IMG/VR virus record: IMGVR_UViG_3300023174_005338
Location: 273,120-337,119 of that record
Reading direction: 5' to 3' (one strand)
DNA length: 64,000 bases
Below, piece by piece: positions 1-64,000 of this stretch; positions within the stretch are counted from its first letter, which is position 1; the number at the start of each line of letters is the position of its first letter. The position numbers and the translations under genes were made by a program. The notes beneath the pieces were generated by a model. The model saw only the letters and a list, made by a program, of their open reading frames with translations, did not search any database and was not told where the DNA came from.

Positions 1-444
1 AAAAACATCAACTACATCGGCAACTGCTTTCCGCACAACTATGCCGATGCCGGTGATTCAGCACGTGGCATGATGACTCTGACGTGGGGTCAAGAACCTG
101 TGTTCCATGCCTGGCCCGGGCAACCTCTTTACAAGGTGCTGAAACTCAGCCAGGTCATAGATTCAGCTCCGTCATTGTTGGCCGCCAACATGCATGTGCG
201 TGTGGAACTGGACATTGATATTTCGTATGAAGAAGCCAATTTCATCAAAGACACCTTTGTCAAGGATTACGATCTCAGAGAGATGGCCTTGATTCCAGTA
301 AAGAGCACCGCAGTAGATGCCGACATGGCGCCCGGAGAAGTCAAATTCGAAAGTGTGGATCAGATTGTAACCGATCAGATCACCAACATTGAAAGCGAAT
401 TCTATGATCCTAAATTATTGTTGAGGATATATCAATCCTTATAA
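1..444 (+). CDS. gp47: Recombination endonuclease subunit (T4 gp47/SbcD/Mre11-like), C-terminal part; 5' end outside the window
   Basis: Frame is open from base 1 (KNINYIGNCFPHNYADAGDSARGMMTL), matching the YxGxP...D...RG tail of Mre11/SbcD metallophosphoesterases. The gp46 partner lies downstream. Confidence 0.85.
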   Translation, partial: KNINYIGNCFPHNYADAGDSARGMMTLTWGQEPVFHAWPGQPLYKVLKLSQVIDSAPSLLAANMHVRVELDIDISYEEANFIKDTFVKDYDLREMALIPVKSTAVDADMAPGEVKFESVDQIVTDQITNIESEFYDPKLLLRIYQSL

Positions 445-447
445 ATA
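440..447 (+). promoter_or_regulatory. T4-type late promoter TATAAATA upstream of the aromatic cassette
   Basis: Exact T4 gp55 late consensus overlapping the gp47 stop codon, 38 nt before ATG 486. Confidence 0.6.
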
Positions 448-485
448 TTGGATTGTTGTAGCATCTTACATTTATTTTCATTACT

Positions 486-2012
486 ATGAGTCAACAAGTT
501 CTCTCTCGGCATCTTTTGTGTCCCGATTTGAAATTTTATCAACACAATTTCGACACCAACCAAACTGCGGTCTTTGACTACGACCAGTTCAGCCGCATGG
601 TAGATTATTGGAAATTTATGTTGGTTGAAAAATACAATGTTCAACACGGGCAAACCGTGATGATTGAATTTAATCTCACCAACATATACTATTTTACAGC
701 TATTTTTGCGGCCTGGGAACTGGGTCTCGTGCTCATAGTTGATTGGATTCATGCGTACAGCGAACAGGAATGTCACGGAAAAAGTTTTACCATACACGGA
801 CAAATAGATCACGCCATAGTTTACAGTGAACAACTAAATCCCAACAACAAGAAATTTTATCTAGAATGGGATGTGTATCGCACTCGTTTACACTGTCGTA
901 ATGTCATAACCGAAATAGATTTTAATAATTATGAAATTAAGGATCACAGTAAATTTGCGGAAATAGCTGAAACCGTTTACGCCAGGCCTGACAGCCAGGC
1001 CATTTGGACCGCAACCAGTGGTAGCACAGGCGATCCTAAACAACAACGCATAGACCACAGATCAGTGTTTCTACAGGCCAAACGATTAATCAATCACCTG
1101 AATTTTAAACCAGAGCAATCGGTACTTCATACTCACAATGTGCATCACGGTGCTAGTGCTTGCTATCATTTTTTACCCAGTCTGATGACTTCTACCAACC
1201 ATTATGTTATGAATTACGAGCATTGGAACGACACTCACAACAAACAATTGGCAGACTTTATTGAAAGTAGAAAGATAAACAAAATATTTTTGTACACGCC
1301 CGACAAGATCTTGGCTTATCTAAACTCTACTGATCCACTCCAGCATGAAGTAGAAATTACTACCTTGTATTTTTGCACCAAAGAAATTGTAAATTTAGCC
1401 AAAGAAAAAAATATCAAAGGCATTTATAGTGTGTTTGGTGACACAACCATTGCCTATGGGTTTTTGGTCAAGGTCGTAGATTTGCAACAGTCGTTAAACA
1501 CTTATGAACCCAGTTGTATAGGACCGCAACTAGACGATTTTTTTGATTTCAAGATTCAAGATGGTCATCTTTACATTCGAAGCAGTGGCTTAGGCAAAAC
1601 AGAGTGGCAGACCAGTAAAGACAATTTTGAACTGAAAGATAACAAATATTATTTCCTAGGGCGCGGAACCGATTACCGCATCAACGATGAATGGATCAAT
1701 CACAACGAAATTGAAAGCAGGATCAATGAACTGTTTACTATCGATCAAAAAGAAGGTGCTACCATAGTAATTGACAACGAAGAACAACAGGTTTATTTGG
1801 CTATATGGATTGAAAATCCGCAAGCCGAACTTGAATTTGATCGTTGGTTAGCACAACGTTATAAAACTGTGACTATCACAAAACGAGCACGAGACTTAAA
1901 CAAAAACGAATTCCTAGGGTCGAGAAAAGTCAGTCGGCAACTATTAAAGGAATACTTTAGATCCAAAGTCCAACGAATTTACAGTTTCACTGATCCTTGG
2001 ATATTATCTTAA
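486..2012 (+). CDS. Divergent ANL-superfamily adenylating enzyme (acyl/aryl-CoA ligase-like)
   Basis: P-loop TSGSTGDPK (A3), YFLGRGTD (A8 hinge) and SRKVSRQLLK (A10 Lys-like). Confidence 0.7.
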   Translation: MSQQVLSRHLLCPDLKFYQHNFDTNQTAVFDYDQFSRMVDYWKFMLVEKYNVQHGQTVMIEFNLTNIYYFTAIFAAWELGLVLIVDWIHAYSEQECHGKSFTIHGQIDHAIVYSEQLNPNNKKFYLEWDVYRTRLHCRNVITEIDFNNYEIKDHSKFAEIAETVYARPDSQAIWTATSGSTGDPKQQRIDHRSVFLQAKRLINHLNFKPEQSVLHTHNVHHGASACYHFLPSLMTSTNHYVMNYEHWNDTHNKQLADFIESRKINKIFLYTPDKILAYLNSTDPLQHEVEITTLYFCTKEIVNLAKEKNIKGIYSVFGDTTIAYGFLVKVVDLQQSLNTYEPSCIGPQLDDFFDFKIQDGHLYIRSSGLGKTEWQTSKDNFELKDNKYYFLGRGTDYRINDEWINHNEIESRINELFTIDQKEGATIVIDNEEQQVYLAIWIENPQAELEFDRWLAQRYKTVTITKRARDLNKNEFLGSRKVSRQLLKEYFRSKVQRIYSFTDPWILS

Positions 2013-2026
2013 AATTATGAATACAT

Positions 2027-3025
2027 TTGTTATCAAGGAAATTTAAAATGACATTTATTACCAAAATTTTTGACGGCTCACAATCAGTAATAAAATTGTT
2101 GCTTGCAATTTTGTTGACGTGGGCAATTCCATCGTGGTCTGCAACATATCCATCGAAACCAGTGAAAATTATCATCAGCTTGCCGATAGGCAGTGGTCCA
2201 GATGCACAATTACGACGGGTGGCAGAAATACTGTCAGAAAAATGGAACCAACCTGTGGTTGTAGAAAATCGACCCGGAGCATCTGGAATAGTGGCCATGA
2301 ATCAAGTGGTAAATGAACCTGCCGATGGATATACATTAGGACTGTTTCACATGGGAGATATTGTGCCATTTCCTATTTTATACAACAACAACAAAGCTCT
2401 AGACAACCTAGTAGTACTGGCTCCATTTTTTACAGCAGACATGGCATTGTTTGTTAGCACCGGTGTTAAAAATCTTGAAGAGCTCAAACAACTTTTAAAA
2501 AGAAATCCCAATTATGGTTCCTGGGGAATAGGAAGCATACAGCATGTTGTCGGTGCAGAGTTTGTTAGTTTGTATGTTGATAATGCCACCCATATTCCTT
2601 ATCGAGACGGTAACTTGTTCACCGATGTAAGCACCAAAACATTGAGCTTTGGTTTTACTAGTCTGGGGTCTGGCAATGCTATGTATCGTGCTAACAAGAT
2701 TCATTATTTGGCCATTGCTACTGACCAACGGCACAAACAATTTCCTGATGTCCCGACTATTAGAGAACTAACTGGTAAAAAAATTGTGGCTCAGAGCTGG
2801 CTAGCATTCTTCGTAAAAAAAGGAATTCCTGATCCAGTCCGTCAACAAATAGAAAAAGATCTACGTGTAGCTATTGCAGATCAAAGAATGCAAGATTTTT
2901 TACTTGAAAATTATTTTATACCTCTCAACAACACAAGTTTAAATCAGTTTGTAAAACAAATTGAGCACGAACGTTCGGTTTACAAAAACAATCTTCAACG
3001 ACACAAAATCAGTCTTACGCAATGA
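2027..3025 (+). CDS. Bug/TctC family tripartite tricarboxylate transporter substrate-binding protein
   Basis: Signal peptide (LLLAILLTWAIPSWSA) followed by YPSKPVKIII, VVVENRPGASG, PADGYTL and FPDVPT. The true start may be ATG 2048 or later. Confidence 0.9.
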   Translation: MLSRKFKMTFITKIFDGSQSVIKLLLAILLTWAIPSWSATYPSKPVKIIISLPIGSGPDAQLRRVAEILSEKWNQPVVVENRPGASGIVAMNQVVNEPADGYTLGLFHMGDIVPFPILYNNNKALDNLVVLAPFFTADMALFVSTGVKNLEELKQLLKRNPNYGSWGIGSIQHVVGAEFVSLYVDNATHIPYRDGNLFTDVSTKTLSFGFTSLGSGNAMYRANKIHYLAIATDQRHKQFPDVPTIRELTGKKIVAQSWLAFFVKKGIPDPVRQQIEKDLRVAIADQRMQDFLLENYFIPLNNTSLNQFVKQIEHERSVYKNNLQRHKISLTQ

Positions 3026-4290
3026 CCCATTACTGGCCCGATCAAAACACCAGCAGAATTCCCTATTGGGCCTATACCGACACTGATGTATATCAGCAAG
3101 AATTACAAAAAATTTGGTATGGACCGCATTGGTGTTATGTTGGGCTTGAATGCGAAATACCCAACACGAATGATTTCAAACTCGGCTGGGTAGGAGAGCG
3201 CGAAGTAATAGTTACTAGAGATCTAGATGGCATCCATGTGGTAGAAAATCGGTGCGCTCACAGAGGTGTTCGTTTTTGTCAAAAACAAACAGGAAATACC
3301 GAGAAATTTGTGTGTGCATATCATCAATGGAGGTACAATCTCAAGGGAGATCTTGTCAGTGTACCTTTTGAAAAAGGCGCACCCAAAAATGGAGAAATCT
3401 GTGGAGGCATGCCAGATAATTTTGACAAGCATAATCATGGGCTGGTAAAATTGCATGTGGCTGTTTTGCACGGAGTGATATTTGCCACGTTTGATGACAG
3501 TGTGTGTGGCATAGAACAATATTTAGGACCCGAAATACTGCCTTGGTTTGAAAGAACATTCAAAGGTCGGACACTGAAATTGCTAGGACATAATCGTCAA
3601 GAAATCAAAGGCAATTGGAAATTGATGATGGAAAACATCAAAGATCCTTATCACCCTGGTTTATTGCACACATGGTTTGTGACTTTTGGTTTGTTCAGGG
3701 CCGATCAATCCACAAGCAGAATGGTCATTGACAAAGAAGGACGTCATGCAGTCATGTTGAATCGTCGCAATCGTGGAATAGCCAACGAAGTAACCAAAGG
3801 AGTTGAATCGTTCAAGCCCAAAATGCAGTTGAACGATACTAGATTATTAGACATAGTCGAAGAGCCATGGTGGACTGTGCCAGACCCCAATGACCCCAAA
3901 CAACCCATCAACCCTACAAACTGCATGCAAACAATTTTTCCTAGCCTGATAATTCAACAACAGATCAACAGCATGAGCACACGACATATTGTGCCTCGCG
4001 GTCCCGGGTGTTTTGAATTTACCTGGACCCATTTTGCTTTTTCAGACGACTCAGAGGACATGATTCAACGCAGACTTAGACAAGCAAATCTTTTTGGACC
4101 AGCCGGATTTGTCAGCGCCGACGATGGTGAAGTGTTGGAGTTATCACAGCAAGGTTTTAATCAATGGCGCACAGATGGAGAATTACTGGTAGAATTAGGT
4201 GGGCCAGATTCTGGACAAACTACCGAGCACATGGTCACAGAAACTCTGATCAGGGGCATGTATAGATACTACAGAAAAATAATGGCATGA
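3022..4290 (+). CDS. nagG: Rieske aromatic ring-hydroxylating oxygenase large subunit, salicylate 5-hydroxylase (NagG)-like
   Basis: Rieske ligands CAH...CAYH; mononuclear Fe motif ENIKDPYHPGLLH; QANLFGPAGFVSADDGE and HMVTETLIRGMY. These match NagG as I recall it. Confidence 0.85.
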   Translation: MTHYWPDQNTSRIPYWAYTDTDVYQQELQKIWYGPHWCYVGLECEIPNTNDFKLGWVGEREVIVTRDLDGIHVVENRCAHRGVRFCQKQTGNTEKFVCAYHQWRYNLKGDLVSVPFEKGAPKNGEICGGMPDNFDKHNHGLVKLHVAVLHGVIFATFDDSVCGIEQYLGPEILPWFERTFKGRTLKLLGHNRQEIKGNWKLMMENIKDPYHPGLLHTWFVTFGLFRADQSTSRMVIDKEGRHAVMLNRRNRGIANEVTKGVESFKPKMQLNDTRLLDIVEEPWWTVPDPNDPKQPINPTNCMQTIFPSLIIQQQINSMSTRHIVPRGPGCFEFTWTHFAFSDDSEDMIQRRLRQANLFGPAGFVSADDGEVLELSQQGFNQWRTDGELLVELGGPDSGQTTEHMVTETLIRGMYRYYRKIMA

Positions 4291-4760
4291 AGGATCTGGA
4301 ACTTAAATTTCAAATTGATCAACTAAATGCCTGCTATGGCGATGCGTTGGATCGACATGATTACAACACATGGATGAATTTTTTTGAAGAAGAATGTTTG
4401 TATTTGGTGCAAAGTCGAGAAAATTTTGATCGCAACTTGCCTCTTGCATTGATACGATTGGAAAGCCATCGTATGATGCAAGATCGAGTTTATGGTTGCA
4501 TGGACACAATTTTTCATCAAGAATATTATCAGCGTCATATAATTTCAGGTTGTGTGATTAGCAAAATAGAAAATAACAAAATTTTTACTAGAACAAATTA
4601 CACAGTTTTTAGAACCAAACCCACAGAATCTTCAGAAGTATTCAATGTTGGGTGCTATCACGATGTCTGGTCGCAACGACACACCGGGCCAAAGTTGGCT
4701 GAACGCAAATGTGTTTACGACAGCGAAATGATTTTGAATGCGTTAATATATCCAATTTAA
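4287..4760 (+). CDS. nagH: Ring-hydroxylating oxygenase small (beta) subunit, NagH-like
   Basis: SnoaL-type beta-subunit motifs (RENFDRNLPL, DRVYG, YYQRH, CVYDSEMILNALIYPI). ATGA-coupled to the alpha subunit. Confidence 0.85.
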   Translation: MKDLELKFQIDQLNACYGDALDRHDYNTWMNFFEEECLYLVQSRENFDRNLPLALIRLESHRMMQDRVYGCMDTIFHQEYYQRHIISGCVISKIENNKIFTRTNYTVFRTKPTESSEVFNVGCYHDVWSQRHTGPKLAERKCVYDSEMILNALIYPI

Positions 4761-4797
4761 TAGTTTTTTTTCACATTCAATGTTATACTGAAAAACA

Positions 4798-6561
4798 ATG
4801 ATTCAAATAAAAAATCTCACAGTAAAAAACTTTATGAGCGTGGGCAACGCCACGCAAGGCATCGACTTTGATCGACGCGACTTGACACTTGTGTTGGGCG
4901 AGAACTTGGATCTTGGTGGCGACGGAAGCCGCAACGGCACAGGTAAAACTACTATAATCAATGCTCTTAGCTACAGCTTGTATGGGCAAGCATTAAGTAA
5001 CATCCGCAAGGACAACTTAGTCAACAAAACCAACAACAAAAACATGTTGGTCAGTTTGGATTTCAGTGTGGACGGCAAAGATTACCGGATTGAACGAGGC
5101 CGTAAACCCAACCTGCTGAGATTCTTTGTAAACAATCAAGAGCAAGTGGTCACAGACGAAGCACAAGGCGACAGCCGAGAAACACAGGATGCCATTGAAC
5201 ATACCTTGGGCCTCAGTCACGACATGTTCAAACACATTCTGGCACTCAACACTTACACAGAACCGTTTCTGAGTCTCAAAGCCACAGATCAAAGAACCAT
5301 CATTGAACAACTCCTGGGCATAACCATGCTGAGCGAGCGTGCCGATCGAATCAAAGAACACAACAGATCCACCAAAGAAGCCATACAGCAAGAAGAATTC
5401 CGTATTCGAGCTGTTCAAGAAGCCAATAAAAGGATAGAAGAACAGATTGAGGCTTTACGACGTAGACAGACATTATGGGTGACTAAACATGAAGAAGAGA
5501 TTACCAAACTCGAAACCGCGCTCGAAGAACTCAAAAAGATTGACATTGAAGCCGAGATTGCGGCCCACAAGGCGCACAAAGTATGGGATCAGAAGCGCAA
5601 GGACCTTAACGACCTGGCTGGACAGATCTCCCGCACGAAGCTTGATAAGGACCGCGAGAACAAAAGCATTGAGAAGCTTGGCAAGGAGATTGCGACACTT
5701 GAAGATCACACATGTCACACTTGCGGGCAGGCTTTCCACGACCATAAGCACCAACAGGTCCTGGCGGGTAAGCAGGCTGATCTGGCAAGAGCGCGAGAAG
5801 CGTGCCAAGAACATACACAGCTCCTTTCAGAACTCGAGACTGCCCACACAGCCTTGGGCACGTTAGGGCGACCACCTGCTATGTTCTATGATAGTGAAGA
5901 GGATGCCATACAACATCGTAGCAGCATGGCTGCCTTGCAAACTCAATTGACAAACAAACAGGCCGAAACAGATCCCTACGGCGAGCAGATAGCGGACATG
6001 CAAGGTCAGGCTTTGCAGGTAGTAAGCTATGACACACTCAATGAGCTGACCAGACTTCAGGAACATCAAGACTTCTTGCTCAAACTTTTGACCAGCAAGG
6101 ATTCATTCATACGCAAAAAAATCATTGAACAGAATTTGAGTTATTTGAATGCCAGACTCACACACTACCTGGATAGGATTGGCCTGCCGCATACCGTGGT
6201 GTTCCAGAACGATTTGACTGTGAGCATCGAGGAGCTGGGTCGTGAGCTGGACTTTGACAATTTGAGTCGTGGCGAACGCAACAGATTGATCTTGAGCATG
6301 AGCTGGGCCTTTCGTGATGTGTTTGAAAGCCTATACCAGCCCATCAATGTGCTGTTCATAGACGAAATGATTGATTCGGGCCTGGACACACAGGGTGTAG
6401 AAAATGCTCTTGCGTTGCTGAAGCACATGAGCCGCGAACGGCACAAGAGTATTTGGTTGGTCAGCCACAGAGATGAGCTAGCCGGAAGAGTTGAAAACAT
6501 ACTCCGAGTGGTCAAAGAAGGCGGCTTTACCAGTTACAACACGGATGTAGAAATTGCGTAG
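4798..6561 (+). CDS. gp46: Recombination endonuclease ATPase subunit (T4 gp46/SbcC/Rad50-like)
   Basis: Walker A NGTGKTT, coiled coil with CHTC zinc hook, signature LSRGE, Walker B LFIDE and H-loop VSH. Confidence 0.93.
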   Translation: MIQIKNLTVKNFMSVGNATQGIDFDRRDLTLVLGENLDLGGDGSRNGTGKTTIINALSYSLYGQALSNIRKDNLVNKTNNKNMLVSLDFSVDGKDYRIERGRKPNLLRFFVNNQEQVVTDEAQGDSRETQDAIEHTLGLSHDMFKHILALNTYTEPFLSLKATDQRTIIEQLLGITMLSERADRIKEHNRSTKEAIQQEEFRIRAVQEANKRIEEQIEALRRRQTLWVTKHEEEITKLETALEELKKIDIEAEIAAHKAHKVWDQKRKDLNDLAGQISRTKLDKDRENKSIEKLGKEIATLEDHTCHTCGQAFHDHKHQQVLAGKQADLARAREACQEHTQLLSELETAHTALGTLGRPPAMFYDSEEDAIQHRSSMAALQTQLTNKQAETDPYGEQIADMQGQALQVVSYDTLNELTRLQEHQDFLLKLLTSKDSFIRKKIIEQNLSYLNARLTHYLDRIGLPHTVVFQNDLTVSIEELGRELDFDNLSRGERNRLILSMSWAFRDVFESLYQPINVLFIDEMIDSGLDTQGVENALALLKHMSRERHKSIWLVSHRDELAGRVENILRVVKEGGFTSYNTDVEIA

Positions 6562-7420
6562 AATACGAGTCTTACACATTGAACCCACCGACGTTTGTCA
6601 GGCTGCATGCCCGTTGTGTGCCCGAGAGACTGACCCAAACTTTAATAAAAGTTTAAAGCATCATCTCAGAGTAGAGCACATACAAAAACATTTTTCAGAA
6701 CAAGTAATTTCCAAACTGGATAAAATGTTCATGTGTGGCAATTATGGTGATCCGGCTGCAGGCTACTATACCATGGACATCTACAACCACTTTAGAAAAG
6801 TCAATCCAGAAATTGTGTTGGGTATGAACACCAATGGTGCTGTGCAAAGCACGTTCTTTTGGCATGCGTTGGGACGATTGTTCAATCAGCCCAAAGATTA
6901 TTGTGTGTTTAGCATAGACGGATTAGAGGATACCAATCACGTTTATCGTAAAAATGTCAATTGGGCCAAGCTAATGAGCAACGTTCAAGCCTACATTGCC
7001 GCAGGTGGAAGTGCCCATTGGGACATGCTGGTGTACAAACACAATCAACATCAAGTGGATGCTTGCCAGCAACTGGCTCGTGACATGGGATTCAAGTGGT
7101 TCCGTGCCAAGGTCAGCAAGCGTGGATTCACTGATCATTTAGAATTTCCCATCGGGTGGCAACCGCCTGCGGTCAAGGCGGGGCCCATCAAATGCCATGT
7201 GATTAATGAAAAAAGCATGTACATTGATGCGCAAGGTCGTGCCAGTGCCTGTTGCTGGCTTGGTGCCACGCAACAAGATTTTGTCAAAGATGATTTGGCA
7301 ACTGTAAAATTAACTTGGAAAACAGACACACCCAATCCGGTGTGTGTCAGTGCTTGTTCCACAAACAAAAATAAAACCGTATTCCAAGACCAATGGCAAC
7401 GCGAGGTACAACTGTGTTAG
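6554..7420 (+). CDS. Radical SAM protein with C-terminal SPASM/twitch-like Cys cluster
   Basis: CQAACPLC motif, GNYGDP, TNG, FSIDG; C-terminal YIDAQG...CC. Confidence 0.85.
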   Translation: MRRIRVLHIEPTDVCQAACPLCARETDPNFNKSLKHHLRVEHIQKHFSEQVISKLDKMFMCGNYGDPAAGYYTMDIYNHFRKVNPEIVLGMNTNGAVQSTFFWHALGRLFNQPKDYCVFSIDGLEDTNHVYRKNVNWAKLMSNVQAYIAAGGSAHWDMLVYKHNQHQVDACQQLARDMGFKWFRAKVSKRGFTDHLEFPIGWQPPAVKAGPIKCHVINEKSMYIDAQGRASACCWLGATQQDFVKDDLATVKLTWKTDTPNPVCVSACSTNKNKTVFQDQWQREVQLC

Positions 7421-8424
7421 CCACCTGGCATTTTCATATCGAAATCAGTTCAAAGTGTACCCTGCGTTGCCCACGCTGTGCCAGACAAGAGGTTCCCGAC
7501 AGTTTAGTAAACACTGAACTGGATTTAGAATTTTTTAAAAGAAACTTTACCGCAGAGTTTGTTCTTGACAATGTAGAAAAGATCACATTTTGTGGTGACG
7601 ACGGTGATCCTATCTATGCTCACGACCTTATACCAGTGATTCAATACATCAAGTCAATCAAACCTGTTGAGATTGTAGTTGTCACAAATGGATCACACAA
7701 GAAACCAGAATGGTGGCGTGAACTTGGTGGCGTGCTTAGTGAGCAAGATACTGTACACTTTAGCATCGACGGTTGGGACTACCCAAGCAACAATCTGTAT
7801 CGTGTCAACAGTGATTTCAACAGTATTGTCGACGGAATCACTGCACTACGATCAACCTCTGAGTGCCACCTTGTGTGGGCTGCCATTGTCTTTGGGTTCA
7901 ATGAACACCAACTGGGCGCTATGAAAAATCATGCACGTTTGCTAGATATGGATGTATTTCAACTTACCAAGAGCACCAAGTTTGGCTCCGTTTATCTCTC
8001 CTACGGTCCAATCGATGAGCTAGAGCCCAGCCGGCCGTTTGTCAGCAGTTCACACAGATTTGAGAGAGATGTTACACCGATAAGCTCGCGTGGACTCAAT
8101 TCACAGACAAACACCAAGAACATACAATTATACAAATCTGCTGTAGAGATCAACGGTGTAAAACCCCTGTGTGAAATTGGCAACAAAGGACTTTATATTG
8201 ACGCCCAAGGTAGATTATTCCCTTGCTGTTGGGTAGCAAACCGCTACAGTCACAATTCAGAATGGAAAGCTATTGCTAACAAATTTGATTTGAATCGTCG
8301 CACACTGGCCGACGCTGTAACTGACGATTTTTGGTCAACAACATTTAAAACCTTTGGGTGGCAAGAGTGCCAGACTAAGTGTGTAGCGAGCAGGGTAAAT
8401 GAAAAATATGCAACTGAGTGGTAA
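7414..8424 (+). CDS. Radical SAM protein with SPASM/twitch-like domain (paralog of the upstream gene)
   Basis: CTLRCPRC, GDDGDP, TNGS, FSIDG and YIDAQGRLFPCC. Likely GTG start at 7414 with a GAGG SD. Confidence 0.85.
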   Translation: MLATWHFHIEISSKCTLRCPRCARQEVPDSLVNTELDLEFFKRNFTAEFVLDNVEKITFCGDDGDPIYAHDLIPVIQYIKSIKPVEIVVVTNGSHKKPEWWRELGGVLSEQDTVHFSIDGWDYPSNNLYRVNSDFNSIVDGITALRSTSECHLVWAAIVFGFNEHQLGAMKNHARLLDMDVFQLTKSTKFGSVYLSYGPIDELEPSRPFVSSSHRFERDVTPISSRGLNSQTNTKNIQLYKSAVEINGVKPLCEIGNKGLYIDAQGRLFPCCWVANRYSHNSEWKAIANKFDLNRRTLADAVTDDFWSTTFKTFGWQECQTKCVASRVNEKYATEW

Positions 8425-8442
8425 AATGATAAATTATAGTCC

Positions 8443-8871
8443 ATGGTATGGCTGTACGAAAACACTCCGATTGAACAACTACCCGAAGACTGTGTTGGTT
8501 TTGTTTATTTGATCACAAATAACGTTACCGGCAGAAAGTACATTGGAAAAAAATTAGCAAAGTTTAGCAAGACCTCATATCGAGTAGTAAAATTAAAGAA
8601 CGGCTACAAGAAACGTAAAAAGATAAGAAGCAAAATAGATTCAGACTGGCAACTATACTATGGCAGCAACGATCAACTCAACCGAGACATTGCAGAGCTG
8701 GGCTCAGACAACTTCACAAGAGAAATATTGTTTTATTGCCGATCAAAAGCAGAATGCAGTTATGTTGAAGCACGCGAACAATTCAATCATAAAGTATTGG
8801 AATCAGATGACTACTACAATGGACAGATTGTTTGCCGTATACACGGAAGTCATATAAAAAACAAAATTTAA
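8443..8871 (+). CDS. Short stand-alone GIY-YIG nuclease
   Basis: GFVYLITN...KYIGKK, Y(Y)GS, REIL...E and YYN motifs. No C-terminal NUMOD DNA-binding tail. Confidence 0.8.
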   Translation: MVWLYENTPIEQLPEDCVGFVYLITNNVTGRKYIGKKLAKFSKTSYRVVKLKNGYKKRKKIRSKIDSDWQLYYGSNDQLNRDIAELGSDNFTREILFYCRSKAECSYVEAREQFNHKVLESDDYYNGQIVCRIHGSHIKNKI

Positions 8872-8879
8872 ACTTAGAT

Positions 8880-9216
8880 AGGCAACAACATGACTCTGCG
8901 GTAGGACTACCTACCCCCATTGAGGAACGGTGAGATACCCGGTCCAGATTCTTGGGTGTCAAAGGCAATTGCTAACTTAAGGCAACAAATGGTTTGAGCT
9001 CTGTGAAAAAGACACAACTCATGCTCATAGGACTTGGTTCTTCTCGGGTCACTAGGGTTCCGTTGATATGTGAAGCTTGAGTAGGGGGTACCGGTCAACC
9101 GCCTCCGCGTCGCGAGACAATCTCATTAGAAACGAAGTGACTGCTCCGACTCGGATAATGCGGCCTTTTTCACCCGGCAACGGGTGAATTGTGACCACAT
9201 GATCTGGATAATACGG
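8880..9216 (+). ncRNA. Candidate large structured non-coding RNA (class not identified)
   Basis: ORF-free, GC-richer gap. GNRA-capped hairpins at 9169-9188 (GCAA) and 9109-9118 (GCGA), hairpin at 8900-8915, long-range pairing 8942-8950/9201-9209 and a duplicated GTGAC..GGATAATRCGG unit. Confidence 0.55.
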
Positions 9217-9227
9217 AAAAAGAAATC

Positions 9228-9268
9228 ATTGATGAGCGACAGCGAATCAATAGATCTCTAAGAGATCT
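9228..9268. terminator. Hairpins between convergent transcription units
   Basis: ATTGAT...ATCAAT stem and AGATCTC-TAA-GAGATCT inverted repeat at the 3' end of the minus-strand operon. Confidence 0.4.
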
Positions 9269-9603
9269 CAGAACTGATCAGGAAAGTCTCGGAAAAGTGC
9301 GTGCTGAATGTTGCCACTCACAAACTGATTAAAACTTTTGTGTTTGGTTTCTAGTTCACCTTCAAGTGGTGCGACTCTTCGGAATGCCGCGTCCATTTGA
9401 CCCATGTCCTTGAATTCCATTAGTATCATGAATTCAGGCATGTCTGCAATACTACGAAAACCCATCTTGCATCTAGTGATTCTATATGATTCCATTTTTC
9501 CTTCTGAGATCAAATGATCAAAGAAACTTTTCATTCCGTTGACCCAGTCCAGGTCTGAGATATTGCCTTCTTTGTCTGCCCAAATTGTATATAAGTCTGC
9601 CAT
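9268..9603 (-). CDS. DUF6614-like protein
   Basis: DLY.IW.D, HL..EG..ESYRITR.K.GF, PEF.I.MEF.D..Q.D.AF and terminal H pattern. Confidence 0.55.
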   Translation of the reverse strand: MADLYTIWADKEGNISDLDWVNGMKSFFDHLISEGKMESYRITRCKMGFRSIADMPEFMILMEFKDMGQMDAAFRRVAPLEGELETKHKSFNQFVSGNIQHALFRDFPDQF

Positions 9604-10037
9604 TATTGTATAGGTCCTAAAATTTCAAAGCCTTCGAGGCCTTGTTTGTACAAGTGTGCTTGATCCAAGTACAAGTAGCTAAAACCGCGATCTCTGTAGA
9701 TAGCACATTCGGTCTTCAAACTCTCAACCCCGAGTCTAGTTTTTGGATTGTGATATGTCCACGCAAACTGACTGGCCAATACATTTTTATCATTCAGCCG
9801 CTTCATCAAACTAAAAGCCACCAGCTCATTGTGCTCTTTGTAGCCGATTACATCGGTCATGGCATCGGTGAACTGGCTGTCAAACAAGGGCATGACGCTG
9901 GCAAAGTGTTTGTAGATGCAGTAGGTCCTGTAGATGTCTTTGAGCTGTGCGATGTTGGGCTCACGTAGATATTCCCAGGCCACTGTGGCCTTGTAGGTGG
10001 TTTTTCTCAAATCAATTCTAGCAAACTGATAGGTCAT
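9603..10037 (-). CDS. GNAT-fold protein resembling the C-terminal domain of aminoacyl-tRNA-protein transferases (ATE_C/Bpt)
   Basis: Y...ELVAFS, LG..SL..E, G.SYLYL and YK....FE motifs in the order seen in ATE_C. Confidence 0.45.
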   Translation of the reverse strand: MTYQFARIDLRKTTYKATVAWEYLREPNIAQLKDIYRTYCIYKHFASVMPLFDSQFTDAMTDVIGYKEHNELVAFSLMKRLNDKNVLASQFAWTYHNPKTRLGVESLKTECAIYRDRGFSYLYLDQAHLYKQGLEGFEILGPIQ

Positions 10038-10537
10038 GTTCTGGGATCCTGTCTGTGCTGGAATAGTTCTTGCAGGTAATTTTCAGGCCAGGTCGCGTAA
10101 AATCCCTGACGTGCCATTGACCGTGCTTTTTGATCCAGGTCACTGAGACTCTGTACCAAGGCCAAGGCATAGGTACCTTGATTCATGCTCACGCCGTTGA
10201 CCATTTCTGGCAAGCCCGGATGATCCTCCAAGGCCAACAAGTCTTGGTTCAATAAAAATTCTTGGTTGGCCGAGTCAATGTGAACATGAAACTGCTCGGC
10301 AGTATAAGCTGTTGATTCATATACAAAAATTATGACACTTTTGGCAATGCCAGTCTGCGACACGACTTTCAAATCAAAATAAGGATTCATGCCCAGCCTG
10401 ACTTCAAAGTCACGATCCAGCCGTGCCCGGCGGGCATACGGACACGGAGCCCAGCCGCCCAGGGCCGGATGTGGAACCTCCACAAACGTGGCCATCCAGC
10501 GTTCAATGTCATAGGTAACAGTTTCTAAATTTAACAT
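10034..10537 (-). CDS. DUF1415/DUF6875-like protein
   Basis: W...FVE.PHP.LGG..PCPYA N-terminal motif and internal DHP motif. Confidence 0.5.
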   Translation of the reverse strand: MLNLETVTYDIERWMATFVEVPHPALGGWAPCPYARRARLDRDFEVRLGMNPYFDLKVVSQTGIAKSVIIFVYESTAYTAEQFHVHIDSANQEFLLNQDLLALEDHPGLPEMVNGVSMNQGTYALALVQSLSDLDQKARSMARQGFYATWPENYLQELFQHRQDPRT

Positions 10538-10540
10538 TTT

Positions 10541-10771
10541 TTAAAAGAAAGGCAGGCCCGTCTTCTTTGTGGTTTCTAAGTTTTCTTTGATCAAGTTGCT
10601 GATAGTGTTGCGCTCTTGTACACTGAGATGTAGAGCTTGATCGTAGCTGATGCCGCCACGCATGTACCAGGCCACTTTGATCGCTTCTTGTCTTATGTCC
10701 TGTGTTTCTTTGTCCATCTGATCCACGACTTTGGAAATCTGGTCAGAGTCCAAGACTAAGAGGCGGGCACG
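10541..10771 (-). CDS. Small baseplate/tail assembly ORF (gp51-like position), probably the -1 frameshift extension of the upstream gene
   Basis: WYMRGGISYDQA..LS..ER motif. Overlaps the 3' end of 10756..11589 in the -1 frame at a T TTT TTC site. Confidence 0.55.
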   Translation of the reverse strand, partial: RARLLVLDSDQISKVVDQMDKETQDIRQEAIKVAWYMRGGISYDQALHLSVQERNTISNLIKENLETTKKTGLPFF

Positions 10772-11589
10772 AAAAAACTGGCCATGTCCAAGGTCAACAC
10801 CTGCTCGTACTGGTGTTTGCAGGCCGTGCATTCCAGGTTGAGTGGTTGAAGTTCGCTTTGTTCACGCAGTCGCAACACATGATCACGTATCTGATTGAAC
10901 AGATCTCGATCGCAGTTTTTCAGGAATTCTTCAATGAAAGCTGGTTCTCGGACCAGGGCCTGTGGAGTTTTAATTGTGACAATGCTGATGGCCAGGCTTC
11001 GCACAGTGATTTCAGTCAGCTGTCTGAATGCTTGGTTAAGGGCAGCCATCTTGTCGGCTTCAGATATTGTGCTGTCAGGTATGACCTGCAACAGTTTTTG
11101 TTGTTCGTACTGCAATGCACTGTTGTCATTGAGATTTTTATAGCTCAACGGACGGAAATAGATCTCCAAATCGCCGTGTGCAATGTGTGCCGCGTAGTCA
11201 GGCGCTCGCAGGGCATCCAACATGGTTCTTAAATCTATGGTGCGTTCTGACGTGTCGTTACAGGCCGGGCACGTGGTTGCAAACTCCATGTCATGTCCGT
11301 AGCTGGCTATGCGTATGGCTATAAGGATGGTGTCTAGATCAATACCGGGCACTGCCCAGGCATCTCGGATGTTTGGCACACAGCTCTGTATCACGTTGAC
11401 AGTGGCCTGTCCGTTGAACAAGGCATCTGGTGTGCGATAGGTAATTTCGTCTATGGCAGTCATGGGATACACTGGCAATTCACCATTGGCTGGCATGTTT
11501 AACGTGCCAGCAGGATAGTTCTGCCCGCCACTGGGCAACTTTATGTAGATGCTGGGTTGTCGGAAATACTGACTTAAAGGATTGCTCAT
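10756..11589 (-). CDS. Baseplate hub/tail assembly chaperone-like protein (T4 gp26-like)
   Basis: YIKLPSGG..Y, PMTA.DE, D.D.ILIAIRIASYG, CPAC and CTAC pairs, ending ..SFF. Divergent from the tape measure gene. Confidence 0.65.
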   Translation of the reverse strand: MSNPLSQYFRQPSIYIKLPSGGQNYPAGTLNMPANGELPVYPMTAIDEITYRTPDALFNGQATVNVIQSCVPNIRDAWAVPGIDLDTILIAIRIASYGHDMEFATTCPACNDTSERTIDLRTMLDALRAPDYAAHIAHGDLEIYFRPLSYKNLNDNSALQYEQQKLLQVIPDSTISEADKMAALNQAFRQLTEITVRSLAISIVTIKTPQALVREPAFIEEFLKNCDRDLFNQIRDHVLRLREQSELQPLNLECTACKHQYEQVLTLDMASFFVPAS

Positions 11590-11623
11590 TTTACCACCAT
11601 AAATATTGTGCTAATACTTATAC
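11590..11623. promoter_or_regulatory. Overlapping divergent late promoters
   Basis: ATAAATA on + (11599-11605) and TATAAGTA on - (complement of TACTTATA, 11615-11622) within a 34-bp gap. Confidence 0.5.
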
Positions 11624-13702
11624 GTGGAAAACATGGACCCAAATGAATTACAAGCCGTATCCGAAGCCCTAGAACAACTGCGCCAAGGCGGTACTATTTC
11701 GGCCGAAACCTTGGCCAAACTGGGCGGAACCACGCAGAGTGTCAACAAGGCCCTAGAAGGTTACACCAAACGACTGCTGGGCGCGACCTCGGCCATAGGT
11801 GGCATGGCCAAGCAAGTGGCCGACGGCGAAGGCAGTTTCAAATCTCTAGGTGGTGCTATTTCGGGATTGACCGGCGTGGTTGGAAAACTGGCCAGTGCCA
11901 TACCCTTGGTTGGTGGTGCAGCCAAGGCTCTGGCCGAAGGTGTAGGCGAAGCGGCCAAGTTTGTGCTGGATCAGTTGGATGTCATGGCCAAGAACTACCA
12001 AACTCTGGGCGACGCCAGCGCCACTGCTGCTGACGGGGTAGACGGATTATTACGCCAGTTCAATCAGATGGGCAACTACAGCCTACCGGCTTTTGCCAAA
12101 GCAGTAAAGGCCAACACTCAAGGACTGGCAGCACTTAGTGGAACAGCTGCCCTGGGTGCCGAAGAGCTCAGCAAAGTGTCCGGAGTATTGACCACCGGCG
12201 ACACTGCCAGAAAGTTTTTAAAACTGGGCATAGGATTAGATGCTGTGGGAGATGCCACAGCACAGTACCTAGCTGACAGTGCCAGATATGGCATTACTCA
12301 AGGCGCTACTACGGAACAATTGACCAAAAAAACACAAGACTACATTGTAGAAGTCGACAAGATAGCCCGACTCACAGGACAGACACGAGAACAACAACAA
12401 CGAGAAGCACAGAAAAGTCTAGTGGATGCTAGATTCCGCGCCAAGCTGGCAGAAATGACAGCCAATGGACAAAAGGATCAAGCAGACCAGTTGAGATTGT
12501 ACGTAGACGGGCTGGGCGGAGCTGCTGGAGATGCTGCCCGTGCCTTGGTCACAGGAATTCCGTTGACCAAAGAGGCTGCAGAAGCCAACTTGTTTACCGG
12601 TGATGCCCTTAGACAAAATACACAAGATATCATAGCAGGAAACAAAAGATCTGTGCAGGCCATAGCCGACACTGAAGAAGCCATGTCAAGAGGAGCAGAC
12701 ACATTTGGCACTCTAGCTCAATACGGCAAAGATTTAGGCGGCCTCACTGTGCAGAGCTTGGATGCCAAGGCCAGAATACAAAACAAAACATCCTTGCAAC
12801 GTCAGCAAGAAATTTCAGACGCCCAAGAAAAAACAGCCAATGCAGCAGGCAAGGCCACAGAAGAGTTTACAGACGCACAGTTGGCCACAGCCGGCGCCAG
12901 CAAAAATCTACAAAGCCTGGGCTTTAGTCTAGCTACCTATGCCGTGCCCGCAGTCAACAAGTTTGCCTCGGCATTGGAATCAGTTACCGGCAGCATGAAC
13001 AAGTATCTTGGAGTAGGCGGCACCAAATCAACTCCTGCTGGTGTGGATCGTGGTGCTGCCGGCGGACCCAGAGCTGCCATGGGCGGTGTGGTTCCGGGTA
13101 GATCGGTAACCATTGGTGATCAAACTAGAACTGGAGGCGACCGCAACTGGCGCAATAACAATCCAGGCAATATTGAATATGGACCATTTGCCATCAAATA
13201 TGGTGCCATTGGCAGCGACGGCAGATTTGCCATATTCCCCACAGAAGAACAAGGTCGCATGGCACAAGATGCCTTGCTCAAAAGCAAAAACTATGCCAAC
13301 TTGAGCCTGGCAGATGCTGTCAAACGTTATGCTCCATCCAACGAAAACGACCCCAAATCATATGCTCGCCAGATAATGGCTCAGACTGGCATTGACCAAA
13401 ACATGCGATATGCTGATCTCACTCCAGAACAACAAAGTCGAGTATTGGATGCCATGAAACGCATCGAAGGCGGACGAGCCGGTACAATCAGTGGACCTTC
13501 GGGCAATTATTCCAGTACCATGTCTGGGGTCAATCCACCATCGGCCGGTGTCACCACACAAGCACAAGCTGATGCCAATTCTGAAGAAGTTAGGTCCGTT
13601 AATCCGCTGAACAAAATGGTCACTCTGTTGACCGAATTGGTAAGAACCGAGCAACAGGCCACGGCCTATCAACGACAAATATTACAGAATAGCAAGGCAT
13701 AG
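11624..13702 (+). CDS. Tape measure-like protein with C-terminal peptidoglycan hydrolase-like domain
   Basis: Ala/Gly/Gln-rich helical N-terminal region; RNNNPGNI...DGRFAIFPT.E.G...YAP..END...Y lysozyme-like virion domain. Confidence 0.7.
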   Translation: MENMDPNELQAVSEALEQLRQGGTISAETLAKLGGTTQSVNKALEGYTKRLLGATSAIGGMAKQVADGEGSFKSLGGAISGLTGVVGKLASAIPLVGGAAKALAEGVGEAAKFVLDQLDVMAKNYQTLGDASATAADGVDGLLRQFNQMGNYSLPAFAKAVKANTQGLAALSGTAALGAEELSKVSGVLTTGDTARKFLKLGIGLDAVGDATAQYLADSARYGITQGATTEQLTKKTQDYIVEVDKIARLTGQTREQQQREAQKSLVDARFRAKLAEMTANGQKDQADQLRLYVDGLGGAAGDAARALVTGIPLTKEAAEANLFTGDALRQNTQDIIAGNKRSVQAIADTEEAMSRGADTFGTLAQYGKDLGGLTVQSLDAKARIQNKTSLQRQQEISDAQEKTANAAGKATEEFTDAQLATAGASKNLQSLGFSLATYAVPAVNKFASALESVTGSMNKYLGVGGTKSTPAGVDRGAAGGPRAAMGGVVPGRSVTIGDQTRTGGDRNWRNNNPGNIEYGPFAIKYGAIGSDGRFAIFPTEEQGRMAQDALLKSKNYANLSLADAVKRYAPSNENDPKSYARQIMAQTGIDQNMRYADLTPEQQSRVLDAMKRIEGGRAGTISGPSGNYSSTMSGVNPPSAGVTTQAQADANSEEVRSVNPLNKMVTLLTELVRTEQQATAYQRQILQNSKA

Positions 13703-13719
13703 CCGCTAAATATACTACC

Positions 13720-15543
13720 ATGGCAGACAACGACAACAACCGCAAGCGCGGCTGGAAAAAGTACTTTAGAGTAGCCAACACCGGCGGACAGCTCAGTCCA
13801 ATTTCAGGACAAAATCAATTTGGCCTGCCCAACTATCCCAGACAAACCGGTGTAGGATACTCAGACGGCACTGGAACACCCAATGACTTTGCGTTTCGCA
13901 ACTATGCGTCACGCCTGCCCGAAGTATATTCGGGTCATCCCAACCGTATTGAACGCTACAATCAGTATGAAAACATGGACTGCGATTCGGAAGTCAATGC
14001 CTGTTTAGATATCATAGCTGAATTCTCGACGCAGATAAATCCTGACAACAAAACGCCGTTTGACATTGTGTTCAACGACAAGCCCACTGATCACGAAGTG
14101 GAAATCATCAAAAAACAACTGCAACAGTGGACCAAGTTAAATCAGCTGGATCAGCGCATATTCAAACTGTTCCGCAACACCATCAAGTATGGCGATCAGG
14201 TGTTTGTGCGCGACCCAGAAACCTTTGAAATGATGTGGGTGGACATGGTCAAAGTGGCACGTGTGATCGTCAACGAAAGCGAAGGCAAGCGCCCTGAACA
14301 GTACATCATACGCGACATAAATCCCAATTTCCAAAACATGAGCGTGGCACAAAAGACCACAAGTGACTACTATGTGAGTCGTGCCACAGGTGTAGCAGGT
14401 CAAAACAACTATACCGCACCCAATGGTGGTGGCTATGGTGGCGCAGGTGGCGGCACTGGCAACAGCAGATTCACACAGGCCATGAATGAAACCTGTATTG
14501 ATGCACGGCACGTGGTGCATTTGAGCTTGAACGAAGGCTTGGATTTCTTTTGGCCGTTTGGACAAAGTATCCTGGAAAACATATTCAAAGTGTTCAAACA
14601 AAAAGAACTGCTGGAAGATTCAGTGCTGATCTATCGTGTGCAACGTGCTCCAGAGCGCAGAATCTTCAAAATTGACGTGGGCAACATGCCCAGCCACATG
14701 GCCATGCAGTTTGTGGAACGGGTCAAAAACGAAATGCATCAGCGTCGTATTCCTACCAACACCGGCGGTGGTGCCAACATGATGGATGCCAGTTATAATC
14801 CGTTGAGCATCAACGAAGACTACTTTTTTCCTGTAGGCGAAGGTGGTCGCGGATCTGACGTGACCACTCTGCCGGGTGGCTCAAACCTGGGCGAAATTGA
14901 CGATTTGAAATACTTCAACAACAAGATGGCCCGCGGTCTGCGTGTGCCTTCAAGCTATCTGCCCACTGGCCCCGACGACTCTGATCGTGCCATGAACGAT
15001 GGACGTGTGGGCACAGCACTCATACAAGAATACCGATTTAACCAATACTGTATGCGTCTGCAACGTGCCATAATGCAGAAGTTGGACGACGAGTTCAAGA
15101 TGTTCCTACGCTGGAGAGGATTCAACATCGATGCAGGTCTGTTTGCTATCACGTTCTGCGAGCCGCAGAATTTTGCATCGTATCGTCAAAGCGAGTTGGA
15201 CACCAGTCGCATAGCTTCGTTCTCACAACTGGAACCCATGCCCTACATGAGCAAACGCTTTATGATGAAACGCTATCTGGGCCTCAGCGACGAAGAGATC
15301 CTGGAAAACGAGCAAATGTGGCAAGAAGAACGCGACGAGCCCGAACTCAGCACCACACAAGGTCAAGATCTGCGAAGCATTGGTATCACTCCAGCCGGCC
15401 TTGAGCAAGACATTGCCACCGGACAAGAACTAGCCGGCGCTGAAACAGGCGTAGAAGCTGGCGCCCCACAGGGCGGTGTTGCACCAGTCACAGCGCCAGG
15501 CACAGCGGCTCCGGCCGGTGCTCCTCCAATACCCACAATCTAA
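13720..15543 (+). CDS. gp20: Portal vertex protein
   Basis: LEDSVLIYRVQRAPERRIFKIDVGNMP, EDYFFP, TLPGG.NLGEIDD.KYF and LRVPSSYL. Confidence 0.95.
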   Translation: MADNDNNRKRGWKKYFRVANTGGQLSPISGQNQFGLPNYPRQTGVGYSDGTGTPNDFAFRNYASRLPEVYSGHPNRIERYNQYENMDCDSEVNACLDIIAEFSTQINPDNKTPFDIVFNDKPTDHEVEIIKKQLQQWTKLNQLDQRIFKLFRNTIKYGDQVFVRDPETFEMMWVDMVKVARVIVNESEGKRPEQYIIRDINPNFQNMSVAQKTTSDYYVSRATGVAGQNNYTAPNGGGYGGAGGGTGNSRFTQAMNETCIDARHVVHLSLNEGLDFFWPFGQSILENIFKVFKQKELLEDSVLIYRVQRAPERRIFKIDVGNMPSHMAMQFVERVKNEMHQRRIPTNTGGGANMMDASYNPLSINEDYFFPVGEGGRGSDVTTLPGGSNLGEIDDLKYFNNKMARGLRVPSSYLPTGPDDSDRAMNDGRVGTALIQEYRFNQYCMRLQRAIMQKLDDEFKMFLRWRGFNIDAGLFAITFCEPQNFASYRQSELDTSRIASFSQLEPMPYMSKRFMMKRYLGLSDEEILENEQMWQEERDEPELSTTQGQDLRSIGITPAGLEQDIATGQELAGAETGVEAGAPQGGVAPVTAPGTAAPAGAPPIPTI

Positions 15544-15554
15544 TAAATACTGAC

Positions 15555-15776
15555 ATGATACTCAAAGAAATCTACGAACGTAGTCCCGAAGCTTATCAGG
15601 ATGTGAGCCAAGACAACAGCCAACCCAGACTGGGTGATCTGCGTAAAACACGCCTGACCCTGCGCCAGCTCAACAAACTGCGCCAGATGAACGACGTAAG
15701 AACCTACGAATACAAAGAAAAACTCAAGCAGGTCAAGAAGCAATACGCACCACCGGCTGCCCCGCCAGCACTGTAA
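15555..15776 (+). CDS. Small head-module protein
   Basis: Own TAAATA promoter; RKTRLTLRQLNKLR motif; lies between portal and core genes. Confidence 0.6.
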   Translation: MILKEIYERSPEAYQDVSQDNSQPRLGDLRKTRLTLRQLNKLRQMNDVRTYEYKEKLKQVKKQYAPPAAPPAL

Positions 15777-15875
15777 CAAAAAAGTCAAAAAACACCCAGT
15801 TTTCCACCTCAAAACTACTAATATTACTTGTTAATAGTAAATATCTAACGAGCCATAACCTACGAAGGAGATAAT

Positions 15876-16736
15876 ATGACATCGAAATTTGAACAGTTGA
15901 TCGAATACGTGATCAACGACGAAGAGGCGAAAGCCAAAGAACTTTTCCACGATATCGTGGTAGAAAAGTCACGTGAAATCTACGAAAACCTCATGAGCGA
16001 AGAAGAGCTTGATGAAGCCGAGTCCACAGACAAAGAAGACGAAAAAGCTGAAAAAGCCGGCGAAAAAGTCACCAAGGACATCGAATACGACGACAAAAAA
16101 GATCGTAAAGAGCGCATGGACGAGGAAGAAGACGAAGAGATGGATGAAGGCATGATGGGCGGCGACGCCAGTGATGACTTGATCGACGACGTTGAAGCCG
16201 AAGAAACCGGCATGGAAATGGCCGAAGGCGAAGGCGAAGAAGATTTGGAAGATCGCGTAGTTGACTTGGAAGACAAGCTCGACGAACTCATGGCCGAATT
16301 TGAATCACTTATGGGTGACAACGGCGACTCAGTAGGTGACGAAATGGGCGGTGACGACTTAGAAATGGACGACACAGAAACAGCCGATTTTGACATGGGC
16401 GACGGTGAAGAAGAAGAGTCTGATTCAGAAGAAATTGAAATGGGCATGATGGAAGCTATTAACCTAGCCAAAGCTCCTGCTCCTGTAACGTCTGAGCCAG
16501 CCGGTACTAACACCAAAAGCACAAACGCCAACAACAGTGGCGCCAAAGGTGCAATGGCACACCCTGTAAAAATGACAGGTGACACAGCAGAAGGTCGCCC
16601 AGCTCCTAAAGCTGGTGAGTTGATCGGTAAAGTGCAAAACAGCGTAGGCGGTGACAAGAAAATGACACCGGCTACCAAGCCACATCTTGCACAAGCCACT
16701 GGTGTAAACACAAAAACTCCATTTCCCAAGGCATAA
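15876..16736 (+). CDS. Acidic prohead core protein (gp67/gp68-like position)
   Basis: Very Asp/Glu-rich, strong AAGGAG SD, located between portal and prohead protease. Confidence 0.6.
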   Translation: MTSKFEQLIEYVINDEEAKAKELFHDIVVEKSREIYENLMSEEELDEAESTDKEDEKAEKAGEKVTKDIEYDDKKDRKERMDEEEDEEMDEGMMGGDASDDLIDDVEAEETGMEMAEGEGEEDLEDRVVDLEDKLDELMAEFESLMGDNGDSVGDEMGGDDLEMDDTETADFDMGDGEEEESDSEEIEMGMMEAINLAKAPAPVTSEPAGTNTKSTNANNSGAKGAMAHPVKMTGDTAEGRPAPKAGELIGKVQNSVGGDKKMTPATKPHLAQATGVNTKTPFPKA

Positions 16737-16745
16737 TAGTTAGAT

Positions 16746-17384
16746 ATGGCTCGCTATCTAAGAGAACATCTAAGCTTCACTCAGGCAAGAGCAGAAATCT
16801 TGCTTGAGGAAGCTGCGGATGGATCTGGCAAGAACCTGTACCTCAAAGGCATCTGCATTGAGGGCGGTGTTCGCAACGCCAACGAACGAGTATATCCTGT
16901 CAACGAAATAGCCAAGGCAGTAGACACCATCAACGAACAGATCAAGACTGGTCACAGTGTCCTGGGTGAAGTAGATCACCCCGAAGACTTGAAGATCAAT
17001 CTGGATCGTGTTAGTCACATGATCTGCAATATGTGGATGGATGGCCCTGCTGGATATGGAAAATTAAAGATATTGCCCACACCCATGGGCGAGCTGGTCA
17101 AAACCATGCTCACTAGCGGTGTGAAATTAGGTGTTAGCAGTCGTGGCAGCGGTAACGTCAACGACGCCAACGGACATGTCAGTGATTTTGAAATTGTCAC
17201 TGTAGATGTGGTCGCTCAGCCCAGCGCTCCCAATGCATATCCCACAGCAATCTACGAAGGCCTGTTAAATCATGCCGGCGGAGCCAGACTGTTGGAAATG
17301 TTCAAGGACCCAGCCAAGAGCGGCAAAGCACAGAGATACGTAAAAAGCGAAGTAATGCGCCTGATACGTGGTCTCAAAATCTAG
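16746..17384 (+). CDS. gp21: Prohead core protease
   Basis: NANERVYP, LGEVDHP, VSH, GVSSRGSG and DVVAQPSAPNAY. Confidence 0.93.
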   Translation: MARYLREHLSFTQARAEILLEEAADGSGKNLYLKGICIEGGVRNANERVYPVNEIAKAVDTINEQIKTGHSVLGEVDHPEDLKINLDRVSHMICNMWMDGPAGYGKLKILPTPMGELVKTMLTSGVKLGVSSRGSGNVNDANGHVSDFEIVTVDVVAQPSAPNAYPTAIYEGLLNHAGGARLLEMFKDPAKSGKAQRYVKSEVMRLIRGLKI

Positions 17385-17395
17385 GAGAAATAAGC

Positions 17396-18496
17396 ATGCA
17401 AGATGCTATTAAACCGTTACTAGATAGCGAACTATTAAGCGAAGAAGCTCAGCAAGAAATCACTGAGGCTTGGGAAACCAAGTTAAATGAAGCCCGCGAA
17501 CAAGTACGTGCAGAACTCCGCGAAGAGTTTGCACAACGCTATGAGCATGACAAACAAGTGATGGTGGAAGCCCTGGATCGTATGGTAACAGAAGGTCTCA
17601 CCGCAGAAGTCCAAGCAGTGCAAGCCGAAAAGCAAGCACTGGCCGAAGACCGTGTCAAATTCCAAGCTCGTATCAAAGAAGATGCTACCAAGTTTAACAA
17701 CTTCATGATCACCAAATTAGCTGAAGAAATTGGCGAACTGCGCCGAGATCGCAAGACACACAACGAAGGAATAGAGAAGTTAGAATCATTCGTTGTTCAC
17801 GCTCTTGCACGCGAGATTCAAGAATTTGCCGAAGACAAACAAGATGTGGTCAACACAAAAGTGCGTCTAGTGGCCGAAGCTCGCACCAAGTTGGAACAAT
17901 TGAAAAGCCGTTTCGTCGCAGAATCAGCCCGTAAAATGTCCAACGCTGTTAGCCAACATCTCAAGGCTGAACTCAACCAACTCAAAGAAGATATCCAAGT
18001 TGCTCGCGAGAACAATTTTGGACGCAGAATCTTTGAAGCATACGCCACTGAATTTGGTGCAACTCATCTCAATGAGAAAGCCGAAGTGCGTAAACTACAT
18101 GACATCATTGCAAGCAAAGATGCCAAGTTGGCTGAAGCCGTCCAATTCACCCAGAAAGCCAAAGTTCTGGTTGAATCAAAAGAACGCGAGATCCGCATGA
18201 TACGTGAATCCAATCAACGCGAAAGCGCCATGGAAGAACTGCTCGCTCCTCTCAATGAAGAGAAGCGCGAAATCATGAAGAACTTGCTCGAAAGCGTACA
18301 GACAAGTCGTTTGTCCAATGCTTTTGAAAAGTATCTACCAGCTGTACTAGCCGAAGGTACTGTGAAAGCCCGTAAAGTGATCACAGAAACTGTTAGCGTG
18401 GCCACTGGCGATAAATCTGCCCGCAGTCCAGATGCAGATCAAGCGGCTGACAATGTCAGCAACGTGATCGATCTCAAGCGTTTGGCAGGGCTGTAA
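17396..18496 (+). CDS. gp22: Prohead core scaffolding protein
   Basis: Long Glu/Ala/Lys coiled coil between gp21 and gp23. Confidence 0.8.
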   Translation: MQDAIKPLLDSELLSEEAQQEITEAWETKLNEAREQVRAELREEFAQRYEHDKQVMVEALDRMVTEGLTAEVQAVQAEKQALAEDRVKFQARIKEDATKFNNFMITKLAEEIGELRRDRKTHNEGIEKLESFVVHALAREIQEFAEDKQDVVNTKVRLVAEARTKLEQLKSRFVAESARKMSNAVSQHLKAELNQLKEDIQVARENNFGRRIFEAYATEFGATHLNEKAEVRKLHDIIASKDAKLAEAVQFTQKAKVLVESKEREIRMIRESNQRESAMEELLAPLNEEKREIMKNLLESVQTSRLSNAFEKYLPAVLAEGTVKARKVITETVSVATGDKSARSPDADQAADNVSNVIDLKRLAGL

Positions 18497-18523
18497 CCCA
18501 AGACATAATAAAAGGAGACTTAA

Positions 18524-19720
18524 ATGTCACAAGAATTATTAGAAGGCCGTTGGGACGAAACCAAAGATGCACTCTTGGAAGGTTTATCCGGATCCAAGCG
18601 TAGCTCAATGAGTGTAATCCTTGAAAATACCAAGAAGTACTTGCGTGAGAACGCTTCTTCTGGTTCCACAGTATCTGGCAACATCGCTACATTAAACCGT
18701 GTGATTCTGCCAGTGATCCGTCGTGTTATGCCAACCGTTATCGCTAACGAGTTGGTTGGTGTTCAACCAATGACAGGTCCTGTAGGTCAAATCCACACAT
18801 TACGTGTTCGCTATGCACAGAGCTTGAATGACACATCAGCAGCCGCCACAAGCGTTGCAGCTGGTTCTGAAGCTTTGAGCCCATTCACAATCGCTACAGC
18901 TTACTCTACTGTACCTCAAGCTACCGCAACAGCTACAGGTTACACAGGTAACAACACAGCGACCATGGAAGGCACAGGCGGTAAGCAAATTTCCGTACAG
19001 ATCTTGAAGCAAGCTGTTGAAGCTAAGACACGCAAACTCCAAGCTCGTTGGACATTTGAATCTGCACAAGACGCACAAGCCATGCATGGCATTGACGTTG
19101 AAGCAGAAATCATGGCTGCTCTTGCACAAGAGATCACAGCTGAGATCGACCAAGAAATCCTGTTGAGCTTGAGCACATTGGCTGCTACAGAGTTTACATA
19201 CAACCAAGCTACTGTGTCTGGTACAGCAACATTCGTTGGTGATGAGCATGCCGCTTTGGCAGTGTTGATCAACCGCGTTGCTAACTTGATCGCTCAGCGT
19301 ACACGTCGTGGCGCTGGTAACTTTGCTGTTGTATCTCCAGCAAGTTTGACAGTGTTGCAATCTGCAACAACATCAGCTTTTGCTCGCACAACAGAAGGCA
19401 CATTTGAAGCACCCACAAACACCAAGTTTGTTGGTACACTCAATGGCGCAATGCGTGTGTTCTGCAACAGCTACGCCGCTGACACAGCTAGTGTGTTGGT
19501 AGGTTATAAGGGTACGAGCGAGGCAGATGCTGCCGCGTTCTATTGCCCATATATTCCTTTAATGAGCAGCGGTGTTGTTCTTGATCCATCAACATTCGAA
19601 CCAGTCGTATCATTTATGACGAGATATGGCTTCGTAGAATTGACAAATACTGCAAGTTCCTTCGGTAACGCTGCAGATTATGTGGGAGAAATAGCAGTAC
19701 AAAATTTATCATTCTCATGA
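18524..19720 (+). CDS. gp23: Major capsid protein
   Basis: LVGVQPMTGPVGQI, AKTRKLQARWT, EITAEIDQEI, TRRGAGN, FYCPYIPL and TRYG. Confidence 0.97.
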   Translation: MSQELLEGRWDETKDALLEGLSGSKRSSMSVILENTKKYLRENASSGSTVSGNIATLNRVILPVIRRVMPTVIANELVGVQPMTGPVGQIHTLRVRYAQSLNDTSAAATSVAAGSEALSPFTIATAYSTVPQATATATGYTGNNTATMEGTGGKQISVQILKQAVEAKTRKLQARWTFESAQDAQAMHGIDVEAEIMAALAQEITAEIDQEILLSLSTLAATEFTYNQATVSGTATFVGDEHAALAVLINRVANLIAQRTRRGAGNFAVVSPASLTVLQSATTSAFARTTEGTFEAPTNTKFVGTLNGAMRVFCNSYAADTASVLVGYKGTSEADAAAFYCPYIPLMSSGVVLDPSTFEPVVSFMTRYGFVELTNTASSFGNAADYVGEIAVQNLSFS

Positions 19721-19771
19721 TCAAATCAGTACTACATTTCTAAATGTAAAATTCTCAGGGATGGGAAGCAG

Positions 19772-19797
19772 AAAAGCGCCGAAAGGCGCTTTTTTGT
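19772..19797 (+). terminator. Rho-independent terminator after the MCP gene
   Basis: AAAAGCGCC-GAAA-GGCGCTTTTTT. Confidence 0.85.
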
Positions 19798-19842
19798 TGA
19801 TTACAAGTTTAGGTAAAAGTGAGGTTTATCATAAATAATATT

Positions 19843-20601
19843 ATGAACAAATACAAAACTTGGTATAACAACATTACTGAAAACGCCAAAACTCGTATAT
19901 CGGATGGATATACGGAACGGCATCACATTATCCCTCGAAGCCTAGGCGGATCTGACAGTAAAGAAAACTTAGTTGATCTCACAGCCAGAGAACATTTCAT
20001 ATGTCATTGGTTACTGATTAAAATGCATACTGGCGAATCAAAAGCTAAAATGATTTATGCTCTAAATGGTATGAAACGAAATGGCAGATTTAACGAAAGA
20101 TATGAAACCAAAATAACAAGTAGAGTTTATGAAAAGCTCAAACAAGAATTTTCTCTTATACACTCTGCCAACATGAAAGGTCGCACTGCCCACAATAAAG
20201 GTGTTCCTGCCACAGAAGAACAAAAAGAAAAAAATAGGCTGGCCGCAAAAGGTAGGAAGATGAGTCCAGAATCAATCGCGAAAGGTGTAGCCAAGCGCCG
20301 CGGACAAAAAAGAACAGAAGAGCAAAAGGCAAAAATTGCAAAATCAGTAAAAGAAGCACTTGCTAAAAACCCAAGAGGCCCAATGAGCGATGAACATAAG
20401 TTAAAAAGGTCATTAGCATCATTGGGTAAACCAAAGCCAGCTGGGCATACTGAAAGAAGACTTGCGACTCTTGCCAAGCAGTTGGCAGAAGGCACGCATT
20501 ATAGTCAACAAAAAAAGACCTGTCCACACTGCGGAGTAGTTGCAAGTAAAGGTCCTTACACAAGGTATCACGGACCTCACTGCCAGGCCCTCAAACCTTA
20601 A
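19843..20601 (+). CDS. Free-standing HNH homing endonuclease with NUMOD3-like repeats
   Basis: ERHHIIPRSLGGSDSKENLVDLTAREHFICH; basic repeats; C-terminal CPHC. AT-rich; TAAATA 5 nt before the ATG. Confidence 0.85.
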   Translation: MNKYKTWYNNITENAKTRISDGYTERHHIIPRSLGGSDSKENLVDLTAREHFICHWLLIKMHTGESKAKMIYALNGMKRNGRFNERYETKITSRVYEKLKQEFSLIHSANMKGRTAHNKGVPATEEQKEKNRLAAKGRKMSPESIAKGVAKRRGQKRTEEQKAKIAKSVKEALAKNPRGPMSDEHKLKRSLASLGKPKPAGHTERRLATLAKQLAEGTHYSQQKKTCPHCGVVASKGPYTRYHGPHCQALKP

Positions 20602-21743
20602 ACCTTGAACCAGCCCAGGTACTGATGTATACGATCTGTGACCGACGCCCAGTCACCCATGGCAGGTTGACGGAACAGTCGGGCAGTGGTATACCATGGA
20701 CTGCTGTCACGATCCAGCAACCAACGCCAATCCAAGGCAAATTGACTCAGCATGACCCAGACCGGACGACCCAGAGCACCAGCCAAGTGTGCCACAGCAG
20801 TGTCTACCGCAAGTACCACATCCATGTGCATGATCAAGGCCGCCGAGTCTGCAAAACTTTGTATGGCACCCGGGTAGGCCTTGACGCCGGCAGACAACAA
20901 CTCAGCTTCTTCCTCTGCGGTGCAATCAACCTGTAGGTTGACCCACTCGTAGTGGGGATTTCTTTTTATCAATGACAACATTTCGCCAAAGGGCATGGCC
21001 TTGTGTCGATTGATCCAGGTATCTCTGCGACCCGACCAACAAAATCCCACACGCAGGCGTGTTTTTGGACCCAACTGTTGTTGCCAGGCCTGTTGCAATT
21101 TGGCATCAGCGGTTAGATAGTACTGTACACTGGCAAGATTTTCCAGGGTCGATCCAACGATGCCTGGGATACTCATGATAGGAGTCCAATAGTCAAATGC
21201 CGGCAATGTTTCACCAAATGCAACAATGGTCTTGATTTCTGGACTTTGAAACAACGGTATCAACAATTTGTCAACAACCAACACAGACTGTGCACCTCTT
21301 GCGGTAATGTCGGTTACAAATCTCACAAACTGTATGTTATCGCCATGCCCCTGCTCGCCAATGATCAACACGGTTTTGCCCGTGATGTCCTGGCCAGTCC
21401 AACGCGGCTGATCAAATTTTGGCAGTGTGCCAGCTAGATGTTCGTAGTTCCAGCGTGTTTCGTACTGCGGCCAACCACGGGCATAATCACCCATCAACAG
21501 ATAGGCCACGGCCAAATTAAATGGAGCGGTAGGATGGCCTGGAGCCAACTGCATGCTTCGTTGCAAAAACGGAACAGCACCTGCAGGATCACCGCACTCG
21601 CGTAGCACATTGCCATAGTTGTTGAATGCACTGGCCGAATTTCTATCTTGAATCAAGGCCTGTGCATAGTATTGTAGAGCCAGTTCGGGGGTGTTGTTTT
21701 CCCGGGCTTGATTGCCTAACGCTATGAGTTCTTCTGTGTGCAT
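20598..21743 (-). CDS. TPR-repeat protein with glycosyltransferase (GT-B, GT9-like) domain
   Basis: N-terminal TPRs; EQGHGDNIQFVRF, RVGFCWSG, DTAVAHLAGALG and DWRW...SPWY. ATG 21743 follows TAAATA. Confidence 0.8.
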   Translation of the reverse strand: MHTEELIALGNQARENNTPELALQYYAQALIQDRNSASAFNNYGNVLRECGDPAGAVPFLQRSMQLAPGHPTAPFNLAVAYLLMGDYARGWPQYETRWNYEHLAGTLPKFDQPRWTGQDITGKTVLIIGEQGHGDNIQFVRFVTDITARGAQSVLVVDKLLIPLFQSPEIKTIVAFGETLPAFDYWTPIMSIPGIVGSTLENLASVQYYLTADAKLQQAWQQQLGPKTRLRVGFCWSGRRDTWINRHKAMPFGEMLSLIKRNPHYEWVNLQVDCTAEEEAELLSAGVKAYPGAIQSFADSAALIMHMDVVLAVDTAVAHLAGALGRPVWVMLSQFALDWRWLLDRDSSPWYTTARLFRQPAMGDWASVTDRIHQYLGWFKV

Positions 21744-21790
21744 GGTTCTATTTAATTTGTGCATAGATCTCCAAAATATTTGTTGTTGAA

Positions 21791-21887
21791 TAAATACTTG
21801 TCAACGCAATCCTGCGTTTTATGCGGCTCTAACCCAGCCGCGTAGTCGCTAGAACCGACATTGGGCTTCTTTAAGGAGAAAACAAAA
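21791..21887 (+). promoter_or_regulatory. Late promoter plus three-hairpin structured 5' leader
   Basis: TAAATA at 21791; stems 21803-21818, 21820-21844 and 21845-21859; AAGGAG SD. Confidence 0.55.
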
Positions 21888-22679
21888 ATGGGACGTCCTC
21901 TCAAAATTAAAAAAATTATCGAAACTGGTTATAATTCTACTACCGGTGCAAACCCTGGTGTTGACATCGGTTTCAATGCACTAACTAGTTTGACAGCACC
22001 TGTGTACCCTAGTCCTGTATGGGATTCGGCCACAGAATATCTAGGCGTGGTTGGCGGAGCTCAGCCTCCTACCGTGGCCAGCACCAACTATCCTATCGTC
22101 AAGTGCCGTGTGTTTGTCACAGGTTTTGCCGAAGCAGATGGTCAAATTATTCGTCAAAAAGGCGCACACAAGTTCTTGGTAGCAGATACAACCAGCAGAA
22201 CAGCACTGGTGGCCAATCAGGCCTATCGCATTACTACAGTAGGCAACACAGACTGGGCCAGCTATGGTGCTCCCAACGCACAGATTGGCACAATCTTCAC
22301 AGCCACAGCGGCCTTGGGCAATACAGGCACAGGTCGTGTCAACGCGGTTGGCATCTGTGTGTTGGCCAACGATTTGAGCCCCACAGCCGGCAACATGAGC
22401 ATCAGCTACTTTGATAATTCATCCACCGAAGTTGCAATCAGCAAGCTAACCAACAAGTTCTTGCAGAATTTCAACGGCGGCGAAGCTGGTGGCAATGCCG
22501 ATACTGGCAACGTTTGGGATTACACACAAGTGGTCAACAACGTTACCTATGCTGCCAACTTCTTCAGCGACGAAGGGGTCACAGCCAAATCGGGTGCAGA
22601 AGTTGACACCTGGGCAGGCACCAGCCAGCTCAGCAGCGGCAACTTGGATCTTGCTATTGTAGAAAACTACAATACTTAA
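21888..22679 (+). CDS. Putative virion structural protein
   Basis: Strong SD, start MGRPLKI, IIRQKG..KFLV motif; first gene of the fibre cluster. Confidence 0.55.
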   Translation: MGRPLKIKKIIETGYNSTTGANPGVDIGFNALTSLTAPVYPSPVWDSATEYLGVVGGAQPPTVASTNYPIVKCRVFVTGFAEADGQIIRQKGAHKFLVADTTSRTALVANQAYRITTVGNTDWASYGAPNAQIGTIFTATAALGNTGTGRVNAVGICVLANDLSPTAGNMSISYFDNSSTEVAISKLTNKFLQNFNGGEAGGNADTGNVWDYTQVVNNVTYAANFFSDEGVTAKSGAEVDTWAGTSQLSSGNLDLAIVENYNT

Positions 22680-22697
22680 TTTTTTTGTAGCCAACCC

Positions 22698-22731
22698 AAA
22701 ATCCCCACAATAAGTACTGTGGGGATTTTTT
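22698..22731 (+). terminator. Terminator-like hairpin whose loop holds a late-promoter-like ATAAGTA
   Basis: AAAATCCCCACA-ATAAGTAC-TGTGGGGATTTT followed by T's, immediately before ATG 22732. Confidence 0.6.
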
Positions 22732-23319
22732 ATGAGCACAGCATTTGTATTGGGCAACGGTGTCAGCCGCAGAGACGTCAGCGTGGTAACTCTGGCCAGG
22801 TGCGGCCGCATCTACGGGTGCAATGCTCTGTATCGAGAACACACTCCGGATGTGTTGGTCTCAACCGACAGACCCATAGCCGAACACATACAAAAAAGTG
22901 GGTACAGTGCCCAACACGAGTTTTACACACGCAGACCCTTGCCCGATCTGGGAGCTCGAATTGTGCCCAAGCCCTATTTTGGCTACAGTAGTGGACCCAT
23001 AGCCCTGGGCCTGGCAGCCATGCAAGGCAATGACTTGATCTACATGCTGGGCTATGACATGGGCCCCAGTGCCACCAACACCATCAACAATTTGTATGCT
23101 GGTACCGAATTCTACAAACCTATCACAGCCTCGCCCACTTTTACCGGCAACTGGCTCAAACAACTTGTACAGGTGATTACCGATCACAAAAACACGCAGT
23201 TTGTACGGGTCACTGGGCCTACCACAGCACGTCTAGCCGAGCTGGAAGCCCTGCGCAATCTAGAACACCTGGACATGCACATGTTTTTAGACCGCATAAA
23301 TAATCAAAAGGATCTATAA
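22732..23319 (+). CDS. DUF115/MptE-like (Maf-type glycosyltransferase-related) protein
   Basis: AFVLGNG.SR, YGCNALYRE..PD.LV..D and SSG..AL.LA.....IYMLGYD. Confidence 0.55.
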   Translation: MSTAFVLGNGVSRRDVSVVTLARCGRIYGCNALYREHTPDVLVSTDRPIAEHIQKSGYSAQHEFYTRRPLPDLGARIVPKPYFGYSSGPIALGLAAMQGNDLIYMLGYDMGPSATNTINNLYAGTEFYKPITASPTFTGNWLKQLVQVITDHKNTQFVRVTGPTTARLAELEALRNLEHLDMHMFLDRINNQKDL

Positions 23320-23928
23320 ATGACCACGAGTTACAAAACTGTCAACGGCGATTATACCATCACCTGCAATGAAGGCCTTGGTATTTTCACGGTTAATGCA
23401 GCCAATTTGATATTCAACGGCAATATCACTCAAAGCGGAAACACCACCATTGTTGATCCGTTTTTGGTAGTGGCAGCCAACAACACCGGTACAATCACAG
23501 ACATGGGTGTGCTGGCACAAACCGGTCCAACAACCTTTGCTGGTCTGCGCTTTGATGTTACTGCCAATGCCTGGCAGATCAGCAACAGTGTCAACGGATC
23601 CGGCGGCGCCATTGCCAGTTATGCCAACATATTGACCACAGTTACCGCAGTGGCAGTTGGGGGCTCTAACACACAGATACAGTTCAACGATTCAGGTGCT
23701 TTTGGAGCATCGGCCAATTTGTCGTTTAACAAAGCCACTAATCGACTGTTTTTGGGTGGACATCAAGTTTTTGCCAACACAGTCGCTCCGGCCAATGTGG
23801 CCAATGCTGTGGCACTGTACAGCAATGCAGTCAGCAGCGGCGGCACAGGATTGTATTTTACATCGGCCGCGGCCAACGACGAACTGGTCAGCAAAAGTGC
23901 AGCCATAGTATTTGCAATCATATTTTAA
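23320..23928 (+). CDS. Virion structural/fibre-associated protein
   Basis: GGSNTQIQFNDSGAFGASANLSF motif shared with the neighbouring fibre genes. Confidence 0.6.
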   Translation: MTTSYKTVNGDYTITCNEGLGIFTVNAANLIFNGNITQSGNTTIVDPFLVVAANNTGTITDMGVLAQTGPTTFAGLRFDVTANAWQISNSVNGSGGAIASYANILTTVTAVAVGGSNTQIQFNDSGAFGASANLSFNKATNRLFLGGHQVFANTVAPANVANAVALYSNAVSSGGTGLYFTSAAANDELVSKSAAIVFAIIF

Positions 23929-23937
23929 GGAACATAA

Positions 23938-24255
23938 ATGACAATAACAACACAGGTAATTTCTAACACAGTGGTAGGCAACACAGTTTATACCAGCGGC
24001 GGAAACACTGCTATCACCTGGATGAGTCTCAACAACTGGGGCCCAGCCAACGTGACTGCCAATGTGTTTGTAGTGCCTAACGGCAATACCGCAACAACCA
24101 GCAATCAGATTTTGTATGCATTGCCATTGGCCAGTGGTGACACCTATCAACTATATGCTGCTGGAGAAAAATTATTGTTGGGCTCCGGCGACTTTGTGCG
24201 AGTCATAACTTCGGCTAACACAGTGACCGCGGTAACTTCGTATACCTCGATTTAA
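23938..24255 (+). CDS. Small beta-rich virion protein
   Basis: SD AAGGA; EKLLL..GD motif; lies in the structural operon. Confidence 0.55.
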   Translation: MTITTQVISNTVVGNTVYTSGGNTAITWMSLNNWGPANVTANVFVVPNGNTATTSNQILYALPLASGDTYQLYAAGEKLLLGSGDFVRVITSANTVTAVTSYTSI

Positions 24256-24653
24256 TGGGATATTTTGTAAAAAATCGGCAGTTGCAGAGCGGCAGTTCTG
24301 GGGTGGTTCTTCCCTCTGGCGACAGCGCCCAGCGTCCACAAAATCCAGCATTTGGACTCATACGCTACAACACCGATTCGTCGGGCTTTGTGGAGTTTTT
24401 CAACGGCACCGAATTTGTGGCCCTGAGCTCAGGAGACGTTCAATACACTGTGGACAATTTTGTTGGCAACGGAGTGCAAACAGACTTTACCATGAGCGTG
24501 GCCGAAAGCACAGCCACACAGATCATGGTATATGTGGGATCAATCTATCAAGAACCCACCACGGCCTACACAGTCAACGGCTCAGTGACCTTATCTTTTA
24601 CCAGCGCACCTCCAAACACAGTACCAATCAACGTGATACACACCAGCTCTTGA
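24255..24653 (+). CDS. Virion structural protein
   Basis: LPSG.SAQRP...GLIRYNT and F.GNG..T.FT...V..I.Q.P...Y modules typical of T4-like fibre/baseplate proteins. Confidence 0.6.
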   Translation: MGYFVKNRQLQSGSSGVVLPSGDSAQRPQNPAFGLIRYNTDSSGFVEFFNGTEFVALSSGDVQYTVDNFVGNGVQTDFTMSVAESTATQIMVYVGSIYQEPTTAYTVNGSVTLSFTSAPPNTVPINVIHTSS

Positions 24654-24681
24654 CCGATAAATACCTTGACAAGGACCATCT

Positions 24682-25722
24682 ATGGCAGTTAATTTAGTCA
24701 AAGGGCAAATACTTTCCAGCATTCTTGAACGCGATGGCATTGACATCAGCATAGCCAATGCCAATGTGGGTATCAATACCAATTCGCCCACAGTCAGACT
24801 TGAAGTAGTTGGCAACGTAATAGTTGGAAATTTCAGCACAGCTGGCAATGTGGCCACAGGAAATCTGCTTACCAATAACCTGCTGTATGCCAATGGCACA
24901 CCTTGGGATCTACAACAGCCAGCAGGCAACAACACAGAAATACAATTCAACAACAACAGCCAATTTGGCGCCAGTGCCAACTTGACCTTTGATACCACGG
25001 CCAACTTGCTGACAGTAAATGCCACGGCCAACATAGCCAATCTCAATGTTGCTGGTAACACAAGCGTGGGCGGTAACATCACAGGTGGCAATTTACTGAC
25101 CAATGGCAATGTCAGTGCCACTGGCAACGTTACTGGCAATTATTTCTTTGGTACATTTGTTGGTAACATATCGGGCAATTTAACGGTACCTGGATCTAGC
25201 ACACAGGTTATCTACAACTACAACGGAAACGCCGCAGCAAGCCCGGGGTTTACCTTTGACCAATCCTCAAATGCCGTGGTGGTTACCGGCAACGTGACAG
25301 CTGGCAATGTAAACACAGTTGGCAATGTCACAACTGGTAATTTAAACACAGTTGGCAATGTCACGGCTGGCAATGTCTTGGTTGGAAATATTCTTGTTCC
25401 TGCTGTGGGCAACATCAGTGCCGGTAACGTAAACATCAATAATCTGTCAGATCCAGCGGCCAATCAAGATGCAGCCACCAAATACTATGTAGACCAAAGT
25501 ATAAGCAATACAGCAGTTACCAATCAAATCTTGTACGGCAACAATGTGGCCACCACATTTACCTTAAATCGGAGTACCACCACAGCTGCGGTCTTGATCA
25601 TGCTCAACGGTATCACACAAGTGCCAGATCAGTCCTATGCCATGGTTCCTAGCCCTAGCACCAATTTGGTGTTTTCAGAAGCTCCTGAAACAGGCGATGT
25701 CATAGACATTAGATTCCTGTAA
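24682..25722 (+). CDS. Asn/Gly/Thr-rich fibre-like virion protein
   Basis: GNVT/GNIT repeats, DP..NQDAATKYYVD and a C-terminal LNGITQ.P...FSEAP..GD.IDIR module. Confidence 0.65.
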   Translation: MAVNLVKGQILSSILERDGIDISIANANVGINTNSPTVRLEVVGNVIVGNFSTAGNVATGNLLTNNLLYANGTPWDLQQPAGNNTEIQFNNNSQFGASANLTFDTTANLLTVNATANIANLNVAGNTSVGGNITGGNLLTNGNVSATGNVTGNYFFGTFVGNISGNLTVPGSSTQVIYNYNGNAAASPGFTFDQSSNAVVVTGNVTAGNVNTVGNVTTGNLNTVGNVTAGNVLVGNILVPAVGNISAGNVNINNLSDPAANQDAATKYYVDQSISNTAVTNQILYGNNVATTFTLNRSTTTAAVLIMLNGITQVPDQSYAMVPSPSTNLVFSEAPETGDVIDIRFL

Positions 25723-25972
25723 AAATATCCCTGCTACGTCACGGATTTTTTGCTGAGAAATAAATACAGTATCCTTCCAACAGACCACTGCTGTCTACCC
25801 AGCAACACCGTCTCTCCAGAGCGAATAGCTCCAAAAAATCGTGTTGCAATATCCAAAATATCCGGACTCTGGTAAATACATCATAGCCCGTGAATTTTCA
25901 CGAGCTTAAAATTTAAGGTTGATGACATTGAGTCATCAACAGTGTTGTAAAAAGGCAATCGGAGATAAAAAA

Positions 25973-28900
25973 ATGCCAGTCACACGAATTAATAACAATC
26001 AAGTCACAGACGCTTCAGCAGGCAATACCATTGTTGGTATCAACGCAGGCACCAAACTGCAAAATTACTCGATCACTGCTACCAAGATCGCCAACAACTT
26101 GACCTATGGTTCGGATTTGACTATCACAGGTAATTTGACCGTCCAAGGCAATACCACAGCCATTGACACCACGACAACTACCATTGAAGATCCGTTGTTG
26201 TTGTTGGCCTCAACACAAACAGGAGCCCCATCAGTAGACATTGGTTATATTGGCGAGCGCGGCACCAGCGAAAATATTGCATTTGTATGGGACGAAAGTG
26301 CCAGCGAATTTGTTACGGCTTTTACCAGCACAACTGATTCCAACACAACCATAACTATCACCAGCTATGCCAATGCTCGCGTGGGCAACATGGTAGTAGG
26401 TGGCACTACCAGTTTATCTGGCAACGTGATTGGCACAGCAAACTTCACAGGCAACGTTAATGCAGGCAACGTGAGTGCAGTTGGCACTATGAGAGCTGCT
26501 TCAACTGTGGGCGGTGTGATAACCGGTTCGAGTGCAAGTGTCACAGGTGGAGTCACTGCCGCATCGGTTGCAGGTGGAGTCATTACAGGTACAAGTACAA
26601 GTGTCACTGGCACACAAACAGCTGCGAGTACAGTGGGTGGAGTCATAACTGGCACAAGCGCAAGTGTCACAGGTGGAGTCACTGCCGCATCAGTGGCAGG
26701 TGGCGTTATCACCGGAACTTCTACTTCAGTAACAGGAACACAAACCGCCGCCTCAACAGTGGGTGGCGTCATAACCGGTTCGAGTGCAAGTGTCACAGGT
26801 GGAGTCACTGCCGCATCGGTTGCAGGTGGCGTTATCACCGGAACTTCTACTTCTGTAACTGGCACACAAACTGCTGCTTCGACAGTGGGTGGTGTAATCA
26901 CCGGAACTTCTACTTCTGTAACTGGCACACAAACCGCCGCCTCAACAGTGGGTGGTGTTATTACTGGTTCCAATGTCAGTGTCTCTGGCAACGTTGTTGC
27001 TGCAGGGAACGTAAGTGCCGCTTGGTTGATTGGTAACATACAAGGTTCAGTGACATCACCTGGTGCCAACACACAGATCTTGTTCAACGACAGCGGAGTG
27101 GCCAATGCCACTGGCGGATTCACATTCAACAAAACATCAAACTTGGTCACTGTAGGTGGCAACGTCAACGCAACCAATTTCAATGGCAATGTGTTTGGCA
27201 CAAGTGTCAGTGCAAGTGGTACGGTAACAGCTGCCTCAACTGTGGGTGGAGTTATCACAGGTACATCAACTTCTGTAACTGGCACACAAACTGCTGCTAG
27301 TACAGTGGGCGGTGTGATTACAGGTTCAAGTTCAAGTGTCACAGGAACACAAACAGCTGCCTCAACAGTGGGTGGCGTAATCACCGGAAGTTCTACTTCC
27401 GTAACTGGTAGTCAAACAGCTGCCTCCACAGTGGGCGGCGTAATCACTGGATCAAGTGTCAGTGTCACAGGCACAGCCACTGCGGCCTCAACTGCGGGCG
27501 GTGTGATCACTGGATCAACCATCAGTACCACAGGCAACATCACAGGTCCCAATGTCAATGCAGCACAACTTTACAATGCCACTGCGGTCACGGTCAAAGC
27601 CGGCACAGGCAACATTAATCTTGATACCACTTCAGGCAACATCGTGGTCAACAATACCTACATCAACGGTGTACAATTAAACCCAGTACAGAACTCGGAC
27701 GTGGCATCTAAGTATTATGTTGACCTCCAGGCTTCAACAGCATTGACCTTCCACTCAGCAGTGCAAGCGGCCACCACAACGACCCTGGCCACAACCACGG
27801 GTGGTACTATAACCTACGCACAACCCAATGGTGTTGCCAATGGCGTTGGTGCTACGTTAACTACAACTGGCTCGTTCAACCTCATCGACACAGCCAACGT
27901 TCAAACCGTGGGCACAAGAATCTTGGTCAAGAACGAAGGCAATGGTGTATTCAACGGCGTTTACACCTGGAGCAATGCCACAGTGATCACACGTGCCACA
28001 GATGCTGACGTTTACGGACCCAACGATGCAGAAGAGCTCAGCCTCAACGACTATTTCTTTGTGGCTGGCGGCAACGTCAACGTGGGATCTGCCTGGGTGG
28101 TTGATGCTCCACAAGGAGTCATCACATTTGGCACTAGCAACATCCAATTTGCCCAGTTCAGCCAAGCCCAGATTTATTCAGCCAATACCTCAGCTGGTTT
28201 GAGCCTAATAGGCACAGTGTTCTCAGCCAAGGTCGACAACAATACCACGGCCTTTGACGGACAAGGCAATATTTCAGTCAAAGCTGGCGCAAACCTGACC
28301 ACACCCAACATTGGTGCTGCCACAGGTACAAGTTTAAGCGTCACTGGCACAGTCACAGCCGCATCAACCGTGGGTGGAGTCATAACTGGCACAAGCGCAA
28401 GTGTCACAGGTGGCGTCACAGCCGCATCGGTGGCAGGTGGTGTGATAACAGGTACAAGTACAAGTGTCACTGGCACACAAACAGCTGCGAGTACAGTGGG
28501 TGGAGTCATAACTGGCACAAGCGCAAGTGTCACAGGTGGAGTCACTGCCGCATCAGTGGCAGGTGGCGTTATAACAGGTACATCAACAAGTGTCACTGGC
28601 TCACAAACAGCAGCCTCAACAGTGGGTGGTGTGATTACGGGTACAAGCGTCAGCGTTTCTGGCAACGTAACAGCTGGCAACACCAACAGCAACTTGTATG
28701 GAACCACAGTCAGTGCCAGTGGCACTGTGACTGCTGCTAGTACTGTGGGTGGAGTAATCACAGGAACTTCTACGTCTGTAACCGGCACACAAACTGCCGC
28801 GAGTACAGTGGGTGGTGTAATTACTGGATCAAGTGTGTCAGTCACAGGTGGTGTAACAGCCGCTTCAGTGGCAGGTGGAGTGATCACTGGCACAAGTACC

Positions 28901-31276
28901 AGCGTAACTGGCACACAAACAGCGGCATCTACAGTGGGTGGTGTCATAACAGGAACATCTGCTTCATTGAGTGGTAACGTCACTGGTGGCAACATCCTAA
29001 CCAGCGGCAACGTAAGTGCCACAGGCAATGTCACAGGTGCTTGGTTGATTGGTAACATACAAGGATCGGTCACATCTCCTGGTGCCAATACCCAGATTTT
29101 GTTCAACGACAGCGGTGTAGCCAATGCCACAGCAGGATTCACGTTTAACAAGACCTCAAACTTGGTCACTGTGGGTGGCAATGTCAATGCCACCAATTTC
29201 AATGGCAATGTGTTTGGCACCTCAGTCAGTGCTAGTGGCACAGTTACAGCCGCGTCTACGGTGGGCGGAGTCATAACCGGATCAAGTGCTAGTGTAACAG
29301 GTACTGTGACTGCTGCATCAACAGTGGGTGGTGTGATTACCGGATCAACAGCCAGCCTTAGTGGCAATATAACTGGAGCCAATCTCATACTGTCATCGGG
29401 CTTTGTAGATGGTCCAGCCGCAGGCAGGATCACCATCAATGGAAGAGACTTTGATACAGACTTTGCTGTGGATGGCAATACTGCAGCCAACGTGTTCTAT
29501 GTGGATGCCGGCACAGGCACAGCCAGCTTTGGCAACAGCACACAGGTCACCAATGCATTGGTATCTTTCCAGAGCACAAACTCAATCCGGACGCCAGTAG
29601 GCAACACAGCACAGCGTCCAAGTGTGGGTGTCACAGGTATGTTGCGTTTCAATACCACTACCAACGCTGTGGAAGTCTATGACAACAGTCAATGGACCTC
29701 GGTGGGTGTTCCAGTGTTCACAGTGATAGCTGACCAACAGTTTGCGGGTGATGGCAGCACAGTAGCATTTACACTGGGCAGCACACAGACAACCAACAGT
29801 TGTATTGTTTCGATCAACGGTGTGGTACAGATTCCAACCCTGGCCTATGCAGTAGCAGGCACCAATCCAACCTGCGTGCTCACATTCACAGAAGCTCCGG
29901 CTGCTGGTGACGTGATTGATGTGCGCCAGATCACCACAACAACCACAGTTACTCAGATCAGCAATAGCAGCGGCAATGCTGCGGTCTCAACCAGTCCTAG
30001 CTCTGCACAGGTCAATGTCACTGGAGACCTCAGTGTCAGTGGAAGTATCTTGGGTGGTAATATCAACAGCACTGCTATCACCAATGGCACATCAAACATG
30101 TCAGTGGTCAGCAGTGGTGGCAACATACGTGGCAACGTGGGCGGCACCACAGTCATGACCATAAGCCCAGGTCTAGTAGACATTGTGGGCGACTTGACTG
30201 TGTCGGGCAATGCCACACTCAGCGGCAACATCCTGGGCGATCGTGTACAGAATGGTACAACCAGCATTGACATCCAAACACCCAATGGCAATGCCAACAT
30301 CAGTATTGCTGGCACAAGCAACGTGGCTGTGTTTACCACCACTGGTGTAAGTGTCGCTGGCAACGTTTCGGCTGGCAATGTTCTAATCAGTGGCAATATT
30401 GTTGACACAAATGCGTTAAGCATTATTACAGGTAGCAACGGTAACATTGCTTTGGCACCCAATGGCTCAGGCATAGTCACAGTGAGTTCTGCTTTGAGTG
30501 CCACCGGCAACATCACAGGTGGCAATCTTAGATTGGGATCGGGCAGCAATGCGGTATTGGATTTTGCCAGCGCCAATCTGCACATAACAAACAACAATGC
30601 CAGTGGCAATATCACTTTGTTTACCAATTTTGGTGGCAGTGGTGTTGTTGAGGTCTTCAAAGTACTTGGCACAGGCACACAGGGGGTGTTTACCAATGGA
30701 GATATTACACTCAGTGGCAACATCAGTGACACTGGTGCACTTAACATTAACACAGGCAGCAACGGTAACCTGACTCTTAATGCTGGCAGTGGTAGTATTA
30801 TAATCAACAGTGGCATCCTCAACGGTCAAGCCAATGCCACAGGCAATATTGGTAGCGCCACCAGTTATTTCAACACCATATTTGCCAAAGCCACTTCAGC
30901 ACAGTACGCTGACTTGGCCGAGAAATACACCGCAGACGCAGAATATGCACCGGGTACAGTGGTACAGTTTGGTGGCTCAGCTGAAGTTACCTTGTGTGTC
31001 GACGATGGCTGTGCAAGAGTGGCAGGTGTAGTTTCTACCAACCCCAGCTACAGAATGAACGATGGCTTGCAAAGTGCGCATACTGCCATGGTAGCACTCA
31101 CTGGTCGTGTGCCTACAAGCGTAACTGGCACAGTGCGCAAAGGTGACATGATGGTGTCAGCTGGCAACGGCACAGCAAGAGCTGAAGCCAATCCACAGGT
31201 AGGAACAGTGATTGGCAAAGCCCTGGCTGACAGCGAAGGCGATGCAGTTATAGAAGTAGTAGTCGGCCGCGTTTAA
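25973..31276 (+). CDS. Giant repeat-rich tail fibre-like protein with C-terminal intramolecular chaperone (peptidase G2/IMC-like)
   Basis: ATG 25973 with GGAG SD; 21-aa Thr/Ser/Gly repeats; RILVKN....NGVY module; C-terminal ATSAQYADLAEKY...VALTGRVP...IGKAL. Confidence 0.75.
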   Translation: MPVTRINNNQVTDASAGNTIVGINAGTKLQNYSITATKIANNLTYGSDLTITGNLTVQGNTTAIDTTTTTIEDPLLLLASTQTGAPSVDIGYIGERGTSENIAFVWDESASEFVTAFTSTTDSNTTITITSYANARVGNMVVGGTTSLSGNVIGTANFTGNVNAGNVSAVGTMRAASTVGGVITGSSASVTGGVTAASVAGGVITGTSTSVTGTQTAASTVGGVITGTSASVTGGVTAASVAGGVITGTSTSVTGTQTAASTVGGVITGSSASVTGGVTAASVAGGVITGTSTSVTGTQTAASTVGGVITGTSTSVTGTQTAASTVGGVITGSNVSVSGNVVAAGNVSAAWLIGNIQGSVTSPGANTQILFNDSGVANATGGFTFNKTSNLVTVGGNVNATNFNGNVFGTSVSASGTVTAASTVGGVITGTSTSVTGTQTAASTVGGVITGSSSSVTGTQTAASTVGGVITGSSTSVTGSQTAASTVGGVITGSSVSVTGTATAASTAGGVITGSTISTTGNITGPNVNAAQLYNATAVTVKAGTGNINLDTTSGNIVVNNTYINGVQLNPVQNSDVASKYYVDLQASTALTFHSAVQAATTTTLATTTGGTITYAQPNGVANGVGATLTTTGSFNLIDTANVQTVGTRILVKNEGNGVFNGVYTWSNATVITRATDADVYGPNDAEELSLNDYFFVAGGNVNVGSAWVVDAPQGVITFGTSNIQFAQFSQAQIYSANTSAGLSLIGTVFSAKVDNNTTAFDGQGNISVKAGANLTTPNIGAATGTSLSVTGTVTAASTVGGVITGTSASVTGGVTAASVAGGVITGTSTSVTGTQTAASTVGGVITGTSASVTGGVTAASVAGGVITGTSTSVTGSQTAASTVGGVITGTSVSVSGNVTAGNTNSNLYGTTVSASGTVTAASTVGGVITGTSTSVTGTQTAASTVGGVITGSSVSVTGGVTAASVAGGVITGTSTSVTGTQTAASTVGGVITGTSASLSGNVTGGNILTSGNVSATGNVTGAWLIGNIQGSVTSPGANTQILFNDSGVANATAGFTFNKTSNLVTVGGNVNATNFNGNVFGTSVSASGTVTAASTVGGVITGSSASVTGTVTAASTVGGVITGSTASLSGNITGANLILSSGFVDGPAAGRITINGRDFDTDFAVDGNTAANVFYVDAGTGTASFGNSTQVTNALVSFQSTNSIRTPVGNTAQRPSVGVTGMLRFNTTTNAVEVYDNSQWTSVGVPVFTVIADQQFAGDGSTVAFTLGSTQTTNSCIVSINGVVQIPTLAYAVAGTNPTCVLTFTEAPAAGDVIDVRQITTTTTVTQISNSSGNAAVSTSPSSAQVNVTGDLSVSGSILGGNINSTAITNGTSNMSVVSSGGNIRGNVGGTTVMTISPGLVDIVGDLTVSGNATLSGNILGDRVQNGTTSIDIQTPNGNANISIAGTSNVAVFTTTGVSVAGNVSAGNVLISGNIVDTNALSIITGSNGNIALAPNGSGIVTVSSALSATGNITGGNLRLGSGSNAVLDFASANLHITNNNASGNITLFTNFGGSGVVEVFKVLGTGTQGVFTNGDITLSGNISDTGALNINTGSNGNLTLNAGSGSIIINSGILNGQANATGNIGSATSYFNTIFAKATSAQYADLAEKYTADAEYAPGTVVQFGGSAEVTLCVDDGCARVAGVVSTNPSYRMNDGLQSAHTAMVALTGRVPTSVTGTVRKGDMMVSAGNGTARAEANPQVGTVIGKALADSEGDAVIEVVVGRV
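26490..29370 (+). repeat. Coding 63-nt (21-aa) tandem repeats in three blocks, plus an internal duplication
   Basis: Units TAASTVGGVITGTSTSVTGTQ / TAASVAGGVITG.SASVTGGV. The segment WLIGNIQGSVTSPGANTQILFNDSG...NVFGTSVSASGTV occurs twice (~27020 and ~29040). Confidence 0.9.
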
Positions 31277-31292
31277 TAGCTTAAAGCTGTGA

Positions 31293-31324
31293 AAAATAGG
31301 ACTGGTCACAGTCCTATTTTTTTT
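31293..31324 (+). terminator. Rho-independent terminator
   Basis: AAAATAGGACTG-GTCA-CAGTCCTATTTT plus a T run. Confidence 0.8.
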
Positions 31325-31354
31325 GGCTAAATATTAAACATTAATGGAACTACA

Positions 31355-33673
31355 ATGGGATTAACCAAACCGCGTGCCGCGCAGATATTTAATTTAGATT
31401 ACAAACAAAGTACGCGAGTCGTTACCGCCACCAACATCACCTTGAGTGGCGGTGCCCCTAACAGTGTAGATGGCATAAATCTCAGCTTGAATGACCGTGT
31501 GCTGGTAACAGGTCAAACAGCAGGCAGCCAAAACGGACTTTACCTGGTGACCACACTGGGTTCTGGTAGTAACGGAACCTGGGCTAGAACCAGCGACGGC
31601 AACGAAAACGGCGAAATTGAAGCTGGCATGATTGTCATGGTCACCGAAGGCATCATCTATGCCGACACACAGTGGAAACTGATCACCGACGATCCTATAG
31701 TGATTGGCACCACGGCCCTGACGTTTACGCAAAACTACATGGCCAACTCAATATCGAGCGGTACATCAAACGTGGTGGTTGGTAGTAATGCCAATGTGAC
31801 CATCAGTTCAGCAGGCACCGCCAATGTGTTGACTGTAAGTTCAACAGGTACAGTTACATCGGGCACAGGATCAGTTACCGGAAATATCACAGGTGGTAAT
31901 ATCCTAACTGGTGGCCAGGTAAGTGCCACAGGTAACATCACTGCCAACTACTTTTTGGGCAACGTGGCCTGTGCTTCGGGCATATTTTCATCCAGAATAT
32001 TCAACGGTACTAGTGAAGCCAACATTGGAGCATCGGGTGGCAATGCCAACATCAGCATAGGTGGCACATCAAACGTGGCAGTATTTGCCACCACAGGTCA
32101 ATTCGTAACTGGACTGATTAGTGCCACAGGCAACATTACAGGTGGTAACGTTTTGAGCGGAGCCAACATCAATGCTACTACTTACACAGGAACTACAGTT
32201 TCAGCCACAGCCAACATCACTGGCGGCAACGTATTAACCGGGGGGATCGCAAGTGCCACAGGCAACATCACAGGCGGCAATATTCGCACAGCCGGCACGG
32301 TTTCGGCCACAGGCTGTGTTTATGGTATTGAACTTTATTCAACTCAAAGCAGCGGAGATGAAGGTGGCCAGTTAAATCTAGCATTGGCCGCCACAAATAC
32401 AACGTTGTCAACTTCGGTGGCCATAGATATTTTTCAAAACCGAGTAAGGATTTTTGAAACTGGCGGAACCAACCGTGGTGGATATTTTGATCTGTCAACC
32501 TGTAATGCTGGTGTTGGCACTAACTTTGCAGCTGGTGGTGGCGGGGGCGGAACTCCTGGAGGAGCCAACACACAAGTTCAATATAATAATTTAGGGGCTT
32601 TTGGCGCCAGTGCAGCCTTTACCTTCAACAATGTATCTAATGCTGTGGTTGTTACTGGCAATATCACCGGCGGTAACTTATTGACTGCTGGTTTAATTAG
32701 TGCCACTGGCAATATCACCGGCGGCAACATCTTGGGCGGAGCCAATGTCAATGCAACCACGCATACAGGAACCAGTGTAAGTGTAAGTGGTGGTGTAACC
32801 GCTGCTAGTGTGGCTGGTGGTGTGATCACAGGAACATCAACATCGGTAAGTGGAGGAGTTACAGCCGCATCAGTAAGTGGTGGTGTGATCACAGGCTCAA
32901 GTGTCAGCGTGTCTGGAACTGTGACAGGTGCAAGTTTGGCTGGAACCATAACTACTGCCAGCCAAACAAATATCACCGCTGTTGGCACATTGGGCAGTTT
33001 GAGTGTGACAGCCAACACAACTGTTGGTAACTTATTGACCGGAGGTTTGATTTCGGCCACAGGCAACATCAGCGGGGGTAATTTTAATATTACAGGTAAC
33101 ATTGTTGACACAGGTGCATTGGCCATCATCACCAGCTCCAACGGTAACATTACCTTGTCACCCAATGGCACCGGCGTAATCGTAGTCAACACCGATATTA
33201 GAAATGGTCAAGCCAATGCCACAGGTAACATTGGTAGTGCTACAAACTACTTCAATACTGTGTTTGCCAAAGCCACTAGTGCTCAATATGCCGACTTGGC
33301 AGAAATGTATGCCAGTGACCAGCCGTATTCTCCTGGCACCGTAGTAGAATTTGGAGGATCTGCAGAAATCACACAATCTACCCAAAGTCATAACACACGT
33401 GTGACTGGTATAGTATCCACCAATCCTAGTTACTTGATGAATGCCACACTCACGGGCGATCATGTGTTGCCAGTGGCCTTGGTGGGACGAGTCCCTTGTC
33501 AGGTTGTTGGAACCATTGTCAAAGGCGATCGCCTGGTGGCCAGCGACAAGCCCGGTGTTGCCACAGCCCTGGATGGGGCCAAGTATCAGCCGGCTTGCAT
33601 TATTGGTAAGGCCTTGGAAAACTATGATTCTACAGAAGTTGGAACCATAGAAGTGGCCGTGGGCAGGACCTGA
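31355..33673 (+). CDS. Tail fibre-like protein, paralog of the upstream fibre, same C-terminal chaperone domain
   Basis: DRVLV.GQT..SQNG.Y module, GNITGGN repeats, and AKATSAQYADLAEMY...VALVGRVP C-terminus. Confidence 0.75.
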   Translation: MGLTKPRAAQIFNLDYKQSTRVVTATNITLSGGAPNSVDGINLSLNDRVLVTGQTAGSQNGLYLVTTLGSGSNGTWARTSDGNENGEIEAGMIVMVTEGIIYADTQWKLITDDPIVIGTTALTFTQNYMANSISSGTSNVVVGSNANVTISSAGTANVLTVSSTGTVTSGTGSVTGNITGGNILTGGQVSATGNITANYFLGNVACASGIFSSRIFNGTSEANIGASGGNANISIGGTSNVAVFATTGQFVTGLISATGNITGGNVLSGANINATTYTGTTVSATANITGGNVLTGGIASATGNITGGNIRTAGTVSATGCVYGIELYSTQSSGDEGGQLNLALAATNTTLSTSVAIDIFQNRVRIFETGGTNRGGYFDLSTCNAGVGTNFAAGGGGGGTPGGANTQVQYNNLGAFGASAAFTFNNVSNAVVVTGNITGGNLLTAGLISATGNITGGNILGGANVNATTHTGTSVSVSGGVTAASVAGGVITGTSTSVSGGVTAASVSGGVITGSSVSVSGTVTGASLAGTITTASQTNITAVGTLGSLSVTANTTVGNLLTGGLISATGNISGGNFNITGNIVDTGALAIITSSNGNITLSPNGTGVIVVNTDIRNGQANATGNIGSATNYFNTVFAKATSAQYADLAEMYASDQPYSPGTVVEFGGSAEITQSTQSHNTRVTGIVSTNPSYLMNATLTGDHVLPVALVGRVPCQVVGTIVKGDRLVASDKPGVATALDGAKYQPACIIGKALENYDSTEVGTIEVAVGRT

Positions 33674-34335
33674 TGCAAGCCCGATATCGCACAGACTACG
33701 CTGGCGAATTTGTCATACTAGAAACACGCTGGACCGGTGGCCGTAAAACTGAAAACAGAGAGTGGATTGCTAATCCCATTGAAAATCATCATATCTCGGG
33801 CCGGGCTGCTTGTATTGGCAGCGATCTAGATATCTGGCAGTTTGATCATTGTCGACTGCAACGACATCGTGGTGGTTTGCTGGGTTCAAAAAAATTGCAG
33901 ACCTATGGCACCGGTGCTATAGCTCAACAGATGCGCTTGGATTTTACTGTGGCTACCAGTCAGTCTGATCTGGACCTGATCATGGCACAGCAATATCAAA
34001 CTCAAAATATCGTTTACACCAGCCCTCGTCATTGCATCCTAAATCCGGGCGAATTTTATTTAATTCCCTACAGGCCTAGGATTACCGACATGGCCACCAT
34101 CATATATCTGGCCGCATTCGATGGTCACAAAGAAATATTTTTATTGGGCTACAATGACGAACTGCCAGGCGGCCACAACGAATGGGTACAGCAGATCTCC
34201 AAGATATTTGAAGCCTACAGTGGTGTTAAATTTTATTTGATAGGTCAAAAAACACGCATGCCAGATGTCTGGTTGAATTGTGCCAATGTGCAAAACATGA
34301 CTTATCGCGACTTCATTGGCTACTGCGATTGTTGA
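33673..34335 (+). CDS. Second, divergent DUF115/MptE-like protein
   Basis: A.CIGS, QTYG and IYLAAFDGHKEIFLLGY motifs resemble 22732..23319. Confidence 0.45.
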   Translation: MQARYRTDYAGEFVILETRWTGGRKTENREWIANPIENHHISGRAACIGSDLDIWQFDHCRLQRHRGGLLGSKKLQTYGTGAIAQQMRLDFTVATSQSDLDLIMAQQYQTQNIVYTSPRHCILNPGEFYLIPYRPRITDMATIIYLAAFDGHKEIFLLGYNDELPGGHNEWVQQISKIFEAYSGVKFYLIGQKTRMPDVWLNCANVQNMTYRDFIGYCDC

Positions 34336-34760
34336 ACCGTGGCCTCAATGGTCATTATTTTACTTTGCACTGCTTGAAAATTCACGGTTGACCAAAGTCC
34401 TGGGTGCATGGGTCTAGGCCAGGTTCCAGAATCAATCCAGGCATAACCCAGATGCTCGCTGTTGAGTGTAGGTTGGAATTCCTGATCGACCACACAGAAA
34501 AAAGTGTGATATTCAAATCCCGCATCGGCGGTGGTGAATTTTTCCAAAGGTATCAGTCTGAAATAGTCGGGCACAAAGCCCATTTCTTCACGGCATTCGC
34601 GATTCATAGCTGCCAAAAGAGTTTCTCCGTGTTCCACACGACCGCCAGGAAGACCCCAGCTGCCTGGATGCTTAGGATCACTGCGCATTAGATATAGATA
34701 GCGTTGAGTGTTTATGGCATAGAACCATACACCCACAGCAGTTACAGTACTAGACTCCAT
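34320..34760 (-). CDS. NUDIX hydrolase
   Basis: Nudix box GGRVEHGETLLAAMNRECREEMG. Confidence 0.9.
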   Translation of the reverse strand: MESSTVTAVGVWFYAINTQRYLYLMRSDPKHPGSWGLPGGRVEHGETLLAAMNRECREEMGFVPDYFRLIPLEKFTTADAGFEYHTFFCVVDQEFQPTLNSEHLGYAWIDSGTWPRPMHPGLWSTVNFQAVQSKIMTIEATVQQSQ

Positions 34761-36157
34761 TCGCCTCCGGGATAAAGACCCTGATATGATTTGATCCAGG
34801 CACTGCCAGTCCAGCGATATTGTAGCTCTGTGGTGAGATTGGTGACATACTGTATATTATCTGGACTTGATGCCGAGTCAAAACTTATTTGCCACCGTGA
34901 GCCATCGTATTCCACTATGTCATTGGCCTGGGCCACCAAAGGTTGTCCGCTCACACCTTCCCAGGCGTCAGGATTGGTCAAGCCAGGATTGTTGTAGTTG
35001 CCGGTGGCCTGCGTGAACAAATAACGCTGACCTGCGGCGGCCGCTGGTAGTCCAAATCCCGGACCACTGATCAAGGGATCGATCACGGCCGTGATAGGTG
35101 CCAGGGTATTGGGTGGCACAGTGCCTTCGTTGACCGTGAACAACAGGAATCGGTCATCGGTTGGATCATAGGCCACTGTTCCGGTGATTTCGGTGCCATC
35201 TGGTTGTTCCAGGGTGATGTAACTGATACCCGGACGCAGAGTGCCATACAAGTTGACCACACTTTGCCACAACAAATTGCTGGAAGGACTGTCGGGCGGG
35301 GTCAAACTAGCATTGGGTTCGTCTACGACCTGTTGTTTTCTCAAGGCCTGTAGTTTGTTGTCGATCAGCAACACTTGATACCCGTATGGAGTAAATCTTT
35401 GTCGTGTGCCCAGCAGGAGGTCACTGTTGGTCAGGCTTTCAGCCAAGTCACCTTGCACGTCATACACACTGGCAATGATACGTTCAATCACACCCAGTTT
35501 TTTGACCTTGGCCGGAGGAGTTATCCACATGGGCAAGGTAAACGACAAAGTGGCTATGTCAATGGGGTTGTCGGCGTTTACAGGAATAGTTCGACTGCTC
35601 CAGCGCACATCTTTGAGATACAGCACTGTCAAACTGGTCCAGTCTATGTAGTTGTCGGTGCTTTGAATTTCCAGACCCGGATTGAACAAGGTCAGGATTT
35701 GTTCCAACAACTGCATTTTTTGATTGGTGTTTGATGTCCAGATATCCAGGTTTATGGTCATCTCATAGGGCACAGGCATGGCACGCTCAATGGTAAATGC
35801 ATTGCCCTGCGTGGTTTCGTAAGTGTCAGTGTCAGCATCATAGGTTCGTTGTCGCACCTGTATGTTGTTGACAAAGTAAGGTTCTTGCATTCTAGGACGA
35901 TCATACTTGAGATCCGTGACGTAAAATGTCATCAAGGGCGTTGCTGGCATGTCGTTGGCCGAGTTGTTTTGCAAGATAGTTTGGGCCTGTCGACTGGCAT
36001 CACCGTAGCGCACAGGCACACGTACCAGAGTGTCTACGTCTGAACCAGGTCCTTGTCCAGCCTGGTTGGCACCATACTCCACATCAAAATTAGAAAATAC
36101 TCGCGCAAACTGCAACAAGAAGCGACGGATTTGAGCGTCGTAGAAAAATTGAGCGAT
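34742..36157 (-). CDS. gp15: Tail terminator/sheath stabiliser (T4 gp15-like) with C-terminal extension; probable ATC start
   Basis: FFYD.QIRRF N-terminus, VPVRYG, PVPY...I.LDIWT.N..Q..QLLEQIL..FNP. Confidence 0.7.
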   Translation of the reverse strand: MAQFFYDAQIRRFLLQFARVFSNFDVEYGANQAGQGPGSDVDTLVRVPVRYGDASRQAQTILQNNSANDMPATPLMTFYVTDLKYDRPRMQEPYFVNNIQVRQRTYDADTDTYETTQGNAFTIERAMPVPYEMTINLDIWTSNTNQKMQLLEQILTLFNPGLEIQSTDNYIDWTSLTVLYLKDVRWSSRTIPVNADNPIDIATLSFTLPMWITPPAKVKKLGVIERIIASVYDVQGDLAESLTNSDLLLGTRQRFTPYGYQVLLIDNKLQALRKQQVVDEPNASLTPPDSPSSNLLWQSVVNLYGTLRPGISYITLEQPDGTEITGTVAYDPTDDRFLLFTVNEGTVPPNTLAPITAVIDPLISGPGFGLPAAAAGQRYLFTQATGNYNNPGLTNPDAWEGVSGQPLVAQANDIVEYDGSRWQISFDSASSPDNIQYVTNLTTELQYRWTGSAWIKSYQGLYPGGEWSLVL

Positions 36158-36159
36158 GA

Positions 36160-37512
36160 TTATCTCCCTGGAGGTCTTGGGTTGGGTGGTGTAATATTGC
36201 CACCTTGGTCACCGTTGTCGGCTTGTATTTCCAGGATCTTGCTCAAACTCTGGCGGCTTGGAATGTTTCCAATGTCTGTGGTAGGAACTGTGTAGGTGTT
36301 GTTGACAAAGCTGGCACGCTGAGTCAAGGCCTGGGTGGCATAGTCTAAGTCAGTCCTTACATTGTCAGTGATGGCCAGCCAAGCCTGTCCGTTGTAACGG
36401 AACAAGCGATTGGGGAAATAATCCAGTCTCAGACAGTAATCTCCCAAGATCGGTGTGGGAGGAAATTGTGTGCCAGGCGTGACCGGAAGACCATTGGGTG
36501 CATGAGTTGATCCGGTGAGGTACCCTTGTGCATAGCCGAAGCCGTTGGGTGTGATTCCTTCTCCGGTTTGTGTGCCATCCACGGTGTTAGTAGTGTTGTC
36601 AGCAGTGAGTCCGGCACTGGCAGGTTCACCATTGGGCCCGGTGGGCAGGATGTAAAATTTAACGTTATCATAGCCCGAAAGTGGAACTTCTTCATAGGCC
36701 TGTGTGAGTATGGCATCGTTGATGGCCAAGTCTTTGGGTCGTGTGCTTTGCTTGTCACCCACGGTGTTGGGCGTGGTGATTACCGCCCAGTATGCGGTGT
36801 TTGAGATGTCTGTGCCAGGTGGTACATTCTGTGCGGCCTGATAATAGGTGCCGCCGTTGTTGACTATTTCGCCTGCAGGATAAAAGTTGCCAGGATCCCA
36901 GATGTTTTCAGGCATGAATGGTTGATCAATGATTTGGCTGTATTCTTGTGCATTGACCATGGGCGTGGCCTTGATGCGCCACAGGTGTGGTTGCCAGGTC
37001 TGGCTGAATCCTTCGCTGGCAAAATTGCCATCTTGTATCACATAGTATCTGGCCAGGCTCTTGACCAAGGTGGTATCCAGGGGATGATAATCTCGAAGAT
37101 TGGGTATTTCAATTACATCGCCACTCATGAGCTTGCGACCCAGGGTGTCTATCATGTCGTTGTAGTGGAAGGTGATAAACAAGGTATCACCGTTGAGAAA
37201 CAGGCCAAACTGCGTAAGGTCAAAATCTATGTCTTGGGTTCTATAAACACCGCGCATGACAAACACATCAGGAGCATACACTCGATCGCGGTTTTCCAAC
37301 AACAGGAGATCTTCGATAAAAAGTGGATTGGTACTGTTGTAGTTGGGTATAGTGGCATCATTGTTGCCGTTGTCGGTGCCAGCACCCTGCGGACCAAGAT
37401 ATTTGTGCACCAGGATATCAATGCCGCCCACAGTGAACATTTCACTGATGTTGCGATCAAGATATTGGTAATCGTAGGTTCGATTGGGGCGATAAAGGCT
37501 CAAGCGTGGCAT
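36160..37512 (-). CDS. Neck/head-closure protein (gp14-like) with extension
   Basis: EDLLLLENRDR.Y, DLTQFGLFL.D.LFITFH and GDVIEIP. ATG 37512 is 7 nt after TAAATA. Confidence 0.6.
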   Translation of the reverse strand: MPRLSLYRPNRTYDYQYLDRNISEMFTVGGIDILVHKYLGPQGAGTDNGNNDATIPNYNSTNPLFIEDLLLLENRDRVYAPDVFVMRGVYRTQDIDFDLTQFGLFLNGDTLFITFHYNDMIDTLGRKLMSGDVIEIPNLRDYHPLDTTLVKSLARYYVIQDGNFASEGFSQTWQPHLWRIKATPMVNAQEYSQIIDQPFMPENIWDPGNFYPAGEIVNNGGTYYQAAQNVPPGTDISNTAYWAVITTPNTVGDKQSTRPKDLAINDAILTQAYEEVPLSGYDNVKFYILPTGPNGEPASAGLTADNTTNTVDGTQTGEGITPNGFGYAQGYLTGSTHAPNGLPVTPGTQFPPTPILGDYCLRLDYFPNRLFRYNGQAWLAITDNVRTDLDYATQALTQRASFVNNTYTVPTTDIGNIPSRQSLSKILEIQADNGDQGGNITPPNPRPPGR

Positions 37513-37534
37513 AGTCTTGTATTTATGGGGCAAA

Positions 37535-37563
37535 TTGACTTGACATGCCAAAGCAGTTATAAT
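37535..37563 (+). promoter_or_regulatory. Sigma70-type early promoter
   Basis: TTGACT-17 nt-TATAAT, 7 nt before ATG 37571. Confidence 0.75.
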
Positions 37564-37570
37564 TACAAGC

Positions 37571-37825
37571 ATGGATGAACTACTAGAACGTCTGGACCAA
37601 ATTGAGCGCAAAATACCACAGATCCGCAACAAAGTGGCCCGCAGAGATCTAATGAAAATGCTCAAAAACATTGATGCGGCCATTAATGAGATCAGCCGCG
37701 AAAGTGTAGAGTGTCGTAGATTGCATAAAGAAACCCTGCGCCACAAGGAATTGGTCCAGCAGGTCAAAACATTGATTGCTAATCTGGAGCAACACCTAAC
37801 ATTTGCGGCCTTATTAAACGGTTGA
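37571..37825 (+). CDS. Hypothetical early protein (coiled coil)
   Basis: 84-aa ORF directly behind a sigma70 promoter. Confidence 0.6.
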   Translation: MDELLERLDQIERKIPQIRNKVARRDLMKMLKNIDAAINEISRESVECRRLHKETLRHKELVQQVKTLIANLEQHLTFAALLNG

Positions 37826-37850
37826 CCAAAAATGAGTCACATGTTATAAT
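37822..37850 (+). promoter_or_regulatory. Sigma70-type early promoter
   Basis: TTGACC-17 nt-TATAAT; AGGAG SD downstream. Confidence 0.75.
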
Positions 37851-37873
37851 AATCAAATAACCTAGGAGAACCC

Positions 37874-39019
37874 ATGAACGCACGAGCCGCAACTGTGATC
37901 AAACCTTTGAATCCCAAAGGCGCTGAAACCAAATATGTTGGGCACGAACCCGACTGGAAATTCCAACCCACAGAAGATAATCGCATCAGTGCATTCAGCA
38001 AGGCCTTTGCCTGGTACAACTATCACTATGGCAAAAAAGATGCCAAGGACATGCTGTGTCAGTATCTGGACGTCAATCACCGAAGCAAGGATGCCAAACT
38101 CATGCGTGGCATTCCGGACAGCCAGATTCGTTTGACCCCGGCCTGGGTGTGCAGGATGACCTTGATGGGTCTGACGCTCAACGAGCATGAACAATGTATC
38201 ATTGACGAACAGATCGCCACGATGCTGAAAATCAAACAAGAAGTCAAAAAGGTCATTGATGAAGCCGAAGTGGCTGTGGCAAAACTGACCATACAGGATC
38301 ATCTGCGTGAGAAAGTGTCCGAGTGTGCTGGCGAGCTAGAAGGCATGTTTGATGACTTTATCTCAGCTGGCGCCAAGATGACGGCGGACTGGAAACCCAT
38401 TGCTCAGATCCGTGGCATGAACATCAGTCCCAACATGGTGGGCACCATTGCTGATGTGTGGAAAAAGAAGTTGGCTGAATTTGAGGAAGTGCTAGAAGGA
38501 ACCGATGCTGACTTGGCTGAAGGTTACAGTCATTTAAACAAAAATCAAATCAAACAGTGCATCAAATTCATTGAACAGGTCATTGCTGACTGTGGCAACT
38601 ATGTGCAGATCAAAAAAGTGGAACGCAAACCTAGGGCCAAGAAAGCGGTTAGCCCTGAAAAACTATCAGCCAAGTTCAAGTACATGAAAGACTTTGCCGA
38701 GCTTAAACTGACCAGCATAGCACCTGCACAATTGGTCAATGCCAGCGAAGCTTGGTTGTACGACACCAAGAAACGCAAGTTGATCCATGTGATGTGTGAC
38801 AGTCACTTGGGTTCGTTCAGTGTCAAAGGATCGGCCATTGTGGGTTTTGACACCATGCAAACTGTACAAAAAACTCTACGCAAGCCTGTAGAACAGCTCA
38901 AAGAGCTATTAAGTGGTGGCAAACCCGCGGCTCGTAAGGTGTTCAAAGATATCCGAGCCACAGAAACCAAGTACAACGGGCGTGGCAACGAGAATCTGAT
39001 CATATTGCGGAGTTGGTAA
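37874..39019 (+). CDS. Conserved T4-like phage hypothetical protein
   Basis: Long ORF with strong SD; C-terminal W.YDTK.RKL, KTLRKP and GR.N...IILR motifs. Confidence 0.65.
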   Translation: MNARAATVIKPLNPKGAETKYVGHEPDWKFQPTEDNRISAFSKAFAWYNYHYGKKDAKDMLCQYLDVNHRSKDAKLMRGIPDSQIRLTPAWVCRMTLMGLTLNEHEQCIIDEQIATMLKIKQEVKKVIDEAEVAVAKLTIQDHLREKVSECAGELEGMFDDFISAGAKMTADWKPIAQIRGMNISPNMVGTIADVWKKKLAEFEEVLEGTDADLAEGYSHLNKNQIKQCIKFIEQVIADCGNYVQIKKVERKPRAKKAVSPEKLSAKFKYMKDFAELKLTSIAPAQLVNASEAWLYDTKKRKLIHVMCDSHLGSFSVKGSAIVGFDTMQTVQKTLRKPVEQLKELLSGGKPAARKVFKDIRATETKYNGRGNENLIILRSW

Positions 39020-39040
39020 ATATAGGAACACGGAGTTCCT

Positions 39041-39811
39041 ATGGCACTAGAAAGTCAATCCAGCACTGAAACATTAAAACAAGAACTTATAGATTATGTG
39101 CGCCTGCAATTGGGCGATCAAATCGTCGATATCGAGCTGGATGCCGAACACTACGAAGCTGCTTATCAACGCACCATTGGTGTTTACCGTCAACGGGCAC
39201 AAAATGCCTATGAAGAAAGCTACAGTTTCTTAGAGCTTGTGACCAACGTCAACATCTATGACTTGCCACAAGAAGTGATTACCGTGCGTCAAATATTCCG
39301 CAGAACTTTTGGCGATAGCACAGGACCGTTTGCATCAAATTTTGACCCATTCAGCCAAGCCAGTCTCAATGTGTATTTGATGAATTTCAATGTGGCTGGT
39401 GGACTTGCTACCTACGATTTCTACAGTCAATATGTGGAACAGGCCGGCCGCATGTTTGGTGCCTACATGAACTACACCTGGAATCCTGTGACCAAGAAAC
39501 TGCAATTGATCCGCGACCCCAAGGGCACCGGCGAAAATGTGCTGTTATGGACCTACAATCTCAAACCCGAATTCAATCTGCTGAGAGATTATCAAATCCA
39601 ACAATGGATCCGCGACTACATGGTTGCGGCCTGCAAGATGATCATTGGTGAGGCACGTGAAAAATTTGGACAGTATGCGGGCCCACAAGGCGGCAGCCAA
39701 CTCAACGGAACTGCCATGAAGGGCGAAGCACAGGCCCAAATGGACAGCCTGATCGAACAGCTCAAACTCTATGTAGACGGCAGTCAGCCCATAACCTGGG
39801 TCATAGGTTAA
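39041..39811 (+). CDS. gp13: Neck protein/head-tail adaptor (gp13-like)
   Basis: LGD..VDIELD, WIRDY..A..K...GEAR.KF...GPQGG..LNG. Confidence 0.75.
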   Translation: MALESQSSTETLKQELIDYVRLQLGDQIVDIELDAEHYEAAYQRTIGVYRQRAQNAYEESYSFLELVTNVNIYDLPQEVITVRQIFRRTFGDSTGPFASNFDPFSQASLNVYLMNFNVAGGLATYDFYSQYVEQAGRMFGAYMNYTWNPVTKKLQLIRDPKGTGENVLLWTYNLKPEFNLLRDYQIQQWIRDYMVAACKMIIGEAREKFGQYAGPQGGSQLNGTAMKGEAQAQMDSLIEQLKLYVDGSQPITWVIG

Positions 39812-39817
39812 TCACCA

Positions 39818-39846
39818 TAGACTAAAACCAAAATACATGCTATAAT
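39818..39846 (+). promoter_or_regulatory. Sigma70-type promoter with extended -10
   Basis: TAGACT-17 nt-TATAAT preceded by TGn, 6 nt before ATG 39853. Confidence 0.65.
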
Positions 39847-39852
39847 CATAGC

Positions 39853-40377
39853 ATGAGCACCAGTTTAATGATCGACATAGAAGGCCTGGCCACTGGACCA
39901 GATGCCACCATCTTGACCATAGCGGCCCAGAGCTTTGATCCATTTGGAACAGGTTACTATGACCGTTGCTACTATGCCAGGATCACTCTGGAAAGCCAGG
40001 AAAATCGCGCCATTGAACAAGGCACTGTAGATTGGTGGGCAACGCAGAAGGAAGCACAGGTCGAAGCCTTCATGGAAGAAGGCCGTGTGCCGTTGGACCA
40101 AGCACTTGATAGCTTGTACAAGTTAGCCTGGCAACACAAGTTTATATTTGCAAACGGTCCCACCTATGACATGAATATTCTGGAGCATGCCTACAAGAGT
40201 TACAACAAGGCCCTGCCTTGGCAGTTCTACAATGTGCGTGATGCCAGAACCATCTATAGTTTATGGCCTGGGCTACCTCGCCCTGCTACCAGCCATCATG
40301 CTCTTGAAGACTGCCGTAGACAGATTGACATGTTGCAGGCCACACTTAGACATTTGAACGTTAAGGAGATGAGATGA
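39853..40377 (+). CDS. DEDDh 3'-5' exonuclease (DexA/RNase AS-like)
   Basis: MIDIE, NGPTYD, RDART and HHALEDC. Confidence 0.85.
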   Translation: MSTSLMIDIEGLATGPDATILTIAAQSFDPFGTGYYDRCYYARITLESQENRAIEQGTVDWWATQKEAQVEAFMEEGRVPLDQALDSLYKLAWQHKFIFANGPTYDMNILEHAYKSYNKALPWQFYNVRDARTIYSLWPGLPRPATSHHALEDCRRQIDMLQATLRHLNVKEMR

Positions 40378-41036
40378 TCATTGGCGTATGCGGACTTATA
40401 GGTGCCGGCAAAGACACCATTGCAGACTATCTGGTAAACATACATCAGTTCAGACGTGAAAGTTTTGCCAACACTTTGAAAGATGCTGTGGCCAATGTGT
40501 TTGGATGGGATCGCGAACTGCTGGAAGGACGCACACGGCACAGCCGAGAATGGCGCGAACAAGTGGATCCTTGGTGGGCCGAACGCTTGGGCATGCCCGA
40601 TCTTACTCCAAGATGGGTGCTACAATATTGGGGCACCGAAGTGGTGCGTAGAGGATTTCACGACGATACCTGGATAGCCAGCCTAGAAAATCGCCTGCGA
40701 AAAACCACAGATGATGTGGTCATTAGCGATTGCAGATTTTCCAACGAAATTGATGCCATTAAAAGAGCCGGCGGCGTGGTTATTAGGGTGGTTCGAGGTC
40801 CAGAGCCCAAATGGTACCCGCTAGCTGAATCTGTAAACGCAGGACCCACAAACATCACCTGGTCATTGAGCAAAGATCAATTGGCCAAATACAAAGTTCA
40901 TGCCAGTGAAACTGCTTGGATTGGCACTGAGTTTGATGCTGTGTTAGACAACAACAGCACCATGGATCATTTGTACAGCCAACTCACAGGTCTGGTTCAA
41001 GATCTCCAGGCCTCCAAACCAGGTCCGACCTGTTGA
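40374..41036 (+). CDS. gp1: Deoxynucleoside monophosphate kinase
   Basis: GLIGAGKDT, FANTLKD, TPRWVLQYWGTE and VISDCRF.NE. Confidence 0.9.
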   Translation: MIIGVCGLIGAGKDTIADYLVNIHQFRRESFANTLKDAVANVFGWDRELLEGRTRHSREWREQVDPWWAERLGMPDLTPRWVLQYWGTEVVRRGFHDDTWIASLENRLRKTTDDVVISDCRFSNEIDAIKRAGGVVIRVVRGPEPKWYPLAESVNAGPTNITWSLSKDQLAKYKVHASETAWIGTEFDAVLDNNSTMDHLYSQLTGLVQDLQASKPGPTC

Positions 41037-41331
41037 TTTCTATCACACAATTCTGACAAATCGTTTTAAGATTTCTCAACGTGCTGTTGTTGAGATTGCC
41101 GTCTACATGATATACCACAAGCTGTGCTGAATACTTGGCACGAAACCCACAGCGATCACATGTGGGTTTTTTCTTATAGCCTGACAATTTCCAACGCGGA
41201 TCCGGCGGTCTTTTTTTCTTGGATTTATTCAAGCACACAGAGCACTTGCTGCGATAATATATCTTGTTGTATTTGTGATAGGCCACAGCACGTGGTCTTT
41301 GGCGACAATCTGGACATATAGGTCTATTCAT
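40984..41331 (-). CDS. Small Zn-binding HNH-like protein
   Basis: CPDC, CSVC, CDRC and HVDGNLNN....NLKTICQNC. TAAATA 5 nt upstream. Confidence 0.7.
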   Translation of the reverse strand: MNRPICPDCRQRPRAVAYHKYNKIYYRSKCSVCLNKSKKKRPPDPRWKLSGYKKKPTCDRCGFRAKYSAQLVVYHVDGNLNNSTLRNLKTICQNCVIEINRSDLVWRPGDLEPDL

Positions 41332-41430
41332 AGCCGTATTTAGTACACGGACCTACATATAGGCGTCAACAACCGCCGGGTTTTTTGGTTTCGCCGATAA
41401 ATATCTTTAATTAATAAAAAGGAATTAGTC

Positions 41431-44400
41431 ATGGCCTTACTATCCCCAGGTGTACAAGTCAGTGTAATTGACCAAAGCAATTACACGCCCGCCGCTGCCG
41501 GCTCAACCCCATTTATGCTTTTGGTTACTGCCGAGAACAAAATATCCGGCGCTGGCACTGGCATAGCTCCCGGAACCTTGGCTGCAAATGCCAACAAACT
41601 TTACTTAATGACCAGCCAACGAGATTTGCTCAGCACGTTTGGTGTGCCATTTTTCTACAATACCACAGCTGGAACGCCCATCAACGGTTACGAGTTAAAC
41701 GAATACGGATTATTGGCTGCTTATTCGGCCCTGGGTGTGACCAACCTGGCTTATGTCATGCGAGCCGATATTGATTTAGCGGCCCTTACAGCCACACTGA
41801 ATCGTCCAGTGGGTGCGCCGGCCAATGGCACATATTGGTTTGACACTACCAACAGTACATTTGGCATCAATGAATGGAATATCTCCACATCAGAATTTAC
41901 CAAAAAAACTCCCAGCGTAATCACCGACACTGTGTATTTAGAAACACTCAGCACAGTACCTTTGTCCAGTTATGGCAGCATTGGTGACTATGCAGTCACT
42001 GCCACAAGCACGTTCAATCCTATCTACTACAAACGCGGCGGTCCTACCACAGCGCAAGCACCCGGCTGGTTACAAGACGGCGCCAGCGCCGGTGTCTTGT
42101 ACAATACCTGGGTACTTGTAGGCAGCGACGAATGGAAAACAGCCTGGCCTACTATCCAAGGAACCTTGGCTCCAACCAGTTTAACTGCGGGCAATAGTTT
42201 TGCCATCAATGATGTCACAATCACAGTGGCCGCAAGCCCCAACAACACAGTGCTGTACACAGCTGGCCTGATCAACGCGGCTCTCAATGCCAGTGGTGTT
42301 TACGCTGCCAACATTGGCGGAAAACTCACACTGTATGCAGACAGCACAGCCACCAATGATGGCAGCACAGAAGGCACTGGAGTGATTGCCATCAACAACG
42401 TTTCTGGCACACCCTTGGCCACCTTAGGCATCACCGCTGGTCAATATGCTGCTCCTGCCTATTTCCATGGTGCCAGTTATCAAGCACCAAGATGGCGTAG
42501 CACCGACACACAACCGGAACCCACTGGCAGCGTGTTTCAACAGACCAATGCTGTCAATCAAGGCATGCTGATACAGGTCAAACGCTATGATGCCACTCTA
42601 GGCACTTTTGTATTGCAGGCATGTCCAGTGTTTTTCAATGATGCCGCAGCAATTTATGGCTTGGATCCGATCAACGGTGGACAAAGCATTCCTGCAGGAA
42701 CAACTTATGCACAGATTGATCCACTGAGAAATGAGACTGGTGGATTTGAAATTCTTGAAAGAGTTGCTACCGGAGCCACAGTGGTCACCGGACTTGTGAC
42801 AAATCCAGTGTTTGTAAATGGATCAACATTCCGGATCTCAGCAACTGAACCAGAGACTCCAAATTATATCATCCCGTCGGTGTTGGCTACCATAAACGGT
42901 ACCACAGCTGCAGATTTTGTAGCTGCTGTGAGCGCTGCTGCTATTCCCAACGTAAGCGCCGAAGTCAACTCGGCCGGCGCCATAGTGTTTACACATGCCA
43001 CCGGAGGTGACATATCATTGAAAGAAGGCACCAACACACCTCTAGCTGATGCAGGATTCACCGCATCTACACCCGGATGCAGATTTGACTATTCTGACGA
43101 TGGATTATTGCTCAGCAACTGGGTTGGTTCACCAACGTTTACCTACACAGCTAGTGCCAGCACACCCAACATAGATCCTGCCAACGGCACCTACTGGTAT
43201 TACAGTGATGCTACCACGGTAGACATCATGATTCAAAACAATGGTATCTGGAACGGCTATCAGAATGTCACCAACGATGTGCGTGGATTTAACCTCAGCC
43301 TCACCAATGAAGCTGGTCCTATTTTCAGTACCACAGCGCCTACCACGCAGACCGATGCAGCTGAAAGTCCCTTGGTGCTTGGCGACCTTTGGATTGACAC
43401 CAGTGATCTAGAAAACTATCCTTTGATCAATCGCTGGCAAAATGTGGATGGTGAAAATCAATGGGTCCGCATCAACAACACTGATCAGACCACTATCAAT
43501 GGTGTGCTGTTTGCTGATGCACGTTGGGCACCCAATGGCACCACCAATCCCATCACTGATCCTATTCCTCCCATAGCCACTGGTAGCACTCCATTGATTA
43601 CCAGCAATTATGTGGATCTTGATGCCCCTGATCCAGAACTGTATCCCGAAGGTATCTTGTTGTTTAACACACGGCGTAGTGGTTTCAATGTGAAATCGTT
43701 CCAGGTCAATTACTTCAATGCTCAAGACTATCCATCACCTGCGGTATTGCCTAGTCAGACCGATGCCTGGGTCACAGCTTCGGCCAATCGCAACGATGGT
43801 AGTCCCAACATGGGCCGCCATGCACAACGCTATCTCATTGTGCAGGCACTGAGAGTGGCCATTGATACCAGCACACAGATCCGTGAAAATCAAGCACAGT
43901 TTAACTTGATCACTTGTGTACAGTATCCAGAATTGGCACCCAACATGGTGGTACTCAACAACGATCGTGGCGAAACTGCGTTCAGCTTGGTAGATACGCC
44001 ATTGCGCCTGACTCCGCAAGAGATTGTTACCTGGGCCACCAACAACAATGGACTGGGTCTCAGCACCGGAGACGGAAACTTGGCTGGCGGCGATGCATAC
44101 GCAGCCTCATTCTATCCCAGCTGTACCACCACAGACCTCACAGGAAACGTAGTGGTCACAGCACCAAGTCACATGATGTTGCGCACCATAATCCGCAGTG
44201 ACGCCGTGGCCTATCCATGGTTTGCACCAGCCGGCCTGCGCCGTGGTGTGGTAGACAATGCGTTGCAAATTGGTTATCTACAAGCCCAGACTGGTGAGTT
44301 TGAACCCTTGGGTGTGAACCAAGGACTACGTGATGTGTTGTATTCTAACAATGTTAACCCAATCACGTTTATTCCAGGCACGGGCATTACCAACTTTGGT

Positions 44401-44760
44401 AACCATACCTTGCAAGGCACGGCCACAGCATTGGATCGTATCAACGTGGCACGTTTGGTGGCCTTTATACGCGGTCGTCTTGAAATCATTGGCAACCAAT
44501 ACTTGTTTGAACCCAACGACACGATCACTAGAGCTGCAATTACCAACCAGATCACTGCACTCATGGTTGACCTGGTCAACAAGCGTGGCTTGTATGATTA
44601 CTTGGTGGTGTGTGACTTGACCAACAATACTCCAACCACCATTGATCGCAACGAACTGTATGTGGACATAGCCATTGAACCAGTCAAGGCCGTGGAGTTT
44701 ATCTACATACCAATGCGTATTCAAAACACAGGAACCATTGCGGCACAGGCGGCAGCGTAA
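41431..44760 (+). CDS. gp18: Tail sheath protein with large inserted domains
   Basis: LSPGVQVSVID N-terminus; PWFAPAG..RG, LDRINVARL, FEPND..TR and IEPVKAVEFIYIP C-terminus. Confidence 0.93.
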   Translation: MALLSPGVQVSVIDQSNYTPAAAGSTPFMLLVTAENKISGAGTGIAPGTLAANANKLYLMTSQRDLLSTFGVPFFYNTTAGTPINGYELNEYGLLAAYSALGVTNLAYVMRADIDLAALTATLNRPVGAPANGTYWFDTTNSTFGINEWNISTSEFTKKTPSVITDTVYLETLSTVPLSSYGSIGDYAVTATSTFNPIYYKRGGPTTAQAPGWLQDGASAGVLYNTWVLVGSDEWKTAWPTIQGTLAPTSLTAGNSFAINDVTITVAASPNNTVLYTAGLINAALNASGVYAANIGGKLTLYADSTATNDGSTEGTGVIAINNVSGTPLATLGITAGQYAAPAYFHGASYQAPRWRSTDTQPEPTGSVFQQTNAVNQGMLIQVKRYDATLGTFVLQACPVFFNDAAAIYGLDPINGGQSIPAGTTYAQIDPLRNETGGFEILERVATGATVVTGLVTNPVFVNGSTFRISATEPETPNYIIPSVLATINGTTAADFVAAVSAAAIPNVSAEVNSAGAIVFTHATGGDISLKEGTNTPLADAGFTASTPGCRFDYSDDGLLLSNWVGSPTFTYTASASTPNIDPANGTYWYYSDATTVDIMIQNNGIWNGYQNVTNDVRGFNLSLTNEAGPIFSTTAPTTQTDAAESPLVLGDLWIDTSDLENYPLINRWQNVDGENQWVRINNTDQTTINGVLFADARWAPNGTTNPITDPIPPIATGSTPLITSNYVDLDAPDPELYPEGILLFNTRRSGFNVKSFQVNYFNAQDYPSPAVLPSQTDAWVTASANRNDGSPNMGRHAQRYLIVQALRVAIDTSTQIRENQAQFNLITCVQYPELAPNMVVLNNDRGETAFSLVDTPLRLTPQEIVTWATNNNGLGLSTGDGNLAGGDAYAASFYPSCTTTDLTGNVVVTAPSHMMLRTIIRSDAVAYPWFAPAGLRRGVVDNALQIGYLQAQTGEFEPLGVNQGLRDVLYSNNVNPITFIPGTGITNFGNHTLQGTATALDRINVARLVAFIRGRLEIIGNQYLFEPNDTITRAAITNQITALMVDLVNKRGLYDYLVVCDLTNNTPTTIDRNELYVDIAIEPVKAVEFIYIPMRIQNTGTIAAQAAA

Positions 44761-44766
44761 AGCACA

Positions 44767-44794
44767 CAGGCAAATTTCACCATAAATTTGCCTG
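44767..44794 (+). terminator. Hairpin between sheath and tube genes
   Basis: CAGGCAAATTT-CACCAT-AAATTTGCCTG, followed by TAAATA at 44807. Confidence 0.5.
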
Positions 44795-44836
44795 GCTTGC
44801 ATGCCATAAATAAACACATACTAGGATGATACTCAA

Positions 44837-45463
44837 ATGACAACAGCCTCACTTACCAAACTAACAGTACCACTGGCCAGCGATCAAAGCACATCGGCAC
44901 AAGGTTTGCTGATGCCAAAACTCAAGTATCGCTTCCGCGTTACTTTTTTGAATCTGGGTGTTACCCAGCCCACAACAGAACTGACCAAACAGGTCATGGA
45001 TTTTACACGTCCACAGGTCACGTTTGACAACATTGACCTGCCCATCTACAACAGCACCATACGTTTGGCCGGCAAACATTCATGGACAGATATCACTTGT
45101 CAGGTGCGTGATGACGCAGCCGGCAATGTCAGCCGCTTGGTCGGTGAGCAACTGCAGAAACAGTTGGATTTCTTGGAACAAAGCAGTGCCGCTTCGGGCA
45201 TTGACTACAAGTTTACCACAGTGTTTGAAGTGTTAGATGGAGGCAATGGTGCCAATGCTCCTATTGCCCTTGAAACCTGGACCATCTTGGGTTGCTATCT
45301 ACAAGGGGTCAACTACAACGATGCCAACTACGGTTCTGGCACAGAGCCCATGACAGTGAGCATGACCATACGCTATGACAACGCCTTGCAGACCTTGACT
45401 GGTGCTGATGTGGGTGTTGGTGCGTCAATTCCGTTGACAGTCAACAACGTAGCCACAGGTTAA
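44837..45463 (+). CDS. gp19: Tail tube protein
   Basis: PKLKYRFRV, RP.V.F, AGK..W..I and IRYDNA; follows the sheath gene. Confidence 0.85.
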   Translation: MTTASLTKLTVPLASDQSTSAQGLLMPKLKYRFRVTFLNLGVTQPTTELTKQVMDFTRPQVTFDNIDLPIYNSTIRLAGKHSWTDITCQVRDDAAGNVSRLVGEQLQKQLDFLEQSSAASGIDYKFTTVFEVLDGGNGANAPIALETWTILGCYLQGVNYNDANYGSGTEPMTVSMTIRYDNALQTLTGADVGVGASIPLTVNNVATG

Positions 45464-45469
45464 TAGTCT

Positions 45470-46678
45470 ATGGCGTTTGGCCAAGACACTCTTCAACCGT
45501 TTCCTCCTGGCGAAGGTCTTCGCGATTATCGCCACGCGGAAAAAACTTTTCGAGCAGGCGGCTACGATCTCGCGCCTCGCAACAAGTTTTTATTTTATGT
45601 TTATTTCAACTTAAACACCAACATACCTGCAGTGGCCAACCTGACTTCGGGCGGCAAAAGCAGCACCATTGGACTCACAGTCAAAACAGCACAATTGCCC
45701 GGCTACACCATTGATGTGGCCACAATGAATCAGTACAATCGCAAACGGCTGGTCCAGACCAAGATCAACTACAATCCTGCTCAAATTGTGTTCAACGATG
45801 ATCACAGTGACCTGGTACGCAACATGTGGTATCAGTACTATCAGTACTACTACAGCGATCCGGTCTACAAATACGGCAACACACCCAATCAATCAGGAAC
45901 TCTGGGAGAAATCAGTAGCCTGCTCAGTGGATTCAGTTACAACAGCAACGACACCTATTCAGCCAGCAGACCTGTACAAAAATGGGGCCTCAATGGTCAA
46001 GGCTATGCCAATCCCAGTCTGCAGAGTCTGGCCAGCAGTTTGTTAACTGGCCCAGCCAGCGGACAAGAACCTTTCTTCAGAGACATCACCATCTACGGCA
46101 TGAGTCAAAAGACCTATGCTCAGTACACCATGATCAATCCGTTGATCACTGACTGGACTCATGACACCTATGACTATGGACAGGGCAACGGCATCATGAC
46201 TCATACCATGAGCATACGCTATGAAAATGTCAAGTACTATTCTGGTGCAGTGGGTGGCGCACAACCCAGTGATCCGGTCACAGGTTTTGCCAATCCTTCG
46301 CACTATGATGTGGCACCAAGCCCAATTGCTGTACCTGGCAGCACGGCCACAGTGGAAAGTCAAGGCTCTATACAACCCAGCCCCAATGGCAGCAAGCAAG
46401 ATCTACAGAGCCTGGCTCAAGGACAAAATACCTTGCAAAATGTACTGGGTGCTGTGGGACAAGCCTTGGTACCCTCGGCGGCCAGTTTCCTAAACGGTCA
46501 GTTGGCTGGTTCAGGTGCCTTGGGAGCAGCCTTGGTCACTGGCCTGGGTGTAGCAGCCGGTATTGGTGTGCCTGGCAGCATAGGTCAAGTGCCCAATGGA
46601 ACTGGTGGCATGAATTTTCCCACCCCCGCTGGTGTGGACGCCGCTACCAAACTTAGAAATCTCATCAGCGGAGGTTGA
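45470..46678 (+). CDS. Tail tube-like baseplate protein (gp54/gp48-like)
   Basis: PRNKFLFYV.F, VK..QLP.....TMNQYNRK...QTKI.Y.P..I.F.DD. Confidence 0.6.
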   Translation: MAFGQDTLQPFPPGEGLRDYRHAEKTFRAGGYDLAPRNKFLFYVYFNLNTNIPAVANLTSGGKSSTIGLTVKTAQLPGYTIDVATMNQYNRKRLVQTKINYNPAQIVFNDDHSDLVRNMWYQYYQYYYSDPVYKYGNTPNQSGTLGEISSLLSGFSYNSNDTYSASRPVQKWGLNGQGYANPSLQSLASSLLTGPASGQEPFFRDITIYGMSQKTYAQYTMINPLITDWTHDTYDYGQGNGIMTHTMSIRYENVKYYSGAVGGAQPSDPVTGFANPSHYDVAPSPIAVPGSTATVESQGSIQPSPNGSKQDLQSLAQGQNTLQNVLGAVGQALVPSAASFLNGQLAGSGALGAALVTGLGVAAGIGVPGSIGQVPNGTGGMNFPTPAGVDAATKLRNLISGG

Positions 46679-46680
46679 TC

Positions 46681-47040
46681 ATGGCGTCAGTAAATGCTAT
46701 CAATACCCGAACCGATCTCACAGTACAGATCTTTGACAGATTCTACGGCTATGAACAGCAGGTGCCGGTGGACGCTTATGATTCGGTATTGAGTTATTTT
46801 AAATCAGTTTTTCGATCAGCTACAGCCGCCGGCAACTTCACTGTGAGTTTGTTTCGAGTCAGTCAGCAATCTGGTATACCTGTGATGACCCTGTTGCAAC
46901 AGTTTCAAGGTCAAACTGCTCCACAAATAAATCTTACTTTGGCCTATTATCTCAACGGCATTAGAAGCTCCAGCACTTTGCTGGGTGTGAACACACCCAC
47001 CCAACCAAATTTCTACATAGCCAGAAACATCAGGATCTAG
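46681..47040 (+). CDS. Hypothetical virion-associated protein
   Basis: GGAGG SD; lies in the tail operon. Confidence 0.55.
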   Translation: MASVNAINTRTDLTVQIFDRFYGYEQQVPVDAYDSVLSYFKSVFRSATAAGNFTVSLFRVSQQSGIPVMTLLQQFQGQTAPQINLTLAYYLNGIRSSSTLLGVNTPTQPNFYIARNIRI

Positions 47041-47043
47041 ATC

Positions 47044-47487
47044 ATGCCCAATTTTCGTCAAGGCACATATCTGGTCAAAAACACGCAAAAGTATGTGGGC
47101 AAAGGCACACCCAGATACAGATCAGGATGGGAAATGACTTTTATGATGTTTCTCGACAGCAATGACAACATCGTGCAGTGGGCCAGTGAAAGCATCACCA
47201 TACCCTATAGAAATCCCATCACTGGCAAGCAGAGCATGTATGTGCCAGATTTTTTTGTGACCTATCGTGGACGTGACAACACAACTCGAGCAGAACTGAT
47301 AGAAATCAAGCCCAAAAAACAAAGCCTGATCGAAAGCCGAATGACGGATCGAGATCGTGCCATAGTAGCAGTCAACTACGCCAAATGGGCTGCAGCAACC
47401 AAATGGGCACGGCGCAACGGACTCACATTTAGAGTGATCAACGAAGATCAAATATTTCAACAGGGCAGCAAACGGACCGGTAAATAG
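47044..47487 (+). CDS. gp4: Head completion nuclease (TnsA-like)
   Basis: YRSGWE..FM, WASE.I.IPY, YVPDF and EIKP. Confidence 0.88.
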   Translation: MPNFRQGTYLVKNTQKYVGKGTPRYRSGWEMTFMMFLDSNDNIVQWASESITIPYRNPITGKQSMYVPDFFVTYRGRDNTTRAELIEIKPKKQSLIESRMTDRDRAIVAVNYAKWAAATKWARRNGLTFRVINEDQIFQQGSKRTGK

Positions 47488-47490
47488 GTC

Positions 47491-47988
47491 ATGACCCGTA
47501 AATTAGAATCTCTTTTTGACTTTCCGCCCAGTGGTAGCGAAAGCGAAACCACTGAACCGGAAAGTATACCTGCGACTCAACTGCAACTCCGAGAAATAGA
47601 GACTACAATAGACAAAATTGATGCGGCTCTACCAGCAGTACGTGGACTAGAAGCGTCTGACACTGAAATGGACGATTTAGCTAACAAAGCTCAAGAAACC
47701 TTTGACAATTTAATGGACTTGGGTTTCAATGTAGACAGCAGATACAGTGCTGAAATATTTGCCGTGGCTGGAACCATGCTGGGCCATGCGCTCACAGCCA
47801 AGACAGCCAAACTCAACAAGAAGCTGAAAATGGTAGATCTACAGTTGAAAAAGATGAAAATGGATCAGGACCAAGCCAGCAAGGGCGGCGATCAAGCTGT
47901 GGAAACAGCACACGGACAAGTGCTGAGTCGCAACGATTTGTTGGAACGACTCATGAGTACAAGAGACCAAAACAATAACAAAGCATAA
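47491..47988 (+). CDS. Putative terminase small subunit
   Basis: Size, helical composition, R...EIF.VA..ML motif and late promoter. Assigned by resemblance only. Confidence 0.4.
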   Translation: MTRKLESLFDFPPSGSESETTEPESIPATQLQLREIETTIDKIDAALPAVRGLEASDTEMDDLANKAQETFDNLMDLGFNVDSRYSAEIFAVAGTMLGHALTAKTAKLNKKLKMVDLQLKKMKMDQDQASKGGDQAVETAHGQVLSRNDLLERLMSTRDQNNNKA

Positions 47989-48009
47989 ATATCGTATAGG
48001 GATACAAAT

Positions 48010-48618
48010 ATGAAAAATTTTCAAGAATACCTGGCCGAAAGCCAAAGAACCTACAATTATCGCGTGAAAATCGTGGGTGATGTAGAACCTGCTTTTGTAA
48101 AGGCACTGGAAGAAAAGCTGAAACAGTTTGACCCAGTCAAGGTGTCGGCTGTGAAGAAAACTCCTATCCAGGCCAAGCCCGCAGACTTTCCTGCTGCCGC
48201 CAATGAAAGCGTCAGCTCCATGGATTGTGAATTCCGTTATCCAGCCATTGAGCCACAGATCCAACAGATTGCTCAACTCTTAGGACTTGATCCAAACCGT
48301 ATCCGTTTGTTGACCACACCCTATGAAGAAAGTGTAGATGTGGAACGTGAGCGTGTGGAAGAAGAAAACAAAGACCTGCTGACCGACACTGACTACCCTG
48401 CTCCCAACGCAGAACAAAAAGCACTCAGCAAAGATTATTCGGCACCATACGATGAGCATGCTGTGTTGAAGAATGCCTACCGCAGTGACTTTACTGTAGC
48501 CGGCGGCAAGACACCACCTGCCCGGACCACAAATGATTTACCAATGGGCACATCAAGCCCAATGACCAAAGTAAAACGCCCACCACGCCCTGCCACTGGT
48601 GCCAACCCAAGAGGATAA
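48010..48618 (+). CDS. Hypothetical protein with T4 capsid-targeting-like N-terminus
   Basis: Starts MKNFQEYLAE. Confidence 0.6.
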   Translation: MKNFQEYLAESQRTYNYRVKIVGDVEPAFVKALEEKLKQFDPVKVSAVKKTPIQAKPADFPAAANESVSSMDCEFRYPAIEPQIQQIAQLLGLDPNRIRLLTTPYEESVDVERERVEEENKDLLTDTDYPAPNAEQKALSKDYSAPYDEHAVLKNAYRSDFTVAGGKTPPARTTNDLPMGTSSPMTKVKRPPRPATGANPRG

Positions 48619-48622
48619 CAGC

Positions 48623-50551
48623 ATGACATTTTTTTACGACCTAAACAAGAAGTTGGCTGACCTGGCCAAGAAACAAGACCTCAACGAGAGCGTTCAACCT
48701 GCTGTGGCCGAAGGCTCAACTGGAGACTATTCAGCCAAAAAGGCTGCGGCAGGCAAAGACATTGGCAAGCCAGGAAAAATGTTTAGCAAGATCGCAAAGA
48801 GTGCTGGCAAGCGTTATGGCAGCAAAGAAAGTGGCGAGCGAGTTGCCGGCGCTGTGTTGGCCAAACTGCGTGCCAAAGAAAGTGTAGAAGAGTCAGACAT
48901 GGATGAGAGTGCTCTACAAGCATACCTAGGCAAAAAGAAATATGGCGAGACCGGCATGAAGGCCCTGCAGAAGGCCGGACGTGAAGGTGCCAGCAAAGAG
49001 ACCATGGCTCGTATCCGTGCCAAGCACGACAAAATGGATGAAGAAATAGCCGACGAAGGCAACGCATTCACAGCCAAACTTAAAAGCACACCCAAGGGTG
49101 GCGAGTTTGAACTGGACGGCAAAAAATATCGAGACACCAGCAACATCGAAGAAAAGAAAGAAACCAAAAAATCACGCAGTGCTGGCACAGCATTTGATCC
49201 AGAAGTGGCCAAATCTATGTTTGCCAGCAAAGATGAACACCCAAGATATGATGTCAAAGACACGGGCTACAGCAAGCGTTATACAAGAAAAGAAGAGCCT
49301 GCGGCAGACAAGGATGATGCAGAAGTCAGTGATCAACCCAAGAAGAAAGGTCGCCCAAAATCTGCAAAACCAAAAGATCAAGAGACTGTGACCAAAGGAA
49401 GTTGGAAATATAAAATGGTCAATGGCAAGCGTGTGAAAAAAGAAAAGACCGACGAAGATCTTGACACTGATGGCGTCATGATGACACGTCCGTCAAATAT
49501 GAGCAGTGAAGGCATTGAAAGCATTGCCTTGGTAGACAAAGGTGAATATGACCGCGAAGGCGACATGGCCAAGGAACAGTTGCACACCATCAAACTGGCT
49601 GCACGAGAACTGGCCAGCATACTCAGCGATGATGAGAACCTGCCAGAGTGGGTTCAATCAAAGATCACCAAGGCCATGGACTACATTGACACAGCACGTG
49701 ACTACATGATAGCAACTAAGGCCGATGGTGACATGCAACCCGTGGCAGAAAAAGCCGTCAGTCAAGCACAACGCAGAGCCGCTGGCATAGCACATGCCGC
49801 TCAAAAGGGTGAGATACCCAAGAGTGAATTGCGTGGCGCATCAAAAGAAATGGCCAAGATGCCCAAAGGTGAACTGCACAAGTTTGCCGCGACCAAAGAA
49901 AAAGGTCTGCCAAAGAAAGTCAAAGAAGCCGGCAAACCCGATTTCCTGGATCTAGACAAAGATGGAAACAAAGCAGAACCCATGAAACAGGCTGCCAAAC
50001 AAGCCAAGAGCAAGACGAAAGATGAAGTTGAAGAAACAACCGTAGCCGGATCAGTGGCCACAGCACCCACTGGTGGTAAAGGCAAAGGTGGCATGCAGTT
50101 TGGCAAAGGTGTGTATGAAAGCATGGACTCCAAGTTCCGTCAAGCACTCACGGAAGGCATGAACATTAGTGTGAACATGAACACTGGACCAGATGGTCAG
50201 CCCAGCAAGAATATCACGGTCAGTGCCGACGGTGAAGATGCCGAAGCTTTGGCTGCATTGTTGAAGATGGCCGGCATCAGCGGTCACAGCGACAGTGAAA
50301 GTTGTGGCACCTGTGGCAAAGCACCCTGTGGTTGCGAAGAGCTGGATGAGAACAGCCCAGACTGGCCCACAAACACAGAAACGTCAGACAATGCCATGCA
50401 GTATTCAGGTGGCCTAAACGGTCCCAAGAGCACAGGGCAAACTACCGTTCCTGTCGTTGCCAGCCAACTACGTCGTCAAGTTTCAATGGAAGAGTCAGTA
50501 AAACTTGAGCGCGATTTGTTTAGACTTTATCAAAACTACAAAGCCCAATGA
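48623..50551 (+). CDS. Highly charged modular protein (putative internal head polyprotein; includes a DUF3008-like module)
   Basis: GAGG SD; modules punctuated by hydrophobic-x-E sites; AVSQAQRRAAGIA.AA.KGE...GASKEM...TK.KGLP module. Confidence 0.6.
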   Translation: MTFFYDLNKKLADLAKKQDLNESVQPAVAEGSTGDYSAKKAAAGKDIGKPGKMFSKIAKSAGKRYGSKESGERVAGAVLAKLRAKESVEESDMDESALQAYLGKKKYGETGMKALQKAGREGASKETMARIRAKHDKMDEEIADEGNAFTAKLKSTPKGGEFELDGKKYRDTSNIEEKKETKKSRSAGTAFDPEVAKSMFASKDEHPRYDVKDTGYSKRYTRKEEPAADKDDAEVSDQPKKKGRPKSAKPKDQETVTKGSWKYKMVNGKRVKKEKTDEDLDTDGVMMTRPSNMSSEGIESIALVDKGEYDREGDMAKEQLHTIKLAARELASILSDDENLPEWVQSKITKAMDYIDTARDYMIATKADGDMQPVAEKAVSQAQRRAAGIAHAAQKGEIPKSELRGASKEMAKMPKGELHKFAATKEKGLPKKVKEAGKPDFLDLDKDGNKAEPMKQAAKQAKSKTKDEVEETTVAGSVATAPTGGKGKGGMQFGKGVYESMDSKFRQALTEGMNISVNMNTGPDGQPSKNITVSADGEDAEALAALLKMAGISGHSDSESCGTCGKAPCGCEELDENSPDWPTNTETSDNAMQYSGGLNGPKSTGQTTVPVVASQLRRQVSMEESVKLERDLFRLYQNYKAQ

Positions 50552-51294
50552 AATCGTTAAAAGACTACATCACAGAAAGCGAACAATGGATGAACACACC
50601 TGCAGCAGGTGATGTCTTTGCGTTTGAACTGCCTGATGAAGTCTTGTGTGAGACCTACATCATTGAGGTGGCCGACGATTGTATCCTACTAGATTCTACA
50701 CCAGAGATCAATGCGGCCTTGAGTGAATGGGCCACTCTTGAAGACACCGACGAAGGCGATTCTGGTGTGATCATGGAAACCATGGGCTACGGAACATTGG
50801 TGGGCGAAGGTTCCATGAAAAAAGAAATGTATGCGTCTGCACTACGCATGAGTCTGGAACAGTTCAAAGACCGCTATGGTGACGAAGACTGGATTGAAGA
50901 TTTTTGGCGTACATCCACCGGTGAGCCAGAAATCTCAAAAGATGTGGATGAAGATCAAGATGCCGCTGTGGTAGCAGGCAAAGAAGCTGCCATTGATTCT
51001 GCACAACAACTGGCCACCGACGAAGCCAAGTATCAAGGCCGTGAGGTTCAGTTAAACAAAAAGATGCCAGGAGATCAGGCCAAATTTAAAGTCTATGTCA
51101 AAGATCCTGCCACAGGCAATGTTAAAAAAGTGAACTTTGGCCACGGCGGTAAGACGGCCAAGAGACTAGGTCAAAAAACCATGCGTATTAGAAAGTCTAA
51201 TCCTGCAGCTAGAAAAAGTTTTAGAGCAAGACATAACTGTGACAATCCGGGCAGCAAATTAAAAGCCAGATATTGGAGTTGTAAGAACTGGTGA
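50548..51294 (+). CDS. Hypothetical protein with CTS-like N-terminus and basic C-terminal domain (DUF6321-like)
   Basis: MKSLKDYITE; KVNFG...ARKSFRARHNC...ARYWSC. Confidence 0.6.
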   Translation: MKSLKDYITESEQWMNTPAAGDVFAFELPDEVLCETYIIEVADDCILLDSTPEINAALSEWATLEDTDEGDSGVIMETMGYGTLVGEGSMKKEMYASALRMSLEQFKDRYGDEDWIEDFWRTSTGEPEISKDVDEDQDAAVVAGKEAAIDSAQQLATDEAKYQGREVQLNKKMPGDQAKFKVYVKDPATGNVKKVNFGHGGKTAKRLGQKTMRIRKSNPAARKSFRARHNCDNPGSKLKARYWSCKNW

Positions 51295-51320
51295 CGTCAA
51301 TAAGTCGTGCTAAATAGAGC

Positions 51321-51953
51321 ATGACGTCTATAATCTACAAAATCACAAATCAACTTACAAACAAGTCCTACATAGGTTGGACCAGTCAATCTTTTGATGC
51401 AAGATGGTGCCAACACAAAAAGCTGGCACAAAAAAATCAAGATAATCGACCATTTTACAATGCTATAAGAAAATATGGAATAGATTGCTGGACTCAAGAA
51501 ATTCTTGAAGAAGTGTGTGACAAAAATTTAGCAAAACAAAAAGAAATAGAATACATCAAACTGTTTGAATCCTATGACAAGGGATATAATGCAACCAGAG
51601 GAGGAGATGGCAACAACGACATAAAAATGTCAGCTGAATCTAATTTGGCTCGTAGCCTGGCACTTAAAGGAAAACCAAAAAATTACGTCCGAGCGCCAGG
51701 AAAAAAACAGTCAGCAGAAAGTCGTAAAAAGATATCTGATGCACACAAGGGCATGAAAAAACCCTGGGTAAAATGGACTCAAGAACAAATTGTTAAACGT
51801 GCTATGACACGCCGAGCCCTTAGTGAACAACAATACAATCAAATTCATGAGTTAAGAAAAACCGGTTTGAGAATTTGTGACATTGCAAAACAAGTTAATA
51901 CCAGTTCTGACCTAGTCAAAAAATGGCTCAACAAGTCTTGGAATTTGAGCTAA
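51321..51953 (+). CDS. Free-standing GIY-YIG homing endonuclease (Seg-like) with NUMOD3 and HTH tail
   Basis: IIYKITN...KSYIG.T, R..QH, E..YI and GYN.T.GG. AT-rich. Confidence 0.85.
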   Translation: MTSIIYKITNQLTNKSYIGWTSQSFDARWCQHKKLAQKNQDNRPFYNAIRKYGIDCWTQEILEEVCDKNLAKQKEIEYIKLFESYDKGYNATRGGDGNNDIKMSAESNLARSLALKGKPKNYVRAPGKKQSAESRKKISDAHKGMKKPWVKWTQEQIVKRAMTRRALSEQQYNQIHELRKTGLRICDIAKQVNTSSDLVKKWLNKSWNLS

Positions 51954-51974
51954 ATAACAAAAAGGGATTCTATA

Positions 51975-52268
51975 ATGGCCGCAAATGTATACACCACACT
52001 AGCTAACACAACTGTTTACACAGACAAACTACAGATTGCCACGGCTGCCAATGCAGTGACTTATCAGGTCTATGCCACAGCCTTGGGAAGCGCCGCCGCC
52101 ATTGGCAATATCTACACTGCACCAATCACGATTCCAGCCAACACAGTGTTTGAAGTGTATTCAGGTGCTGGAAACAAAGTCACAGTGGTAGGCTCGCCAT
52201 TTACAGCATTAGAATTGGGCACACAAAGTTCTGCACAATACAGCGTGTTCAACAGTGCGGGACAGTGA
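51975..52268 (+). CDS. Small beta-rich hypothetical virion protein
   Basis: Late promoter at 51951; Ala/Thr-rich. Confidence 0.5.
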   Translation: MAANVYTTLANTTVYTDKLQIATAANAVTYQVYATALGSAAAIGNIYTAPITIPANTVFEVYSGAGNKVTVVGSPFTALELGTQSSAQYSVFNSAGQ

Positions 52269-52270
52269 TC

Positions 52271-52642
52271 ATGCGTGCCCGGGAGTTCCTGGCTGAGAAA
52301 CGCACAGGTCAAATAGGCAATCGACGCCAGGCAGCCACAGTGGGTCTACACAAGTTCCGTGACACAGGTGGGTATGATCGTACCTATGAACTCAACCGTG
52401 TTATGATGGCCGTGGCCTGCGCAGATGGGCACACTCCCTTGGATATGGACACAGAAAGCTGGGCAGGCCGTTACAACACAGCACATCCTTATACCGATGT
52501 GGAAGATGCCATGTTACGCCAGGCCCTAAAAGCTACTGGCAGCGAACACAAAGATTTCAATCAAGGAGATCTGGACAGTGGTGAACTTGACAGCACCAAT
52601 GTGATCAGTCCTGTGAAATCCTTCAAAGGATACCCCAGATGA
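52271..52642 (+). CDS. Hypothetical protein, paralog A
   Basis: Starts MRAREFLAE; ends SPVKSFKGYPR. Confidence 0.6.
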   Translation: MRAREFLAEKRTGQIGNRRQAATVGLHKFRDTGGYDRTYELNRVMMAVACADGHTPLDMDTESWAGRYNTAHPYTDVEDAMLRQALKATGSEHKDFNQGDLDSGELDSTNVISPVKSFKGYPR

Positions 52643-53031
52643 GAGCCCGAGAGTTCATCACAGAACAACATGATCTGCCACCTGAGATAGCCGATCCCTT
52701 GCGCTATACCTATATCCTGCCTGGACTCAGTGCCGCAGATCCCTACCGCAACTACAGATTTGGCGTGGCCATGGCCCGTGCCAGAAGTGATCGCGGAACA
52801 GATCACGACCAAATAGATCAATTTATGCCATCATGGCAACCAGAAACTGCTTTTGGTGAGCACGGTGTTATTTCAGGCTTTGATGCCAACGTGGATCCTG
52901 TGATTGACTTGGCCTTGAAAATGACCAAGACACCAGGCGGTAAAAAATTAGTCAGCTCGGCTGCCAGCCAAGAACCCGCCAGTGTGGACAAACAAAGTCC
53001 GATCAAAGCATTCAAAGGATATCCTAGATAA
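52639..53031 (+). CDS. Hypothetical protein, paralog B
   Basis: Starts MRAREFITE; ends SPIKAFKGYPR. Confidence 0.6.
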   Translation: MRAREFITEQHDLPPEIADPLRYTYILPGLSAADPYRNYRFGVAMARARSDRGTDHDQIDQFMPSWQPETAFGEHGVISGFDANVDPVIDLALKMTKTPGGKKLVSSAASQEPASVDKQSPIKAFKGYPR

Positions 53032-53330
53032 TGGCCAATCCGCCACCACCCTATGAAGATCTCACGGGCATAAGCCGTACAGTGATGAAGGACAACGCCC
53101 AGGAAACTGTGACCAACTACAACGGCAATGCCCGACCTGCGGAAATGACAGTGAACATCAATACCAATGAAATCTACATTGGCAATGCCACTGGAGCACT
53201 CACAAAAATCATGCAAGTTACCGGAGCCAACACCTTTTTGGGCAATGTGCGTGTGGCGAATAGCACTGCTGGACTCAATCAACTGTACTTTGACCCGGCC
53301 ACGGGTGAAATTGTCTACTACCAGCCCTGA
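53031..53330 (+). CDS. Small fibre N-terminal-domain-like protein
   Basis: RP.E..V...T..IYIG...G motif typical of fibre attachment domains. Confidence 0.45.
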   Translation: MANPPPPYEDLTGISRTVMKDNAQETVTNYNGNARPAEMTVNINTNEIYIGNATGALTKIMQVTGANTFLGNVRVANSTAGLNQLYFDPATGEIVYYQP

Positions 53331-53356
53331 GCTAAATACACTACGGAAACTATACT

Positions 53357-53761
53357 ATGAAAATCGCAGACATTTTACGCACACTGGCCGCCAATTTAGA
53401 TCATGCTCAAGGCGGAGCTCCAGATCCCAGAATACAAAATCCTGGTGCACTTATTGATGTTGATATTGTGGCCAACCCAGATGCAGAAAAACCCAGTCCA
53501 AACGGTGTCACAGCGTCGGGCAACGACAAAGAACCAGAAGAATTGTTCCTTCCACCCTTGCAACAAAAACAAGAGTTACTTAAAAAAGCCGTGGGTGTAG
53601 AAAATGTCTATGACGACGGCCGCCCAGGAGATGCCGGTGATGAAAACGCACAAGCACCCACTCCCGAAGAAGAAGATCTGCTAGACAAGATCAAGCGCAT
53701 GGCCGGTGTTCCTGTAGCCGCTGTCCAAGAACTCAGCAACGACGAAGTCTTTGACGACTAA
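53357..53761 (+). CDS. Acidic hypothetical protein
   Basis: Late promoter at 53333; FLPPLQQK.ELLKK and IKRMAGV motifs. Confidence 0.55.
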   Translation: MKIADILRTLAANLDHAQGGAPDPRIQNPGALIDVDIVANPDAEKPSPNGVTASGNDKEPEELFLPPLQQKQELLKKAVGVENVYDDGRPGDAGDENAQAPTPEEEDLLDKIKRMAGVPVAAVQELSNDEVFDD

Positions 53762-53772
53762 GGGGCTCTAAC

Positions 53773-56700
53773 ATGAGCTTCATCCAAAATCTTTTTACCA
53801 GCCGTGACAACAATGCCAATGGCGCTTCTTATGTAGGTCAACAAGATCGCATCTGGTGGAATCCCGACACCAACGCTTTTTATTACAGCAATGGCAATAC
53901 TCCAGGTGGCATACCCATTGGCGCTGGTGGTGCAGGATCACCCGGAGGCCCAGTCAGCAGCATACAATACAACCTAGGTGGCGGCACCTTTGGTGGCACA
54001 GCCAATCTTGTTATTGATGGTGCTGGTCTCAGTGCTGTGGGCAACATCACAGCCGCATGGTTTATTGGCAATGTTTCAACCACGGGCAACATCACTGGCG
54101 GCAACATCTTGACCAACAACTACTTGTATGCTAATGGTCAAAGCATATTTGCCAACATACAACTCACAGGCAACATTGATCTGGGCAATCTCTACATCAC
54201 GGATCAGACCATATACGGAAAAAATCTCAATGCCAACATAGGTCTGAGTCCTGAAGGCGATGGTTGGGTAGTTGTGCCCAAGATTGACATCAGTGGCATG
54301 ACCGTGGCCAATACCGGCACAGCCGTACAGTTTGACACCGACGCTGGCATTGATCTACAGTTTGGTCCCGGCACCGGTGGCAACATACTCACAGCCGGAA
54401 CCATAAAACCCACCAGCAACAACCTGGCAGGCCTGGGAGCCGTGGGCAGTCGCTACACGGATCTATGGCTGGGGTCAGGCAACATCAACATCATTGATCA
54501 GACACTCAATCAAAATCAACAGATCTATGCCAATCAGGGCAATCTGATCATAGGCAATGCCTCGGGCTTGACCTTTGGAAACTTCCGTTTTTATGGCAAT
54601 GTCATGGCCCTGGGCAATGCCGCTGCCAACATTCAAATAGGCACAGCCAACGCCACTGGCTATGTGAACTTCAATCGTTCCATAGCGGTCATACCCTCGG
54701 GTAACGTGGGAGCCGCCAAGGTGTTTGAAGTGGCCCGAGATGGCCGCACAAAGATCTACGCATCGGATCCGATCCCCCTCAGTGACGCAGCTTTCCAGGT
54801 CATAGGAAGCAGTTCGGGCAACAGCCAGCCCAGAAACTTCACCGGCACCATGATGCAGGTCACCGGACAAGACGATGCCACCAACCGCATAACTTTTGAT
54901 GCGTTTGGTGTGGCCGGCAGCACCAATGCCTACAACGTGTTGGCTTCGCGTGTGGCACGTGGCACCGTGGATTCACCACAGCCCATACAAAGCAACGACA
55001 TCCTGTTCCGACTCAGCAGCCAAGGCTGGACCGGCAACAATGCCTATGCATCAGGTGTGGCCCGGCTCAGCTTCGGTGCCGCAGAGGCCTTTGCCAGCAA
55101 TGCCGCAGTGGGCACCTATGCCAACATACAGCTGGTGCCTGTTGGTAGCAATGTGATCAAAACCGTCACAGGATTCAGCGGCTCGGGTATCAACTTCCCC
55201 AATGCCATCTCTGGTGGCACTGGCAACCTGGGCATAACCTTCCAGGACGGCACGTTCCAGAACACAGCCTACTTGCCTTCTGGTGTTGTGAGCAGTCTCA
55301 CAGCCGGTGCTGGCATCAGCTTGTCGGGTCCTACCGGCGATATCACAGTGACCAACACCGGCATCCTGGGCGTGATTGGCACACCAAACCGTGTCACAGT
55401 GGCCAGCAACGTGGGCGGAGTAGTGACCCTGACCACGCCGCAGGATCTCAACACCACGGCCAACATGACTTTGTATAGTCTCACCGTCACAAACCTCAGC
55501 GTGACAGGCAATGTGTCAAATGTGATACCCAGCATAATTGATGGTCCTGTCGTCTTTGTGGCCAACACGGCCACAGTCTACAATGACATCAACACGTCAG
55601 GCCTGATCACCGGCAACATTGCCAACAGCACGTCAGCTGGCATACTATACAAAACGGCCACCAACACCTGGAACTTTGACTATGGCAACAGCTGGGGTAT
55701 TACAGCCAATACAGTTTATGGCAACTCGTCGTTTATCAACAATTTTGCGCATGTGGGCTATGCCAATGCCACAGTGGAATATGGCAATGCCACCATACAG
55801 GCCGACAGCAGTGTAGACAACTTCAGCCAGATTGTGCAACAAAACCACTTCCAAGGAGCCAACGCCAGTTCAGACTTTGTGGCCGTGGCCAACAACGGTG
55901 ACGAAAGCAACTTCTATATAGACCTAGGCATCAATTCCAATGTCTACAACAATGCCGACTATGCTGTGACCAAGGCCAATGATGGCTACCTATATGTCAA
56001 TGGTGGTAATTTGGTCATTGGCACACAAACTGCCAGCCGGGTCATCAACTTGTTTACTGGTGGCACCAGCAACACACAAAACTTTATCCGTGGCACTGTC
56101 AGTGACACCGGTCTCAGCATGGTGGGCAACGTCACAGCCAACAACTTGACGGGCAACACTTTATTCTCAACCGATGGCATCAGTGCTGCAGGCAACATTG
56201 CAGGCACCAACCTATCAGTCACAGGCATAGTAACTGGTTCAAGCATCACAGGCAGCGTGGTCAGTGCCACAGGCACTGTTACCGGCGGCAACTTGAGAAC
56301 TAGTGGCACTATTTCAGCCACAGGCAATATCATCACAGCAGCCAATCTGGTCACAGCCACCACAGTGATCAACAGTGGTGTCAGCACATCTGGCACGGTC
56401 ACAGCGGCCAACATCAACGGTGCAAATATAACAGCCTCGGGCACCATCAGTGCCATTGGTAATATTAGCACACCCAACTTGAATGCGTCCATAGCCATTG
56501 TTTCCACCCTGCTCAGCATCACCGGCAACATTGACGGCGGCAACCTACGCACATCAGGCATAATTTCCACCACAGGCAATGCCACATTTGGCAATGTGCA
56601 GACCACGGGCCGCGTATCGGTCACAGGCAACATCGACGGCGGCAACATAAGAACCGCAGGTATCATCACTGCCACGGGCAACATCAGCACCGCTGGATTC

Positions 56701-57429
56701 TTCATAGGCGACGGTGGATTCATCAGCAACATCACTACAGCAGTTCCGACCAAGATCGTCAATGGTACCAGCTGGGCCAACATAGCCGCATCAGGTGGTA
56801 ATCTGGTCATTGCCATAGCCGGCAACACCGTGCAGACTATCAGTGCAGGTGGAGCCAACATCACTGGTTATGCCAATGTTTCAGGCAACATCACAGGTGG
56901 TAACCTGGCCGTGAGTGGTATTAGTAACTTGAATAGCAATGCAAATGTCAAGATCACTGGCGGTAGCACAGGACAACTGTTGAGCACAGATGGTGCTGGA
57001 AATTTGTTCTGGATCAGTTCGGGCAATATCGCCCCAACATCGGGCACTTGGACACCCACTCTAGTTCCAGAAACTGGCTCTTACACATTAACCATCAACA
57101 ACACTTTTTATCAAAAGATTGGCGGCGTGGCCTTCTGCACATTTGACATCACCATTGCCAGTGTATCCACACCAAACGGCAATGTGATCATGGGTAACTT
57201 GCCGTTTACATCCGCAAGCACCGCGGCCACCACTGGATCACTGGCAGTGTCATTTTACACAGGCATGAACTCACCTACCAACGTTGTCTCGGGCACTGTT
57301 CCTGGATCAGCCAACACCGTGACCATGTATTGGCAAGGTTCTTCTGATACCAAAATGGATCCATTGACGCATAACAGGCTCAAGGCAACCACTCGATTGG
57401 TTGGATCAGTTTATTACGCAACAGTATAA
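53773..57429 (+). CDS. Tail fibre/receptor-binding-like protein
   Basis: Gly/Asn/Thr-rich beta repeats; C-terminal GTWTPTL...YQKIG..V...GNLPF domain. Confidence 0.7.
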   Translation: MSFIQNLFTSRDNNANGASYVGQQDRIWWNPDTNAFYYSNGNTPGGIPIGAGGAGSPGGPVSSIQYNLGGGTFGGTANLVIDGAGLSAVGNITAAWFIGNVSTTGNITGGNILTNNYLYANGQSIFANIQLTGNIDLGNLYITDQTIYGKNLNANIGLSPEGDGWVVVPKIDISGMTVANTGTAVQFDTDAGIDLQFGPGTGGNILTAGTIKPTSNNLAGLGAVGSRYTDLWLGSGNINIIDQTLNQNQQIYANQGNLIIGNASGLTFGNFRFYGNVMALGNAAANIQIGTANATGYVNFNRSIAVIPSGNVGAAKVFEVARDGRTKIYASDPIPLSDAAFQVIGSSSGNSQPRNFTGTMMQVTGQDDATNRITFDAFGVAGSTNAYNVLASRVARGTVDSPQPIQSNDILFRLSSQGWTGNNAYASGVARLSFGAAEAFASNAAVGTYANIQLVPVGSNVIKTVTGFSGSGINFPNAISGGTGNLGITFQDGTFQNTAYLPSGVVSSLTAGAGISLSGPTGDITVTNTGILGVIGTPNRVTVASNVGGVVTLTTPQDLNTTANMTLYSLTVTNLSVTGNVSNVIPSIIDGPVVFVANTATVYNDINTSGLITGNIANSTSAGILYKTATNTWNFDYGNSWGITANTVYGNSSFINNFAHVGYANATVEYGNATIQADSSVDNFSQIVQQNHFQGANASSDFVAVANNGDESNFYIDLGINSNVYNNADYAVTKANDGYLYVNGGNLVIGTQTASRVINLFTGGTSNTQNFIRGTVSDTGLSMVGNVTANNLTGNTLFSTDGISAAGNIAGTNLSVTGIVTGSSITGSVVSATGTVTGGNLRTSGTISATGNIITAANLVTATTVINSGVSTSGTVTAANINGANITASGTISAIGNISTPNLNASIAIVSTLLSITGNIDGGNLRTSGIISTTGNATFGNVQTTGRVSVTGNIDGGNIRTAGIITATGNISTAGFFIGDGGFISNITTAVPTKIVNGTSWANIAASGGNLVIAIAGNTVQTISAGGANITGYANVSGNITGGNLAVSGISNLNSNANVKITGGSTGQLLSTDGAGNLFWISSGNIAPTSGTWTPTLVPETGSYTLTINNTFYQKIGGVAFCTFDITIASVSTPNGNVIMGNLPFTSASTAATTGSLAVSFYTGMNSPTNVVSGTVPGSANTVTMYWQGSSDTKMDPLTHNRLKATTRLVGSVYYATV

Positions 57430-57438
57430 AAATATCAA

Positions 57439-58152
57439 ATGAAAAAATTACTCTTAGTATTACTATTCACACCACTCGCGGCCCTGGCACAGATCAATGC
57501 TCAATGTCCACAGTTCACAGTCAATGGCACACCCGAATATCAAGCCCAACCTGGCGATCAGGAACTTTGTAAACAAAACTATGCCGTGATCCATCGTTGC
57601 GGTGTCAAGGCTCCGGTGGCAGTGTTTGAACACTTGACCGTTGCGGCCATGACCGGTCCTGCTAAAAGAAAAGATGATTTCCGTCCAGATCCGCAAGTGC
57701 ATGAACAGTGCCGTGCCAGTCTAGCTGACTATGCCACCGTAGGAAAGACGCACGATCGTGGTCATATGAGTCCTGCTGCCAACAACAGTCAAAACGAACA
57801 AATCATGAGCGAAAGCTTCTACTTGAGCAACATGCTGGCACAAGTTGCCAACAACAATCGTGGTGCCTGGAGACTGTTAGAAGCCGCCGAACGCCAATGG
57901 GCCATGCAACCCGGCACAGATTTCTACATCATATCCGGAGGTATCTTTGATCCCGGTCATCCGGTCACAGGCAACGGCCTGGGCATACCCACTAGACTCT
58001 ACAAGATCATCATAGAAAAGAACAGCCGCCAGGTGCAGGCATACCTCATGCCCAACGCACCTATTAGCCCAGCTACCAGCTGGCCACAGTATCAGACCAC
58101 CATGACCGAAATCGAGCGTGCCACAGGCATGCGATTCAACCTGGGACAATGA
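57439..58152 (+). CDS. Exported DNA/RNA non-specific endonuclease (NucA/Serratia family)
   Basis: Sec signal MKKLLLVLLFTPLAALA; DRGH catalytic motif, SFYLSNM..Q...NNRG.W..LE and IPT.LYK. Confidence 0.88.
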   Translation: MKKLLLVLLFTPLAALAQINAQCPQFTVNGTPEYQAQPGDQELCKQNYAVIHRCGVKAPVAVFEHLTVAAMTGPAKRKDDFRPDPQVHEQCRASLADYATVGKTHDRGHMSPAANNSQNEQIMSESFYLSNMLAQVANNNRGAWRLLEAAERQWAMQPGTDFYIISGGIFDPGHPVTGNGLGIPTRLYKIIIEKNSRQVQAYLMPNAPISPATSWPQYQTTMTEIERATGMRFNLGQ

Positions 58153-58343
58153 GATTTAAAGAGTTTGGCAAAGGCGTGTACGGATCCAGCAAGCTGAAAC
58201 CCTTGTCCGGATCCAACATCAGCAAGACCGGCACACACGTGGCCCGTTTCCAACGTAACAAAAACATCCAACCTGGCACCGACCGCTGGTTCCGGTTATG
58301 GTTTGCCAAACCCGGCCTCACCGGCGAAAACCCCTATAAGTAG
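58149..58343 (+). CDS. Small basic hypothetical protein
   Basis: ATGA-coupled; NIQPGT..WF.LWF..P.LTGE motif. Confidence 0.5.
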   Translation: MRFKEFGKGVYGSSKLKPLSGSNISKTGTHVARFQRNKNIQPGTDRWFRLWFAKPGLTGENPYK

Positions 58344-58346
58344 TCC

Positions 58347-59483
58347 ATGAACTCATTTTATTGTGCGGCTCCCTGGCGAGGCCTGCACATCAATCCACGC
58401 GGTGATGTCAAACCCTGCTGTGCAGGAAATCCCAACATGCTGGGCAATTTAAACAACAAAACCATTGAAGAAATTATAAACGGGCCCAAGCTGAAAGAAA
58501 TCAGATCAGCATTGCGACAAGGCCAGTATCATGAATTTTGCCGAGGGTGCCAAGTACGGGAAGCTCATGGCGGCGACAGTGAACGGACTTGGCATAATAC
58601 CATAAATGATTCATTTGATTCCACACAAGCTGGATTAGAATACGAATATCCTACCCTGTTAGACATACGTTGGAACAGTACCTGTAATCTTAGTTGTAAC
58701 TATTGCGGCCCAGCAGACAGTTCAAAATGGGCTGCTTTGAAAAAAATGCCCATAAACAACAACACTAGAAATTATTATTTAGAAGTTTGTGAATTTATTG
58801 AAAACAACAATCAACATGTTAAAGAAGTTGCACTAGTTGGCGGAGAACCCCTGCTGTTGCCGGAAAACGAACGCCTGCTAGATGCAATACCCGCAGACAC
58901 TGTTATCACTGTTATTACCAATCTTAGTAATAATTTAGAAACAAATAAAGTTTTTCAAAAACTAGCACAACGTCCACGAGTGGGCTGGAGTATGAGTTTT
59001 GAAAATATAGGCCCAAAGTTTGAGTATGTGAGATATGGCGCCAACTGGGAATTACAGTTGCACAATCTTGATCTGGTCCAGTCTCTAATTCGTGATCGAG
59101 GACATTGGGGCGGCATACATGCAGTGTACAATCTTTACAATGCCACGCACTTGGTTGAATTTAAAAACTTTGCTCACGAACGCGGATTATCTATCAAATG
59201 GCAACCATTGGGTACACCGTCGGCATTGGATACAAAAAACTATGGACAAGAAATTGCTGTGATGGCCGCTACAGAAATTCAACGCATGTTTGACACTTGC
59301 AACATAGACGATGAAGAACGTGTGTTGTTTGGCACAGCACTTGCACACTATCAATCGATTGTTGATACCAAGCCAGAAAAATTAGAAGAATTAAAACGTT
59401 TTGTTGATGAAATTGAACAATACCATCCAGATCAACAAGGAAAGTTTCATGAACTATGGCCAGAAATAAGTAGTTTACTATGA
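58347..59483 (+). CDS. Radical SAM protein with N-terminal twitch/SPASM domain
   Basis: C.APW....I...G.V.PCC...C..C N-terminus; CNLSCNYC; GGEPLL. Confidence 0.85.
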   Translation: MNSFYCAAPWRGLHINPRGDVKPCCAGNPNMLGNLNNKTIEEIINGPKLKEIRSALRQGQYHEFCRGCQVREAHGGDSERTWHNTINDSFDSTQAGLEYEYPTLLDIRWNSTCNLSCNYCGPADSSKWAALKKMPINNNTRNYYLEVCEFIENNNQHVKEVALVGGEPLLLPENERLLDAIPADTVITVITNLSNNLETNKVFQKLAQRPRVGWSMSFENIGPKFEYVRYGANWELQLHNLDLVQSLIRDRGHWGGIHAVYNLYNATHLVEFKNFAHERGLSIKWQPLGTPSALDTKNYGQEIAVMAATEIQRMFDTCNIDDEERVLFGTALAHYQSIVDTKPEKLEELKRFVDEIEQYHPDQQGKFHELWPEISSLL

Positions 59484-60415
59484 GTCAAACTGAATCAACT
59501 TTAGTCAAAGCACCGTATCGTCAACAACATTGGACCGATCAGCAGTTGGCTGAGTTTATGGCCTGTGCCGACCCTGTGACCGGGCCAGAATACTTTATGG
59601 ATCACTTCTTTCATATACAACATCCTACCCGAGGCAAAATGTTGTATCATCCATTTGACTATCAAAAGCGATTGATTAACACATACCACAATTACCGCTA
59701 TTCAATATCAATGATGCCGCGACAGACCGGTAAGAGTACCAGTGCCGCAGGATACCTGCTGTGGATGGCCATGTTCCGCCCTGATTCCACAATCCTGATC
59801 GCCGCACACAAATACACAGGCTCACAGGAGATCATGCAACGCATACGCTATGCCTATGAACTATGCCCGGATCATATTCGTGCTGGAGTAACATCATACA
59901 ACAAAGGCAACCTGGACTTTGAAAACGGATCACGCATAGTTTCAACCACCACAACAGAAAACACCGGTCGTGGTATGAGTATTACCTTGCTGTACTGCGA
60001 CGAGTTCGCATTCGTGCGACCCACCATAGCCCGCGAGTTCTGGACATCCATCAGCCCTACCTTGGCCACTGGTGGTAAAGCAATTATTACGTCAACACCC
60101 AACTCAGATGAAGATCAGTTTGCTCTGCTATGGAAAGGTGCCAACAAGACCGAAGATGCCTACGGCAATCCTACTGAGTTAGGAATAAACGGATTCCGGG
60201 CCTATAGATCATACTGGAATGAACATCCTGACAGAGATGAACGTTGGGCCGCTGAACAACGAGCGCAACTGGGCGAAGATCGTTTTCGACGAGAGATGGG
60301 CTGTCTAGCACCAGATTCGGTGCTGACCCTTAAAGATCGTTCTGGAAAAATATTTAAAAAAACTATCGATGAATTAAAAGAACTGCTGAGTTTATCATCA
60401 ATGACAACTAAATAA
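59480..60415 (+). CDS. gp17: Terminase large subunit N-terminal (ATPase) part fused to a 37-aa N-intein
   Basis: PRQTGKST Walker A, LLYCDE Walker B and ITSTPN. After FRREMG comes CLAPDS..., intein block A. Confidence 0.9.
   Translation: MSQTESTLVKAPYRQQHWTDQQLAEFMACADPVTGPEYFMDHFFHIQHPTRGKMLYHPFDYQKRLINTYHNYRYSISMMPRQTGKSTSAAGYLLWMAMFRPDSTILIAAHKYTGSQEIMQRIRYAYELCPDHIRAGVTSYNKGNLDFENGSRIVSTTTTENTGRGMSITLLYCDEFAFVRPTIAREFWTSISPTLATGGKAIITSTPNSDEDQFALLWKGANKTEDAYGNPTELGINGFRAYRSYWNEHPDRDERWAAEQRAQLGEDRFRREMGCLAPDSVLTLKDRSGKIFKKTIDELKELLSLSSMTTK
60302..60412 (+). mobile_element. Split intein N-fragment (37 aa)
   Basis: CLAPDSVLTLKDRSGKIFKKTIDELKELLSLSSMTTK, then stop. Confidence 0.85.
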
Positions 60416-60419
60416 GTTT

Positions 60420-60959
60420 ATGAAAAAACATAAACATCATGTTATTCCTAAACACATGGGCGGATCTGACGACCCATCTAATCTAATAGAACTTACTGTA
60501 GAAGAACATGCAGAAGCACATCGATTATTATACGAAACACACGGACACACTCAAGACAAAGTAGCCTGGCTTGGACTTGCAGGCATCATGCCCTACGCTG
60601 AAATTATATACACTTTGCTATCAGAAGGCAAAAAAGGAAACAAAAATCCAATGTTTGGAAAGCCGGCACCCAACAGAGGTATTAAACGCCCAGGTGTAGG
60701 CGGCCGTAAAAAGGGCACTAAATGGTCAGCTGAAGAACGAGCAACCAAAGAAAAAATAAGATCTACTTCAGAATACAAAGAAAAAATGGCAACTGTATAT
60801 TCAGATCCGGTTCGAAATGCCAATATTAGTAAAAATAACAAGGGTAAAATTGGAGCCGCAACCGGTAAGGCTTGGTATAACAACGGCATTGAAGAAAAAT
60901 ATTTTGTAGTTGATCAACAACCTAAAGGATTCTTTCGTGGCAGACTTACTAGAAAATAA
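60420..60959 (+). CDS. Free-standing HNH homing endonuclease between the split intein halves
   Basis: HKHHVIPKHMGGSDDPSNLIELTVEEHAEAH; NPMFGK and WYNNG NUMOD-like motifs. TAAATA at 60409-60414. Confidence 0.88.
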   Translation: MKKHKHHVIPKHMGGSDDPSNLIELTVEEHAEAHRLLYETHGHTQDKVAWLGLAGIMPYAEIIYTLLSEGKKGNKNPMFGKPAPNRGIKRPGVGGRKKGTKWSAEERATKEKIRSTSEYKEKMATVYSDPVRNANISKNNKGKIGAATGKAWYNNGIEEKYFVVDQQPKGFFRGRLTRK

Positions 60960-62013
60960 TTTAGGACTACAGGTACTAACCGATACTGGTTGGAGTGATT
61001 TTGAAGGATTGCTTGATAAAGGGTCAAAACAGATAGCCTTATTACAATTGACCAATGCCTCTATCAAAGCTACCTTGGATCATAAAATCTATACTGATAA
61101 ATTTGATATGATTCCGGTTAGTCAACTTCGAGTTGGTACACAAATATATACATCATCTGGATTACAAAAAGTAGTAAGTGTTACACTAGACAGTACTAGT
61201 ACTGTCTATGATTTGTTAAATGTAAAAAATAATCGCAGATTTTTTGCTAACGATATTTTAGTCTCAAATTGTGAATTTATCATCAACGATGAAACCTTGA
61301 TAGCTCCAGCCAAGCTGATAGATCTACAGGGACACGAACCCTTGTATAAAACTGGCCAGGTACGCTGGTTTCAACGTCCCAGAAAAGATAGAACCTATGT
61401 GATAGCACTTGATCCCAGCCTGGGCACCGGTGGCGATCCAGCGGCCATACAGGTATACGAAGCAGAAACCACTGAACAAGTGGCCGAATGGCGACACAAC
61501 AGGACCACCATACCTGAACAGGTTCGCATCTTAGCCAGCATTTGTGCTCACATCAATGAAACTGTGCAGGATCCTCAACAGATCTACTACAGCATAGAAA
61601 ACAACACCATTGGCGAAGCAGCCTTGATCAGCATAGCTGAATACGGTGAAGAACGCATACAGGGCTATTTTCTCAGTGAGCCCGGCACGGGTGGCGGGCG
61701 TAGATATCGCAAAGGATTCAACACCACCAACAAGCCCAAACTGGCGGCCTGCAACAAGTTAAAATTGCTGGTAGAAACGGGCCGCATGAAAATCCGCAGC
61801 ACGGGCTTGGTTTCAGAGCTCAAAACCTTTGTGGCCTCAGGCATGGGCTATGCTGCCAAACCCGGCGAAACCGACGATCTTGTCATGAGCACAGTGCTGG
61901 CAGTGCGCATGCTACAACTGCTACAAACCTATGACAATGATATCAACAACCAGCTGAGAGATCACGGTGACGAAATCAAACCACCCTTGCCCTTCATAGC
62001 AGTCATGCGATAA
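60937..62013 (+). CDS. gp17: C-intein (~111 aa) fused to the terminase large subunit nuclease domain
   Basis: GTG 60937 with AAGGA SD; block B ATLDH, block F VYDL and block G FFANDILVSN|CEF. Nuclease motifs ALDPS.G.GGD, IENN and DDLVM. Confidence 0.88.
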   Translation: MADLLENNLGLQVLTDTGWSDFEGLLDKGSKQIALLQLTNASIKATLDHKIYTDKFDMIPVSQLRVGTQIYTSSGLQKVVSVTLDSTSTVYDLLNVKNNRRFFANDILVSNCEFIINDETLIAPAKLIDLQGHEPLYKTGQVRWFQRPRKDRTYVIALDPSLGTGGDPAAIQVYEAETTEQVAEWRHNRTTIPEQVRILASICAHINETVQDPQQIYYSIENNTIGEAALISIAEYGEERIQGYFLSEPGTGGGRRYRKGFNTTNKPKLAACNKLKLLVETGRMKIRSTGLVSELKTFVASGMGYAAKPGETDDLVMSTVLAVRMLQLLQTYDNDINNQLRDHGDEIKPPLPFIAVMR

Positions 62014-62023
62014 ATAACTTACT

Positions 62024-63748
62024 ATGGCAGATATTACACCCGCTCGTAAATTGTTTGACCTTTTGATCAGCAGAGATTTTGACCCAGAAACCCTGGATTC
62101 CGCTGGCCGTCCAGCTGCAGACCCTGCCGAAGCAGAAATATTCAGCTTTGATTTCCGTGCCGAAAGTGGCCGAGATTATGGCACAGTGGTTATCATGCTC
62201 AGCGACACAGGAGATCTAGATGTGTACTGTGCGGACAACGTGGGTAGAACCATGGAAGGCTCAGACAAGGATGATTGGTTTGTTTTTCTTGAGCAACTGA
62301 AGAATTTTGCTGTTCGAACCAATCGACTGAATTTTGGTGTAAAAAATCTCAATCATTTAAGATACAGCATGCAAGGACAGGCTGCCATCAAGGAAGGCCT
62401 ATTTGAATCATGGTCTGGCAAACGAGACGTCAGTTGGAATGCTGGAGCCACAGAAAGCCGACTCATGATCAAACACAAACGGGTCATGGGCGAAGGTGAA
62501 GCCAGATTTCGTTGCATAGAAAGCCTGTTTATTGAAACAGCCGACGGTGAAAGATACAAACTGCCATTCCGCAACCTCACAGCCGGCAAGGCCATGTTGG
62601 AACATGTGCGTGCTGGTGGACGACCCTACGACGATCGTGGACAACACATTGCAGAAATGGTCACGGAATTAAATGTGCTCAGCAGATTCCGCAGAGCCAA
62701 CACAGGTAAATTATTAGAAGGCGACACTGCTGTGTTGGTTGAGAAGACCACGGCCTATTACGAAACACTGCGACACACATTGAAGAGCCTAGCCACACGT
62801 GGTGGTTATGGACGATATTTTGAAACTTGGAATCCAGTGGAGCTCACCGAAGAATCTGCCGTGATCGATGGACTCAAACATTTATTTGTAACACAGAGCA
62901 TTGACCAGCGCATTGAAGATGCACTGCCGTTGATCGCTAGAATTCAACAACAGGAAAACGCCATGAAAGAAACAGAAATATTTGAAGCCTGGGCTGAACA
63001 GCTCACAGAAGGAACCTGGCAAACACCAGACACACCAGAAAAGCAACAGAGATTGATCAAACTGTTGAGCACAGACTTGCCAGTGGGTGCTGATGCTACC
63101 AATGCCACAGAACAATTGTATGATCTCCTGGGCGATGACCAGTTGTTTGATCAACTGCAGGCCTTGGCTGACAGTGATGCCAACGCAGATGCACGCCAGG
63201 TCGTACTGAACCGCATGCAAGAACTGGATCAGGATCCAGATGTAATGAAAGTTATTACCAGCTTGAACATTGACGCTACAGCAGAAATGAATCCGCCTGA
63301 GCAGACTCCAGCAGATTTAGATGTTGACCAAGATATGAAAGAGGCAGTCAAAGATCCAGCGGATCAGACCGAAGATCCTGAAGGTACCAAACAACCAGCC
63401 TATCCTGAATATGATCAAGACTTGAGCAGTATCTTGAAACATGCAGGTGTGCCCGCCCAAGAACGACCAGCACCAGATTATGAACTGGAAGTGGCCGAAA
63501 CAGCCAATCCGGGTGTGACCCCAGCCGACATCGACGGCGTGCCCACAGAAGAATTGGATGAAGCAGATCGTTGCAACATGAGCGAAGCTGGTGAAAGTTG
63601 CCCAGTGCATGGACTCCGAGAGTGCGGCATGTACGAAGCTTCGGCTCTGCAAGGACAGTATGGACACAGTGGTAGAATGAAACCGGTGGCCGAAGACACT
63701 GGATTCTTGACTCGTCTCAAAGAACTTAGCGGTATGATCCGCAACTAA
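62024..63748 (+). CDS. Conserved hypothetical late protein with acidic C-terminus
   Basis: TAAATA 7 nt upstream; IESLFIE..DGER.K.PF..L...AM..HV..GG.PYD..G.HI; terminal CPVHG..EC. Confidence 0.65.
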   Translation: MADITPARKLFDLLISRDFDPETLDSAGRPAADPAEAEIFSFDFRAESGRDYGTVVIMLSDTGDLDVYCADNVGRTMEGSDKDDWFVFLEQLKNFAVRTNRLNFGVKNLNHLRYSMQGQAAIKEGLFESWSGKRDVSWNAGATESRLMIKHKRVMGEGEARFRCIESLFIETADGERYKLPFRNLTAGKAMLEHVRAGGRPYDDRGQHIAEMVTELNVLSRFRRANTGKLLEGDTAVLVEKTTAYYETLRHTLKSLATRGGYGRYFETWNPVELTEESAVIDGLKHLFVTQSIDQRIEDALPLIARIQQQENAMKETEIFEAWAEQLTEGTWQTPDTPEKQQRLIKLLSTDLPVGADATNATEQLYDLLGDDQLFDQLQALADSDANADARQVVLNRMQELDQDPDVMKVITSLNIDATAEMNPPEQTPADLDVDQDMKEAVKDPADQTEDPEGTKQPAYPEYDQDLSSILKHAGVPAQERPAPDYELEVAETANPGVTPADIDGVPTEELDEADRCNMSEAGESCPVHGLRECGMYEASALQGQYGHSGRMKPVAEDTGFLTRLKELSGMIRN

Positions 63749-63773
63749 ATTTGTAATCTGAACAACCGCGTCA

Positions 63774-63834
63774 TAAATACTCTTGACGCTACTCAAACCA
63801 GCGTGTATACTTGCTAAAGTGTATGCGCTTTTTT
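63774..63834 (+). promoter_or_regulatory. Late promoter, sigma70 promoter and overlapping terminator hairpin upstream of gp32
   Basis: TAAATA at 63774; TTGACG (63783)-17 nt-TATACT (63806); imperfect stem 63801-63828 followed by a T run. Confidence 0.65.
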
Positions 63835-63911
63835 GTCAGCATCACAGGCAACGTAACATCTAAACATTTAGATAGGCAACACATAGTAAACTTTAGAAAG
63901 GCAACTCAACT

Positions 63912-64000
63912 ATGGCATCATTAGCAGAAATTCGCGCAAGACTAGCCGCCAGCGAATCCAAACAAGGCGGAAACTCCACAGGCGGTGACAACTCGATTTA
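63912..64000 (+). CDS. Probable single-stranded DNA-binding protein (gp32-like), N-terminus only
   Basis: MASLAEIRARLAA...GGDNSI, a typical N-terminus for this protein in such phages. Truncated by the window end. Confidence 0.6.
   Translation, partial: MASLAEIRARLAASESKQGGNSTGGDNSI

What the first reader, a model, noticed from the sequence alone, without database searches (positions are those of the whole stretch)
8866..8986. TTAGATAGGCAACA motif shared between the ncRNA 5' end and the gp32 leader
Seen: the 14-mer TTAGATAGGCAACA occurs at 8874-8887 and again at 63868-63881, 55 kb away. Both follow AT(T/C)TAAAC, which forms a tiny hairpin with TTAGAT. A looser copy (TAACTTAAGGCAAC) lies at 8973-8986. 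Established: T4 gp32 autoregulates translation through its leader. Inference: a common protein-binding or processing signal links this RNA to ssDNA-binding protein regulation or replication.
Basis: partly seen in the sequence, partly recalled or inferred. Interest (0 to 1): 0.6.

Follow-up and report, generated by a model that had tools for sequence, protein, structure and literature searches.

The report
Shared leader motif of phage replication genes
A short sequence (core AGGCAAC, often preceded by a small hairpin) is conserved in many related freshwater jumbo phages, repeated just before the start codons of the single-strand-binding protein, a DNA polymerase subunit and a small unknown protein, and it also sits just before a structured non-coding RNA; it is most likely a shared RNA-level control signal, but no experiment yet shows what binds it.

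Summary
The exact 14-mer occurs at window 8874-8887 and 63868-63881. A repeated 14-mer alone is not significant, since about 15 arise by chance in a window this size. Context and conservation make it significant.

The core AGGCA(AC) occurs 2-4 times, sense strand only, in 67 of 68 distinct gp32-like SSB leaders of related phages. It occurs in tandem (13-nt period) before a conserved 109-aa gene, and in 54 of 64 DnaE-like polymerase leaders. It lies 4-6 nt upstream of a conserved, covarying ncRNA in 24 of 35 relatives, including relatives where a different gene precedes the RNA. A weight matrix built only from relatives' leaders scores window 8873-8887 as the best site in the 337-kb genome.

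TTAGAT is the 3' arm of a covarying AU-rich hairpin.

Best reading: a translational-operator-like RNA element of a small replication regulon, analogous to the UUAAA repeats of the T4 gene 32 operator and also carried by the ncRNA. The binding factor is unknown. A ribosome-docking element, a processing site and a DNA-level site are not excluded. No RNA-seq could be obtained.

The parts
8866..8879 (+). Weak AU-rich hairpin (ATTTAA / TTAGAT with one U.G pair). Its 5' arm overlaps the stop codon (8869-8871) of the SegE-like GIY-YIG ORF.
   Evidence: Sequence. It aligns with the covarying hairpin of the gp32 leaders, where it is the single U.G case. Relatives with a 3-nt loop can form 6 bp.
8880..8886 (+). 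AGGCAAC core, 5 nt upstream of the conserved 5' box GACTCTG (8892-8898) of the ncRNA.
   Evidence: 24 of 35 distinct related flanks carry AGGCA[AG]C 4-6 nt before the box. This includes loci where another gene precedes the RNA. It is the top genome-wide hit of a weight matrix built from relatives' leaders.
8892..9267 (+). Conserved structured ncRNA. The 3' end is uncertain; there are hairpins at 9171-9190 and 9253-9267. It is a single copy in the genome.
   Evidence: 72-92% DNA identity in relatives, often higher than the flanking ORF. 82 predicted pairs, 31 with compensatory changes; invariant G.U pairs place it on the + strand. nhmmer finds one copy. No Rfam hit for the window itself. In 8 of 15 relatives the orthologous spot is RF01718 Polynucleobacter-1.
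8961..8968 (+). Invariant, predicted unpaired AAAGGCAA inside the ncRNA. It is a motif-like internal copy.
   Evidence: Identical in all 23 aligned ncRNAs and unpaired in the consensus structure. PWM score 12.9.
8969..8985 (+). Small helix of the ncRNA (8969-8973 with 8981-8985).
   Evidence: Compensatory changes at three pairs (columns 128-132/140-144).
63783..63811 (+). Sigma-70-type promoter of the SSB gene (TTGACG, 17 nt, TATACT). A late-type ATAAATA lies just upstream at 63773-63779.
   Evidence: Sequence. Equivalent promoters are present in relatives. TAAATA is the most enriched hexamer upstream of genes in this genome after the SD.
63819..63845 (+). 5' hairpin of the early SSB transcript (GTGTATGC / GCATCAC). 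Read from upstream transcripts, 63800-63835 instead forms an 11-bp terminator-like hairpin followed by a U-run.
   Evidence: Sequence. The arms change together in relatives. By inspection only; not formally tested.
63846..63852 (+). AGGCAAC copy 1 of the SSB leader.
63858..63873 (+). AU-rich hairpin ATCTAA(acat)TTAGAT.
   Evidence: 98% of cells paired in 38 sequences. Two pairs show compensatory changes. Loops are 3-6 nt. Slid controls give 12-45% paired.
63874..63880 (+). AGGCAAC copy 2, abutting the hairpin. The 14-mer of the finding is 63868-63881.
63899..63905 (+). AGGCAAC copy 3, 6 nt before the SSB start codon (63912-63914). Its AAAGG serves as the only Shine-Dalgarno-like sequence.

Best explanation
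AGGCAAC (extended consensus about CTTAGA[A/T]AGGCAAC) is an RNA-level cis-element of a small regulon of replication-related genes in this family of freshwater jumbo phages.

It is repeated in the 5' untranslated leaders of three genes: the gp32-like SSB, a DnaE-like polymerase subunit and a conserved 109-aa protein. One copy always lies at or next to the ribosome-binding site. One or more further copies lie 10-28 nt upstream. In the SSB leader the copies flank a small AU-rich hairpin.

Inferred mechanism: a trans-acting RNA-binding factor recognises the repeats and occludes the ribosome-binding site. The factor may be the SSB itself, by analogy with T4 gp32, or an unidentified phage protein. 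This would tie synthesis of replisome proteins to the amount of free factor.

The same element sits 5 nt upstream of a Polynucleobacter-1-like structured ncRNA, and that RNA holds an invariant AAAGGCAA. This suggests the RNA binds the same factor, as a partner or as a competitor.

Shown: the motif, its strand bias, its positions, its conservation and the hairpin. Inferred: action at RNA level, protein binding and repression.
For: - Copy number of AGGCA per 110-nt leader, sense versus antisense: SSB 2.65 vs 0.03 (67 of 68 distinct leaders have at least 2); p109 1.79 vs 0 (44 of 57 have at least 2); DnaE-like 1.2 vs 0.14 (54 of 64 have at least 1).
- All copies lie between a recognisable promoter and the ATG and in the gene's orientation, including the minus-strand DnaE-like gene.
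- The last copy ends 3-8 nt before the ATG in p109, in most DnaE-like leaders and in 29 of 68 SSB leaders. In the other SSB leaders a separate AAGGAG follows it.
- Copies that are not in SD position still keep CAAC (85%) and often read TAGG, which gives only 3 nt of anti-SD pairing. The genome's usual SD is AAGGAG.
- The hairpin covaries and has variable loop length, and the window's ncRNA-flank copy uses a U.G pair. This favours RNA over a DNA operator.
- The weight matrix from relatives ranks the ncRNA flank, the p109 leader and the SSB leader copies as the top four distinct sites in 337 kb.
- The motif stays with the ncRNA when the upstream gene differs.
- Precedent: the T4 gene 32 operator is a folded 5' element plus repeated UUAAA/UAAA reaching the RBS (PMC535899). 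The Atu_ph07 SSB leader has a hairpin plus four tandem CACAATT(T)AG-type repeats. Lineage-specific repeats in SSB leaders therefore recur.
Against: - There are no expression, 5'-end or binding data.
- No candidate regulator was identified. No RegA (PF01818; its control did not ring), CsrA or cold-shock domain was found in the genome.
- p109 has no family, and its model (pLDDT 70) has no fold match.
- 11 of 35 ncRNA flanks lack the motif, so it is dispensable for the RNA.
- In many leaders the last copy sits exactly where an SD would, so part of the conservation may be ordinary ribosome binding.
- Hairpin covariation rests on only two variable pairs.
Confidence: 0.42

Rival explanations
1. Ribosome-docking or stabiliser element. 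The copies are SD-like (A)AGG sites with a CA-rich spacer. They recruit 30S subunits as standby sites for high expression, or shield the 5' part of the RNA from decay, as STAB-SD elements do (from my own knowledge of B. subtilis mRNA stabilisers). The copy before the ncRNA would stabilise that RNA.
For: The last copy has SD-like spacing: GG lies 5-9 nt from the ATG in p109 and DnaE-like leaders and in about half of the SSB leaders. The unrelated wHTH gene has a look-alike GAAAGGTAAC that is simply its SD. In some SSB and DnaE-like leaders the first copy lies within a few nt of the expected transcript start.
Against: Copies away from the RBS keep CAAC and frequently read TAGGCAAC or CAGGCAAC, with only 3 nt of anti-SD complementarity. 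The genome's real SD is AAGGAG, and it is present in addition in 35 SSB leaders. The ncRNA has no conserved start codon after the motif.
Confidence: 0.22
2. Endoribonuclease processing signal. A host enzyme (RNase E/G-type) or a phage enzyme cuts at or near the motif. This would release the ncRNA from the GIY-YIG transcript and trim or inactivate the replication-gene mRNAs. It would be comparable in logic to RNase E processing of the T4 gene 32 leader and to RegB cleavage at SD sequences (own knowledge; review PMC3014915 listed, not read).
For: There is a fixed 4-6 nt distance from the motif to the first conserved base of the ncRNA. No convincing promoter lies directly upstream of the ncRNA in the window (and inspection), so the RNA probably needs 5' processing. 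AU-rich single-stranded flanks lie next to a hairpin.
Against: The distance from motif to ATG varies from 1 to 22 nt among mRNA leaders. Tandem copies 13 nt apart are not expected for a cleavage site. 11 of 35 ncRNAs lack the motif. There are no 5'-end data.
Confidence: 0.13
3. DNA-level element. The motif is the recognition site of a phage transcription factor, or a promoter element of a phage-redirected RNA polymerase (a middle-type class). It would then act on duplex DNA rather than on RNA.
For: The sequence-specific consensus is long, about 15 nt. The motif lies directly upstream of the ncRNA's conserved start. Tandem direct repeats are typical of some DNA-binding regulators. In three relatives a possible TTGAC(C)-15 nt-TAGAA(T/A) promoter ends about 7 nt before the motif (inspection only).
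Against: All mRNA-leader copies lie downstream of good sigma-70-type or late-type promoters. No T7-type RNAP or sigma-70 region 2 was found in the genome. The motif does not resemble a -10/-35, late TATAAATA or sigma-54 pattern. The associated palindrome has a variable 3-6 nt centre and a U.G case. A 13-nt repeat period does not match the DNA helical repeat.
Confidence: 0.12
4. No function at the ncRNA site. The 8866-8887 copy would be a recombination leftover or a chance resemblance to the SSB leader.
For: Repeated 14-mers are common by chance. The motif is absent from 11 of 35 related ncRNA flanks.
Against: It is retained, with substitutions (AGGCAGC, TTAGAC), at a fixed distance in 24 of 35 flanks and in different gene contexts. 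It is the best PWM match in the genome.
Confidence: 0.05

Closest known systems
Translational operator of bacteriophage T4 gene 32 (autogenous repression by gp32)
   Same: It lies in the leader of the phage SSB gene. It combines a folded 5' element with several copies of a short sequence that run into the ribosome-binding site (PMC535899).
   Different: The fold here is a simple hairpin, not a demonstrated pseudoknot. The repeat is AGGCAAC, not UUAAA/UAAA. The same repeat also precedes a polymerase gene, a 109-aa gene and an ncRNA. Binding by the SSB is untested.
T4 RegA translational repressor regulon
   Same: One short RNA motif overlaps the initiation regions of several early or replication genes.
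   Different: No RegA-family protein was detected (weak test because the control did not ring). RegA sites are AU-rich and single, not GC-containing tandem repeats (own knowledge).
CsrA/RsmA with CsrB/RsmZ-type sponge RNAs
   Same: A short motif is repeated in mRNA leaders, with one copy over the SD. The same motif is present on a structured ncRNA.
   Different: The motif lacks GGA. The ncRNA carries only 1-3 copies. No CsrA was found in the phage. The sponge role is pure inference.
Polynucleobacter-1 RNA (Rfam RF01718), for the adjoining ncRNA
   Same: In 8 of 15 related loci the orthologous position, directly after the SegE-like GIY-YIG gene, scores 91-118 bits for RF01718. The discoverers noted a conserved upstream gene family and a freshwater origin (PMC2864571 supplement).
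   Different: The window's own RNA is not recognised by RF01718. It shares only the roughly 200-nt 3' domain that lies outside the Rfam model. RF01718-type loci lack the upstream AGGCAAC.

Membership tests
T4 gene 32-type translational operator | Located in the 5' leader of the phage SSB gene, between promoter and AUG | tested here: met
   Promoter at 63783-63811, motif copies at 63846-63905, ATG at 63912. The layout is the same in 68 related leaders.
T4 gene 32-type translational operator | 5' RNA pseudoknot as nucleation site | tested here: inconclusive
   Hairpins are present, one with covariation. No pseudoknot was found by inspection, and no pseudoknot-capable prediction was run.
T4 gene 32-type translational operator | Repeated UUAAA/UAAA elements in an unstructured stretch reaching the RBS | tested here: not met
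   The repeated element is AGGCA(AC). UAAAC-type strings occur but are hairpin arms.
T4 gene 32-type translational operator | Bound and repressed by the cognate SSB | not testable with these tools
   Needs EMSA, footprinting or in vitro translation.
RegA-type regulon | RegA-family protein (PF01818) encoded by the phage | tested here: inconclusive
   No match in the genome, but the family rang in none of the control genomes either.
RegA-type regulon | Operator overlapping the initiation region of several genes | tested here: met
   SSB, DnaE-like and p109 leaders.
Csr/Rsm system | GGA core motif, CsrA-family protein and a many-copy sponge RNA | tested here: not met
   AGGCAAC has no GGA. No PF02599 in the genome, with the control ringing. 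The ncRNA has 1-3 copies.
Shine-Dalgarno sequence | At least 4-5 nt complementary to the anti-SD, 5-10 nt before the start codon | tested here: inconclusive
   The start-proximal copy fits (AAAGG, spacing 5-9 nt). Upstream copies and the ncRNA copy do not (TAGG or CAGG, no start codon).
Rfam RF01718 Polynucleobacter-1 (adjoining ncRNA) | Score at or above the family's gathering threshold (37 bits) | tested here: not met
   No hit in window 8700-9400 even at E up to 10. Orthologous loci of 8 relatives score 91-118 bits.
Sigma-70 or T4-late promoter | -35/-10 hexamers or TATAAATA at the right distance from the RNA start | tested here: not met
   The scan reports nothing at 8860-8890. The bases at -12 to -7 relative to 8892 read AGGCAA.

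The most novel reading that the evidence does not exclude
A Csr-like circuit inside a jumbo phage. An as yet unidentified phage RNA-binding protein (the SSB itself or the conserved 109-aa protein) recognises AGGCAAC repeats. Through them it jointly represses translation of the SSB, a DnaE-like polymerase subunit and p109. The Polynucleobacter-1-like ncRNA carries the same element at its 5' edge and an invariant AAAGGCAA inside, and would be its high-affinity partner or sponge. That would give this orphan RNA family its first function.
Probability: 0.15. Interest if true: 0.8.

Novelty: new variant of a known kind. Interest (0 to 1): 0.55.

Why it matters
Autogenous control of the SSB through its leader is a classic of T4 biology, but it is known in detail only for T4 and RB69. 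Here a different, sequence-defined repeat is conserved across many uncultured freshwater jumbo phages. It is shared by the SSB, a polymerase subunit and a third gene, which points to coordinated post-transcriptional control of the replisome.

The motif also links that control to a structured ncRNA. The relatives of this ncRNA belong to an Rfam family (Polynucleobacter-1) that has had no function and no known phage carrier since 2010.

The motif gives simple, testable handles: mutate the repeats, pull down the binder, delete the RNA.

Tried and rejected
No other route was tried, so there are no 5' ends or expression data.
- Rfam: nothing in 8700-9400 beyond noise. The only family hit in the window is freshwater-2 at 21802-21890.
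- Single-sequence folding of 8860-9200 is not significant on either strand (z -1.5 and -0.9). The structure is supported by covariation only.
- DNA-level search of cultured phages with both loci found no match.
- Heptamer enrichment of AGGCAAC on the + strand (26 vs 12 expected) was rejected as evidence. Most copies are Gly-Asn codons in fibre repeats.
- The wHTH 87-aa gene (TTAGAAAGGTAACA) was rejected as a regulon member. Relatives show a single ordinary SD there.
- PWM hit at genome 52869 (minus strand) is coding, Ile-Gly-Asn.
- p109 as candidate regulator: no Pfam or PHROG family, no PDB sequence or fold match, and the Atlas is uninformative.
- No RegA, CsrA, cold-shock domain, T7-type RNAP or sigma-70 region 2 was found in the genome.
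- A pseudoknot between the loop of the first SSB-leader hairpin and the first AGGCAAC was considered and dropped. The connecting loop is too short and the pairing is not conserved.
- Antisense pairing of the ncRNA with the motif: no conserved GUUGCC(U) was seen in the ncRNA on inspection.
- Sigma-54-like reading of tandem GGCA: the spacing is wrong by 2 nt.
- GC skew gives no origin signal at either site.

Full report
**What is there**

The window is the last 64 kb of a 337,119-bp virus record with a 127-bp terminal repeat. The record's break falls inside the leader of a gp32-like SSB gene. That gene starts at window 63912 and continues at the beginning of the record (324 aa; PHROG 1192 E 9e-68; Pfam gp32 only 20.5 bits, below its 26.8-bit cut-off).

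The 14-mer TTAGATAGGCAACA is present exactly at 8874-8887 and 63868-63881 and nowhere else in the genome. A 2-mismatch copy lies at 63893-63906.

**Is it more than chance?**

A repeated 14-mer alone is not. Markov-1 simulations of the window give 15 +/- 5 repeated 14-mers, and the real window has about 30 scattered ones outside the fibre repeats. The + strand excess of AGGCAAC (26 vs 12 expected) is mostly Gly-Asn codons of tail-fibre repeats.

What is unusual is the clustering. Five copies of the core lie in two short non-coding stretches: 8880 and 8980, and 63846, 63874 and 63899. Elsewhere in the genome, tandem copies precede a 109-aa ORF (genome 102708 and 102721, behind a perfect TTGACA-17-TATAAT promoter) and a minus-strand 557-aa DnaE-like gene (genome 95444 and 95430).

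**Conservation**

IMG/VR holds hundreds of relatives.

- SSB leaders. In 68 distinct leaders, AGGCA occurs 2.65 times per 110 nt on the sense strand against 0.03 antisense. 67 of 68 have at least two copies.
- p109 leaders. In 57 leaders the figures are 1.79 against 0. 44 have two copies, mostly exactly 13 nt apart.
- DnaE-like leaders. 54 of 64 have at least one copy, usually two copies 9-12 nt apart behind a late-type ATAAATA.

The start-proximal copy ends 3-8 nt before the ATG in p109, in most DnaE-like leaders and in 29 of 68 SSB leaders. In the remaining SSB leaders a canonical AAGGAG follows the last copy.

A weight matrix was built only from relatives' SSB and p109 leaders. It ranks window 8873-8887 first in the whole genome with the maximum possible score. 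The p109 leader and the two SSB leader copies come next, and everything after them is coding.

The 87-aa wHTH gene looks similar in this genome but has a single ordinary SD in relatives, so it is not a member.

**The hairpin**

In most SSB leaders, TTAGAT is the 3' arm of a 5-7 bp AU-rich hairpin that abuts an AGGCAAC copy. Across 38 sequences 98% of cells pair. Two pairs show compensatory changes (C-G to U-A in nine sequences, A-U to U-A in two). Loops vary from 3 to 6 nt, and slid controls pair 12-45%.

The copy at 8866-8879 is the one case with a U.G pair, and its loop is very small. Its 5' arm overlaps the stop codon of the upstream ORF.

**The RNA next to it**

Window 8892 to about 9267 is a conserved non-coding region. 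DNA identity to relatives is 72-92%, often above that of the flanking SegE-like GIY-YIG ORF. The consensus structure has 82 pairs, 31 of them with compensatory changes. Several invariant G.U pairs put the RNA on the + strand. It is single-copy.

Rfam does not recognise it. However, in 8 of 15 related loci the orthologous position scores 91-118 bits for RF01718, the Polynucleobacter-1 RNA. Those RNAs share the 3' domain with the window's RNA.

The discoverers of that motif reported it downstream of one conserved gene family in freshwater samples and in no purified phage (PMC2864571 supplement). I take that gene family to be the GIY-YIG gene seen here; this is an inference.

**Motif and RNA**

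AGGCA[AG]C lies 4-6 nt before the conserved 5' box GAC[T/A]C[T/A]G in 24 of 35 distinct flanks. This includes loci where a different gene precedes the RNA. The motif therefore belongs to the RNA, not to the GIY-YIG gene. It is also dispensable, because 11 flanks lack it.

An invariant, unpaired AAAGGCAA at 8961-8968 is a better candidate for an internal copy.

**Interpretation**

Four features point to action in the RNA, at or near translation initiation:
- the strict sense-strand orientation;
- the position between promoter and start codon;
- one copy always at the ribosome-binding site;
- the hairpin with variable loop.

The anti-SD alone does not explain the conservation. Copies away from the RBS keep CAAC and often read TAGG or CAGG, while the genome's normal SD is AAGGAG.

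The closest precedent is the T4 gene 32 operator, a folded element plus UUAAA repeats reaching the RBS (PMC535899). Lineage-specific repeats recur in SSB leaders of this supergroup. Atu_ph07 has a hairpin plus four tandem CACAATT(T)AG-type units. PA5oct has a hairpin plus an AU-rich stretch and no AGGCA.

I therefore favour a translational-operator-like element of a small replication regulon, with the ncRNA carrying the same site (confidence about 0.4). The binder is unknown. No RegA, CsrA or cold-shock domain was found, and p109 gave no family or fold match.

Ribosome docking or stabilisation, endonucleolytic processing and a DNA-level site remain open, because no transcript data could be obtained.

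**Verdict**

This is a new sequence variant of a known kind of control element, with an unexpected link to an orphan ncRNA family.

Noticed in passing
window 8443-9267: The SegE-like GIY-YIG ORF is only 142 aa, i.e. the catalytic domain alone (PF19835, E 7e-34). In most relatives a roughly 370-nt structured RNA follows it directly, and in some this is an RF01718 Polynucleobacter-1 RNA starting 9 nt after the stop. A nuclease-plus-RNA functional unit is conceivable.
   Followed up: partly
window 63800-63835: An 11-bp hairpin followed by a U-run looks like an intrinsic terminator for the upstream 574-aa gene. Its 5' arm contains the -10 box (TATACT) of the SSB promoter. Transcripts from that promoter would contain only the 3' arm. 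The arms change together in relatives.
   Followed up: partly
window 21802-21890: freshwater-2 RNA (RF02980, 65.8 bits) lies directly upstream of an ORF and ends in AAGGAG...ATG.
   Followed up: no
L384:530-600 (Agrobacterium phage Atu_ph07 SSB leader): A hairpin is followed by four tandem 9-10-nt repeats (CACAATTTAG type) running into the SD. This is a different repeat in the same place as AGGCAAC here.
   Followed up: no
related loci L094, L097, L122, L141, L157, L166 (first hairpin of RF01718): The loop of the first hairpin of the Polynucleobacter-1-type RNAs reads AGGCCAAC or GGCCAA, one base longer than AGGCAAC. This may be coincidence.
   Followed up: no
window 6554-8424: Two adjacent radical-SAM ORFs (288 and 343 aa) lie upstream of the GIY-YIG gene. 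A DUF6614 gene (9268-9603, minus strand) is convergent with the ncRNA.
   Followed up: no
genome C1:93749-95422 (L168:750-2423, minus strand): The DnaE-like ORF of 557 aa covers only the Pol III alpha NTPase and finger domains, so the polymerase seems to be split or truncated.
   Followed up: no
window 25900-33700 and 53773-57429: Long fibre-like ORFs hold many near-identical repeats rich in Thr-Gly-Asn (ACAGGCAAC). They account for most repeated 14-mers and AGGCAAC counts in the window.
   Followed up: no

Follow-up and report, generated by a model that had tools for sequence, protein, structure and literature searches.

As the tails of many long-tailed phages are built with the help of a frameshifted gene, we wondered whether a lake-water jumbo phage likewise makes two tail-assembly proteins from one gene, which phage T4 encodes as the separate genes 26 and 51. 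The question was raised by an earlier note, which read a probable programmed −1 frameshift at a U UUU UUC site and proposed that the gp26/gp51-like pair is one frameshifted chaperone gene. To address this, we analysed a 64,000-nucleotide stretch of DNA (the window), which is the last 64 kb of a complete 337,119-bp virus record with terminal repeats (IMGVR_UViG_3300023174_005338). Based on comparative sequence analysis, the gene is most likely decoded in two ways, with some ribosomes slipping back one base at a conserved heptamer.

Anatomy of the frameshift locus

Inspection of the minus strand confirmed every coordinate in the earlier note. The gene ends AGT TTT TTC GTG CCC GCC TCT TAG, so that T TTT TTC lies in X XXY YYZ phase, and the −1 frame is open from the C of the heptamer, reading R-A-R-L-L-V-L-D-S-D-Q. 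The features are as follows.

10756-11589, minus strand: 0-frame ORF from the ATG at 11589 to the stop TAG at 10758-10756 (277 aa), the counterpart of T4 gp26.
10771-10777, minus strand: slippery heptamer T TTT TTC (U UUU UUC; 10777-10771), four codons before the 0-frame stop.
10541-10771, minus strand: −1 frame extension of 76 codons (10771-10544) plus the stop TAA at 10543-10541, the likely counterpart of the C-terminal tail of T4 gp51.
10541-11589, minus strand: span of the inferred transframe product of 273 + 76 = 349 aa (11589-10771 in frame 0, then 10771-10544 in frame −1).

The 277-aa protein belongs to Pfam PF12322 (T4_baseplate; 56.1 bits against a cut-off of 24.5, residues 60-273 on profile positions 42-218) and to phrog_150 (baseplate hub). 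A scan of the whole genome showed that this is its only PF12322 gene (E = 1.2e-15). In contrast, Pfam, PHROG and NCBIfam searches gave nothing for the extension, although the Pfam copy used did not report PF28602, the family of the gp51 tail, even for T4 gp51. The phage carries T4-type portal, protease, major head protein, sheath, tube and head-closure genes, but is not a close T4 relative. Whereas blastn of the locus against phage genomes found nothing, tblastn showed that the nearest isolates are jumbo phages at about 27-32% identity (Phosso, Atu_ph07, the PA5oct group and the Rak2/121Q group), and very many near relatives occur in lake and freshwater metagenomes.

Conservation and constraint at the heptamer

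The bare heptamer is not unusual, as it occurs 22 times in the window against 15.7 expected. The site is therefore more than chance only because of its conservation in relatives. In the four isolates examined first, the gene ends with the same in-phase T TTT TTC one to three codons before the stop, followed by a −1 ORF of 71-77 codons with a shared W-Y-M-R-G-G motif. Among 80 IMG/VR loci (47-96% identity), every locus with an intact gene end had the heptamer and an extension of exactly 76 codons. Overall, the in-phase heptamer was present in 84/84 jumbo-type loci, 68-69 of them unique, spanning 28-96% protein identity and including the isolates Phosso, Atu_ph07, PA5oct, 121Q, CBB, GAP32 and SCTP-2. 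It was also present in cyanomyophage Syn19 and in 40/40 unique cyanomyophage-type IMG/VR loci, one codon before the stop and with a −1 extension of 60-64 codons. Xoo-sp13 and XacN1 instead have T TTT TTT, which also leads into the −1 frame, and two distant relatives have the extension in the +1 frame: Mel-JY01, which has a T7 run, and LR756508, which has no T run and its own ATG. The 0-frame stop is conserved as well, as nearly all of the 120 closest protein clusters are 277 aa, with a few of 278 or 290 aa.

We next examined constraint at the nucleotide level. Across 68 unique jumbo-phage genes, the two slip-site Phe codons were always TTT TTC. In contrast, an invariant Phe near the N-terminus was TTT in 39 and TTC in 26, and all other Phe codons split 434/235. 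The codon preceding the slip site always ended in T, although it varied among CAT, AGT, AAT, CGT, GAT and TCT, encoding five different residues. Strikingly, the most variable positions switched from 0-frame wobble positions to −1-frame wobble positions exactly at the heptamer. The first −1 codon is CGN, whose variation is synonymous in the −1 frame but encodes V, A, E or G in frame 0. Nei-Gojobori pN/pS for extension codons 1-18 was 0.56 in the −1 frame, against 1.05 and 1.29 in the other two frames; it was 0.35 for codons 19-76, and 0.43 in frame 0 for the 30 upstream codons.

To determine whether the small ORF has its own start, we mapped potential start codons downstream of the heptamer. 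The position of the first ATG, GTG or TTG varied from codon 2 to codon 19, and none was present in the first 30 codons in 9 of 65 sequences. The first ATG lay at codon 30 or later, beyond conserved residues, in 12 of 65, and PA5oct has no start codon and no annotated ORF there. Together, the conserved heptamer and phase and the lack of a conserved start codon or SD favour the frameshift proposed in the earlier note.

We also searched for stimulatory signals. Single-sequence folds had z-scores scattered around 0, including that of the window, and RNAalifold found no consensus structure. An upstream SD-like GGA is absent wherever the Leu-Asp pair is replaced, and was rejected as a general stimulator. 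As no universally conserved stimulatory element was found, efficiency may be low, as it is for lambda G/GT. However, homogeneous pyrimidine heptamers with UUY codons are among the motifs that are shift-prone in E. coli (Sharma et al., PMC4066793). One candidate long-range stem, found by hand, has only partial support, and we regard it only as a hint.

10704-10764, minus strand: candidate stem (10764-10757 with 10711-10704) starting 6 nt 3′ of the heptamer, weak in this window (5 of 8 pairs).

In 62 unique relatives, 70% of cells in this stem pair, against at most 53% in slid registers, and twelve relatives have a perfect 8-bp stem.

Relationship to T4 gp26 and gp51

To investigate how the two predicted products relate to T4 proteins, we compared them with gp26 and gp51, which in T4 are listed as hub assembly chaperones; gp51 is required for assembly but absent from the particle (PMC3004832). 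NCBI names the family "gp26 family baseplate hub assembly chaperone". T4 gp26 (208 aa) ends ...EFFELL, encoded with TTC TTT; it has no slippery site and no extension, and gene 25 follows. T4 gp51 (249 aa) is encoded divergently next door and reads GTG TTT AAG straight through. The two are paralogues (BLASTP E = 2e-6). PF12322 covers gp26 residues 1-206 and gp51 residues 1-201, at full profile length in both, and F200 of gp51 therefore aligns with F273 of the window protein, the last Phe of the slip site. After F200, gp51 continues in frame with K-L-L-V-N-P-D-E-I, whereas the window continues in the −1 frame with R-A-R-L-L-V-L-D-S-D-Q-I. T4 gp51 hits phrog_150 at E = 2.6e-84 and, with its C-terminal part, phrog_634 (baseplate hub assembly catalyst), and all 90-odd gp51 homologues from T4-type phages carry PF12322 plus PF28602 in one frame.

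The cyanophage extension is clearly related to the gp51 tail: that of Syn19 hits phrog_634 at E = 7.6e-28, and hhalign of the cyanophage extension against the gp51 tail gave 95.8% probability (E = 7.8e-9). An HMM built from conceptual cyanophage transframe products aligned to T4 gp51 as one stretch, from HMM position 156 to 284, straight across the junction, but to T4 gp26 only as far as the junction. For the jumbo-phage extension the evidence is weaker. That of the window did not hit phrog_634, and an HMM of the jumbo transframe products was too weak to span the junction. Although hhalign of its profile against the single T4 gp51 sequence gave only a spurious weak hit to the gp51 N-terminus, profile-profile comparison with the gp51 tail gave moderate support (P = 4.5e-5 over 30 columns, 69% probability); similarity to the cyanophage extension was weak (P = 0.013). 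Overall, this suggests that T4 gp51 is a natural in-frame version of the predicted transframe protein, and that gp26 corresponds to the unshifted one. Nonetheless, the proteins are longer here (277/349 aa against 208/249 aa), and identity to T4 is below 20%.

These data support a model where most ribosomes read frame 0 and stop four codons after the Phe-Phe pair, giving a 277-aa protein equivalent to T4 gp26. At U UUU UUC, a fraction of ribosomes would slip back one base, with both tRNA-Phe re-pairing on UUU, and read 76 more codons to make the 349-aa protein. T4-type coliphages (Straboviridae) have no such site and encode the short and the long form as two neighbouring paralogous genes. By analogy with T4 genetics and lambda G/GT, the two forms probably act together in building the hub and tape-measure core of the tail, with the long form as the minor species. 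If this reading is right, hundreds of cyanophage and jumbo-phage genomes are mis-annotated, as a "hypothetical" or "gp51" mini-ORF is really the tail of a transframe protein. A quick unrooted tree placed gp26 and gp51 together on one side of a supported branch (SH-aLRT 96), away from the single-gene lineages, which fits a duplication in the T4 lineage, although the branches are long and the root is unknown. It is possible, though tentative, that a single recoded gene is the ancestral state of the whole T4 superfamily and the long-missing counterpart of lambda G/GT, which T4 and its close relatives resolved secondarily into genes 26 and 51. This would explain why T4 seemed to lack the otherwise near-universal tail-assembly frameshift and why gp51 acts in small amounts.

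At the structural level, AF2 predicted a mixed alpha/beta N-domain (pLDDT 86.7, pTM 0.81) and two long helices for the extension (pLDDT 88.4). No meaningful PDB match to the N-domain was found by sequence, by Foldseek or by VIA-align beyond a generic helical hairpin. However, in a library of predicted viral structures the same fold appeared in "baseplate hub assembly" proteins of many myovirus groups. The N-domain also contains a likely metal site, inferred from conserved residues.

10819-11271, minus strand: four cysteines, C107 and C110 (11271-11260) and C254 and C257 (10830-10819), a likely Zn-binding site of the family.

These cysteines, F272 and F273 were invariant in two alignments, and C110, C254, F272 and F273 remained invariant in a six-sequence alignment with T4 gp26. 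Two CxxC motifs also occur in T4 gp26, and one CxxC plus a CC in T4 gp51, which has VF at residues 199-200.

Alternative routes to the extension and the parallel with lambda G/GT

The same 349-aa fusion could also be made by RNA polymerase stuttering on the T6 run, inserting one U in the mRNA. As the protein would be identical, the comparative data cannot separate this from ribosomal slippage. In its favour, the site is a homopolymer run, the Xanthomonas phages have T7, and Mel-JY01 has T7 with the extension in the +1 frame, which a one-U deletion in the transcript would reach. We nonetheless consider it unlikely, as productive transcriptional slippage in bacteria and phages generally seems to use runs of about 8-9 or more, and the heptamer is a textbook X XXY YYZ site. 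Moreover, the run never lengthened in 108 unique sequences, although T TTT TTT would still encode Phe-Phe; this argument is weakened because the C is also the first base of the conserved Arg/Gln codon of the extension.

It is also unlikely that the 76-codon ORF is only a separate small gene, translated from its own start or by termination-reinitiation. The ORF is annotated as a separate CDS in Phosso, 121Q, CBB, GAP32, Xoo-sp13, XacN1, SCTP-2 and, truncated, in Syn19 (Syn19_012/Syn19_013), where the small gene starts at an internal ATG that cuts off about 19 conserved residues. An ATG overlaps the 0-frame stop in Phosso, Atu_ph07 and 121Q, so separate translation may coexist with slippage in some phages, and LR756508 has the homologous ORF in the +1 frame with its own ATG and no T run. 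However, this model does not explain the invariant synonymous positions of the heptamer, purifying selection in the −1 frame begins at the codon that overlaps it, and T4 gp51 shows that the two parts function as one polypeptide. A sequencing or assembly error, or a decaying gene, is excluded because the same run length, phase and stop occur in more than 100 independent assemblies and in isolate genomes from different laboratories, with both frames under purifying selection.

Frameshifted tail-assembly factors are already known from lambda gpG/gpGT and P2 gpE/gpE+E′ (Xu, Hendrix & Duda 2004; Levin et al. 1993; cited through PMC5009743), whereas we found no paper describing a frameshift in gp26/gp51-type genes in full-text searches that did not cover subscription journals. 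The earlier note called the pair G/GT-like, but this holds only as an analogy of mechanism and, less clearly in the window, of position. Two products sharing an N-terminus are predicted here from comparative genomics, yet no chaperone family was hit in Pfam or PHROG, only PF12322, and the protein is much larger and Cys-rich. If the reading is right, the fixed-ratio logic of G/GT would extend to the T4 superfamily through an unrelated protein family. The earlier note also placed the gene against the tape measure gene; the neighbour is a probable, not a proven, tape measure protein, and is transcribed divergently.

11624-13702, plus strand: divergent neighbour of 692 aa, a probable tape measure protein carrying a cell-wall-hydrolase-like domain.

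This protein has an A/G/Q-rich helical sequence, and its residues 507-639 match PDB 9vvp chain L (Gp29) at E = 4e-8. Its ESM Atlas neighbours include tape-measure clusters, which is a lead only, and the PA5oct counterpart gp335 is a virion protein by MS. There was, however, no BLAST similarity to T4 gp29 or to the Syn19 giant protein, and no Pfam tape-measure family (PF10145 or PF20155) matched anywhere in the genome. In the window, the frameshift gene lies about 33 kb from the tube gene at 44837-45463. In contrast, the order in Mel-JY01 is sheath, tube, gp26-like, extension, giant protein, and in Syn19 the gp26 and extension pair precedes a 1549-aa protein.

Variant ends of the gp26-like gene in distant relatives

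Variants of the junction between the gp26-like gene and its extension were seen in four phages. In the Xanthomonas phages Xoo-sp13 and XacN1 (loci L086 and L088), the slip site is the variant T TTT TTT, ten codons before the stop, and the first -1 codon is TAT instead of CGN. In Microcystis phage Mel-JY01 (locus L092, 2742-2967), the gp26-like gene ends AAC TTT TTT TGG, a T7 run, and the homologous extension lies in the +1 frame, not the -1 frame. This could mean a -2/+1 shift, transcript slippage, or a homopolymer length error in the record. The gp26-like gene of the uncultured 484-kb phage LR756508 (locus L093, 2719-3018) ends without any T run. Here, an extension-like ORF lies in the +1 frame with an ATG 8 codons before the stop, and this lineage may translate the tail separately.

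A possible long-range stem downstream of the heptamer

On the minus strand of the window, a possible long-range stem starts 6 nt 3' of the heptamer and is formed by two segments:
10757-10764 (-), one arm of the possible stem
10704-10711 (-), the other arm of the possible stem
Although this stem is a perfect 8 bp (GCCUCCUG/CAGGAGGC) in about a fifth of relatives, it is weak here.

Other products and annotations of the gp26 family

T4 gene 26 has an annotated internal in-frame product, 26' (locus L005, phage T4, 4803-5090), which is a different way of making two proteins from this gene family and is unrelated to the frameshift. Whether gp26-like proteins stay in the virion is unclear. The homologue in phage CBB (locus L089, 1489-2346) is annotated as 'structural protein', whereas the homologue in PA5oct (locus L003, 2501-3355) lacks the MS note that its neighbour carries.

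Other genes in the window

In addition to the gp26-like gene, the following genes were noted in the window:
6554-7420 and 7393-8424 (+), two adjacent, overlapping radical-SAM genes
9268-9603 (-), a DUF6614 gene (E = 5e-22)
19819-20601 and 51321-51953 (+), homing-endonuclease-like genes (phrog_655, phrog_314)
25919-31276 (+), a 1785-aa ORF
31355-33673 (+), a 772-aa ORF
The DUF6614 gene lies three genes downstream in the same transcription direction as the gp26-like gene. The two radical-SAM genes lie just upstream of the structural block of a phage genome, and the homing-endonuclease-like genes are inserted among head and tail genes. The 1785-aa ORF and the 772-aa ORF that follows it share a C-terminal phrog_22593 domain, and the second of the two has an N-terminal fibre/decoration-like domain.

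Follow-up and report, generated by a model that had tools for sequence, protein, structure and literature searches.

A large terminase gene fractured by an HNH gene within an atypically split intein of a freshwater jumbo phage

The large terminase gene (terL) of a freshwater jumbo phage is very probably a fractured gene, in which a class-1 mini-intein has been broken by a free-standing HNH gene and whose two halves trans-splice the TerL protein. The locus lies in a window, i.e. the whole stretch of 64,000 nucleotides that was analysed, which covers positions 273,120 to 337,119 of the IMG/VR record IMGVR_UViG_3300023174_005338, a metagenome assembly of a 337-kb phage genome. ORF analysis of the window resolves terL into three ORFs in three frames on one strand (+), arranged in the fractured-gene order of host N-part plus IntN, endonuclease, and IntC plus host C-part. 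The features are listed below in window coordinates:

59480-60415, + strand: TerL-N ORF (N-extein plus IntN), 311 aa
59480-60301, + strand: TerL N-extein, the ATPase half, 274 aa, with the C-terminal end ...DRFRREMG
60302-60412, + strand: IntN, 37 aa, CLAPDSVLTLKDRSGKIFKKTIDELKELLSLSSMTTK (CLAPDS...MTTK), followed by a TAA stop at 60413-60415
60408-60415, + strand: CTAAATAA, a T4-late-promoter-like, gene-start-associated motif that covers the IntN TAA (60413-60415) and precedes the HNH ATG by 4 nt
60420-60959, + strand: free-standing, putative HNH homing-endonuclease gene, 179 aa, in a frame unlike that of TerL-N
60924-60939, + strand: Shine-Dalgarno-like AAAGGA (60924-60929) plus the GTG at 60937, both inside the HNH gene near its 3' terminus
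60937-62013, + strand: IntC-TerL-C ORF, GTG start, 358 aa; this third frame is open from 60910
60937-61269, + strand: IntC, 111 aa, last residues ...ILVSN
61270-62013, + strand: TerL C-extein, the nuclease half, 247 aa plus stop, beginning with Cys+1 in CEFIINDE

The three ORFs are tightly packed, with a 4-nt gap between the IntN stop and the HNH ATG and a 23-nt overlap between the HNH gene and IntC-TerL-C, and are probably co-transcribed. Their coordinates agree exactly with a preliminary description made from the window, in which a TerL-N ending in FRREMG runs into a 37-aa piece starting with CLAPDS and a stop, and an HNH gene in another frame separates this piece from an IntC of about 111 aa that precedes CEFII; the TLDH, VYDL and ILVSN motifs ascribed to this IntC were all recovered when it is read from the GTG at 60937, as was the Ser that replaces His in its penultimate position. 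This start is shared by relatives: of 13 split relatives that were compared, 12 have an (A/G)GGAT motif ahead of the same start position, with an IntC of 111-112 aa, the exception (L060) having a 114-aa IntC and lacking the motif. Independent gene calls place IntC-TerL-C of the relatives at 357-360 aa, and the 358 aa of the closest clusters is precisely the length of the window ORF as counted from the GTG at 60937.

The identity of the host protein as a T4-type large terminase is supported by matches of the N-extein to Pfam Terminase_6N (3e-17) and of the C-extein to Terminase_6C, by the TerL profile phrog_36964, and by T4 gp17, of which residues 99-308 align to N-extein aa 15-228 and residues 383-549 to C-extein aa 30-210. 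The N-extein displays the Walker A (PRQTGKST), Walker B (LLYCDE) and ITSTPN motifs; the ATPase and nuclease motifs are intact and the exteins show a dN/dS of 0.04-0.07. terL is single-copy, with neither tblastn nor a six-frame profile search of the genome recovering a second terL or intein copy. The cultured-phage database, searched with the nuclease half as query, yielded nothing closely related: the most similar TerL proteins were those of Phosso, Atu_ph07 and PA5oct (45-49% aa identity), whose matches to this half are uninterrupted.

Comparison with 80 related IMG/VR terL loci reveals that the insertion is precise. In 62 of them terL is uninterrupted, with the N and C parts on adjacent codons and the flanks joined at ...REMG/CEF... 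(the slash marks the junction); their junction peptide, DRFRREMG/CEFIINDE, is that of the joined exteins of the window. The intein occurs sporadically, in the other 18 loci (17 split, one contiguous), and sits at the boundary between the ATPase and nuclease domains, within an invariant RFRRE-x-x/CEF motif. The preliminary description had proposed that splicing would restore EMG-CEF; this very junction is seen in the 62 intein-less alleles, and in the phrog_36964 profile the N-extein match stops at position 626 and the C-extein match begins at 628. The one contiguous allele (L050) carries at the same site a homologous 150-aa mini-intein, which covers both the IntN and the IntC pieces. At least 182 protein clusters share this split architecture, as do 16 IMG/VR loci.

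The conservation of individual residues was counted across 15 aligned loci and 120 close clusters at 90% identity. Cys1 (nt 60302), at the position of the first nucleophile, is invariant (15/15 family members). In the IntC, T46 and H49 of block B (TLDH) are conserved respectively in 119 and 120 of the 120 clusters, D92 of block F (VYDLLNV) in 119, and the terminal Asn111 of block G (ILVSN) in 119, with Cys+1 being present in 120/120. Thus, the intein has the features of class 1, namely Cys1, T-x-x-H in block B, the block F Asp, the terminal Asn and Cys+1, and lacks the usual penultimate His, which is Ser110 in the window. A penultimate His, which normally assists Asn cyclisation, is usual but not obligatory in class 1 inteins, and since working inteins without it are known, its absence does not bar membership of this class. 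The penultimate residue is Ser in 111 clusters, Lys in 8 and His in 1 of the 120, i.e. Ser is a trait of this lineage, which is itself under purifying selection (dN/dS of 0.03-0.27 for IntN, HNH and IntC); across a wider clade, His is found in 196 of 282 domains. The IntN has a conserved core of about 30 aa and ranges from 30 to 37 aa in relatives, and its last seven codons in the window line up, by eye, with spacer sequence that is non-coding in relatives. A profile of the family recovers the solved inteins CatC (6dsl_B, 3.9e-14), VidaL (1.2e-12), DnaX (2.7e-10), gp41-1 (8.9e-10) and NrdJ-1 (3.6e-07); the AceL-TerL-type consensus CatC is thus the closest among solved structures. VidaL is a metagenomic, atypically split intein, and the best solved homologues (CatC, VidaL, DnaX and gp41-1) are all either atypically split inteins or mini-inteins. 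Used as a single query, the window IntC matches VidaL at 0.004 and CatC only at E 0.09, the latter marking it out as a distinct subfamily, and the IntN alone found no meaningful match in the PDB because the piece is too short.

The two fragments are predicted to associate and complete one HINT domain, both pieces of which are spanned by the contiguous intein of L050. Prediction of the IntC-IntN complex gave an ipSAE of 0.73, the best control scoring 0.01; 58 of the 80 solved complexes and 2 of the 110 mismatched pairs used for reference reach this mark, with the caveat that the predictor may score high through memory of the solved Cat and VidaL structures. On the N side, the predicted interface is made up of the last two N-extein residues (-2 and -1) together with residues 1-13 and 22-33 of the IntN; Cys1, blocks B and F, and the C-terminal junction all form part of it. 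The exact junctions, the contiguous homologue, the conserved residues, the CatC match and this docking together uphold the reading of the locus as an atypically split intein with an HNH gene between its halves. The matches to solved inteins and the 62 exact junctions put the observation far outside chance expectation.

Judging from the sequences, the TerL halves are most likely joined by protein trans-splicing. The intein halves could instead have ceased to splice, with TerL operating as a two-chain, non-covalent complex held together by IntN and IntC. Such a state would resemble the endonuclease-split NrdA of phage Aeh1, which is active without ligation. It would be in keeping with the missing penultimate His and with a split at a domain boundary, where two chains might still cooperate, and there is precedent for endonuclease-split genes that work without splicing (cited in PMC2677866). 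However, the residues needed only for splicing are retained, down to 35% identity and with a dN/dS well below 1, at the frequencies given above (Cys1 in 15/15; T46/H49, D92 and Asn111 in 119-120/120), and the contiguous intein of L050 must splice to yield a normal TerL. We consider this alternative improbable.

Far less probable still is a group I or group II intron with an HNH ORF that is removed as RNA, the intein-like motifs being coincidental. HNH ORFs are frequent in phage group I introns, and a contig from an RNA library does join 60299 to 61273. However, this contig derives from a diverged relative (2-4 mismatches per ~34 nt) and the same joined form is present as DNA in the metagenomic run X2, whereas an RNA-library contig identical to the window at 60189-60413, which covers the N-extein and IntN and could be carried-over DNA, keeps the IntN. 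Moreover, no family, intron or otherwise, was matched in Rfam at E<=1 over 59300-62200, and the sequence on either side of the HNH gene specifies, in the reading frames of the exteins, an entire HINT domain, which matches solved inteins at E 4e-14 and is under purifying selection as protein. RNA-level removal of the HNH region, which the preliminary description had weighed against its own reading, was hence not seen.

The other outcome that it had set against itself, a continuous frame, was likewise not encountered. The fractured arrangement is present with zero differences in a 25-kb contig of run X1, and a 1,422-bp contig of run X2, from another study, also shows zero differences at a depth of 312; both samples are flagged as possible sources of the window DNA, and since both may be source samples their agreement is not fully independent support. 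A continuous terL frame was also sought for the window genotype, and the contigs that skip 60299-61269 come only from diverged intein-less relatives. In the X2 sample such diverged intein-less terL alleles amount to about 5-17% of sample depth; candidate intein-less target alleles thus occur in the same lake sample as the fractured form. That the locus is an assembly artefact or the decaying pseudogene of a defective phage is scarcely credible, for although the genome is a metagenome assembly and both near-identical holders may be its source samples, it is countered by the zero-difference contigs of X1 and X2, the recurrence of the same architecture in the clusters and IMG/VR loci counted above, the fully intact catalytic motifs of TerL and the low dN/dS of its exteins.

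The gene that breaks the intein encodes a short version of the putative endonuclease, with its HNH motif HHVIPKHMGGSDDPSNLIELTVEEHAEAH at the extreme N-terminus (from residue 5) and a basic, NUMOD3-like, probably DNA-binding tail after it. It matches the phrog_655 'homing endonuclease' profile at 1.3e-15, Pfam HNH with 20.4 bits, slightly below the 21.4 cut-off, and NUMOD3 weakly (15 bits). The H-H...N...H...H residues of the motif can be made out and are conserved among relatives, the gene has a dN/dS of 0.06-0.17, and homologues occupy the same position in the same three-ORF order in 12 related loci. Given the shortness of the protein and its slightly sub-cut-off Pfam score, its activity is uncertain. 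In a comparison with one related locus (L002), the IntN-HNH-IntC cassette is 92-93% identical at the nucleotide level (dS 0.18-0.45), as against 73-74% identity for the flanking exteins (dS about 2.5), and the switch in identity comes no more than about 30 nt from the ends of the intein. With the cassette 92% and the flanking terL 73% identical, IntN-HNH-IntC therefore moves as a unit.

In most of the intein-bearing loci it is an HNH gene that breaks the intein. At two loci (L009 and L010) the same break holds an endonuclease with a GIY-YIG-like catalytic domain and the same DNA-binding tail, at L060 a small DUF7487 ORF, and at L014 the split intein is devoid of an endonuclease. The stages on display at this site hence comprise the empty (62 loci), contiguous (L050), HNH-broken, GIY-YIG-like, DUF7487 and endonuclease-less forms, along with a recent cassette transfer bounded by the intein ends. 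We put forward, tentatively, the possibility that the terL site of one phage lineage preserves the full life cycle of a fractured intein and that the Ser-penultimate, Cys1/Cys+1 intein of ~30+111 aa might be a naturally efficient trans-splicing pair, different enough from AceL, GOS and Cat to provide a further, possibly orthogonal, tool for short-tag ligation.

As to the transcription of the locus, the preliminary description had placed an internal promoter at 60409. A consensus scan found no sigma-70-like promoter near 60409 on the + strand, and its 8 matches across the whole region compare with 6.6 expected; what stands is the conserved T4-late-promoter-like motif at this position. In 8 more distant relatives ATAAATA precedes the start codon of the endonuclease by 3-6 nt, and of the 47 ATAAATA sites in the genome 26 have an ORF start in the next 25 nt, as opposed to 26% for permuted motifs. 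These indirect lines of support suggest that the 60409 site is a conserved motif and at most a candidate promoter. The spacer between the IntN stop and the endonuclease is mostly roughly 10-30 nt in relatives and 4 nt in the window, in contrast to the fractured genes of Dassa et al. (2009), where a 27-51-nt non-coding region with a hairpin precedes the endonuclease. Such a hairpin spacer is a descriptive rather than a defining feature of fractured genes.

In sum, terL holds a class-1 mini-intein at the ATPase/nuclease boundary, and an HNH gene has broken this intein about 30 residues from its N-terminus, which leaves TerL(ATPase)-IntN, an endonuclease and IntC-TerL(nuclease) as the three products. 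We envisage the following course of events as a model. By docking into the IntC, which is nearly complete, the short IntN would round off the HINT fold, whereupon Cys1 would make the thioester, the N-extein would pass to Cys+1, and Asn111 would cyclise without the usual penultimate His to release a seamless ...REMG-CEF... TerL, identical in architecture to the product of the intein-less alleles. In co-infections, the HNH enzyme might in turn cleave the terL of relatives whose allele lacks the intein (or the endonuclease), and we infer that the whole IntN-HNH-IntC cassette would thereby be copied in as a unit.

If so, an essential, single-copy packaging motor becomes whole only post-translationally, illustrating how the burden of a selfish element can be tolerated without the death of the phage. 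The maturation of TerL would depend on its halves meeting late in infection, and intein-plus and intein-minus terL alleles would compete in the same lake. Atypically split inteins with an IntN of ~30 aa are valued for tagging by synthetic peptides, and the lineage, with its at least 182 clusters, Cys1/Cys+1 and penultimate Ser, is a candidate pool for protein engineering.

Finally, the locus finds close parallels in known systems. That TerL split inteins are an established kind, as the preliminary description had it, is confirmed by the fractured terminase locus with a long IntC from Lake Gatun (Dassa et al., 2009; PMC2677866), although the endonucleases of the 2009 loci are GIY-YIG or Vsr-like as opposed to the HNH of the window. 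This Lake Gatun locus is GOS-TerL, which was characterised by Bachmann and Mootz (2015; as summarised in PMC11766414) and was compared by its published description, the PDB chain CatC standing proxy for native AceL-TerL and GOS-TerL. In terms of that summary, GOS-TerL and the window intein share a freshwater phage large terminase as host, an N-proximal split, an IntC with every motif but N1, an IntN of 37 aa, Cys+1 and a long IntC (115-122 aa in GOS-TerL, 111 aa here); the reported trimming of the GOS-TerL IntN from 37 to 27 aa also fits the conserved IntN core of about 30 aa in the family of the window. They differ in the first residue, Ser1 in GOS-TerL versus Cys1 in 15/15 of this family. 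The AceL-TerL intein and its consensus derivative Cat (Thiel et al., 2014; Stevens et al., 2018; both cited in PMC11766414) offer a second point of reference. Cat (PDB 6DSL) resembles the window intein in its short IntN, its long IntC (~104 aa in Cat), Cys1/Cys+1 and Glu at +2, and shares with the lineage the motifs LTxxG(F/W)xxFxG and YDLLNV; as in the window, the CatC chain continues with C-E past the last intein residue. However, Cat has the canonical His in penultimate position (...GIVSH(N)/CE), versus ...ILVSN/CE with Ser in 111/120 of the lineage, and the AceL-TerL/Cat type has an IntN of 25-30 aa rather than 37 aa. The ultra-short split intein VidaL (PDB 6VGV), the second-best solved homologue, differs from the window intein in sequence family and split length. 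A comparable layout of three ORFs, with host N-part plus IntN, a free-standing HNH gene, and IntC plus host C-part, is known from another jumbo phage; there, the host gene is DNA polymerase B, the split falls at the canonical position so that blocks A, N2, B and N4 are in the N part, and block G ends in ...HNS. The proposal of a new orthogonal ligation tool is speculative, because the IntN pieces of GOS-TerL and AceL-TerL are reported to be interchangeable (PMC11766414, in summary). For the lineage members that we examined there is no recorded characterisation. The architecture itself, with a short IntN (25-37 aa; 37 aa here) on the N-extein ORF and a long IntC (>100 aa; 111 aa here) that holds blocks B, F and G and leads into the C-extein, has been known since 2009 and in use since 2014, and no concept is changed by its occurrence here; given the CatC match and the fractured Lake Gatun terminase of 2009, the window intein is therefore one more member, so far uncharacterised, of a kind already known and abundant.

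The window covers the final 64 kb of one contig, 337,119 bp long, which belongs to a jumbo phage that occurs in freshwater and lake metagenomes, the nearest cultured phages by the nuclease half of the large terminase (TerL) being Sinorhizobium Phosso, Agrobacterium Atu_ph07 and Pseudomonas PA5oct (45-49% aa identity). Between 59480 and 62013 on the + strand, its terL gene is distributed over three ORFs, each in a different frame:

The three ORFs of the fractured terminase gene
59480-60415, + strand: ORF 1, the TerL ATPase half (274 aa), followed by the N-terminal intein piece, IntN (37 aa), and a stop codon
60420-60959, + strand: ORF 2, an HNH protein of 179 aa
60937-62013, + strand: ORF 3, starting at GTG, the C-terminal intein piece, IntC (ending in ...ILVSN), followed from CEFII... 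onwards by the TerL nuclease half (247 aa, Terminase_6C)

The ATPase part of ORF 1 matches Pfam Terminase_6N and has the Walker A motif PRQTGKST and the Walker B motif LLYCDE, and its 37-aa tail (CLAPDS...MTTK) begins with Cys. ORF 2 matches the 'homing endonuclease' family phrog_655 at 1.3e-15, with a Pfam HNH match slightly under the cut-off (20.4 bits) and a weak NUMOD3 match. For ORF 3, the GTG at 60937, preceded by AAAGGA, is most likely the true start: of 13 split relatives included in the comparison, 12 likewise have a start codon here, behind an (A/G)GGAT motif, and gene-caller lengths for ORF 3 in relatives are 357-360 aa, with 358 aa in the closest clusters, which is the length counted from this GTG in the window. 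The IntC would thus be 111 aa long, the size estimated in the preliminary description, whose account of the ORFs, motifs and split positions proved right in every statement about the sequence. Both halves of TerL retain their motifs, and no second terL copy was found in the genome; apparently, the phage depends on this split gene.

The insertion is exact. A scan of IMG/VR recovered 589 related stretches, and in 62 of the best 80 retained from these, terL is uninterrupted, with the codon that aligns to Gly274 directly adjoining the one that aligns to Cys+1. The commonest intein-less junction peptide, DRFRREMG/CEFIINDE, is identical to the window exteins (the terL halves flanking the intein) set end to end. 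Likewise, a DNA alignment with an intein-less relative on a 320-kb contig (L006) breaks at 60304 and restarts at 61270, and against the TerL profile phrog_36964 the N-extein ends at position 626 and the C-extein begins at position 628. Extrapolation from alignments with T4 gp17 places the junction at approximately gp17 residue 355-360, where, in the gp17 structure, the ATPase domain gives way to the nuclease domain. The same split arrangement is seen in 17 loci among the best 80.

Several lines of evidence bear on whether the pieces can splice. Across 15 family members of 35-97% identity, Cys1, the block B Thr and His, the block F Asp, the terminal Asn and Cys+1 are invariant, and in 120 clusters of close relatives the Thr, His, Asp, Asn and Cys+1 are retained in 119, 120, 119, 119 and 120, respectively. 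Pairwise dN/dS values are 0.03-0.27 for IntN, HNH and IntC. Among solved inteins, the family profile best matches CatC, the IntC of the consensus AceL-TerL-type atypically split intein Cat (6dsl_B, 3.9e-14), then VidaL (1.2e-12), followed by a DnaX mini-intein, gp41-1 and NrdJ-1. When the IntC (+5 aa) was modeled with the IntN (+10 aa), the predicted complex had a median score of 0.73 over three runs, whereas the highest of three control scores was 0.01; the 0.73 mark is one that 58 out of 80 solved complexes attain, compared with 2 out of 110 mismatched pairs. The predicted interface takes in Cys1, blocks B and F and the C-terminal junction. As the predictor may be reproducing the solved complexes of Cat and VidaL, the score indicates likeness rather than binding. 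Together with the exact junctions, the invariant catalytic residues and the matches to solved inteins argue for the split-intein interpretation offered earlier. The element, which is well preserved, probably active and recently mobile, belongs to a class already known.

The one departure from the usual intein pattern singled out previously, a Ser in place of the penultimate His, is real and is a trait of the lineage rather than an accident, being found in 111 of the 120 close clusters (Lys in 8, His in 1). In the wider intein clade His dominates at this position (196 of 282 domains), and CatC, too, differs from the window lineage in having it. Inteins lacking the penultimate His are able to splice, and conservation of the Ser under purifying selection agrees with splicing of this kind. 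The functional IntN core, in turn, is probably only about 30 aa, since in a by-eye alignment the last seven of the 37 IntN codons fall against the non-coding spacer of relatives with a 30-33-aa IntN.

Other explanations for the interrupted frame were also considered. An assembly artefact hiding a continuous frame finds little room, as the fractured arrangement recurs with zero differences in contigs from two studies, one of 25 kb and the other of 1,422 bp (depth 312), the samples of both being flagged as possible sources of the window DNA. Contigs skipping 60299-61269 do exist; these are 86-88% identical relatives, found as DNA at approximately 5-17% of depth 312, and are intein-less alleles sharing the lake. 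As for removal at the RNA level, no Rfam family matches the region, which thus shows no trace of a group I or group II intron. A freshwater metatranscriptome (run X20) yielded an identical 225-nt contig (60189-60413), running from the N-extein through the last IntN codon, and a diverged joined contig of an intein-less allele (60266-61307). Neither points to RNA splicing; with DNA carry-over possible, they suggest phages active in the sampled lakes.

The cassette formed by IntN, HNH and IntC has moved as a unit between diverged terL genes. It is 92-93% identical in nucleotides to its counterparts in two related loci, L002 and L003 (dS 0.18-0.45), whereas the flanking exteins are 73-74% identical to theirs with saturated dS, and the identity profile switches within approximately 30 nt of the intein boundaries. 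This excess of cassette over extein identity, along with the lack of an intein in the nearest extein relative at the protein level (L006; 97% and 94% aa identity), shows such a transfer. It is the pattern expected if the embedded endonuclease drives homing. The contents of the break point vary: in most related loci it holds an HNH gene; in L009 (3352-4029) and L010, a gene with a GIY-YIG-like N-terminal domain (a weak Pfam match of 16.7 bits, under the cut-off) and a C-terminal DNA-binding region shared with the HNH protein at 58% identity; in L060 (339-599), an 87-aa DUF7487 ORF with a PD-(D/E)xK-like D...E-x-K pattern; and in L014 (4006-4045), just a 37-nt spacer. A 179-kb viral contig (L050:3878-4327) carries, at the identical position in terL, an uninterrupted mini-intein of 150 aa with homology to IntN and IntC together; this is either an unbroken intein or one that has been re-fused. 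Another locus (L012:1610-2142) carries, beside the split intein, a second, contiguous intein-like insertion; it interrupts the ATPase domain behind the position corresponding to residue 173 of the N-extein.

Elsewhere in the window, the gene for the major head protein (18524-19720; phrog_138, 9e-98) is directly followed by a second free-standing HNH homing-endonuclease gene (19819-20601, +; also phrog_655, 2e-52), which appears to split no gene; ATAAATA occurs 5 nt upstream of an in-frame ATG at 19843. Directly upstream of terL, and overlapping its start (ATGA), is a radical SAM gene (58347-59483, +), in whose product the SPASM region (aa 6-69) precedes the radical SAM core (aa 112-257), an arrangement opposite to the usual one. 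Read by eye, an ORF at 57439-58152 (+) begins with what looks like a signal peptide and contains a DRGH motif (HDRGHMSPAANN), features reminiscent of secreted DNA/RNA endonucleases of the non-specific type.

An internal promoter had been placed at 60409. A consensus scan of the + strand near this position found no sigma-70-type site; what stands is a conserved ATAAATA-type motif, CTAAATAA at 60408-60415, with the IntN stop codon inside it. ATAAATA is the core of the T4 late-promoter consensus, and in eight relatives at a greater distance it precedes the start codon of the endonuclease gene by 3-6 nt. Across the whole genome, an ORF starts within 25 nt after ATAAATA at 26 of 47 sites, versus 26% for permuted motifs, and 11 sites are followed by an ATG at a distance of 5-8 nt, among them those of the second HNH gene and the gene after terL (motif at 62010-62016, ORF at 62024). 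We thus regard ATAAATA as a conserved gene-start-associated motif and candidate promoter, which in the window might feed the nuclease half separately; if it is a promoter, the 5-8-nt spacing implies very short or absent leaders.

'Fractured genes' were defined by Dassa et al. (2009; PMC2677866), who described a Lake Gatun terminase intein broken at an unusual point, with a 122-residue C-part bearing all motifs except N1. Trans-splicing was later demonstrated for this intein, GOS-TerL (IntN 37 aa, IntC 115 aa, Ser1/Cys+1), as also for AceL-TerL (25/104 aa), and the Cat consensus derives from the two (PMC11766414). In the jumbo phage MIJ3, PolB is described as carrying a split intein accompanied by a free-standing HNH gene (PMC6892783). 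The kind is abundant: when 1.84 billion cluster representatives were searched with a profile, 5,273 proteins matched at E<=1e-3, of which 1,096 reached E<=1e-10, and many of the matches are terminases carrying two to seven intein-like stretches (e.g. P0003, P0083). The top 150 matches comprise 282 domains, roughly a hundred of them at the protein's very N-terminus, the layout of the atypical split, and these represent several different insertion sites. The close family has at least 182 clusters, almost all the named ones being 'hypothetical protein', and we found no characterisation record for any examined member of the lineage. Its main interest is that nature here provides a clean series of states of intein fracture, along with new split inteins that have a short IntN. 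The window element shares its architecture and host protein with GOS-TerL and AceL-TerL, yet has Cys1 where GOS-TerL has Ser1, and its HNH endonuclease differs in type from those of the 2009 loci. Though homologous to CatC, it would constitute a distinct subfamily, because the single window sequence matches CatC at an E-value of only 0.09. Both the architecture and the class were already known, and what is new is one more, uncharacterised member.
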